A DNA stretch of 53,103 nucleotides, filler included, from Bipalium vagum (GCA_037834085.1; 3 parts of 3 records of this genome joined end to end with filler, not necessarily neighbours in it); one strand, 5' to 3'. Positions 1-53,103 are shown, counted from the first letter of the whole stretch. The notes: generated by a model not told the origin, from the letters alone. A program made the numbers and translations.

Positions 1-722
1 CAAAATGACTCTTCCTTGGTCAACAAGATAATATGGTCAGACGAGAGTAAGTTCATGCTCAATGGAGTTGTTAACCACCACAATTACTGCTATTGAGCCT
101 ACTCTAACCCTAAAATAACAATTCTTGTTAAAAACTCCAGGGTCGGGATAACGGTGTGGTGTGGTTCACAAGGTATCATTGGGTCATACTTCTTTCAAGA
201 TACGGTAACTGGTGAGTCATACCTGGAGATGGTGGAAAAGTTTTTATGGCCTAGAATAACAAAAGGTTGTAAGTACTTACAACACTATGGGGCACCTGCG
301 CACTATTCGCAAAAAGTCAGGAACTGGCTAGACAAAAAGTTCCCAAATCGCTGGATTGGAAGACAAGGTCCAATTGAGTGGCCTTCTCGTTCGCCCGATC
401 TAACTACGCCAGACTTCTTGTGGGGATATCTAAAACAAAATCTGTACAGAGATAGACCTCATACAATCGCTGAGCTCAAGGATAAAATCAGCCATGTTTG
501 TAATGAAGTAGATACTGGAATGTGTTAGCAAGCATGTCTAAATGTAATGTCTCGATTAAGCCATTGCCTAGCTATCAACGGGCGTCAAATTATATAATTA
601 TATATTGTATTTGTTTTTAAATATATGTTATTCAAATAAAAAAGTATTACCTACTTTATATCTTTATTGTTTGTTAAAATATTTAAAATGAAACTATGTA
701 AACATACATTACAAACACCCTG
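1..722 (+). mobile_element. Tc1/mariner-superfamily transposon relic (rosa/DD41D-like), cut by the window edge
   Basis: Translates as IIWSDESKF...VWCG...IIGSYFF...GAPAHY...WIGRQGPIEWPSRSPDLT, with an in-frame stop. Ends in the TIR-like ACACCCTG followed by TA. Confidence 0.85.
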
Positions 723-789
723 TATAATATAATAATTTCTAAAACTTTTAATTAATCCTTATCTATAGTAAAAATAAAACATTTATTTT

Positions 790-1645
790 TGTAGTTATTT
801 ATTTAGACCACTTAAAGGATAATTAATTATTCAGCTCATGCAACTTAAAAGCTTCCGGTCTATCCATTACCTAATAAAGAGATGGAATATTTATTGGCTA
901 CTCTATATAATACGATACGAGAGAGTCAGTTGAAATTTTGAACTCGAGGTTGAAAAGGAAGAATTAAACTCCTTTGTCTCGTCGTGGAGACAGAAATAGC
1001 AATTAGAGGCTATTGATGGAAATAGCCGTCTCGAAGCGTAGGAATTGGTGATCGTAGCCGAATCTCTGCGACTATATAAAGAGACGGCTATACCTGCCAA
1101 TTTGCTAAAAACGCTAATAGATCAGACTAACAGAGGACGCTCATTTACGAAAGCTACAACTAGCAGGACGACTACGAGCCGACGCAAGGATATTAGGTAT
1201 TTTTCCGTGGATATGACAACGCAGAAGGATTTCACAAGGTGACCCAGTGAGGTTGGGAACCCATAGGCCGGGGTTCCCTTGTCGCTCTTGGTGAGACCGT
1301 TGATATTTTCTTTTTGTATTGATTTTGTGTCACTTTCAAAGAATTTTCCTTTGTGGTTCTCTCTCTCTTCTCTGTAATTTTAATAGTAGTGTGTTTATTT
1401 TATTATTATTTCTGTTGTTGGACTTATTAGAGATTTTTCGAGGTGATCGCTATATTGGGATTGAGTTTTTGTCAATAAAGTTTTATTGGTGACGTTTTGA
1501 TTCAGTTCTTATGGTGCGGATACAGTATTATTGGTGGTGTTTTGATTCAGGTAAAGTTTGAGAGGGAAAGAACACAACCTTTTATAAAAGTTAGGAGTTA
1601 CGAGCACACGAGTACACCTTACTACGTCAACGTATAATAGTAACA
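790..1645 (+). mobile_element. Solo-LTR-like repeat, copy 1
   Basis: TG...CA ends, TATA-like CTATATAAAG (~1071) and AATAAA (~1474). Shares collinear blocks with 51612-52484 (ATGACAACGCA, CCAGYGAG, TTGTCG..TGGTGAG, AAAGAACACAAC). No clear TSD; ends are approximate. Confidence 0.55.
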
Positions 1646-2777
1646 CTTCAGTAATTATTTGTGACGTTTATTTTTCATTTGGTAGTTATCGAGTAAATTT
1701 GTTATTTTTATTTTGCCCGCAAAGCGAAAGGACAAAAGGAAAAACATTGCAGTCAGAAGGAAAATAAAAGGCGGTGGGAACTACGGATAAGAATAAAAAA
1801 TTGGTTAATATTCTTGGGAATATTAACAAAAGAATAGTAATGTGACTGTTATCTTCAGATATTGTTTATTTACTGGACGGTTTTACCAAAGGTTAAATCG
1901 TTTCACAAATTAAATAAATTTTCAATTATTTTTACAAAACTCATTTTAGAGAATCAGAATCAAAACAAAATTTGAATTTCTAAATATTGTATTAATAAAA
2001 AAAATCAAGAATCAATAAATATATTTGAATTTTTAAACAATTAAATAATTATTAAAATCAATTTTTAAAATTCCATATTTAGTTTCATGAAAAAGAAATT
2101 TTAATCTACTACAATATAATATTTAATGGTATATTAGAAAGAGAATTTCTAACAAGGAAGTTAATCAGAACTATTTCAGATATTAAATGTGAAACGTTAA
2201 AGTTATTTGAAACTATTTTAAAAAGATATTTTGTGTTCTTTAATGAAGTAACAGTTGGGAATTAAACAACAGGTACAATTATTAATGTTTATAATGATCA
2301 TAATTAAGATGGAAAAAATATTACTAATTACGAATTAATTTAATTTTTAAATATTTATAATTAAGTCAATTTAAAGAAATTATTAAAATATATTTAAAGA
2401 AACAAAAATAAAAAAGTGATAATATTATAGAGATATTAAATAAGAAATTATAGACATAAATTATTAAAACTTTTTATTATTGAAAGTCTTTAACTAATAA
2501 TTAATATAATTATATAATTTCTAAAATATTTTTATAAATTTATCTAAGCTTTGATTCTAATAATCGTATTTAATCCCCAGCATTATATTTTTTGATTCAC
2601 CTAATTGATTTTTAATAAAATAATTAATTTTATAAATTTATGAATAGATTTTTAATTAATAACTTTTTAAAAAGATTTGTTTAACTAGGTTTTATTTAAG
2701 AATAACGGCAATCTAGAAAAAGTGTGTTAAATATTCAAATTCGGTTTTAACTTAATTAATCATTTTCAGTAATAAAA

Positions 2778-5281
2778 ATGGCAATGCATATTCCCACAGC
2801 TCCTGGATATCTTTCGATGATGAAAGAAGGATCAAAAGTATTATTTTTAACTCTTCCAATAAGATCGTTAATTAATTTTGCATAGTTTTTCCAAGGTTTA
2901 GAAGAATCCGTATTTCGAAATATCCAGGCTTGCGTAGCACTTGGTGAAACAACATCCACAACATTTGGCCCTCGAGGCATGAAAAAAATGGTTATTAATC
3001 ATATCGGTAAGAAATTTGTTACCAAGGACGCTGGTACAATCCTTAGAGAATTGGAAGTTGAACATCCTGCTGCAAAACTTATGGTGATGGCTGCTCAACA
3101 ACAAGAACAGGAATCTGGTGAAGCCACAAACTTCGTAATCCTTTTCTGTGCAGCTCTGTTGGACAAAGCAGAACATTTATTGAGAATGGGATTGTCAGTG
3201 CCAGACGTGACAGAAGGATATGAAATTGCTGCCAAGTATTGCTTGGAAATTCTGAAGGATTTAGTTGTTGGAAAAGTTTCCGATTTGAGAGACAAAGAAA
3301 CCGTTGGTAAAATCATCAGATCATCTGTTAATTCGAAAATATCTGGTGATAACAGTCACATTGCCGACCTCGTCACAGATGCATGCAGTATGGTTTTTGT
3401 ATTATTTTTAAATATATTTTATCATGAATCTTTTTTTAGTTCGTGTCCTGCCAGATTCTTCGTACTTCAACGTGGATCACATTCGAGTAGTCAAAATTTT
3501 GGTAGGTTTTATTTTGTCTAATGAGATTGATCCTTGAATTTGATTGGTTTATTATAATATTGATTTAATTTGATCAAATAGGGAAGTGGTGTTAATTCTT
3601 CGACTCTTTTCAATGGAATGGTATTTACAAAAGACGTACAAGGAACTGTCAAATCATCCAAAGACGCCAAAGTCGTAGTCTATTCTTGCGCATTCGATCA
3701 ATTGCAAACCGAGACCAAGGGAACCGTTTTGATCAACACAGCTAAAGAACTTATGGATTTCAGTAAAGGAGAAGAGATTCAAATGGAAGATCGAGTTCGG
3801 GAAATTGCTGAGTCCGGCTGTAAAGTAATCGTTACTGGCGGCAAGGTTGGCGAGCTCGCTTTGCATTATGCCAACAAATACAAATTGATGGTCGTGAAAC
3901 TGAACAGCAAATTTGACGTTCGACGAGTGTGTCAGATAACGGGTGCCACACCTTTGCCGAAATTCAGCAGCCCAACTCAAGAAGAGCTGGGTTACATTGC
4001 CAGTGTTACAACAGAAGAAATCGGCAAAACATCAGTGGTTCTATTCAATCAAGGTATGTAAGATCAACTTTCTTTATTAAATCTCCAACCGATAAGTTTT
4101 TATTTAATTTTCAAATTAAAAGAAATTTACAAAATGTTAAAGTTGGAAATATTATTATTGATTAAATTTTAAAATTAGTAACAAAATAATTTTTGGAAAG
4201 ATCAAATGTTTTTAATTATATTTAACATATTATTGTTACACTGATTGCTTTAAAATGAGCATTTGATTAACTCAGGTATTGAGAGTTATTGATTTTTTTA
4301 TTGAATGATTTTTTTAATTTAAACACGCAAATCGGTAATTACGATCTCGTTTATTATGACTCATTTTTAGACAAAGGAGAGGGTGCAATTTCCAGCATCG
4401 TTGTACGAGGGAGTATGTATGACATAATGGACGAAATCGAGCGATCGATCGATGACGGTGTCAACACATTCAAGTGTCTCACTCGTGAGTCGCGTTACCT
4501 GGCCGGTGCCGGTGCAACGGAGATCGAGCTGGCCAATCGATTGTCGGACTTTGCCAATTCCCAGAGTGGCCTTGTTCAGTACGCCATCAAACAGTTCGTA
4601 TTAGCTTTCGAATCGATCGTCAAAACGCTCTGTGACAATGCCGGGGAAAATGTTCGTTTTTTGCTCAATAGTTTTCTATAACCTCCAGCTTTTCGTTTGA
4701 AATCATTCTTTAATCAATCTGTAAATTTTTATAGGCCACTGAAAGAATTGCCGAGCTGAAAGCTGCTCACCGTGAAGGCCGGTCTGGATATGGTATTGTT
4801 TCGCTGCCTGACGGATGTCAAGTCTGTGACGCTGTAAGTGAGAACATCTTCGATCTGTACACTGCCAAATATTGGGGTCTCCGATTTGCTACCGATACTG
4901 CGGTGACAATTTTGCGAGTCGACAACGTAAGATTTCTTTTCATTATATTATATTTATGGAATTGAATCAAATAATGTGTTGGTTTTTTCATTTAACAATT
5001 TTTTATCACTATCTATAATTGATTAACATTATTTAGTACTTGATTAGTTATTTTATTAATATTATTATTTTTTAAAATAAATAGTTTATGGATTTTTTTA
5101 GACATAAAGTTATTCATTTTTTATTTATGAATATTATTCTTTTATTGATTTTTTATTCACCATATATATAAATATATAAGTTTAATGATTTTAAATTTGT
5201 CTGTTGTAGATTATTATGGCAAGATCTGCAGGAGGCCCAGCTGCAAGAGCACCCGGTAAACAAGACGAGGATGATGATTAA
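2778..5281 (+). CDS. CCT8: T-complex protein 1 subunit theta (chaperonin CCT8), 546 aa
   Basis: Exons 2778-2837, 2886-3387, 3440-3501, 3582-4053, 4371-4651, 4735-4926, 5210-5281 all have GT-AG boundaries and stay in phase. Motifs MAMHIPTAPG, HPAAK, ETKGTVLI, IDDGVNTFK, GAGATEIELA, LRVDNIIMA..GGP are typical of the theta subunit. Confidence 0.95.
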
Positions 5282-5719
5282 TCTATTTAAATATTTGTAT
5301 TTGAATATTTTGTTCTTAAATACATTTTTTTCTAAGGATTTTTTTAATGAGTTGTTTGATCGACGTATTAGCACTAAGAATGATGAAATAGAAAAATATT
5401 TTTAAAAAGTTTTGCTTTCGACATTCTTAAAACAAAAGGAATTTCAAGTAAAAATTTATACTATATTTCAAGAACCTTTTGTTGCGGTTGAGATTAAAAA
5501 ATTGAGTTAATCTAAGGGTTTACTTTATAAAATAAAATGATTACTGGGTTTCCCACTCTATTTTCAATTTTTGATAAGTCGTGTTTTGAATAAAATGAAA
5601 TTATTAAAATCTTATAAACTTTACAACTCTTACATAAAAATAGTAAATTAAAGTTTTACCAGTCATCATTAATGGTTCTTGTGTATAAATCCAAGCTTTC
5701 ATGTATTAGTTGCCGCGTA

Positions 5720-5970
5720 TATTTTTGCGAAGAAATACAATCAACAGTAGATAAGAAAAGGCAAACATCTATTAGTGTACCGTCAACTAGCTACGAGAGC
5801 CAAAGAGCAACATGCGTCCTTGCTATAAAACGAAATTGTGAAATAATGATACCCTATGTTGTTTGATACAAAAGGAAAGAAAAATGTAAGTATGGTGTCT
5901 AACGGAATAATGATAACTGATTGTGAAAAGGCCTGGAGTACTCAGGCGATAATTAGAACGGGCTTCTAAA
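5720..5970 (+). mobile_element. pogo/Tigger-like (DDE_1) transposase fragment
   Basis: TVDKK..ISVPSTSYESQRATCVLAI...P.V and a downstream EKAWSTQAII resemble the pogo STG.E..R.T..LA...G.K..P and AW motifs. Confidence 0.6.
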
Positions 5971-6363
5971 ATTTCTCAAAGTTATTAAAAAATGATAATA
6001 ATTTTCAAAACAAAAATTTTGTATTGTGCATAAGATTTTTAAGAATTTTTCCATATAATAGATTTTGAGTGCAGTGGAAATAAATGAATTTTGTTATACA
6101 TTTTCTTTGAATAAAGTTTAGGTATCACAGAATTGTATTGTATTATGATGAAATGTAATAAGTCCTTTGGAATTTCTCTTTTAAGTTGTGATCATGACAA
6201 AAGAAATGTAATCAATAAATAAATCCTGTCGATGTCAAACCCCAATAAAACCTAATGTTATTTGACAGATATTTATATTTTATTTATTTGAAAAAAAAAT
6301 CATGAAAAAATCATTTATGAAGCAGTAGACTCACTTGACGAAATTTCAGAACCATTTATAATT

Positions 6364-7374
6364 TTATTCTTTCAAGTTTTTATACAAAACAAAAAGATCA
6401 TAGTCATTATACAACAGTGGTATGGATATGAAGAAAATAATTGCTTTCCACAATGTTTTTATATTTGAAATGTTTTTTCTTAATAATTTTTGTTTTTTAT
6501 TTTCACTGAAACCGACCATGTCTAACGGATTTTCAACCGTTGTGGTAAAAATATCGTCCATCCCAACTATTTTTTCGTTTATATTGAAGATATCAAAATC
6601 CCAATTGTGTGATGTAAAAATGATAGAAATTGATGGGGTTTTACTAAAAATTTCGTCACAATATACAACTTCTCGTCTCACCACTTCGTGAGTCTTATAA
6701 ACATCGACTAGTTGAGTTTCTGCTAAGTAATCTTTCATTTTCATTTGGGATTCCTCAACAATTTTATTTGTCTCAAATTCATTGATGATCATGGAATCAA
6801 CTGTTTTACATAGCCATGCCTCAAATGTTCTGTCTGGTGTCACATTTATAATCAAATAAACACTGATACTGTCGTTTGATAATTCAAATGAGAATAACAC
6901 TGCCAACGAAGTGTCGAAACTAATGTCTTCCACCACCTCTAAGTCTAGGGAGGCCGTTTTGGACAAAAGGACTATAAATCTATTTTGATACAATTTTTCT
7001 ACATCAGAAAATCTTCCGATGAGGCCAGGGTTTTGAAAGGTTAAATATTTCTTAACGGAAATAATTTCCACAATTTCGACTAATATTAAATTGAAGTGAT
7101 AGAAAGAAATGGTTGGAAAAATCTGTTCTATTGTCATTTCCTTCCACACGGCATAGAGCGTGGAATTGACCATTGATTCAGATTGAAGTGTTAGACAATT
7201 TTCCATTTCAATCAAGTGATTATAGTGATCACTTAATTTTTTAATACTTGCACATTTCGAAATGCAATTTTGGTGAATGGATATTGAGTTCTTGATTGAT
7301 AAAACATTCTCTTGGTTAAAGAAAAGCTCTATGTCACTTAGAGTTTCTTCCATTATTTCATACTTGGGAAACAT
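6364..7374 (-). CDS. Hypothetical protein, 336 aa, single uninterrupted ORF
   Basis: 1011-bp stop-free frame in AT-rich DNA with a start ATG. No family recognised. Confidence 0.7.
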   Translation of the reverse strand: MFPKYEIMEETLSDIELFFNQENVLSIKNSISIHQNCISKCASIKKLSDHYNHLIEMENCLTLQSESMVNSTLYAVWKEMTIEQIFPTISFYHFNLILVEIVEIISVKKYLTFQNPGLIGRFSDVEKLYQNRFIVLLSKTASLDLEVVEDISFDTSLAVLFSFELSNDSISVYLIINVTPDRTFEAWLCKTVDSMIINEFETNKIVEESQMKMKDYLAETQLVDVYKTHEVVRREVVYCDEIFSKTPSISIIFTSHNWDFDIFNINEKIVGMDDIFTTTVENPLDMVGFSENKKQKLLRKNISNIKTLWKAIIFFISIPLLYNDYDLFVLYKNLKE

Positions 7375-7999
7375 TGTTGAAGAAAATCAATCTTCAATTA
7401 AATTTAATTAATCAATAAAAAAATTATTTGAATATTCGCTTGTCAAAATAGGATTGTCAAAAAATAGGACCAAAAACGCAACTAAATATTTTTTCAAAAT
7501 TTTTCTTTGAATAAAAACCATTAAATTTGGTAGTCTGAAAATTAACAATAATTAATTTTATTTTTTAAAAGAATTTTATCATTTCGGATACCGAATATCG
7601 AACATTGATTACACAAAAAAGATTTTAGCCATTTCCCCACTATTATCTTTTTTCAAATTTCAATTTTTTAAATTGATTATTTGTTTTTCATTATTGATTT
7701 TGTAATGTACCAATTTTGCAATTTGTTTAATTCTTTAAAATTTTCATGATTTTTGATTATAACACATTACCCATCAATCTATTATTTTATTTTTTAAAAA
7801 ATGAATGAAAAATATTTTTTTGAAGTTTGTAATAAATGTATTTCAAAATATAATAAGAGTAATTTTTTAAATATAAACATTCTTTTTAAAAATAGTACTA
7901 ATAAAAGTACTATTACTACTAATGAAAAAAATACTAATGAAAGTACTATTTAGAGTAATAATAAATACAAGAACACTATCCAATTTTTTTTTATAAAAA

Positions 8000-8420
8000 C
8001 AGGGGTGACATCCAATGAGCTATTACAAATAATAAATTAAAAAATATATGTTCAACAGGAAAATATCCAGGAGACTTACATTTAAAATCCTTAAACCATT
8101 TTAATAAAAGAAATGCAACGCATGGATTTACTGGGCCTGGCTATTGATAAATGTTTAGAAAAATATAATGAAATATTAGAAAATACTAATATTTCCCCTA
8201 TTCCGAAACCTGGTTCGATTCCAATAAACAGAACTGATCAAGTAGCAATGAAATATGATTTAAAAAATATATCAACTGATTTCCAAGATCGTCATATTGC
8301 TTATGTTGAAATGATACATGAAATGAACAATATTCAAAGTCAAACACCAAGAGAAAAACTTGAAAGAATGATAATAAAATTAATTATGAAAGGAGAAGTA
8401 ACTTTAAGATTAGGATTAGA
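8000..8420 (+). pseudogene. Parvovirus-type phospholipase A2-like protein of the Maverick
   Basis: YPGDLHL...GFTGPG (Ca-loop-like), then after a frameshift PINRTDQVAMKYDL...DRHIAYVEMIHE...REKLER...IMKG..LGL. Confidence 0.7.
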
Positions 8421-8499
8421 AAAAGCAAGTAAAAATATTGCAAATGAAAAATTATTTGAAGACAAAGAAGAATTAAAACCAGAAAATGAAAAACAATCA

Positions 8500-8990
8500 G
8501 TAAATGAACTTCATAAAGAATTTAGAAAGCTTAAGCAATTTCTGAAAGTTAAAGTTAAATAATAAAGATGATATTTGGAGTGTAGATTTAACCTTTGTAC
8601 CAAGCGAAAGAGATTCGACAAAGTCTCGTCAGCCGAAGTCGAATAATAAAATAATTTTAACAGTAATTGATTTACGAACAAGATATGTGTTTGCTGTTCC
8701 TTTAAAAAAACTGGAAAATCTATAACAGATGCTTTTGACGAAATATTTGGAGTCTACCAAAGAAAACCTAAAAACTTTGGGTTGATAAAGGTATTGGATT
8801 TACAATAAGACATTCGAAGATTTTTGTGATGATAATGAAATAGAAACTTATTCAACAGTTAATAAAGGTAAAGCTGTAGTTATTGAAAGATTATTAAAAC
8901 TTTGAAGAATATGATGTTTAGAAAATTTACAAAAGAAAGTAACAGAAAATGGTTAAACTTATTATCAGATTTAATAAATATTTATAATTG
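8500..8990 (+). pseudogene. Retroviral-type (rve) integrase of the Maverick, 3'-truncated
   Basis: ELHKEFRK...DDIWSVDL...ILTVIDLRTRYVFAVPLK...WVDKG...KAVVIER...KW. All three catalytic D,D,E positions are visible across frameshifts. Confidence 0.9.
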
Positions 8991-8999
8991 TGGAGACTC

Positions 9000-9703
9000 A
9001 AGAAAAACTGAACTATTTAACAATTTTTGATCTTGAATCTTTTTATTTTTAATTTGATTTTAATAAAAATATTAAAAGTGTTTTTGTCTTTGTCATTTGT
9101 AAAAACAAGAATCCCTAAAAAATTAAATTGAGACCTAATAAGAAACATTTAAACCAAATATTTGACTTGCATTTTGGAAATCACCAATATTAAAAAGTAT
9201 AAATGTTTCTGGTCTAAATATCACTGAAAATAATGATGGATATTTATTTGGAAATGTTTCTTATTCTTTAATTGAACATTTAACAATAATATTAGCTGCA
9301 GAAAAAATCAATTATAAAAAAGATGATATTATAAATTTGGGAACAGAAAATAAATATCATGTTTTTGGTTGGTATAATAATAATAGGAATTATTTTGTTG
9401 TTAATGGAAAATCTATAGGACAAACAGAAATAACAGAATCTAAATTCAGAACCGATTTAATATTTTTAAAATGTACTAAATCACTTTCTTTTCCAACACA
9501 TTCATATTTTTTGTATAATTCAGAAGACAAATATTCAACCATTTTTCCATCAAGTAGTAAGTATGAATTTCAATTTAATTCAAAAAATAAAAAAATTTAT
9601 GAAATCATAATATTAAAAGAAATTTATTTAAAAGTGAAATGGAAGAGATTGAAATTTTTATGAAAAAGTTTTATCCAAATATACACTACAATGTAGCGTT
9701 CTG
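9000..9703 (+). pseudogene. Viral ORF remnant, possibly a LamG/concanavalin-like domain
   Basis: YHVFGWY...YFVVNGKSIG and C-terminal IYEIIILKE..(frameshift)..SEMEEIEIFMKKFY. Confidence 0.4.
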
Positions 9704-9774
9704 AGACTTCGTCTCAATTTTATATAATTTAGAAAAAAAATCTTTACATTTCTTTTCAAAATTAATATTAAAAA

Positions 9775-10463
9775 ATGGAAATTGAACCAACTGCTCCTTT
9801 TGAAAAACTTTATTCAAATTTAGAAAGTAATGTAAATAAGAGAAGATTATCTTCCAAATTTATTTATGAAGATTCTAATCCTTTAATAGATCAATTAGAA
9901 AAATTACAAATTGAAAATTTTATGAATGAAACAAATTTTTAGAAGACTTATTAACACATTATAAAAAATTAAAATTTAAATATACAAAAATAGATTTACA
10001 TTTAAAATTAGAAACAAATGCTGTAACAGGAATTGTTGGAGTTAGATCTGTAATAATGAAAGGAGTTTCTATTTTAGGAATTGAATTAGTTATTTATATT
10101 CCAATTGGTAATTCAATTTTTACTGCATTACATTCATTTATTACTTAAACAATTAGTAAAAATATTACAAGTAAAAAAAAACTTTAAAGAAAAATTTGTG
10201 AATCAATAGAAAATTCAATTATTAAAGTTTTTATTTTTCAAATGAAAGCATTAAAAGATAAAATATTAACTAATGAAGAAATTGAACAAGCAAAAATATT
10301 TTTTAATGAATGTAAAGAAAATATTAAAAAAATAAAAAATGGAAATTTTATTGAAAATTTTAAAAATGAAACTAAGAAAGAGTTGAAAAAAGAATTGAAA
10401 AAAGAGTATCTAAAAAAGTTAAAAGTTTATAAATTTTTTTTTCTTTTTATTTTTAAAAAATGA
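9775..10463 (+). pseudogene. Viral membrane/coiled-coil protein with N-terminal PTAP
   Basis: MEIEPTAPFEKLYSNL start, a Gly-rich hydrophobic middle (AVTGIVGV...GVSILGIELVIYIPIG) and a Lys/Glu-rich C-terminus. Frameshifted. Confidence 0.55.
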
Positions 10464-10714
10464 GTGCAATATTTAATAAAAAAATATTTTAATTAAACAA
10501 AATTTTATATTTATTAGAAATGTTTCCTATCTTTAAAAATATTGTAATTAACTCCCTTCAAGATATATATGATTTTTTGGAAATAGAATATTTTGTCTAC
10601 CCTTGGTAGTCGAGCAGCGTTGCTGCTTATTTTTCCATGGGAATAATTATTTTAATTGTTTTTCTCAAAAAACACAGTTATGGTGCTACTAATTTTTTTT
10701 CAAAAAAATCGAAA

Positions 10715-11618
10715 TGGATGCAAATCAAAATTCAATCAATCTTAAAAAAGAATAGAAAATTTTTAAAAAATTACAAGAAGTAAAAAAGAAATTTGAAACT
10801 AATCAGTAAAATCAATGGAATGAAGAAAGAGGACTTCAACAAGATTTAACAATTTTTCATAAACCTGTTACTGATGCAGTTAATAAGTCTAAACAAGAAA
10901 CAAAAAGTTTACAAAACGAAAAAGAACAAACAGACAAAGAAAAACTAGATAAAAATACTTCTTTTATAACAGAGGAAATTGGAGTACAAAAAAGAATCGA
11001 AGCTAAAATTAAAGATGAAATAACTTATAATATTTTTAATAAAAAAATTAATCAACCATCACAATATGAAGACCTTAATTTTGAAAAATATTTTCATATT
11101 AATCAAGAATTACCACCAACATTATTACCTTCAATAAAAAATAATATTTTAACAATAAATAAAGTTTCTTTTGAGTTATTTAAAATTGATAATGAAATTA
11201 ATTTTACAAAATAAAATGAACTACTGTCAGGAGTATTATCAGAAGATTTAAAATCATTAATTGAAGATGAAAATTATAGTAATATTTTTTATAATAAGTG
11301 GACAAGAGATTATAGTTTAGAAGATTTGAATCATTATGTAGAGCTAATAACCGATGTTAAAGGAGCAATGAACTCAAAGTATGTTCAAAATATTAAAAAT
11401 AAAATTAATCAATTACAAGATATAGAAAGAGCAGGATGTTATAAAATTTATAAACCAAAATATACTCTTGCTCAATTTATAACTTTACACAAATATTGAT
11501 CCGCTAAAAATCAGGACATGATAATCTTGATCATTTAATTTTAAAAATTTTAAATAAATTAAAAAAACAAAATAGAATTAAAGAAAAAAATTATGATAAA
11601 CTAATAAAAAAAATATAA
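10715..11618 (+). pseudogene. Maverick accessory ORF upstream of the penton
   Basis: Mostly open frame (DLTIFHKPVTDAV...) ending GHDNLDHLILKILNKLKKQNRI, interrupted by stops. Confidence 0.5.
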
Positions 11619-11650
11619 ATTACTTTTTGATTGAATTTTTTCTCTAAAAA

Positions 11651-12460
11651 ATGGAAAAAGCGACAAAAGGTCTAGATAATTCTGTTGTCGTTTTACAAAA
11701 AATATCAAATCTTTTATCTAAAAATTTTTCAACATCATTTGTTGTACAAAGTAAAAATTCCGATATTACCTTTAAATTTCAAACTTTTTTAGTTCTTGAT
11801 CTTAATTTTAACTATGAATTATCATTAGTTTATTTTTCTACTTTTAATTCAATTTTTAATATTAATGAAAACAATAATAAAATAATTGTAAAAGTTACAG
11901 ATAGTAAACTTAAACCAAAAACTAAAAATATAAGTTTAACTCCAAGTGCATATGAAATTGAAGAAATGTCAAGTTATTGAAAATGTATTTAAATATGATA
12001 AAAGTTTAGAACCATTAAAAGATATAGAATATTATATAAAAATAAAACTAAATACAATTTCTTTAAATTATCTAATGAAAATATCAAAAGGTTGTTTTAT
12101 TCAATTTCTTAAAGAAAATTCTTTAGCTACCATTTTAGGATTTGAAACTGAAAAAACTTATGCAGAAAGAATTCAAGAATCTAAAACAGTTAATATTTCA
12201 AATATAAATAGAATTATGATTGATTGTAATATTGTTGAAAGAGCATTTTTCAATGAAGAAAGAACTAACACAACTTTTGATTTTCCTTCAAATAATGGGC
12301 GAAAAGGATATAGAATTATTGAAAGACCAAAATTTCCAATTTATTTTTCTTTGATTACAAAAAAAATAATGAAATTAAATTTAAAATAATTGATGATAAA
12401 GGAAAATTAATATATTTTAATGGAGAAGAAAATTGTTTTACAATACACTTAAAGCAGGTA
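11651..12460 (+). pseudogene. Minor capsid (penton-like) protein
   Basis: YELSLVYFSTFNSIFNI, PSAYEIEE, SLATILGF, VNISNINRIMIDCNIV, GYRIIERP..PIY, IIDDKGKLIYFNGE. Two frameshifts. Confidence 0.85.
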
Positions 12461-12555
12461 AAACTAAAAAATATTTTAAAAATATAAAAATTCTGTAAAA
12501 TTGATTATAAAATCGTATTCGTTTTAATATTTGTGCATTTATTATTTTTTAGAAA

Positions 12556-13828
12556 AGTGGTGCATAATTTTTGGCACCCCTGTACAAAAAAACGAACGAA
12601 GACTTAATATTTATTTGATTGCCTTTATTTACAAGTTCTACTAGGCGACTTCTAAAAGTATCCTATAGATTAATAATAACTGATCTTTTGTTTGAATTGA
12701 GGTGAAAAAAGCCTTTTACGATTTCTTCCTTTAATTCATTTAGAGATGTGATTGATGATCTATCATATATCACATCTTGCAATAGTTTCTAGATTTTTCC
12801 ATCAGGTTCAGATATGCAGATCGAGCTGGCCATTCTATCACTGGAAATTGGGCGTCAGCCATACAATCTTTTACTACCCTTGCAGTATGTATTCTTGAAT
12901 TATCCTGCTGAAACAAAAATGCGTTACCATAATTCAATTTGCAAATAGGCACAATAGTTTGACGTAGTAGCTGAATGTATTGACAACTTCTGAAGTCTCT
13001 GTCTAAAATTCTGAATGACAATAGACCATTTGGTAAAACCATTGCCCAAATCATAACACCTCCACCCTTTTTTGTTGCCTGGGAAGAAAAATTTTTTGTT
13101 TTGGATAAACAAACGTTTGCCAATCATCTAACCCATCAAGAGAAAACCATTTTTTCGTCTGAAAAAATCGTTCGCTTCCATGGATGGTTTTTGGCTAACC
13201 ACATCTTTCCTAATTCAGTCCGTTTGACCTTATCTAATGGGTTCAGTGGCAAACTCTTTATGATTTTCCTGTATCTCATACTATGTTGATTCAGGTAACG
13301 TGCCACAGTAAATCTGGATGCTGGGATATTGTACTCATTTATCAATTTTTGACAATTAACTTTTTCGCCACTGTTGTGCATACTAGCAATTTTTCTATTT
13401 AGCCTTAATTTGTAGACGGCATTTAATTTAGTCTTTCTTCCTCTTGTCTTCTGAATCCGTACCTATCTTTTTAAACATATTCTGCTCACACAATCTTTGG
13501 AAAAGTTATTTCATTGTAGCTTTTTTCATATTGTCTTAAACATAAAACTGTATTTTTTTTTACTTCAGTCTTCATAACCATACATGAAAATTGTAAATTT
13601 TATATCTCGTCAAAATAACTTACTTTAAATTAAAATATAATGTGGGTGTTAAAAATTTTGAACTTATGCAAATTATTAAATTCAATATTTAAAAAAATAA
13701 TTAATTACTTGGGTGAAAAATTCTTTAGTTAATTAATATTTATAGTTTACATAAGTTTATATCATTATAAACTTAATTCAATAGATAATACAAAGATTTT
13801 TAAGGGTATCAAAAATTTTGCTCACTAG
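12556..13828 (-). mobile_element. Tc1-like (DDxE) transposon inserted in the Maverick
   Basis: WKRTIFSDEK, GGGVMIWA, FQQDNSRIH, WPARSAYLNLME. Imperfect inverted ends AGTGGTGCATAATTTTTGGCACCC / GGGTATCAAAAATTTTGCTCACT. Confidence 0.88.
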
Positions 13829-13834
13829 TATATA

Positions 13835-14351
13835 TAAAAAATTGTTTTGAATCAGGATTATCAAAAAATGAGATTTATAAAAAGTTTAAAAATAAATTAA
13901 AAATAAAATTTAATGAAAATAAAGATTGTGAATTTGAAGAAAAAACAATAAAATTTACATTGAGTGATAAAGCAAATAAGATTCAACCTTCTGATAAATT
14001 AGATAAGAAATTTAAAAATTTAATTATTTTTGATGATGTAAAAAATGAAAAAATCAAACTATGAAAATCTATTTTACAAGAGGAAGGCATAATAAATATT
14101 CAGTAATTTATTTATCTCAATCATTTTTTGATTTACCTAATACTATTGTTTTTATTTTATTTAAAATTTCAAAAAATTATAAAAATCAAATGTATTCAAA
14201 AATGTTAGTTCACTTCATAGAGAAAGATGATTTTGATTATTTGTATGATTTTCATATGAAAGAAAAATATAATCATATTTTTATAAATTTACAAGATGAA
14301 AAAATATTATCTTCAATTTTTATATCTACTTGTAAAAATATTTTAACTTAG
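13835..14351 (+). pseudogene. A32/FtsK-like packaging ATPase, N-terminus (Walker A) missing
   Basis: Walker B LIIFDD followed by YFTRGRHNKYSVIYLSQSFFDLP. Confidence 0.85.
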
Positions 14352-14354
14352 ATA

Positions 14355-15368
14355 AGATTTATCAGTAGAAAATTTAATTATTTAGAAATTTGTTAAAATC
14401 CAACAACAGCAACAAATTTAAATAAAAATGGAAATTTAACTCTTAGTTTATTACAAACAGCAAATGCTTTGGATTAATCAGAAGCAATTCCAGTTTTTGA
14501 AATTGAAATAACAAATATAAAAGCAGATGAAAACATTACATTACAAAATAACCTTTTTCCTTTTTTATTTTCTAATGCAATTTTAAAATTAGGATCAACA
14601 AAAGTAGAAACAATTAAATATTTAGGAACTTAAAATTCTATAAAAAATTTTTTATTAATTGATAAAATAATGATAGAGAAAATTTTGGATGAGTTCCTGA
14701 TAAAATTAAAGAAGATCCAAATAAAGTTAATAAAGGATTTAAAACAAGAAAAAATTTATTGGTGAATTTCCTTTAAAATTAATGTTTGGATTTTTACAAT
14801 TTTTTAATAGAGATATATAATATGCAAGGATAATTAACTTTTACAAGAAAAATAGATATTGATAAAGAAATATTTTATGGAACAAACGGAGATGGAAAAA
14901 TAAAATTACTTGATTTAAAATTATTCATTTCAGAATTACAATTAAATCTTATTAGTGAAATGAATTTAATTTCTAGAATTGATGATGAAAAAAATATGTG
15001 TAAATTTTTTATCAAGACATTGTGAAAAAAGAAATTTAACAGACGAAACAACTCTAACTTTACAATTATATAATATTCCAAATAAACCATTTTATATTTT
15101 TATTGGACTTAAAGAATCCGAATTTGAATTTACAAAAAATAATACTTTATTTATTCAAAAGAAAATAAAATCTTTAAGAATACAAGTAAATAATTCTTAC
15201 TATCTTTTAAGCCTTGTTCAATTTGAGAAAGGAAAAATATTATCTTTATTAGAATTTCAAAATTTATATTTTATATTTTGTTTTGAATTGAAAAATAAAC
15301 CAGAAAATTTATGTTTAAATGGAGTAGTTATAACTTTACATATTTTAAAAGATAAAGATTTTAAAGGA
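14355..15368 (+). pseudogene. Major capsid (double jelly-roll, hexon-like) protein
   Basis: NLNKNG.., ITLQNNLFPFLFSNAILKLGSTKVETI, FPLKLMFGF, KPFYIFIG, IKSLRIQVNNSYY, YFIFCFEL. Lies directly after the ATPase. Confidence 0.75.
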
Positions 15369-15455
15369 AATGACCATCATTGACATCCAAATTAAAACGC
15401 GATTCATCAGAAAACACGATTTTATTCCAGTAGTCAATTTCTTTTTTTTCTAGTT
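15369..15455 (-). mobile_element. Short Tc1 transposase fragment
   Basis: Minus strand reads EIDYWNKIVFSDESRFNLDVNDGH, the first catalytic Asp motif. Confidence 0.75.
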
Positions 15456-15459
15456 CCAA

Positions 15460-16014
15460 GCTTCACTCGTAATTTCATCATCCAAACTTCTTCATTTAAA
15501 ATAATTGGATTTGGTTCTTTAATTTTGTCATCGAATATTATTTTACAAATATCATTTTAATTATAAACATGAAAATTGTTCAAAATTATCTCTCATTCTA
15601 AAATGTCCCCATAAACTAACTAAACAAATTTTAGCAATAAATGTTAAACCTACATTATATTTAACTTTATCAATTTCTAAATCATAACCTATATTTTCTG
15701 CTACAAATTCAATTTTTGTATTACAGTCATTTTCATTTTTACAATCTTTATTACAATGTTTAGGATTACATTTGTAGCCAGAGGCTTCTAATTTATATTT
15801 CACAAAATATATTTACATAGTCTTCAAATAAACTTTTTCTTGTTTTTTCAAAATGTTATATTTCATAATTTTTTAAAATTTTGTATCTTTTTTCTATTGC
15901 TTTATTTATTTCAATTGTTGACCAAGTTCCACTTAGAGATCTGTCTTCATCATTATGATTACATTTTTCTTGTTTAAAATTATAACATGTTTTACAATTT
16001 CTTTTTGAATGACT
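15460..16014 (-). pseudogene. Protein-primed DNA polymerase B fragment (Maverick type with K.EASG motif)
   Basis: CKTC..CNH..DRSLSGTWSTIEINKAIEK...LFEDYV...KLEASG...GLTFIAKICLVSLWGHF (KxxxNSxWG motif B). Runs into the gap. Confidence 0.85.
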
Positions 16015-16114
16015 NNNNNNNNNNNNNNNNNNNNNNNNNNNNNNNNNNNNNNNNNNNNTTAATTAATTAANNNNNNNNNNNNNNNNNNNNNNNNNNNNNN
16101 NNNNNNNNNNNNNN
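16015..16114. other. Assembly gap containing an artificial TTAATTAATTAA spacer
   Basis: 100-bp N block with a central 12-mer that has stops in all six frames. The same construct occurs at 32782-32881. Confidence 0.9.
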
Positions 16115-16710
16115 AATTTATTGTTTAATATGATATATTTAGTTATTTTAAACAAGTGCACTTGTGGTGGCATTTATAGTAAAATCGATCCTTTTGATTT
16201 GCCTGTGCCTGGGAGTAGTCTCCACAATTCTATAAGATGTCTTGAGTATGTGATATGCCGTAGTCTTAATATTAATTAACTACGAGATCTTTATGTGGAT
16301 ATTTCTTTAAAGGATGAGTCAATAATTCCTTTTCTATATTCGTTATTTGTTTCTCTAATCTTTGAACTCATCTGATTAGCTAATTACCTTAATTTTTAAA
16401 TATTTTTAAAGTATAAATAAACAAATTACTTATTTTAAACAAATGGCAAAATTGAACTCTACACTTTCAAAGTAAAACTTTAAAGAATATAGGTGAAAAT
16501 GATGTAATAATTTTAAATTCTAATAATTTTTATTGATCTTAAAATAAACGTAATAATTTTATTATCAAAATTGCTTTAATTATTAATAATTATTAAAGAA
16601 ATGTAATAATTTTTATTTTTTATATCACGTGTAATTTTACGGAATAAACCAATTACATAATAGGTAGCATGAATATATAAAGGAAATTACCAATTTCTTA
16701 AATTAAAAAA

Positions 16711-17052
16711 ATGAAAATCATAAATAATATAACAGATAAAATAGAAATTAGTGGAAAAAATTTAGTAAAAACAACTAGCTTCAGTGGAAGAAAGAAAATG
16801 AAAATTGAAAAATCACCATTTCTTGAATGGATATTTGGAGATTGGGATGTAAGAGAAATGGGAGACTCTGTTTCAGATATTTTCAGAAGATTTATGTTGG
16901 AAAGTATGTTTGTAATATTAAAATATTATTTTGTTTACTTTATAATTGTAGTTGGTTCGCTTGGGATATTCCTAATCATTTTAACAGTGATTTTAATATT
17001 CAGAAAGCAAATTATCAGAAAAATTAGAGGCAATAGAGCCACTGGAATTTAA
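16711..17052 (+). CDS. Hypothetical small single-pass membrane protein, 113 aa
   Basis: Intronless ORF with upstream TATATAAA, AAAAAAATG start context and AATAAA after the stop. A hydrophobic segment is followed by the basic RKQIIRKIR. Confidence 0.45.
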   Translation: MKIINNITDKIEISGKNLVKTTSFSGRKKMKIEKSPFLEWIFGDWDVREMGDSVSDIFRRFMLESMFVILKYYFVYFIIVVGSLGIFLIILTVILIFRKQIIRKIRGNRATGI

Positions 17053-17369
17053 TAAAATTTTAAATATCTTTTCTTTTGTGATTAGATAAATAAAAATAAA
17101 ACATTAGTTTATTGTACAAAAAAAGAAGCAGTAAAAGTTGTATTTCTAAGTCATTATTTTTTGGTTTGTCATTAATTTTTCTAATTAATTTAATATTTTA
17201 AAATTTACTTTCACAAAAAATAATTGGTTCAAAAATTTCTTTCTATGAAGGTAAATATATCAGTGTAGAGTTGTACATATATTATTTAAATTCTGACGGG
17301 ATAAAATGTAAATAAAAGTGAAATATTTATATTAAATATGAAGCCGGTAAATATAAAAGAAATATTTAA

Positions 17370-18380
17370 ACTGAGGAAAAGTAAACTAAGTGTAAGTAAG
17401 ATAATTTAAATGTTAGATAATTTCTAAAGTTAGTTCAATTTTTATTTTTTAAATTTACATTAAAATATCAAATTTATTATTGTTTTAATAATATGATTAA
17501 CAAGTAATAAAAAGGACAAATTTTATGTTTTAGACTTCATTAAAGATGTATGAAATTATTAATATACACAGGTATAAAAAGGTGAAAATAATAATGATAT
17601 AAAGAATAAACTCATGTTCTTCAATGGTATTGATGATTGGTCAGATCCATTCTGCATATTTTGATTTCAGTTATTATGAAAGAAGTGGACATTCATCATT
17701 GATTGATGACATATTAAGGGGTAAAATAGTAACAGTGAATTTTGAAGTGATGAAGAATATAATTATTTGCAGTGCCAAAACAGTTAAAACTTATTAATAT
17801 ACGATTGAAAAGTCAAAGTGAGGTTTGGGAAACAAATGAATTGATAGTTCATGTATGTCAATCAATGATTCTTAAGAACAAAAGTGAATCATTTCTTAAA
17901 CACATTGTAACTGATTATGAAATTGAATTCTTTTTCCATTAAAATGGATTATAGTTCCTATGATGGATATGTAAACACAAAAATCAACATCATAAGGAAG
18001 GTATGCTTTTAATAATCTGTTAAACATTTGGTATTGGTCAGTTTATAAAGAGCCAATTGATTCAAACAAAGCTGTGAGCAATTTGATAAATTATAAGACA
18101 ACATTATTGATGTCTTAGTTACCAGAAGAGTTTAAAAAGAATTTTCAGTAGGATAACACGAAACGTCACATTTTAGAAAATTAGTTTTATCGCATTCATG
18201 TTAAAGAAAAGGTTTAAAACTTTGACGAGACAATGGAAAAGATTCAACAATTTATGGTCTCTAAATATAATTTATTGTAGGAAAAAGGATAGAATAAGTG
18301 ATTGACTAATTATATATTTCAATGTTAAAAAGTACTTTTTTAAAAGAAAAAGATATCAGTTCTTGACTTTCCTAAGAAGT
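17370..18380 (+). mobile_element. Highly decayed mariner relic
   Basis: Traces of FLKHIVTD, a KxML-like segment and DNTKRH (DNARPH-like). Boundaries approximate. Confidence 0.45.
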
Positions 18381-18636
18381 CTACGATTTATACATCTGAT
18401 TATCAATGCGGTATTTATAATAATGCAACATTGCTCATTTCAATTATACATATTTAAACAAAAGTAAACTAACAAAATACACTTTATAAACAAAACAAAT
18501 ACATAAAATTTTCAAAGTCGGTTTTATGGAGAAAAATTGATTATTTAAAATAATATTTTAAGGTAATTTTTGAAAATCCACAACAAAAGTAATGTACAAA
18601 AAAGCTTTTATTATTAATGACAAGAAGTGAATAGTT

Positions 18637-21600
18637 TTATAGTCCCATAATTTTATTCACAATTCCAGATGAAAAACTTCCAGGAAATGTATAGAGGAAT
18701 AATGCAATAATTAACAATGCCATCAATATAACCAAAATTTTGATTAGGATCCATTTTAATCTGTATTTGATAAAGTACATTATAGTATTGAATGGATTCA
18801 GGAAACTCAGAAATGACCCATCTGGGCGGCTATAAAAATATATCCAATATAACGTTGATGATATTAGTACATCAAATAGATGAAAATTTGGTTAAGATAA
18901 TACTTTACAAAAGTTGGGGAAAATATATAAAACTTGTATACAAATGTGATGAAATTTTAAAGTATCAAATTGTTGAATTGGAAATGTCGTTTTACCTTAA
19001 CATTTTAAAATTTTGCTTATTTTTGTTAGATGATCAATTTTAAGTTTACCCTTACATGTTAAATCAATTTCGAATCCCGTAATAGCCTGATAAATTGTGG
19101 ATCTTGGAACATCTTCTGTTTTTGAAAATGTTCAACAAAATCAGATCGACTTATTTGTAAACAACATATATGTATTCAAAAACTAACTATTTTTCTACTT
19201 AGTTATTTCTCTAGGTCACGTGTTACAGATAAAATAATGTAAATCGAAGATAAAGAAATCGATAAGTTTATTTAAAATTGATTTTTATTTTCTAAATTTT
19301 AAATGTCTTTCTTAAAGTATTTTGAGACAAAATTCATTATTGACCGCGCGTTGCATTGTGTCATATGAAATGTCAGATTACATGATAAATAGAAAAAACA
19401 ATGAAACAAGAAAATTTTTTATTCAACTAAAATAATCACGATTACATTAAATGCATCTTTGCTGACTTATCCGGGTTTGAATATTATTTATGTAAAAATA
19501 TCATTATAACTTATTATTATAATTTATAAATAATTATCAAATATAACTATAAATATAAGTTTCAAATGAAAAAAATACTTCGGTTTTTCTAATGGCATTG
19601 GTTCATCTCTGGCAAGACCTACTGGGTTTGATTCTGCTTCTTCAGTCGTTACTAACTCCATTTCTATTTCTGCACAGCCCTACTCAAAAATTAAAATGTA
19701 ATAATCCATAAAGAAAAAATTCCTTTTGATTCGATGATATATAAAGAAAGGTGTGGCAATAGTAACAGCCTTTTTGGTATTATATAATTTTATTATTCAT
19801 TAGTTTTGTGTGACATATTTTTGGAAATAATTTATTTTGATTTAATTATAATTTCAGATAAATATAACTATGGAATAAAAAAATTAAATTAATTCAGCAT
19901 TATTATGGAAACAATAATAATGTGCTGAAACCTGACGTTGTTTATCTGAGGCATTAAACATTGAGTATGTGCAGAGTCGAAACATCAGAAGCCCAATTAT
20001 TAAATTTGAAAAATAGGAAACTTAAGTGATGCTCCCAGATCATGAAAATCAATTTCAGCAACAAGTAAGAAGACGGCTATTAAATTAAAAGAATAAGCTA
20101 TTTCTGATGGATTTTAAGTAATAAATGTAGAAATGTGTCAACAGGTTGGTAAATATGTTGTTGGTATGGTTCAATGTTTTATTGAGCATGGAAGAAAGCA
20201 TCTTGAATATGTTACTTTAATTTTTTTAAGAAATCATTCTTTTAATGATTTTTTTAATTATTATAATAAATTACTGTACAAAAAATATTACAAGATAAAA
20301 AAGAGAAAAGAAGAGTAAACGAGCTGTTGATGCTTATAAAAAAACTTTTATGTATCTCGGGATGATGTGCTAACACATCTTGTGTGCCAGAAATAGTTTT
20401 CAAAATAGAATTTAATTAGATTTTAATGTAATACATCTTTGTATACCCAGAACAATTTTTTGAACTTTAGGTGGAATTTTTGTCTCATTTTACCTCATTT
20501 TATTTGTTAAAGATGAAATAAGATATTTTTTTCATTTTAGGATCATGAACTGCCATCTTCATTTTCCATCTGATTATAAATTATCATCATAATTAAAATA
20601 AAAAAAATAATGATACCAAACTAAGCGCTTTTTATTGTAATATTTGTAATAAATATTTAAAAGCAAAAACATCTTTAATATCACATCAAAAATAAAAATA
20701 TATTTAAATAAAATAGAATTAATTTATTTAAATCAAAAACTTATTTGATGAACCATATCAAAATACAGAAAAAATGTAAAATTAGAATTTTAAATAATAA
20801 AAAATGTATTAGTAAAGTTATTTCATAGTATTAATCTCCAATTTTTAAAAAAATTAAAATAAAAATACTAAAGAGATTATCTAACTTTATATATTAATCT
20901 TTAATTATTAAATATTAAATTACTGATTAGTTAACTGATTCTGGTTGGGTGTTTAAGTGTATTAAAGAAAATAGAATTGACTTAAGTTAATATCAATCAT
21001 TAGTTATATAAATTAATATAAAATCTCCTTATGTAGTAAATATTAAAAATAATGATAATAAATGTTATTTATATTCAATAATTGCAAAATTTCATCCAGC
21101 TAAAAATCATTCTACAAGATTAAATAATTACGAGATATATAAATGAATTTAATTTAAGTGATATTGAGTTTCCTTAAAGGCTTGATCATATTAATAAATA
21201 TAATAAATAATAATATTGAAGTAAACGTTTTTGAATTAAATAATGAAATAAACAATTTCTCCCCTTCTTTGAATATTGGAAGACAGACCCAAATCATAAT
21301 GAGAGACATAAATTTATTATTAAATTAAAACTATTAAGTATTATGTAGGAATATGAATATATTTTCAAATGATAATAAAAATAATACTGTAATAATAATA
21401 AAATAATAAAAATAATAATGTAAGTATATATGCATGAAATGTTTAAATTCATATAAATCAATTAATTTATTAAATGAACATATTAATACTTGTAAATAAT
21501 ATAAAGAAGCTAAGACAAACTTTCCAAAAGAGGATTTTTGAATTTAAAACTAATATTTTAGAAATATAATACCATTTGTTATTTATGTTGATTTTAAATG

Positions 21601-24600
21601 TAATAATAAAAATTATTTTAAAGATCTTAAAAATATTAGGCAACTTCTAATATCAATAGGATTATATATAAAATCAAATTATGATGAATTATATTAATTA
21701 AAATATATTGATATTTATGATGAGGATATAATTGATAGATTTTGAAATAAATTAAGAAAAAACAATGATATAAATAAAATATTTAGAGTGACAAATAAAA
21801 AAATAATTATGACGGAAGATAATGAGACAAATTTTAATAGTTCTAAAGAATTTATTTAATAATAAAGATGTGGAAGAACATACCCATAAAGTCCGTGGTC
21901 ATGATCATTTAAATGGTGATTATAGAGAAGTAGCATACCATAAATGTAATAAAAATGTCTTTATTATATTTTATTTTCATAATGGGCCAAGTTATGATTT
22001 TCACCTAATTTTTAATGAATTTGGAACAAGATTTCTCAATGAAATAGAAAAAAATTGGTTAATACTGTTGAAAAATATATTTTTATTTAGTTGGAGAAAT
22101 ATTAGATTTTTAGACTGATATAGAATGTGTACGCAAAATGTCTCTGTTGGGAAAATGGGGGATATTTTATTAGAAACAAATAATCATAAAATATTGAACT
22201 CATTCAATTTAAAACCTTAAAAATAAGTTTTCCTTATTATTATAAGACTGGGGATAATTTTAATGAAATTTATGAAATATTTAATTCTAATAAAGTTCCC
22301 ATACTTATGAAGATTTTTCCAATGATTTAAAACAAGAATATAACTAATAAAGAAGATAAAAATGTTATAATAGATTTTAATAACTATAAAAATATGAAAG
22401 ACTATATTTTATATATTATATATATTATTTCATTATACTGATCCTTGCTATTGTTGTTATTCCTTATCTGGTTTATCATGGAATACTGGTCAAAAATATT
22501 CTAAAGTGAAATTAAAATATCTAAAAATGAAACAAATAATCAATTATTAATGATTGAAAAATGTACAAGAAGAGGAGTATCATCATTATTAGGAAATAGA
22601 TCGATTGAATTAAATAATAAAATAATTAATGAAAATTGGTTTTATTTATGAGGTTGATTTAGAATGTCGAAAGAATTAAAAAATCCAACAATATTTTTCA
22701 TTTTGACCTGAAAAAATAAAAGTAAATTCTAATTTTTAATAATTTATTTTAAATAATAATGTGAGATTAGAACAAAATAAACAGTGTTCGTATTATAAAA
22801 TATAATTTACTATGAAAACCTTATGATTTCAAGAACCTTTAATTAAAATGTTCATGTTAAGCTTTGTTTAAGCAGGGTTCATATTAAACAGACTGCACTT
22901 TAAATATTATAATATGTATGTAGGTATATAATAATAAAGGTATATAAATAATATTTTATATTTTGTTTTGTTATACTATTTTAGTTAATTATTTATTCTC
23001 ATCCACGATAGTCACCTGACTAGCTCTTACTGACTATCATTTATTTAGGTCGCTGCAAAAAATTTTGAAAAGGAAATCATGAACCACTTAAATGCTTTTT
23101 TTCGTTTTTGCAAAATACCCAAAGGGATTCTACTGGCACGGAATGATTAAATGGACAGAAAAACGGATAAAATTTGACGTTTCATGTTTTTATAAAAAAT
23201 TGAAAAGGATTATTTCCCAACCCAATATAAAGATAGAGAAAACTTTGTAAACAAATATTATTAGTATAAATAGTAAGAAATAAAACTGGACACAATTATG
23301 AAATAAAGTTTTATCAATCCTTAACGAAAAATACAGTTTATTTTATCTGAGAGTTCTTTTTTCAATTACCATTCTGAAATTTATGAATTATCTGAACTTT
23401 AAGTTGATAAATTAAAAAAAATATCAGTATTAATATTTTTTCACAATTAGTTACTATCACACGTAACTTACACCAATTTCTGCACCATCTTCGTCCTCAG
23501 AATCTTCGTCCTTAGGGTTATATATTAGAGGCCACCAGCCTCTGACTTTTTTATTTCTGAAAAGATTAAATTTAGCACAGGCTTCCGTATGTTGAAATGG
23601 GTCACAGGATCTGTAATATTTTGCTGGTTTAGGAAATTTACTCAATCTGAATTTCAGCTTTCCTAAAAACTCATTAAAAGAGCGTTTATGGAGTACAGAT
23701 ACCAATTTTACCGATAATTCTGTCAGCAAAAATAATTCCGGAGTCTAGGACTTGAAGATTAAGAAAACAAGGGGTTTTATATTCTGCTTCATCAATTTCG
23801 TAAACGTTTTTCCGATAATAGACAACGCTGTCCTCAGCTTTAAGATAGTCAAATTTAAAAACAAACCGATAATTGAATAATCCTTGTCCCGACAATGATC
23901 TAAATATCAGTGTGAACATTTTTAACTATCGGGATTATCAATACTTTTAGAAATTATTAGTTTTAGAAAATTAGTTTTAGTTTTCTCTATATTCACAAAA
24001 TATTAATTATTATTAAAGTTATTATAATACAATTATTAGTTCTACTAACCCCTTTCTTAGTAACAACTGTTTACTTTGACTAATCAATTTGAATCTTAAT
24101 GAATGGAAATAAAGGTCATCAGGCTTGCTTTATTATTTATTTAAGGTTTTTAAAGCCTGTCAAAGTATAGATTAAGCTAAAGGTCATAAATTAGGGAAAT
24201 ATATTTTACATTATATCTTTAGTATTGTTCCAAAAATAAAATCATGGCTAAGAAACGAAAATTTTTAATGCAGAGGCTTAAAATGAATTTGTTGAAATGG
24301 GTGATTAATTAAATAAAGTTAAAATAGGTAATAATTAATTAATTAGTTTTATGTATAATTAATTCTTTTAAACAATAATAATAATAATAAATAATTTTGC
24401 AGGAAAAATATTAATATAATATTGAATAATAATTTAATGAAAAATATAATATATATTAGGTTGTCCCAAAAGTTCTTGAGGTTTTGAAACAATTTTTTAT
24501 TAAACACAGGCAACATACGAATAATTTTAAACAAATCAATGTCCATTTGCCTCTACACAGTTCTTCCACAAAATAGGCATTTTTCAAATCTACTCCTGAA

Positions 24601-27600
24601 CCAGTTTTCATGTTTTCCATTAAAAAATATATGAAGCGTTCATGAGGTCTTTTTCTTCTTTAAAGCATTGACCCCGTAAGGACTGCTTTAAAGGTCCAAA
24701 CATATGGTAGTCGAGTGGAAAAAGTCAGGCGAGTAAGTAGGGTGACAAAGCAATTCCCATCAAAATGGGAATTGCTTATTTGGAGCTTTATTTAACAGTA
24801 TGGGATCTGATGAAAAAAGAAAATTTTCGCGACCAAGTTGTGAAAGGAGAACGACGAGGCTTACCATATACTCGGTTTAGTTGGGCTTAATAGACATTTC
24901 CATTGATGGTTTGACTACATAAAAAAGTTCCCAGTGTACAAGTCATGATGTACACTAAATACAGAGAAGTTGTTTTCGTGAGTGAACCAGTTTGGGATTG
25001 GGTTCAGCAATCTGGTTTTTGGGAAACTATTGATTATCTGGTCGGCGGTTATTGTAGAGAACCCAAGACTTATCATATGTTAAAATTTGATTTAAGGAAA
25101 ATTTGGTTTCGTTTAAACGAAGCAAAGCCTTGCAAGCCTGAACAATTTTTTGCCTTTGAACTTCTGTCAAATCATGAGGAATCATTCTGCCTTTCCTGAA
25201 TCGCAATTATTTTTATGCAAATGCTTTTGTATAGAGGATTTTGCCTGTCCAGTTCAGTTAGCCAATTTGCGAGTTTTTTAACGGGTGTTGGTCTTTCGGA
25301 ACGCTGTTTATCATTGGTCGAGGTTCCATCTTCAGAGTTTTTTGAACTAGAATTGGGCTGTTTATATCTTCATGGCCAACGCTTTATTAATATTTCTTTA
25401 TGCTCCGGATGCTGAGTTGCCTTATTCATATTCGTACAGCAGTCGGTCCCTATTGATCAATTTTTGTCTTTTCATTTGACAAACATTATGTATGTTTTCA
25501 AAAAAGTTACTTCTGTTATATTATTCATTGTTCATACTGCCCGGAAAGGTTTCCAAGTTATATTAATATTAAACTTTCGCACAAAATGAATAAATAAACA
25601 ACAATATTAAATTTGTGACAAAGTCAAATCTATAATTGATTTTCAAAATGTTTTACAAAGCGATATATATCTACAATATCAAAAGCGCAATAACTTTTGA
25701 GCCAACTTAATAAATAAATAAAATTAAAAGTGAAAAATTGGCAATAAAATTTTTTTTATTAAATTCTAACCCTGTCTTACGCGGTGTTGTTTTAATTTTT
25801 CCCTTTTCAATTCTTGTATTATGTACATCTTTAAATAAACTTGTTAAAATATAAATAAAGACTTTCTCCTTATTTTTAAATCAAATAATAATCTACCTTT
25901 TGAGATGGTAATAAAATAAACAATGATAAATATCTTACTTGTAATGAACATCAGTCTTCTGTAGGTCAATGTCTGTTGACTTCATCCAACCTTTGAGAAA
26001 AATGTCCACAGTTTTTTCATTTGTGAAGAAATTGACATTAACTAGGCGCACCTTTTCGGTTTGAATGATAGTGAGTCTAAGTTCATAACCAATCGGTTTT
26101 CTAGGAGTTATATCTATTGGAGCCGGTATTGCAGCGCCGGCTGGATACATATCAACCCACATTTCCAGTAAACCTTGTTGAATGCCAGGTTTTTCGGGTA
26201 AGAAAAGTGGACGTGTTTCGATATGCTCAGTAACGAGCTTATTGCCAGGAATGATTTCTTCCCAGTGCTGAAGAACCTCCAAAGCCAATGGTTCCAAAGA
26301 CTTGATTTGAGCTAAATTAATTATATATTATATTTTTATTATCAGAATCGAAGATTAAATTCCTTTTAAAAAAATGTCTATTTCCTTTTTAAAAATAAAA
26401 CATCATGAATAATCTATTTCATAATCACTAAAAGACCTTAAGAAAATGATAATCAAAATAAAAGCACTTCTGAGAGACTGATATATAGCAGACTGTCTAA
26501 TCATTTTTAGCAAGGATGAAATTATTTGGTGTGTGAATTAATTCTATCCGTTTTTAAAATACAAAACCATTTTATAATGAAAAAACAAGTACATGTACAA
26601 TAATCGAAGTATTTCCGATCGTTTTTTTAAAAAAAGATTTAAATAAATTCCTTCTTTTGATTATGACTTTGGATTTATATTATTCAATTTCAAAACTCTT
26701 ATTCCAATGAGAAGCAAAGTGCACTTACACCCGTCGTCATCTTCTATCATGGTTTCTGCAGTAAATGTTTTGCCGCCAATCTCAACTTTATCAGCTATTT
26801 TGTCATATACAGGAGCCTCGATCTCATTTTCTTCACACAATGACTTCAATATAGAGGTCGGTAGCTGGTGATCTTTCCATTTTAGGTAGCCGTGGCTGAA
26901 TAAAAATATTTTTGGAAATTATGAAAAAAAAGAAAAATTTTCTTTTCAAAAAAATTAACTTTGATATATACCAAAGGAAAGTTAAGTTCTAAATTGGAGA
27001 TGCCTCTTCAGTCATAAATTACATTTATAATAATGTAAAATTTTATTGAAACTAGAGCAATCAATAATAAAGGGATTAAAAGAATAAAATATTCTCTCAA
27101 GGCAAAAACAGAGAATGAACTTTTCAAAGTGTTTTTGATGAAGCATAGGAAACATATTCCTCTGTCTGATAATATTCTTCTAAATCAGTGGCATTAATTA
27201 ACCACATTTTATTATAGTTGTACATTATTACTTGTAATTCCTGGATGGCTACCATCATTTTAAAGACCAGCATATTAAAATCAAGGTAATAAAATGTGAA
27301 GAAATCTACTAGATAAAAATCAAAAACTAAAAAATTTTCTAATTTTGTTCTATAATGTTTTAGTGCACCCGATTGGAATAGAATTTTCCAATATAGAGAT
27401 GTGATACTTACCACCGAATATCTCTTCAATTTTTCAGACAATAGATCAAGGAGTAATTCTGTTTTTTTAAGAAAAATTATAAAAAATACTTAGCAGGAAT
27501 TTATTCCTTGAACCTGAATCACTAAATATTGATTATCATTTATTAATTAACATTTTTGAACTGATAGATGTGCTTCAAATAATAATCCTTCAATAACGTT

Positions 27601-30600
27601 AGCGTCGATTTCAGAGAGAGCTTTAAAACTGTTATGTAGATTGTACATGTTTTATGAAAACCGAAGATGACGATAATGATTTTCCAGCATTTGGTCAATT
27701 ACCCGATAATTATATTGATTTCATTGAAAAATCTTTTTTTGGATTTACAGAGGCAACTTATCATTCAGAGGATCCAGAAGAAGAAATTGATTTTATTATT
27801 TGAAAATAGTGAAAAGTTCAAAGAAATCTAAAGAAATAAGTGTCTGTTTTTCTAATAAAAAATTTCTACATAAAATTGAATTTTCCAAAGCAACTGGGTT
27901 TGGTATTGGAAGACGAATGAAAATATCAAAAGCAAAAAAATAATATTAGAATCATTAAAAAGTAAACAAAATACTTAACAAAAAGTGTCTAATATTGGTG
28001 TATGTTAGCGGTGATATCAACAAAATCAGTCATAGTTTTAAAGATATATTTTTGAATGCTTTTTAATACAATAATACTTAAACAAATGTTCCATTCTTAA
28101 TAAATTAAAATATTGTGCCATTAAAAGTCAAAATAAAAATTATTTTAAAATAAATATTAAAATTAAATTTACAATTAATTAAAACTTTAAAGTAGGCAAA
28201 TATAAAAATTAGAAATCCGTTTAAATATTCACAGTGTAAAAGAAGAAGATTACTATAAAAGATGTATAATATAAAGCTTAACAATTATTACCAACTATTG
28301 ACCGTTAAAATAACCTTGAAATCTTTAAAAAATCATTTATAAAGTTCTTTCAAGATACTTTGGTATTTTTTAAAATTTAACAAGTAATGTACGACACCTT
28401 TAATAAAACAAACGTTTTTATCATCTCTGTTAATTTTAAATGCGTTGATTTTCTTGGAGTAAAACGTTTAAAAGTTTTTAATAAATATAAAATAAATTAC
28501 TTGATCCCTTTATAATTTCATCCTTAAATTGTTTAAATGATATCTAAGAATTAAAGAACATATAAACAAATTAAGAATTTCTTTTTATGAGAACTAGAAA
28601 TTTATTTTTCATATACACCGAAATTAAATCAACATTTATTCTTTATAAATGGTGGTCAAGGTTTAATTGCGCATTGTTTAAATTGCTCTTGTGTTAAATT
28701 TATTAAATTTCTTTCTTTATTTTTTTGAATATTCTAGATCAACTATTTCAATTTAACGATTTACAAGTTTAGTTTTTAAATTGCTATCAAGATGAAGTCA
28801 AAAAAGTGTGAAGATGAAGCCAAGAGAATTATTCAGTTTTTCGTGACAATAATGGAGATCGAAAGATAACGATTAAGCACTTCGTAGATGAAGGATGCAA
28901 AAGACGAACAATTCAGCAAGTGTTGAAACGTTGTGTTGATACTGATAAAATTGGATACTCCAAGAAATCAGGTCCACAGCCATCTGTGTTAACTGTTAAG
29001 CAGCTGAAGAAGATCAAGAATCATTATATGCTCAATCAAAACATCAGTGTACGTTCAACAGCTACTAAATTCAAAATTTCAAAAACTAGTGTAGCGAATG
29101 CGAAGAAGAAATTGAGAATCAAGTCTAAGAAGAAGATTACTGGTCCAAAATATGTGAAAGATCACTTAGAAAACTGTACAAACTGTCGATTCCGTCTGGC
29201 GGTAATGGGCTCTTCGTCATGGATGATGAAACATACTGAAAAATTGATCCATCTCAGGTACCAGGTAATGAATATTACAACATAGTCGGCGATTGTGAGA
29301 TTCATGATGAATTTAAAACAAAGAGAAAATCTAAGTTCTATCTTAAATATTTGGTATGGCAGCCGATTGCGCAGGATGGTCAAATTTCAGAACCTTATAT
29401 CACGTCTGGAACGATTAACAAGCAAGTTTATCTCGAAGAATGTGTCAAGAAGTATTTAGTTCCATTTATAAACAAATTGAAACAAGATCACGACGTAATC
29501 TTCTGGCGAGATATGGCTACATCGCATTATGCTACAATTGTGTGCAATTATCTAAATGAGCATAAATTGATTTTATAACCAAAGAGAGAAATGCACCAGC
29601 TGTACCTAACCAAAGACCAGTAGATCGTTTCTGGGTATTGTGCAAGAGAAGTTACAAAGAATTGAACAAGGAATGTGACACAATTCGCAAATTTAAGAAT
29701 GCTTGGGTGAAGATTTCAAAGGAAGTAGCCCAGAAAAGCGGTTCTAATCTGTGTACAATTTTCAATAATAATTTGTACACTGGTGGCTATAAAGGACTGT
29801 AGTTTTATTGAATTCAAATATATGTATCTGTGTTATTTGTATTTCAAAAGAAAGTTTTAAAAAATTTCATTCAGTTCAAATTTTATTTACCTTTCAACAT
29901 CGCGAAATTAAACCTTGACTACCCTTTATTTATAACTTTAAACAAAAGACCACCGACTTGTGATATGATGGCATTATACCACATGATCCGCGATGTGGAC
30001 TAAGCCATCTGTTTTCCAAGTCGATGGTGGTTTCACCTATCAAATCATCTTTGGTCAATCTGTCCCAGTCAAAGACTTGAATTAGAAGAAAACTTTCTTG
30101 AGGAAAGGTTACTTCCATTTCAAAACAATTTCCGAACATTGGGTTTAATGTTTTTGGAATGTAATTATCTCTGTCTCTGATTTCTTTCTCTCCGAGCTTT
30201 ATCAATATATACGGATCTGACTTTCCATTTAGATCACTTGGATGGAGATTGATTGCCTGAGACCAGATAATAAATAATTTGACAGGTAGAATTATGTACT
30301 CTTATAATGTACACCCGAACCAGAAAATCGACCGGATTAATATCACGGAGTGATTTAAAAAGTCTAAGACTTTTTTTCTTTTCTACTTCCCTTTCTTCTT
30401 TGATTCTTTCCTTTTCTTCTCTCATTTCATCGTCAATATCTTCATCTTCATTTTCACTTTCTATATCGTCTTTTTCCTGTATATCTTCCACCAAGTCTGG
30501 GTCAATGTTGTAAATAGAAATATTCCCCTGTTTATCAAATATGATTTTACAATTTCAACTGCACAAAAACCACTGAACCTTAAAAACGCCTGCAAATCTA

Positions 30601-32245
30601 TCAGGACTTTCAAAAAGATCATCATCATCCTCCTGTTTACCATGATAGAGTGGGAATGACATAAATGGATAGTGGAATCCACCAAAATCCTTCACATTCT
30701 CCAATTCGCATGGATATATCTTAAGAAAAATCATTGTCGTAATAATAAGAAATATTTCCTCACTTTTATTCTTTCAATCCATGAATTATCTACGAAAAAG
30801 TCCTCTTCCATTTTTAGGTTTTCTGGCTCTTCTTCCAAAAACATTGCCTTGGAACTTTTCTAATTAAAGTTTTAAAATATTCTTTTAAAAAATCTGGTAC
30901 CTGAAAAGGATTAACGATTTTCTTCTTTCTTTTCCTTTTCTTTTTCTTTCTTTTTTTCTTTTTTATCGGTCCATCGTCGGGTATATCAACAACATCTTCG
31001 TCCTCCTCTACAATTGTGAAGTGTTCAATAAAAAAATATAAAATAACATTTTTAATTATTATTTATAAATCTAATAATATAAGAATACCTTGAAATATAA
31101 AAAAAATAATAAATTATTATTATTTTTAAATTATTTATAAATTACACTGTCCAGCAGTGAAAAAAAGACAAGAAATTTAAAATTTTGTAACCATGGATAC
31201 AGATCACGAATTTAAAATCTATGGTAACTGCTTTGTTGATTAAATATTGGTATTTTCAAAAAATTTTACAATATGAGAAATTGACCAGAGTAACTATATC
31301 GAGCTTCTTTCAAAAAAAATGAAACAATGAATGCTGATAAGCATTGTCATCAACTAGACGAACTAAAAGATGCAGTCCATAAAAAAACGTGCAGAATTAG
31401 GTAATCAAAAAGGAGTGATATTTCACCAGGTGAACACCAGACCTTAAGTAACAAAGTGTGTGCTGTGAAAATCTTCAGAGTTGCCTGATATCGCTCGTTC
31501 AGACTACCATCTCGTCCTTCCCTTGTAAAATAATTTAGATGGAAAAGAATATCGATCTTTAGAAGTAATCAAAATTCTCCTGGTCAAGTAATTCAGTCAA
31601 CACAATTCTTTCTGACAGTATCATAAAACTGTCCGAAACAGGGAGACAGATAATCGATCATAGTTGTGTATATATTGTTTAATAAATATATTTATGTTAC
31701 CTACAAGACTTTAAAACATCTACAAAAAAAACGAACGAATTTTATGTTCAACCAAATAATAATATTGAAAAAATATCAACAGTACTATGATCAAAAAAAT
31801 CAAAATTCTCACCGTCGCTTTTAACCAATATTGAGATGTCATTAAGCACGTATCCCGTCACTTCATCTTCACTTTCACTCTCTGAGATCTTCTCCACCTC
31901 AACCTTTTCCTGAATAGTTAAGCTCATTATTCACTGTATTAAGCAGTTAAAAAAGCGATATAAAAATTCAAATAATTGATTTTATTTCATATTTAATTAA
32001 TTTGATTTGCAGATCTGAAATTTAGAAGAATTAATCAATTTTGTGTACCAAATCAAAATCATTTAATTAAAAATGTAACTCTCTATTCTCATTCTTTGTT
32101 TAAAAGATAAAGTAAATTTTAAGAGAAATCATTAATATTAAACCTTTGTATTATCTCCCATATCTCCAATGGTTGCGTAATACCTGTCCCACCAGTCTGC
32201 CGATTCCAATTCTTCTCTTGGAATAACAGGCTTAACTTGCTCCAC
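18637..32245 (-). CDS. Otoferlin-like ferlin, C-terminal ~760 aa (C2E, C2F, TM)
   Basis: Exons 32245-32144, 31909-31813, 31007-30901, 30859-30764, 30719-30579, 30527-30300, 30256-29958, 26895-26729, 26311-25939, 23899-23712, 23662-23472, 19679-19579, 18829-18637 splice in phase. Motifs [52 protein letters not shown] and a C-terminal TM. Confidence 0.92.
20850..22870 (+). pseudogene. Decayed Maverick DNA polymerase B (type with EndoVII-like HDH motif) in a ferlin intron
   Basis: [24 protein letters not shown]...[60 protein letters not shown]. Confidence 0.85.
24456..25710 (-). mobile_element. mariner element, decayed, near full length, in a ferlin intron
   Basis: Imperfect TIRs TTAGGTTGTCCCAAAAGTT / AACTTTTGAGCCAACTTAA with TA flanks. 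Minus strand has HPTYSPD...[14 protein letters not shown]. Confidence 0.85.
28648..29926 (+). mobile_element. Tc1-like element in a ferlin intron
   Basis: TIRs ..GGTGGTCAAGGTTTAATT / AATTAAACCTTGACTACCC with TA flanks. HTH N-terminus plus [36 protein letters not shown]. Confidence 0.88.
31230..31760 (+). mobile_element. mariner 3' fragment
   Basis: [20 protein letters not shown]...[11 protein letters not shown]...[10 protein letters not shown], with a TIR-like 3' end. Confidence 0.75.
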
Positions 32246-32569
32246 CTGATAAATATCAATTGTCATAATGATGATGAAAACAAAATAATGATTAAATTAA
32301 ATAAAAAACATTCATTAATTATATTTTTTTATTTTAAAAAATATTATGAAAAAATAATATTTTGGTTTAATTTCTGTTAAAAAAAATTTAAATTTTGCAC
32401 TAATTAATTTAAATAACTCATTTTCTTATAATGAACTTGTTACTATTTGTTTAGTAAATACTAATTTTAATGAAATGAAATATAAATTCTGTGGATATTA
32501 ATTATAAAGATTATATTTAATATGGAATAAATCAATTTAATTAAACAAGCCTGATTCCTGGTAAATGTA

Positions 32570-32781
32570 CAGTGAAACCTGCATAAATGAACACCTTTGT
32601 TAGTATTTTTACCTTCTAATACAACTGCTGCAATGCAGCCACTCGATTCTGGAATAATTAGAATATTCAAGCTTCGGTATCGTCAACTTTTATTGAATTA
32701 CCTACTGACAGTAAGTGAGATAAATGAAAACGTATTGAAACATTTGCAAACAATAACTGTTAAACATGCGGTAGCATGGAT
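32570..32781 (+). mobile_element. pogo/Tigger (DDE_1) transposase fragment
   Basis: FLPSNTTAAMQPLDSGIIRIFKLRYR...AW. Confidence 0.85.
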
Positions 32782-32881
32782 NNNNNNNNNNNNNNNNNNN
32801 NNNNNNNNNNNNNNNNNNNNNNNNNTTAATTAATTAANNNNNNNNNNNNNNNNNNNNNNNNNNNNNNNNNNNNNNNNNNNN
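32782..32881. other. Assembly gap containing an artificial TTAATTAATTAA spacer
   Basis: Same 100-bp construct as 16015-16114. Unrelated transposon families lie on either side. Confidence 0.9.
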
Positions 32882-33386
32882 TCTGGAAACTGTCACTGGA
32901 GCCAATTACAAAGCAATGCTGGAAGATCTTTTGGTGCCATACTTGAAGAGCCATCGCATATTACGCTCTTCATACTTTCAACAAGATGGTGCAGCACCGC
33001 ACTTTGCGCTCTGTTTTTTCTTAAATCAACACTTTCCTCAAAGATGGATTGGTCGTGGTTCCACAGTAACTTGTCCAGCAAGATCTCCCGATTTAACTCC
33101 ACTATACTTTTTTCTAATGTCTACATGCACAAGCCAAGGAATCTACAGCAATTGGAAACAATTATTCGACAGGAATTTTCAAAAATAGCAATTCATATGT
33201 GTCAAAATCCTATGTCTGCTTTTATTGAGCGTCTTGTAAAATGTATACAGCTTGACAGTAACCAAGTTGAATAAAATAAAACTTTGATTAGTCTACTTGT
33301 TCTTGATCAAAAATTTGTCATGATATTGTTCTCAAAATTATGAAATTTTTATCATTTATATTACCACTGACTTTTGGGACACCCTG
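32882..33386 (+). mobile_element. rosa/DD41D-like transposon 3' half
   Basis: YFQQDGAAPH...WIGRG...PARSPDLTPL. Ends in GGGACACCCTG followed by TA. Confidence 0.85.
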
Positions 33387-33714
33387 TATCATCGAATATA
33401 TGAAATGCACTTAAAACTCTGATAAAATCATCCAACACTCCTCAATAGTGCCAATTCTGCTTCACGTTAACGCTCGGCTCTATTTCACTAATTGAGCCTT
33501 CAAAAATTAAACCTTAAAAATTCTAAATAACAAACAAAACTGGGCCAAACTGGATTTCAACCAAAATTTTAGAAATTATATTACGTTTTATGCTATTCTT
33601 TTCATATTATGAAACTAACTGTTATTTATTGGTGTATGTTCAGAAATCCACTTAGGCGAAGTTACCGAATTAAATAGTATATTTGAAATAATATTTAAAT
33701 TTATTTTTATGAAG

Positions 33715-34100
33715 TACGGATAAAAAGTCCTTAGACTTGTAAATAAATAAAAACCATACTGAAACTAAACTTTGTATTTAGGACAAGTGAACTACATAAG
33801 TAAATAAACTTGATCAATTTTCTATATACTCACCTTCTTTTTTCCATGCACTTCTTCCATCGATTTATCACAGAAAAGCGACCATTTTCAAAGAAAGTAG
33901 TAGGCTTTTCATTGAAAAATTTTTGAACTACTCGTATGGGATCATCTTTAGACTCAATTTTCTGATCTCACAGATGAAACAAGAAAAAATCACTAAGAAT
34001 TAAATCAGGGCTATGAGGTGTATCCGCAGTTTAGTTATCTGTATGAACTGGAACATGAAAAGAAATAAGTCTTGATTGTTTGGCTATACTTTTTATCCAT
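33715..34100 (-). mobile_element. mariner-derived remnant
   Basis: Minus strand reads RWKKCMEK.EGEYIEK, a typical mariner C-terminus. Confidence 0.5.
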
Positions 34101-36081
34101 ACCACGTAATTAATGCAATTTTATTGGTTAAAAATAATTTTTTATTTAATTAGAATTACAATAGTCTAAAGAAAATATTTATATTACTTAGATAAAACCA
34201 ATTGTAAAATTAAAGATATCACTATACATTATAAACACAAATAGTCATTTTATGTGCAATTAAAAGAATGTTACATTTTCAGTTGGATTCTTCCTCATTT
34301 TATAGAATATTTAATTTTCAAAGTTCATTAGAATTTTACAAAATAAAATATTAAAATTGCCTCTATTTTTCAAACTTTATTTTCAGTCTTTATCGTTTAA
34401 TTTATATTAGTTTATTTCTAAGAAGTAAGTCCGTACTGCTCTAATAAAAAATCGAATTAGAAGGCAAATTGGTTAAAATTAAAACAAATTTCAATTACCT
34501 TCGAAAAAAAATTTTAAATTGAAATTAAATATATGTTTACCTTATATTTTAATTGAATCGAAATCTGACGTTTTGGTATTTTATTACCTTTTTATGAAAT
34601 TGCAGCTGATAATTTTTCTTTCTTATTTTTAACCAAAACGATAATAACAAGAAGATTTTTTTTGTCTATTTGCAATAAATGAAATATTTCATTTTTAACA
34701 ATTTTTTTCGATTGTCGTTTTTGAAGATTTACTTCATTTTTTTGAATGTTTCAATGGTGTTTTTATCAGATATTTTCTGCAGAAATTTATAATTTTAACG
34801 AAGTACTTTATAATAGTTATCTTTTTAAATTCTTCTTCGTGGAAAATATTGTTATGCTTTTAGAAATAAATCAAAAAAACTTGCTTGTATATATAAATTT
34901 TTCAGCCTGGTCTATAAATAATAGTGAGACTTTTTATAACATTTATTTGGATTTTGTTCTCTTATCTAATTGAATATTTTAATATAGTTTGTATTTTCAA
35001 AATCTTCTATTTCTCCTCTTTCGCATTAGTATATCACTTAAAAGAAATTCTTGATTTTTTAAAGAAATTTGATTTTTATCACTTCAAAAATCAAGATTTT
35101 AATTTCCTTGTTATTACAGTAAAAACGAAAATAATAAAGTATAACACTAGAAAGTAAATTTAATTTCGTTTTGGAATGTAACTTTTTTCTCATTATTATC
35201 GAAAAATCGATAGGGGAAAATATCTCCTAAAAATTATTTTCTATTCATTGTTATTTTAATGTTTCTCATTTTTAATATTAAAGACCTTTATCATATGAAT
35301 AGAAATAATGAATCAATATATCGTTTATTTCTAATAATATTTTTAGGAAAAGTGTTCCTGCGATCAATGAAATCGTCAACTCAAAATTATTCGGTGTCTC
35401 CATTCATTCAAAGTGGTATAAATCCTCATTCCTGTTTCAGTTTACCGGAAAATGTTGTTATTTCTCAAATATCCAATGATATGCTAATAGGAAATTCCTA
35501 CTTCGACTTATCAGCCACAAGCAATCGAAATTTGACAGGTCTTTTTCAAAAAGTTCCATCTTTAATAAATAATAACGGTGAATACCCAATGCAAAGTCTG
35601 TATTCCCAATTATCACAAATTTAATCATTCCTTTATATTTGTTTATTGCGAATTATGACTGATAATTTGTATATAGAATTTAATTTAGAAAGAATTGAAA
35701 AGTAATTTTTGTTTTCATTATTAAAAATTAGATAGGGCTAGGAAAATATTGTTTTTTCAAAAACTCTAAAAACCCGAACTTCTTCAATATTGAATTTATT
35801 GAAAATTAAATTAATTAATTTTAATTTTTCTGTTTAAAAAATAAAGCTGGTAAATACTTCCTTAATAAATAATATCATTAATGATACGTATATCATAAAG
35901 ACTGAAATATGTGTAAAAATAATTATAGTCAATTAAATAATAAATAGTGCATAGTTTCAGATATAAGAAAAACAAAATATTATGACATTTATTCATTACA
36001 TAATAGTAATAATACTAAATTGGTTCTATTTTCTCTTCATTTTTAATTTTTAGATGATTAACGAATTTTTAAGTTAATATA

Positions 36082-36292
36082 CAGGGTGTTTCATAAGTAA
36101 CTGACTATTTTATTTTTTTAAATTCACAATAAAATAAAATTCACAATTGTCACACGTTCTTTTACTGTGTAATTTTTCATGCTGATATTTTATGATATGT
36201 TGAATATATAAACAAATTATTGATTCCAAGAATTAAAAATTTTATAATAAATCATTCATTTAAAAAATGTCAGTTACTTATGAAACACCCTG
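36082..36292. mobile_element. 211-bp Tc1/mariner-type MITE
   Basis: Perfect 24-bp TIRs CAGGGTGTTTCATAAGTAACTGAC, TA on both sides and a non-coding AT-rich interior. Confidence 0.92.
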
Positions 36293-36986
36293 TATTTGGT
36301 GTAGACGTAAATAATTCTAAATTATTTAAATCGATTTAATGACAATAATATAATTTTGAATTCAAATCAAATCCATTTTATTTAAATAATTATTTAAAGT
36401 ATAAAATATGAAAAATTATCGATTATAATCGCTATTTACTAGAGTAGTTAATCAAAATTTCCTAAGACATTATTAATACAAGTAAAAATAAGTACAACAT
36501 ATCGAGAGAAGTATATAATACAATTAATTAACATTAAAAATTACAGGAAACAGACTGAACGAATACATTTTTATTTATTAAAAGTCTGTTTTGTTGATTG
36601 GGTTTTTTGTTTCAATAAACTTCGAATGTTGAATAAAAGGATAGAAACAAAAAACTTGATGTTTTAGATTCGGCCTCGGTAAAAACATTCACATGTGTAT
36701 GAGCAGCTCTGACCCCTGAGCCACATTCCCCGACTAATTTTCATTTTATATCACAGTCTTGTTTTTCGTCAAATTTTTTTCTTTATCTTGTAAAAGTTTG
36801 ATTCAACATTTTTTAAATAAATCCAATTAATTTTTTATATCAATTTATTTGTAATCCATTTCCAAACGATTTTTCCTATTCACCAATTTTCATCTTGAAA
36901 GCTTTTAAATTAGTTATAGACATTATAAATATAATAAATTATAGTTAAAGTAAGAATTTACATAATACATAAATAAAAAAATCTAT

Positions 36987-38740
36987 TGTTATCAATATGA
37001 AACTTTTAATAACATAAGTGATTGCTCAGGTAGAGAATCTGTCTTCTCTTTCTGAAACACTATTTCCCTTTATAAAAAACTATATCCACCTTCGACTTAT
37101 CTTCTAAAGATTTCATAAATTCACTGACATTATTATTATTCTGACTCTTTCTGGAGGCCCCTATAATTAACCATAAACAGTTGATGTCTTGTGTAAACCC
37201 AACAAACACTCTAGATTTATCAGAATTTGGTCACTCGAATTAAACCAAACTTATAAACAAAGTAAATATCAATTAACCAAAACGATCACACATTTATTAC
37301 TGTTTCATTATAGTCATATGTCCGCATTATATCTTCTCTTCGTTTTTGACTCTCTTTCTCGTTTTCATTTCTCTAGTCCTATTAAATTTCATTCCTCCTA
37401 TTTATCGTGTTTCCCGTCTCCTTTTTACTTCTTTGCTCATATAGGTCTTCAATACACCTGGTGGCTACACGTGCCCATACTCCTTATATAAAGCGTACTT
37501 TTCTGGATATTGCAAAACATCTTCTCCTGTCGATTTTCTTTTTGTTGGTATTCTATTGCACTAGGATATATAGTGATATTATGCCATCCTGTCTTGGAGT
37601 TATTAATTGGAAATTGTCACTAATCTCAATATCCTACAAATCAATTATAAGTCAATTCTAATTACTTCCAAGGCTTTTTTACTTCATATTTTACAACTAT
37701 CTTTTCCTCTGGTAGTATAGACTTAGTTCTAACAAGGCGGTCAATTCATACATTTGCCCCTCTGCCAGATCTGGACTATGTTCACATATTCTGTAATCAA
37801 ATACATACCACGGGGGATTATCATAGCTCAAAAAATCTTCCTCGGCTATCCGATAGACCCGCTCTAATGGAACAATTTTATTCATAAATATTAGTAAGCC
37901 CGCTTAGACGTCAAATATCACTACTACTTAGTTAATGTCCACATTTACCTATTTTCTGCATATGGCTGTTTCCTTTGCCATTCTTCTATGTGATGAGATC
38001 CCACCCTGGGGTATCCACATTCTGGTATCATTAGCGACTCCCCTTTGTACACATATAATATTCCTATACTGTAGGTTGGATTAAACCACGTTATGGGAAC
38101 TCGGCTATTTGATATCTATGAAAACTACGATCATGGGAACCCAAAAACACAAGTTTCAACTGTGATATGTCCGTTTCATTAGTGTCCTCTTTAAGCCTGA
38201 CGAATATATTGTCATTTACGCTATATGGTATTCGACATGTATTAGCTAACTAATGGCCATATTCAAACTGTTGTTTCTGGTCCCGCAATATCGATTGATA
38301 CCATCCCCATTGGTCCTAATGGTGCTCTGATGAGTTTGATCGGTACTTTTGTTCTTGCTCCTGTTCCGAGTTTGACAAATTTTACATGACTGGCACTAGT
38401 TTCAATTTTTTAGTTCTACTTTACTCCAGGAGTATTTTCTAGAGATCCTTGATTACGTCTTCCTTGGTGACAAATGCCGCCCAAGGTCACCGTTGTGATT
38501 TCTTCATTCCTGGTCTTTCATGAAATATAGAATTCCTTTTTTATTTTGAATTTATCTTTAAATTTTTCTGAGCTCCTTTCCCATTCTTCTATATCTTATC
38601 CAGCCATGAGATCTATTTAATTAATGAGATATCTTCAACTTCTGGCTGATTCTTTTCCCTTTATTCTATTTCTTTCATTCGTCGACTTACGACAAGCAGT
38701 TTTCATTTTCTTCTCCGAATGTACTTCCTCGCTTGACACC
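36987..38740 (-). mobile_element. Ty3/Gypsy LTR-retrotransposon relic (integrase N-terminus plus a downstream ORF)
   Basis: ~38580-38270 reads ILYF...HNGDLGRHLSPRKT.SRISRKYSW...VPIKLIRAPLGPMGMVSIDIAGP (decayed HHCC region and first Asp). Boundaries uncertain. Confidence 0.7.
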
Positions 38741-38779
38741 TAATCTTATTTTATTCTAAATTTACAAGAAGAACGGGCC

Positions 38780-39460
38780 ATGAATCATGAAAGTACATTC
38801 CATAATTAAATAATGCGTTAATCAGCTAATTTTTCAATTTGGTCAAAGTATCAATCTTTAATTTCGAAAAAAATCACAAGACACCATCTCGACTTTCTCA
38901 ATATTTTTGAAGTACTTCCCCCGTACGAAATTCTTTTTGCCCGGAACAAACCATAATCTCATGTGGCACAGTTATGGCGGTAAGATGGATGTCACAAAAC
39001 CACCACTGCTTAGATATCTTTGTATTTTTTCTGCGTCAATTTTGCTCAATGAACTGGTGCATTTTTCTGTTATATCAATACACTCTTTCTATTAACCAAA
39101 TTGAAGTAACGACTGTGAAATTTCTTATTAATACGATCGAGTTACTCACAGTAGATCTAGACATCAACTGACCTAATCATTTGAAGAGGTCAAAATGAAT
39201 AACTCCTTCTAAATTTCTTTTTTTTACTTAATGGTTCATGTTTGAAGATTGAATTGTTTGTTTTATGGTAAACTCCGTTTTATGTAAATATGGTTTTCAA
39301 AAAAATTCAATTTTTATCAGACTTCTCATCTATCCTTATATATCAGCGATGCAAATTATCATTTTGCAGTTGAGTGAGGGTATGCATCATCACTATCATA
39401 TAAACATATTTCATGGACTGTCTGATTTCCGTTGAATCCCTTCTTATAGAGAAAAAGAAA
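38780..39460 (-). mobile_element. mariner relic
   Basis: Minus strand has NAPVH and HPSY...DYGLFR (HPPYSPDLAPSDY-like). Confidence 0.6.
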
Positions 39461-39840
39461 AACATGGCAAATATAGATTTTTTAATAAGCAAATATTTAA
39501 TAATAAAATCATTAATTAATATAGATAGGTAAAGTATAAAATAATCTTTAAGCTAATATATTTTTATACCTAATTTATTGTTCTCACTTAGTGTATAGAA
39601 ATCATATAAATTCTGAGTAAAAAACATACATCATCAATATTATATAAAACTGATAATATTTTTAAAAAAATTTCCATCTATTTTATGATTAAGATTTATA
39701 ACGTATTACTGTTATTAACGTATTTAATTAAAATATTAGTAAATTGAGATACATTTGTTTACATGTATTAATTTAAGTATTATTAAATCTGTAAGTATAT
39801 TTTTGAAATTTAATTTTGAAAAAGCGGAATAAAATTAAAA

Positions 39841-42800
39841 ATGTTTACATGTGGTAACAATTTTATTTTTATTTTCACTAACACGAAATATTTAGATTTA
39901 CTTCAAACATATGCTTCATTACCGAAAACTGAAAGAGGTCAATTTATTGTTATAGGTGGTGATCCTAAAAATAAAACCTTCCTTTATACTAATGGAAATA
40001 GTGTTATAATAAGAGATGTTGAGGTACCTTAACCTAAACATTAAATTCTATATGAAAAACTTTAAATTTAGAATCCTACGGCGAGTGATATTTATACACA
40101 ACATAGTAGTAGAGCAACAGTTGCAAAATATTCTCCTTCTGGATTTTATATTGCTTCTGGAGGTTATATAATTTAAATTGATGATCAGATTAATAAAATT
40201 ACTTCAGATATTAATGGTAAAATTAGAATTTGGGATACTGTTAACAAGGAACATGTATTAAAATGTGAATATCAACCAATATCTGGTAAAATCTGTGACA
40301 TTTCTTGGTCATCAGACAGCACAAAGTTAGCGATTGGAGGTCAAGGACGAGAAAAGTTAGTGAATCACTTTGTTTACATTTATTTTAATATTGTTAAAGG
40401 TTTGGAGCAGTAATTAATGTTGACACAGGTACAAATGTTGGTGAAGTAATTGGAATGTCCAAAAGTATTAATAATTTGGATTTGAAACCAAATAGACCGT
40501 TCAAATTGGCCACTAGCTCCGAAGACGGGGTTGTTGCCTTTTTAGAGGGTCCGCCTTTTAAATTTAAGACAAATCATCAAGTTTGTCATCTAATTCATTC
40601 TTCAATATCTTATGAATTGGTTTTCAGTGCCATACAAATTTTGCTAATTGTCTTCGATATTCTCCTAGTGGCGAAATATTTGTCTCAGCTGGGGCTGATG
40701 CTAAGGTTTCTCTTTAATTCAAATATGCTAGGAATATTTTATGTATTTCTCCAGATATTTGTATTTGATGGAAAAACGGGTGAAAAATTAGGAGAATTAG
40801 GAAACCCTGCTCATAAGGGCGGAATCTACTCCGTGAGTTAAATTTGATTTCAGTTATTTTTATCAAAGATAAACTATTAAAAGCTTTTTTGTCCGAATAA
40901 TTTAAGTTATTTTTTACTTGAATATTAATATTATTAAAAATTTAAGAAATCCATAATGTATTGTGTGTGTGTGTAATTTATCATCAGTCTTAATGACATA
41001 ACAGATGCTTATGTAAATAGAAAATCAAAATATAATTAAAGATGTAATGTGTATCACATCAGAAAAAGAAAGTTTAGAAAACAAGTTTGAATTAATGAAA
41101 ATTAATAAAATTTCATCGACATTAATTCCAGTCAATGACAAAACATTTATTTCAAATAATTGTTATTTTACAGATAAACTAACAAAAATGGATTTTTGAT
41201 AATGACAAAACCATTTAAAGTTATTTTTTAGTAAAAGCAACAAAGGTCATGGCATTTACGACAGTTCTATTGTTCACTTTTGCCAGTTAAATTGATAAAA
41301 ATAATCTTTTATTTGTGTAGAAGTATTAATAAAAAAATTTAAATTCCGACCGGTAATTTTTTTCTATTTGGTTATTTTTTTAATAATCAAAATAAAATAT
41401 TTTATTATTGAAATCTTTATTGATTTTATAAAAAAATATAATATTTGACTATTTTTTTAAATTCAATCGAGTATGGGTTTTGGTTTTCAAGTTCTTCTAA
41501 TAAAAATGTTTGTCTTGAGTCTTTATATCTTTTATCAATTAAGTTTTTTCACAAAATTCATCTTCAAAACTTTGCAAGTATTTCAAATATTTTTAAAATA
41601 TCTATTTCCTTTTAACAAGTTTCTGATATTTATTCTGGAAATATCACTGATAAATTAATATTTTTAAAAATTTTTGAATTATTTCGTCGAGTTTTAATAA
41701 ATTAAATTGCTTTTTTGACAAGTTTCCTAAGCTTTATTTCATTTTTAGAAATCATTTATCATATTTTTGTTGTTTATAAATGACCTTGTCATGGGAACAA
41801 GCTTATTAAGTGTTGTCATGTCACGTGCAACAGACTGAGGAATGAAACAAAATGTTCGAAAAATTTCCAGAAATACAGACTGTCTCTTGTATGCCTGTAT
41901 TCAGAATTTTGACTAAATTAGCGATTTCAGTCTAACTAATTGCAAATTCATTTTTAATAGTCATATATACCTTAACAATCAAAACATGCAAATTTCATCT
42001 TCAAAAACTATGGTAATAACATATCTTGTATATACCAGTGACATAAAATGTTTGAATGTTATATTGCTTTTAGAAATGCCTCTTTCATTTAAATTGAACA
42101 TTGTCAACAATCTTTTAGCGCTTTTAACTTATTTTTATTTATATTTTAAGTGTGTTTAATTAATTGTCTTTTTCAAGCGAGTCGTACTGTATTTAATTTT
42201 CATTGTTTTGTCGTTTATTAAATAATTCTAATCTAATCAGGCGTAGCTTCTTTTCTCTGAATCTCAGTTTTTACCAAACATATTTGTGCATCTAATATTG
42301 ATTTTTTCCTTTTGTTTTGCTATTTATATGCTTTCATACTTTTTTTAGATAAAATATTTTCATGATAAAAATGAATCTATTTCGAATCTTTATTTTATTA
42401 AAGTAATAAAGAACCAATCAAATCGAAGATTTTCTTTTTATCTTTTTATACAACAAATATCATAAATTCATATTTGCATTCAATTTTTATTAAAATAAGA
42501 TACAATTTTTATTGATTACATTGTATAAAAAAATGTTATTTTAAAGATACAATGTATTAGGTCATCCGTAAAGTCCTGTGAAATTTTTAATGAATTCTTT
42601 TAAAGTTAATACTGTTAAAATAAATGAATAAAAGAAAAAGTGTAGCGGTTGAAAAAAATGGCATAATATTTGTTTTATAAAATATTATTTCCTATCTTGT
42701 TAAGATTTAGAAATTATTCTGTCGGCATTTTTATTTTAAGTAGGATAAAATTGTTTAAATTATCACCACTAGGATTTATGGTGTCTACGCATAAGAAATT

Positions 42801-45800
42801 GTGCCAACAGAAACGGTTCGAAGATAGTTTCTAAAGTTCAAAGGCCAGAATTTTAATCTCAAGGATAATGTTCAATCTTAACACCCATATCGTTTTGATG
42901 ATGATATTTTGCAAAACACCGTTTATTTTTAAATTTTTTATATATTTATGAGGTATATTGAGGTATAGTAAATTCATTTAAACTTACCTTTTAATATATG
43001 CTAAGTTTATTAATAAAATAGAAAAATCTTGTATGAATCAACCGTCATTATCATCTTGACCACTTATTCCTGTTCCTCTTCAAATCATTAACTAGTAGGA
43101 AAATTGATTCATTGGAGGCTGTCAAGAAGCGCTTGGATGATTTCTTCTCCAATAAGCCTATGGATGTCTATCAAAGAGATTTTTCAACTATCAGGCAAAT
43201 GGAGAAGTTTTTTGAAAATATTTGTTAAGTAAAAGTGTTGAAAACTTTTGGATTTTTTCTTTGATTTTCTTTGACAAAATCATAGTAGTTTTTGGATCAC
43301 CTAATAAAATATTTTTCTAAAAAAATATTGTTTTTATATAATTAATTTATTATAATTAAGCTTATCTGTACTGAGAAATTATTATAATTGATTGTATGAA
43401 ACGAATCATGACTTCGTGTTTTAAAGATCTCGTCATTTTTGTAAATTCCAGATCGCCTTCGATAATGATGGCACACATATGATTTCAGTGAGTGGAGATA
43501 AAACTATTAAAGTTTGGCAGATGATTGAACCGCGAAATCTTGTGGCTGAATATTCATTTGGATCATCTGTGGAAGATATTCAAGTATGGAATTAAAAATG
43601 TTATGGTAGTAAACTGATAATTTTTGGTTTCTTAGGTTGGGTGTGCTTGGGTTGGGGATAAGATTTTATCTGTTTCTTTGAGTGGCGAGATTTCTATCTT
43701 CAATTCTTGTGATTTAATCAAAGGTGAAAAGCCTTTTCATACTGTATTGGGTCATCAAAGACCACTTACTGGACTGGCCTATGCTCATTCTCAGGGTAAA
43801 TTGGTTTCCAGTGATTCTGAAGGGAAAATTATATTATGGGATCCTACAACTGGAAAAGCGGAAAATACCTGTAAAAACATCCACTCTAATCAAATTCAGA
43901 GCATTGCTGTCTTTCAAAATAATATTATTAGTGTTGGAGTTGACGATAGATTAGTGATAACTGATATCGTTTCAAAATCAATTAAGTTAGTGATAATTTT
44001 TTTAAAATATTGTGGTTTTTCTTATTTTTGAGATCTAACAAAATTCGATTCACATTAAACATATTTTAATTAAGCTTTTATCTTAAATATTTTCTATATA
44101 TATCACCTGTTTAGACTTATTTTTTAATTGAGAGGTTTTACTTGTAAAATTGTTTTATCTATTAAAGAAAACCCTTTATATAATTTATTTTTTCATTGTA
44201 ACATGTTTTACTAAAGCCATTTAAGCCACTTTGTTTTTCTGTTTTTGTGAAGATTATTTGAAAATGACACTCGTCTTTCACTTATAATTGATGATGATTG
44301 ACTGTAATTATCAGTATGAGATTTTCTTAAAACTTTAAAAGGTTCAGCTTATATAACAAATCTTAATCGTATTGATTTTTTATTTTCGTTACTATCTATT
44401 TTTACAAATAAGCTTTATAGAATTTTTTTGCTTCAGAGAGGAGATAAAATTGACTTCCCAGCCTAGAAAGGTTTGCGTTGTCGATTCCTTAATCGCAATC
44501 GCATGTTACAAGGAACTTATGTTGGCCAATAATACTGAACCATTAACACTGCTACCTGTGTCTTATGAACCATCATGCTTGGCTCTCAGTCCAAAAAAAT
44601 CGATTTTGGTTGCTGGTGGAGAGGTAACAATGTGATTCACGATCAGTGCATCTGTGTTTACATTTTTTTTCATAGGAGCATAAAGTTTTCGTTTACAAAA
44701 TTGAAAGCGATCACCGTTCAATGAAACTGATTTCTGAAATTTCCTTACAAAACACACCACGTGACCTTGTGTTTTCTAACGATGGTTCATTTCTCGTTTG
44801 TGGAGATTCCGACAGAAAAGTTTCTCTGTTTAAAGTAAAACTGTTATTTATTATTGATCAAATTAAAATTTTGTTTTAGGTTGGTAATTTTGAGTCCGGT
44901 GACTCAGATTCTATTTTGACACAATATCACAACGAACATTGGAAATATCACACAGGAAGAGTCAGTTGTGTAGCTATTAGTCCTGACTCGACTCTGGTGG
45001 CTTCTGGATCTCTGGATTGTTCCATTATAGTCTGGAGCATCCAACAGCCGTCTAAGAAATTTGTAATTAAAAGTAATTTTATTTGTTCATTATCCTTAAA
45101 ATAGTGATTTTTTTTCTTTCAATATTTTTGTAAATCATTTTTTTCGTTGAAAACTCTACAAATTCGTATTGATCTAAGTGAATTAGAGAATTAACCTTGT
45201 CGTGTGGTGTCACAATAAAAATTTTATAAGTAAAAAAATAGATTAAAGTGTGTGCTTCGTTGTTTGATTTCAAGAATAATTTCAAAAAGTACTGTTTGGT
45301 TCTTTTTTATTCAACAAATTGATTGGATATTTCGCAATTCTGTGAGGGAAAGTATGTTTACATTTGGTTACATTAATTATGTATCAATGAGTTTCAATCT
45401 TTGCTGCTTTTGAAAAATCAATGGAAAACTTATAAAATGGGAATCACTATTTAATGGATATTGGTTTTTATTTTTTTTTATATATCTAAAGTAGATTTTC
45501 TTCAGCTCTTCAGTATTGTGTACTTGAAATTTTTTGTTAATGAGTTTGTTTGTTTCTTAATTTCTCCTATATCAATATTAGAGATTTTTTTAAATCAGAC
45601 AAATAATATTGATTATCAATAAAATTATTGATCGTGAATTTCCAAAATAAATTATATATATTTAATATATATAATATATTTCTAAATTTACTCATTTCAG
45701 ATGCCCATCCAATGAGTCACATCACGGGCTTGGCTTGGACAGATTATCAAACTCTTTACTCGGCTGGTCAAGATGCCAATATAAAAAAGTGGAAGATCCA

Positions 45801-45810
45801 GTTCACATAA
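39841..45810 (+). CDS. WDR1: WD repeat-containing protein 1 / actin-interacting protein 1, 615 aa
   Basis: Exons 39841-39853, 39896-40023, 40072-40162, 40208-40355, 40400-40580, 40628-40705, 40755-40832, 43452-43583, 43636-43985, 44437-44623, 44676-44834, 44880-45072, 45701-45810 splice in phase (1848 nt). Motifs [49 protein letters not shown]. Confidence 0.95.
42557..43304 (+). mobile_element. Internally deleted mariner in WDR1 intron 7
   Basis: TIRs TTAGGTCATCC / GGATCACCTAA with TA flanks. Traces of N-terminal HTH and DYHLF-like segments. Confidence 0.75.
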
Positions 45811-46225
45811 GCTGATTCAATCAATAATTTTTTGTTTATTTTAATAGCGAAATTTCTAGACAATTTTCAAAATTTGTATTGTGCTTTGTTAAATTATTGA
45901 TTTGCTAAATTATTTTGACAATTAAAATCAATTATTTATTAAAACAGTGTTCTGTTGAATATATATATTTCGAAATTCGAAATTTATTAAAAACACTAAA
46001 ATCGTCAATCTAAAATATGAAATAATGTTGTAATACATATCTGAAATTTATTTCCATTCAAAAGAAAAATAGGCACTTGAGATTTCTAAAGCGAACATTA
46101 TATAACTGAAGCCACCTTCTTTACCAAAAGCGAAAGCATTACGTAGTGGATTTTATTGTCAATGAATGTAGGGAGATAAGGTTTTTTATGCCAAGTTGAT
46201 GAAGATAGTTAAATGAGAAGCAGTT

Positions 46226-48696
46226 TTATTCTGTAACTGGTAGCAATGCATTGTTGAGCCTGCCTCCTATTATTTGATTGGGAATCAATTGCACAATTCC
46301 ATTGTAAAAGAAATAATCTATAATTCTGTAAAATACTTTTGGTAAGTAAATATTTCTTGGCATGTAAATTGACCAAATCGGAGCAATTAGTGCTGTTGTG
46401 GTGAATAAACCATATACAACGAATGGATTCCTCATAAAACTGTAATACGATGGGTTGATCAAATTGGTAGAATTATGATAAGATTTTGTTAAGGATTCTA
46501 AAAATAAATATTTTAGGTTATATGTTTTGATTTGTCTCTTTAATTGGATAAGTAAATATTTGTTTCATGGTTGTGAAAATAAATAAACAATGTGGATTTC
46601 AAAAATATATTTATTTAAAGTTAGCAGTACAAGAATTGGTCCACACTTAATATACTTCAATTAAACAAAGGAGTAAAAAGAATTTTATCAGTTTAAAATT
46701 TGAACATCAAATATATTTCAATGATCTAAGATTTTCTTCTATAGTGTATGATTCATTTCACTTAATTTATTCAACTTTAAAAGTAATGTAATATATGTTT
46801 GATTTTTATAAAAGAATATTTTGTTTATAAAACATTTAGAGTATATAGAGCATATATTAATTATTATTGTTTTGAAAATATTTTAAAATTAACTAAATCA
46901 TTGTTTATGTGACTCAGAATCTTATGGTTGGATTTGCAAGCAATAAACAACGTCCTAGGTAAAACACTTAAATCGATTAAAACAAAACAACAGTTAAATA
47001 ATTCAATGTTTTCTTAACAATACGAATTAACAATGTCTTGATATACATTATATATTCACATTCGCAAGATTTTTTTACAAAAAATATTCCAAAAATAGCT
47101 TATTTAAAACATTTTTGTAATATAAAAATTTTTGGTTAGTGTCAGTTTTAGATAAAATAACTTTTATGAGTAAAAAATGAGTATGCAAAAATCTTTAGCA
47201 CCAAAAATAAAAAACTTTCAAATCAAAGATGAAAAATCCAAACAAATCACGACAATGAAATATGTAATAATTTCCTGTAAAAATTAAAAATTGAAATAAA
47301 ATGGAGGGAGATGTGTGATATATTGAAAGAACAACCTTCTAAATTAATCAATATAACATTTTGTTGATTTCGGTAAATTATTTTTTTTATACAATCAATT
47401 ATAATCTTTTTAATAGCTTCATTTTTGAAAATGGACAAATATGAATTAATATATTAACGAAATATTATTTTATGAAAAGGAAAAACACTACGGAAATCAA
47501 AGCAAGTTTGGATAAGCATTATTGGCAATCAGTACCATCGTATTTCACTATTAAGAATTGGTATTCAGATTTCAAAAGAGGTCGCACATGTACTAAAGAT
47601 GAATGTAGTGTTGGTCGTCCAATTGAGGGAACAACTGGCCAAAATACCAGGCTAATAGACAAAATGATAACGGTAGATCGAAAAGTGAAGATTTGACGGA
47701 TTGCTGAGGTTATGGGTATTTCAAAAGACATGCATGAAAAATTACAAACGAAAAAGGTGATTGCACAATGGGTGCCGAGTTCACTAACCATTGATCAAAA
47801 GGAGCAATATGTTAATGAATTTTAGAAAATTTGTCACTTTCAAAAAAATCAAAACAACTTTTAGAATCGATACATCACCTGCGATGTAACATGAATTCAT
47901 TATATCACTCCAGAGTCTACTCAACAATCGAAATAGTGAATTTCACCTGGAGAAAGTGCACAAAAGAAACCAAAAACGCAAAAACATGTTGGTAAGATTA
48001 TGGCTATAATGTTCTGGGATGCTAAGTGTATTTACTTATAGACTACTGGTGAAAAATCACTTATATATAACATATTCGATTATATTGACAAAATCCATGC
48101 AAAACTGAAGAAACAGTATCCAGCATTTTGTAACTGACACTATCATATTTTGTTGCAAAATAACAAGATATAATGTCAAAAAAATATTCAAAAGTATTAA
48201 TTCGAAATTGTTCAAACTGATTTCCACTTATTTATTGATTCATATTTCATATAAAAATATTTTATTTATCAGCACGATATGAAAACATTATTTTGGGTAA
48301 CTCTTTAAAACTAAAACAAAATACTTCTTTAAATCAGGAATTCATGTACTGCCATAGGCTGACAAAAGTGTCTTGAAGCTGATGGAGCTTATTTTGAAAG
48401 AGATATTATTATTTTTCTCACTTAAATATTTAAACTAAAAATTATTTTTTAAAAAACGAAAATTTATGTGCACCAAGCAAACATAATTAGATTTATGTAG
48501 TTAAAAGCATCTATATAACTTAAAATTAACAATTAAACATATCAATCATTTTAAGTTTCATAAATAACAAAATTAAAGTCAAATAAAGAATATAATGATT
48601 TACACAATTAATTAATTGAGAAGCTAGCGGTATTAACATAAGGAAACAAGCAAATATACAACCTTCAATTTTGACAGTAATACCTTCCAGGATTTG
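46226..48696 (-). CDS. 3' exons of an unidentified gene convergent with WDR1
   Basis: Terminal exon 46497-46226 follows a TTTTTAG acceptor. Candidate upstream exon 48696-48663 joins in phase (QILEGITVKIE/ESLTKSYH...). Confidence 0.35.
47430..48405 (+). mobile_element. mariner transposase pseudogene (irritans/Himar-like)
   Basis: NWYSDFKRGRT..D...GRP, AQWVPSSLT, YITCDVT*IHY, GKIMAIMFWDA, KCLEADGAYFE. TIRs not resolved. Confidence 0.85.
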
Positions 48697-50204
48697 CTAT
48701 AATTAGTTTTATTAGATACTGCTGTTTTATTTTTTATTTAATTGACGAAAAGTTTTACCTAGTTAGAGAAACTTAAATAACTAGCATTAAAGTTTGTTAA
48801 TACCAATTAAATTAAAAAATATTTTCCTAAAGAAAATGGAGTAAATGTTTTCTGGAAGTTGCCAGATTTAAATAGCACTTAAGCTTTTTTTATTAATATT
48901 TTGCGAGAGGATGAGGTCTAATTTTTTACGTATGTTCGATTTATTAAAAATCTATTAATCTTGTTTATTCATCTTCTTATAAAAAAAACATTGAAATTTA
49001 TAATTACTTCTATCAATAATTTTATATAATTTATTGTAAAACTTATTTGGTGAGTTTTAGTACCTTCGAAAGTTATATTTAATTTTCATATGTATTACTT
49101 ACTACATTGGTACATGGTTAAATAAATTAGAAATTAAAATTATTAAAAAGTTTAACTCAACAATTATTGCCTGTTTGCAAATACTTTACAATATAAATCA
49201 AAAAGGTATGTGAAATTCACTAAAAATAAATCTTTATTTGGTCTGAAAGATTTTATTTTTATATGGACCGTAATTATTTTTTCTAATTTAAGTTTCTAAA
49301 GTGAAAGTTTTCGCAGGTACCATGTACATATATTTCATTCACATGCACATATAAGATAAATTCAAAGCAGGAAAATTAAAATTTTAGATAACAAATCAAA
49401 AAACTGAATTATATTCATTCATTTCTATTTCTGGCATAAATAATGCAGTGGTTTTAAGAGATAGAACCAAACAAAATTTTTGTTGCTGATCTTTACAAGA
49501 AAGACAAAATTAAGACATTACTCATTAGTGAATATAGTCAATTAGGTGCATATAAACATAAAATAGTTCCACACTTTTGAAAGTACGTTTAAACTTTCAA
49601 ACCTTATTCTCGACTATTATTTACAATTAAAAAATAATTTGAGAAATGGGCATTCAAATAGATGGCTATATGATTGGGATTTAAAAATTTGGTTTTTAAA
49701 ATGAGTTTCCAATGTTCAACGAAATAAAATTTTTCATTCATTTCAATTTCATGATATTTTAATAAAATCCAAATTTATATTTACATTTACATTCTAATTT
49801 AAAATAATTTTTAATTCTTTAGTTAAATATTATTAATTTTATTTTTGTTTGTTGATATCATTTTCAATGACGTCCATTAATAAATAAATTATTTTATTCA
49901 TTTTATTAAAATTTTAAGTTAACTGTATTTGACTAAATACTACATAGTTTGTTTTAATAAATAAAATTAATTGTTTATGTAAACCAATAAAAATTATTTA
50001 ACTAAATAAATCAAATATTTTAATAAATTGAATTTAAAAATTAAATAATAAATCAAAAATATTTAATATTTACTCAAGAACATTTTGTTATAATGATATA
50101 CTCATTTTCAATAAAAACGATCATTAAAGAAATGATAAATGAAAAAATAAAATTATCAAACATATTTAATCAAACTGATGTTAGTAAAATTTATAGATAT
50201 AAAT

Positions 50205-50880
50205 AGGGAGTCATGTCACCGCGAATTACGATATAATCTTGAATTCTTCTTGGCATAATATTAATTAGAAAAGTTAATTCTCTTTGAGGTATGTCGATCC
50301 AATTTTGTTGAAGCTGATTTTTTAATTCATCTAACGTTTTAGGAGTACCAAGAGTAAATTATATAGACTAAAAACTAATGATATCCTACACACTTTCAAT
50401 AAGAGATAAATTTTGTGAATATCCTGACCAAATTACTGTTCCCACTTATGATTCTTGCAAAACCTTTGCCGTTATATTGGTGGTATGTGATCTGTCATTG
50501 TCTTGTTGAAGGGTTTTCATTAATAGAAATAATATAATTCTCAGAATTTTAATATACCAGATGTATTAAAGAGCATTCAAATTATCTCTGATAAATATAA
50601 GAAGTGACCTGAATCAAAAGAATAGGGTTGCCATAATTCTAGGTGTAACTCCCTTGTGACTTGATAAAATCAAGCCAATGTTTTGCCGTTCGCCACGATA
50701 ACATCTCAACATCAAGTGTCCATCACTTTGTCCTAAACCGAATCTTGAGTTTATTGAGGATAATGTGATTCTATGAGTTAATCCAATGTTGTCTTACTTG
50801 ACACCACCTAAATTTTTCTGCTTTACGATATGATGTCAATGGCCTACATCGCTTTGGATGGTATGAATCTTCAATATGTA
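50205..50880 (-). mobile_element. Decayed Tc1-like transposase
   Basis: Minus strand has QQDNDRSHT and WSGYSQNLSLIES (WP..SPDLNPIE-like). Confidence 0.7.
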
Positions 50881-50899
50881 GAACTGAGGTTCATTTTCT

Positions 50900-50971
50900 G
50901 TGGCCAGAGCTCAGCGGTCAGAGCATTCCATGCGCATGTGAAGGTCCCGGGTTCGAATCCCGGTATCTCCG
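50900..50971 (+). pseudogene. tRNA-Ala(CGC)-derived pseudogene or SINE head
   Basis: Intact D arm GCTC-AGCGGTCA-GAGC and T arm CCGGG-TTCGAAT-CCCGG. Ala-like 3' end TATCTCC and CGC at 50933-50935. Acceptor and anticodon stems are mispaired. Confidence 0.75.
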
Positions 50972-51387
50972 ATTAATTTTCAACTAACAATGTTATAATA
51001 CATTTATCTTTATCAAAATGAGTTTATGTTTTATACCTAAATTTGGATAAAAAGTGATATATAAAAATAATTTTTTAACATTATATATGAATTTCTTCAA
51101 TATTTAGATTTAAAGAGTAAACATTAAACGGATTATTTAATAATTTCCAATCGATTGATTTTGGGATTATGGGAATATGTTAGAAGAATGACAAATGTCA
51201 GTGTAAAATCCGATATGATCTAATTAATATTTTTAATTATCATTGCAAAACTTCTATTTGATATAAATCTGGTAAATTATATAAATAACTTTTCAGAGTT
51301 TGCTACTAATTAAGTTGGTTGAATTATATTTTACTAATATAATGTATGTTGGGTTTGCCAAAGGCACAAACCGTAAAGATCGTTATT

Positions 51388-51546
51388 NNNNNNNNNNNNN
51401 NNNNNNNNNNNNNNNNNNNNNNNNNNNNNNNNNNNNNNNNNNNNNNNNNNNNNNNNNNNNNNNNNNNNNNNNNNNNNNNNNNNNNNNNNNNNNNNNNNNN
51501 NNNNNNNNNNNNNNNNNNNNNNNNNNNNNNNNNNNNNNNNNNNNNN
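51388..51546. other. Assembly gap
   Basis: Run of N. Confidence 0.95.
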
Positions 51547-51611
51547 TTATAAATTTTAAAATATAAAATAAGAAAATTAAATTCATTATATATCGAGATT
51601 TTGATATATTT

Positions 51612-52484
51612 TGTTAATAAAATATTAGTTAAAGGAATATGTTCCTTCTTCGAGACAATAAATTATTTTTTTTATTAATATTTGACTAATTTTATCTCGG
51701 CTTGGAGATAAAGTTAGAATAAATGGGCTATTAAAGAAAAAAAGCCGCCCAGAAAAACAAAAGGTGGAAACTATTATTATTCATTAGTTTTTGAAAAGCA
51801 GTTGGAAATTCGATCAAAGGAAGATTATTTTGTTGGAAAACAATTTTTAAGAAGATTAATCGTTAGCCGATTAAAGGAAAATTATTTTCGTCGGAAACAA
51901 TTGGAAGCAGAAGATTTCCTTATATTTCGGTAATTTCGTTTATGTCCAGGTATGATGACAACGCAAAAGAAAATAACAATGGGATCCAGCGAGTTTGAGA
52001 ATCCATTGGTGACCTAAGAGGATCTAGAGAATGACTCGGGGACCCATTGTCGATTCTGGTGAGGATATTCTTGATTTCTTTTTAATGTTTCTTTGGGATT
52101 CTTAATTTCTAATATTCTCTTGAAATTAATTATATTTACACATTGTTTTTAATCATAAACTTTTTAAACGTTCATTTGTGTTGATTTTTGATTAAGGAAA
52201 GTTGATGATTTTTCGGACGTGGGATCAGTTTTTACTTTTTGATTTTTTGTGATACATGTTAAGTTTTGCATTTGAATAAAGTTTTGCTGTGATTGTTTTG
52301 ATTCAATTTCGAATGCGAACAACGTTTTATTCTGAGGGTTTTGATTCAATCGAGTTTAAATATCTGTAGCTGTAATAGTAAAAAGAACACAACATTTATT
52401 AGTGAGGATTTAGTGAATTCGAGCTAAAGTTACATATTTCAGTTAAGGAAAACAGTAAGATATATAATGATAATTGATATAACA
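51612..52484 (+). mobile_element. Solo-LTR-like repeat, copy 2 (diverged relative of 790-1645)
   Basis: TGTTA...TAACA ends, length similar to copy 1 (~870 vs ~855 bp) and collinear conserved blocks. No clear TSD. Confidence 0.55.
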
Positions 52485-53103
52485 TTATGTTCCGCTGTAC
52501 TACTTTATTACTCTTAAATATAAAACATTTGAATTATTGAATTTTTTACTTGAATTCTATCTTATTTTTCAGTAGATACGTGTTAGTACTAACATATTGC
52601 TGTAAAACCGGAGTGCTTTTCTGAGCAGCCTGATATGAAAGCAGAATTTATGTAGTAAATTTTAACTTTTAAAACTATTCTATAATATGTATCCCATATG
52701 AAATAAAATAATTGAACATAAACAATACCATATCAACATTTTTAAATGACAAGATTAATTTATTACAATCATAAAAATCGAAAATTATAATATTCCAATC
52801 TTCATTCCAAAAGCTTTTGTAACAAAATATTATTAAATTATTAATTTTCTGTATATTTTTAAAGTTCAACTGTTAAATTTTAGAACTGTTAATTTAATTA
52901 ATATTGGGTTGTGAAATAAGTTCTGCATTATTTTTAAATAAAGTTTATACAAAATTTTCTCAAATAATTATTAATACAAAGTTGTTCAAATAATATTATT
53001 ATATAGTTGGAGGTATTTGAAATTTTTTGCAAAAAAATTATTGATTAATCATAATTTTTTAAGATGGAGGAAGCCATTAAAACTGCTGATATGAAGCAGC
53101 ATT

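Follow-up and report, generated by a model that had tools for sequence, protein, structure and literature searches.

Why do two repeats that have diverged over much of their length keep one short block in common, and does that block act as an RNA structure? We addressed this question in a window of 53,103 nt of Bipalium vagum DNA (GCA_037834085.1), the window being the whole stretch analysed: three parts of three records joined with filler, which are not necessarily genomic neighbours. The initial annotation placed the block at 1213-1295 in one repeat (copy 1) and at 51955-52063 in the other (copy 2), and read it as a selected cis-acting RNA between a TATA box and a poly(A) signal. All features of the two repeats given below lie on the plus strand.

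Two diverged LTR-like repeats and their surroundings

Copies 1 and 2 are real homologues. Sixty-three of the 83 core columns are identical, and blastn within the window aligned 1213-1267 with 51955-52009 at 76% identity (E 3e-5). A second aligned block lies outside the core, at the poly(A) signal, and scores above 100 of 100 shuffles; the upstream and the T-rich segments aligned no better than shuffles (68 and 38 of 100). In the alignment of both copies, conservation starts at the ATG and stops at the donor-like site. A search of the window for a third copy with nhmmer and a covariance model recovered only the training copies (n = 2), the next best match scoring 10.3 bits. The 21-letter loop pattern had 4 exact matches in prokaryotic genomes as compared to ~9 expected (8.6-11 bits, seed only), and neither core was matched in phage records.

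Both repeats have TGT...ACA termini. Copy 1 is a candidate solo LTR of 642 bp (975-1616) with the 4-bp direct repeat CCTT at both sides, and copy 2 is a candidate solo LTR of 823 bp (51612-52434) flanked at both sides by the 5-bp direct repeat TATTT. The ends are not certain for either copy: alternative candidate ends exist, the proposed start of copy 1 falls 2 nt inside a hairpin shared by the two repeats, that of copy 2 lies ~80 nt further upstream than the homologous position, and the G+C content stays raised past the proposed ends of copy 1, roughly from 800 to 1900. The 3′ end of copy 2 is close to the 3′ end of copy 1 in the alignment. The flanking duplication of copy 1 (4 bp) has a chance of ~0.10 (10 candidate TGT/ACA pairs; background 60/5778), and that of copy 2 a chance of ~0.03 for 5 bp and 0.12 for at least 4 bp (12 candidate pairs); the joint chance of the ends and flanking duplications in both copies is ~0.01. 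The duplications are unequal in length (4 bp vs 5 bp), and both lengths are described for target sites among Ty3/gypsy elements (PMC3286476, PMC2582038).

The core had been placed between a TATA box and a poly(A) signal, and this holds in both copies for the signal and in copy 1 only for the box. The TATA box TATATAAA of copy 1 (1073-1080) lies inside an 11-bp inverted repeat (1022-1032/1081-1091), and the aligned part of copy 2 has no counterpart of it. As an observation in its own right, the copy 1 TATA box is enclosed by a long hairpin (1022-1091, z -3.7) closed by this perfect inverted repeat. Copy 2 showed no such hairpin, and as only copy 1 has the inverted repeat we abandoned a Helitron/Helentron interpretation. 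AATAAA is present downstream of the core at 1474-1479 in copy 1 and at 52275-52280 in copy 2, each followed by a CA that ends 25 nt downstream, in a G/T-rich tract. In each copy the signal falls in the first of two copies of a 35-nt unit (1470-1504 and 1515-1549, spanning 1470-1549, in copy 1; the same unit at 52271-52305 and 52314-52348, spanning 52271-52348, in copy 2), and the alignment contains an invariant 12-mer near the 3′ end (1567-1578, partner 52382-52393). A long hairpin of copy 1 that places AATAAA close to its apex (1443-1523, z -2.6), which recalls poly(A)-occluding hairpins, is not found in copy 2 (z +0.7, -0.1). The TGT...ACA ends, the AATAAA and the G/T-rich tract fit the general LTR plan.

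With a G+C content of ~26%, the window is A+T-rich eukaryotic DNA with short introns. Pfam and ORF scans identified CCT8, a ferlin, a WD40 gene and Tc1/mariner relics, the best named relatives of CCT8 being 57-64% identical and spread across many animal phyla. The Pfam scans took in 26 of 33 ORFs of at least 100 aa, the regions 1-2800 and 44000-53103 in six-frame translation, and 62 ORFs (62-99 aa) within 5300-44000, and in these frames and ORFs no match to an RT or integrase domain was found between or beside the two copies. Copy 2 lies 50.7 kb from copy 1 within the window, with CCT8, the ferlin, the WD40 gene and the Tc1/mariner relics between them. Because of the host genes between them and the lack of an RT or integrase domain in the scanned frames, we take the copies as two separate insertions and not as two ends of one element; a pairing as the 5′ and 3′ LTRs of a single element was rejected on this distance, an identity of ~76% at best and the intervening host genes and Tc1/mariner relics. 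Host genes around the copies and no RT or integrase domain beside them are what solo LTRs would show, and we consider it reasonably probable that both repeats are solo LTRs, diverged members of one retrotransposon lineage.

Further features of the window are recorded here for their own sake. Copy 1 (975-1616), with its TATA box and donor-like site, lies ~1.2 kb upstream of CCT8 (2778) on the same strand and could serve as an alternative first exon. A G+C-rich tRNA-like stretch with a clear T-arm (50896-50975) is probably the head of a tRNA-derived SINE or a tRNA pseudogene; it was not called by ARAGORN, which reported 0 tRNA genes. The cluster of broken, intronless, A+T-rich ORFs at 8000-15400 has no Pfam match and, judged by eye, may be a decayed Polinton-like element, which a Tc1 copy at 12770-13462 interrupts. 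Broken frames at 21300-22400 have a by-eye motif likeness to Polinton-type DNA polymerase B, and the one ORF checked there had no Pfam match. Inverted repeats of 33 nt (94%) with Tc1-like ends, spaced by 151 nt, at 36079-36295 are likely a MITE. A 13-bp hairpin with a 4-nt loop at 24748-24777, near mariner/Tc1-like sequence, is one of the window's two longest uninterrupted hairpins, the other being the upstream hairpin of copy 2 described below. In the gaps at 16015-16114 and 32782-32881, a 12-nt linker with stops in all frames separates two runs of 44 N; another gap, 159 N long (51388-51546), is situated a short way upstream of copy 2.

The main alternative to LTR identity is a Penelope-like origin, because Penelope pseudo-LTRs are described as including the site where transcription starts, an intron whose splice sites are conserved and, at the 3′ end, a 34-37-bp repeat present once or twice (PMC2377424), and Naiads as having no canonical hammerheads and as abundant in invertebrates (PMC8557442). 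If the repeats were Naiad-like pseudo-LTRs without a hammerhead, the donor would open a 5′-UTR intron, the 35-nt unit would be the 3′ tail repeat and the hairpin would stand at the usual place of the ribozyme; both copies do have a donor-like site and, towards the 3′ end, two occurrences of a 35-nt unit. However, the frames scanned held no RT or GIY-YIG remnant beside either copy, there is no tandem partial copy (the 159-N gap hides sequence upstream of copy 2) and no (TA)n target occurs near either end. The 35-nt units also contain AATAAA and lie 40-130 nt inside the homologous end, and the TGT...ACA ends with short duplications favour integrase-type insertion. We regard a Penelope-like origin as improbable.

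A hairpin beside a donor-like site

The conserved core runs from an ATG to a donor-like GTGAG in both copies and contains, as proposed, the same four motif blocks in the same order. Each core opens with a tiny ORF that begins MTTQK, of 9 codons in copy 1 (1213-1242) and 20 codons in copy 2 (51955-52017), and each closes with G|GTGAG. The two cores measure 83 and 109 nt, a difference of 26 nt and not of the 27 nt given before, and the length-variable segment is restricted to one place. Conservation extends to the unpaired loop sequence in addition to the stems.

The donor-like sites (1291-1295 and 52059-52063) are consensus matches; in copy 1 the G+C content drops right after the site. The donor-like site is also the point at which the conserved block stops. 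The distance from donor to AATAAA is 183 nt in copy 1 and 216 nt in copy 2. The word TGGTGA recurs at 1046, 1487 and 52007, so the TGGTGA at the end of the core need not be a donor. A splice acceptor common to both copies was not found; where the 35-nt units of copy 1 end in an acceptor-like CAG, those of copy 2 end in CAA.

A block bounded precisely by an ATG and a GT donor could be the decayed first coding exon of a multicopy gene or of gag, and three synonymous changes within the first 18 codons fit such an origin. The changes are nevertheless spread over the codon positions as 5/3/5, both copies contain in-frame stops and the 26-nt indel shifts the frame. A profile of the two read-through translations, searched against 1.84 billion proteins, gave one weak match (E 3e-4), to an unrelated LRR-dockerin protein. 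The reading as a coding remnant is largely refuted, and we give it very little weight.

The shared stem joins 1234-1245 with 1271-1282 in copy 1 (1234-1282), exactly as first described, by 10 Watson-Crick pairs, one G.U pair and one mismatch. In copy 2 it spans 51976-52050; the 3′ arm lies at 52039-52050 and the 5′ arm, which had been given as 51975-51986, is at 51976-51987. The outer 8 bp of the copy 2 stem are perfect, and the whole 75-nt rod has a z of -3.1. Five of the 12 stem positions vary between the copies. Position 5 is the double change reported earlier, G-C in copy 1 and T-A in copy 2. The two changes on one side only, after which the bases still pair, were likewise confirmed (G.T vs G-C at position 8, C-G vs T.G at position 10). 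The remaining two variable positions, which the earlier description lacked, each lose their pairing in one of the copies, position 7 in copy 1 (T.C) and position 9 in copy 2 (A.A).

Three further helices absent from the initial annotation are common to both copies. The first is a lower helix of 4 bp, 1226-1229 with 1286-1289 in copy 1 (1226-1289) and 51968-51971 with 52054-52057 in copy 2 (51968-52057), which extends the stem to the donor, stopping just before it in copy 1, and adds a second double change and a one-sided (wobble) change. Its pair probability in copy 2 is 0.25-0.93 depending on context, and the free minimum-energy fold of the copy 2 core holds both the stem and the lower helix. 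The second is an alternative helix over the AUG, 1214-1219 with 1279-1284 in copy 1 (1214-1284) and 51956-51961 with 52047-52052 in copy 2 (51956-52052). It is invariant in both copies and mutually exclusive with the stem; it belongs to the minimum-energy fold of copy 1 and lies 7.2 kcal/mol above the free fold of copy 2, and its score of 13.0 is alone no better than chance. The third is an upstream hairpin, 220-240 nt upstream in both copies, which has 8 bp and a 6-nt loop in copy 1 (973-994, z -2.3) and 13 bp and a 6-nt loop in copy 2 (51686-51717, z -6.9, reached by 0 of 200 shuffles), with one double change from G-C in copy 1 to A-T. This hairpin is stronger than the core stem and is possibly a DNA-level or U3 signal.

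Inside the stem the two copies differ. The competing hairpin noted before in copy 1 is present: its 8 bp (1255-1262 with 1271-1278, spanning 1255-1278) have a pair probability of ~1.0 and occupy the 3′ arm of the shared stem. The 5′ arm of this hairpin aligns with the 5′ arm of an inner helix of copy 2 (51998-52004 with 52020-52025, spanning 51998-52025), which has one bulge and whose 3′ arm lies within the extra 26 nt; the chance of such a helix is 0.024, from post hoc shuffles of the 31-nt segment. Copy 1 has probably lost sequence between the inner and the outer 3′ arm. Such a deletion would explain both its competing hairpin and its stem mismatch.

The stem could also be a pairing between U5 and the leader, if the LTR lay upstream and ended with the ACA at 1236 and 51978, the loop were complementary to a tRNA and both copies were truncated in the leader. 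In copy 2, CA-A-TGG is found at 51977-51982 and CA-T-TGG at 52004, the TGTTA of that copy at 51612 is the inverse of the TAACA that ends at 51978, and a block of ~30 nt over the boundary of LTR and primer-binding site is described as conserved between species in some cases (PMC3286476). The core of copy 1, however, contains no CA-(0-3)-TGG, no tRNA model matched either strand of the repeats, and the conserved AATAAA block would fall in the leader. This reading would also require truncation of the two copies at almost the same place, and gag and a second LTR are both missing. We consider this placement of the LTR end highly improbable.

Chance, neutral decay and self-cleavage

The stem is the top ungapped helix common to the two copies. 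Column shuffles of the core attained its score in 0-2 of 1000 cases, and block shuffles of the whole repeat alignment in 0 of 100, under a shared-helix scoring that was chosen after the data had been seen. That the stem is the best shared helix indicates an inverted repeat shared by descent and is not proof of selection.

The strongest rival explanation is that both copies inherited an ancestral inverted repeat which is decaying neutrally, the single double change having arisen by chance. The core would then stand out because it is the most G+C-rich, and hence the most alignable, part of an A+T-rich repeat. Several results agree with such decay. The RNAalifold consensus has 16 pairs, two double changes and an energy of -11.8 kcal/mol; at least two double changes occur in 512-597 of 1000 shuffled alignments, the energy is reached by 147-185 and both are reached by 107-113, that is, by 11%. 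The structure conservation index is 0.37, and letter shuffles within pairs match the observed value in 136 of 500 cases. Substitutions are found in 6 of 24 stem columns as compared to 30 of 96 columns overall. When the helix was fixed from copy 2 alone, which avoids circularity, the probability that random substitution spares at least 7 of the 8 pairs was P 0.088, or P 0.043 if a double change is also required; a double change inside the 8-bp helix has a chance of P 0.31. A null with a fixed structure (P 1e-4) is circular and was set aside.

Predicted folding also separates the copies. In each of four sequence contexts the stem of copy 1 has a pair probability of 0.00, its 3′ arm being engaged in the competing hairpin, and forcing the stem costs 5.2 kcal/mol above the best fold; copy 1 is thus predicted to fold otherwise, as a decaying relic might. 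In copy 2 the outer 8 bp have pair probabilities of 0.90-1.00 and the inner four columns 0.00-0.01 in that register. Against neutral decay stand the z of the copy 2 rod, the coincidence of the limits of conservation with the ATG and the donor, and the variable pairs highlighted in the lower helix and the upstream hairpin, 3 of 3 of which are still paired, two of them by double changes. We judge a neutral relic to be unlikely, while treating it as a serious contender.

The shuffle, letter-shuffle and copy 2 helix tests on the two sequences were negative or borderline and gave no significant covariation. Of the original proposal, the LTR-like setting and a shared hairpin beside the donor-like site, upstream of AATAAA, are supported; selection on the structure falls short of demonstration, since covariation is not significant and copy 1 is predicted not to adopt the stem. 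Two copies are too few to establish a selected or catalytic hairpin. Selection on the fold is plausible, and our judgement of it is evenly balanced.

A conserved loop and a variable segment confined to one place are also what an unrecognised self-cleaving ribozyme, intact in copy 2, might show, and retroelements are described as often carrying small ribozymes (PMC6765202, PMC4209133). On the other side, Rfam gave no match to the core (E up to 5 for the whole window, up to 10 for each repeat) and no pseudoknot was supported in both copies. Descriptor searches used one set of ribozyme motifs and a hammerhead and (TA)n set modelled on the account in PMC8557442. Over both strands they bore out the initial statement that there is no hammerhead or HDV core. 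The CUGANGA and GAAA boxes around helix II were found as an exact hammerhead core in neither repeat on either strand, and the matches with one mismatch (1131, 51952) are not shared. The HDV-like nested double pseudoknot with L3 and the J4/2 cytosine had 0 strict matches; relaxed topologies were found on the plus strand of copy 1 and none in copy 2, and Rfam gave no HDV match. A minus-strand HDV-like reading (P3, 7-nt loop) was rejected after neither strict nor relaxed matches were obtained, the minus consensus being weaker (-7.2 vs -11.8 kcal/mol).

For twister, twister-sister, pistol, hatchet and hairpin ribozymes there was no Rfam match, and short motif patterns had 0 matches, which is a weak test. 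The SECIS pattern (RUGA...AAR...KGA on an 11-13-bp helix) is absent from copy 1, has loose text matches without the helix in copy 2 and has no Rfam SECIS match. Rfam, the descriptors and the protein profile identified the block with neither a known motif nor a coding remnant, the two identities that had been set against a selected RNA from the start. We think it extremely unlikely that the core is a ribozyme; if the fold self-cleaved, it would represent a new ribozyme class. Somewhat broader is the proposal that copy 2, with its rod, conserved internal loops and AUG-covering fold, exemplifies a new class of structured retroelement RNA, which would either self-cleave in place of a hammerhead in a hammerhead-less terminal repeat or act as a switch linking translation start, U1 binding and the choice of poly(A) site in an invertebrate retrotransposon. 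This would be a long shot.

A possible control of splice site access and polyadenylation

The best explanation of the core, offered tentatively from the anatomy of the two copies, is an R-region hairpin that would make a 5′ splice site upstream of AATAAA more or less accessible, in the manner of foamy viruses; the hairpin would be intact in copy 2, whereas in copy 1 it would have decayed. The core would be the conserved part of a long R region, forming an irregular hairpin whose base touches a 5′ splice site, with the poly(A) signal following ~200 nt downstream. In the transcript of the 5′ LTR the donor would be accessible, U1 snRNP would bind it and the nearby AATAAA would be silenced; in the 3′ LTR a different fold would hide the donor and polyadenylation could go ahead. 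The second invariant partner of the 3′ arm, over the AUG of the short upstream ORF, may turn the hairpin into a two-state switch. Copy 2 would have retained the fold, and copy 1 would have decayed, probably having been shortened inside the hairpin so that its 3′ arm was captured by the inner arm.

Among the roles listed in the initial annotation, a regulator of the splice donor or the poly(A) site is the best anatomical fit, given the donor-like site and the AATAAA downstream, and a ribozyme lacks Rfam or descriptor support. Actual use of the donor with U1-dependent control of polyadenylation, as suggested by this arrangement, we find rather doubtful. The predicted accessibility of the copy 1 donor is unchanged with and without the upstream U3-like sequence, and thus the difference between 5′ and 3′ folds that the model requires was not reproduced.

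To our knowledge, the avoidance of polyadenylation in the 5′ LTR has been little studied in invertebrate LTR retrotransposons. If the explanation is true, a solution employed by foamy viruses is in use outside retroviruses. Stem-loops located within LTR R regions are already a known and expected feature, and the hairpin described here would be a further case in a poorly sampled lineage. Our literature search found no description of this core motif, which is weak evidence.

The closest comparison is with the R region of foamy viruses, in which a donor upstream of the poly(A) signal is described as controlled by RNA structure and as regulating polyadenylation; U1 binding silences the 5′ poly(A) site and a different fold frees the 3′ site (PMC3694450). 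The likeness lies in a donor upstream of AATAAA in a terminal repeat, in or beside stem-loops. Here, in contrast, the host is an invertebrate, there are no retroviral genes, no sequence similarity is claimed and the arrangement is known from sequence alone.

Retroviral and Metaviridae LTRs offer a second comparison. In the accounts of PMC3601003 and PMC2664473, residual conservation in long R regions is tied to stem-loops (TAR, the MLV R hairpin, the HML and HTLV R loops) and LTR TATA boxes are often poorly conserved. The repeats described here share with them the TG...CA ends, weak conservation of the TATA box, an AATAAA that is conserved and precedes a G/T-rich tract, and residual R conservation at a stem-loop. 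They differ in that the hairpin lies ~130 nt after the TATA box and not at the cap site, includes a short ORF as well as a donor-like site, and belongs to no Rfam family.

Taeniid ta-TRIM solo LTRs are reported to be spliced to downstream host exons (PMC4558846), and copy 1 resembles them in that it stands alone, with a possible donor, upstream of the host gene CCT8; the TRIM structure is absent here (no second repeat, PBS or PPT). The pseudo-LTRs of Penelope and Naiad elements, as described in PMC2377424, PMC8557442 and PMC4209133, share a donor within the terminal repeat, a duplicated unit of ~35 nt toward the 3′ end and, in the case of Naiads, the lack of a hammerhead. Compared with these, the Bipalium repeats have no tandem arrangement, ORF remnant or microsatellite target, and instead have LTR-type ends with short flanking duplications.
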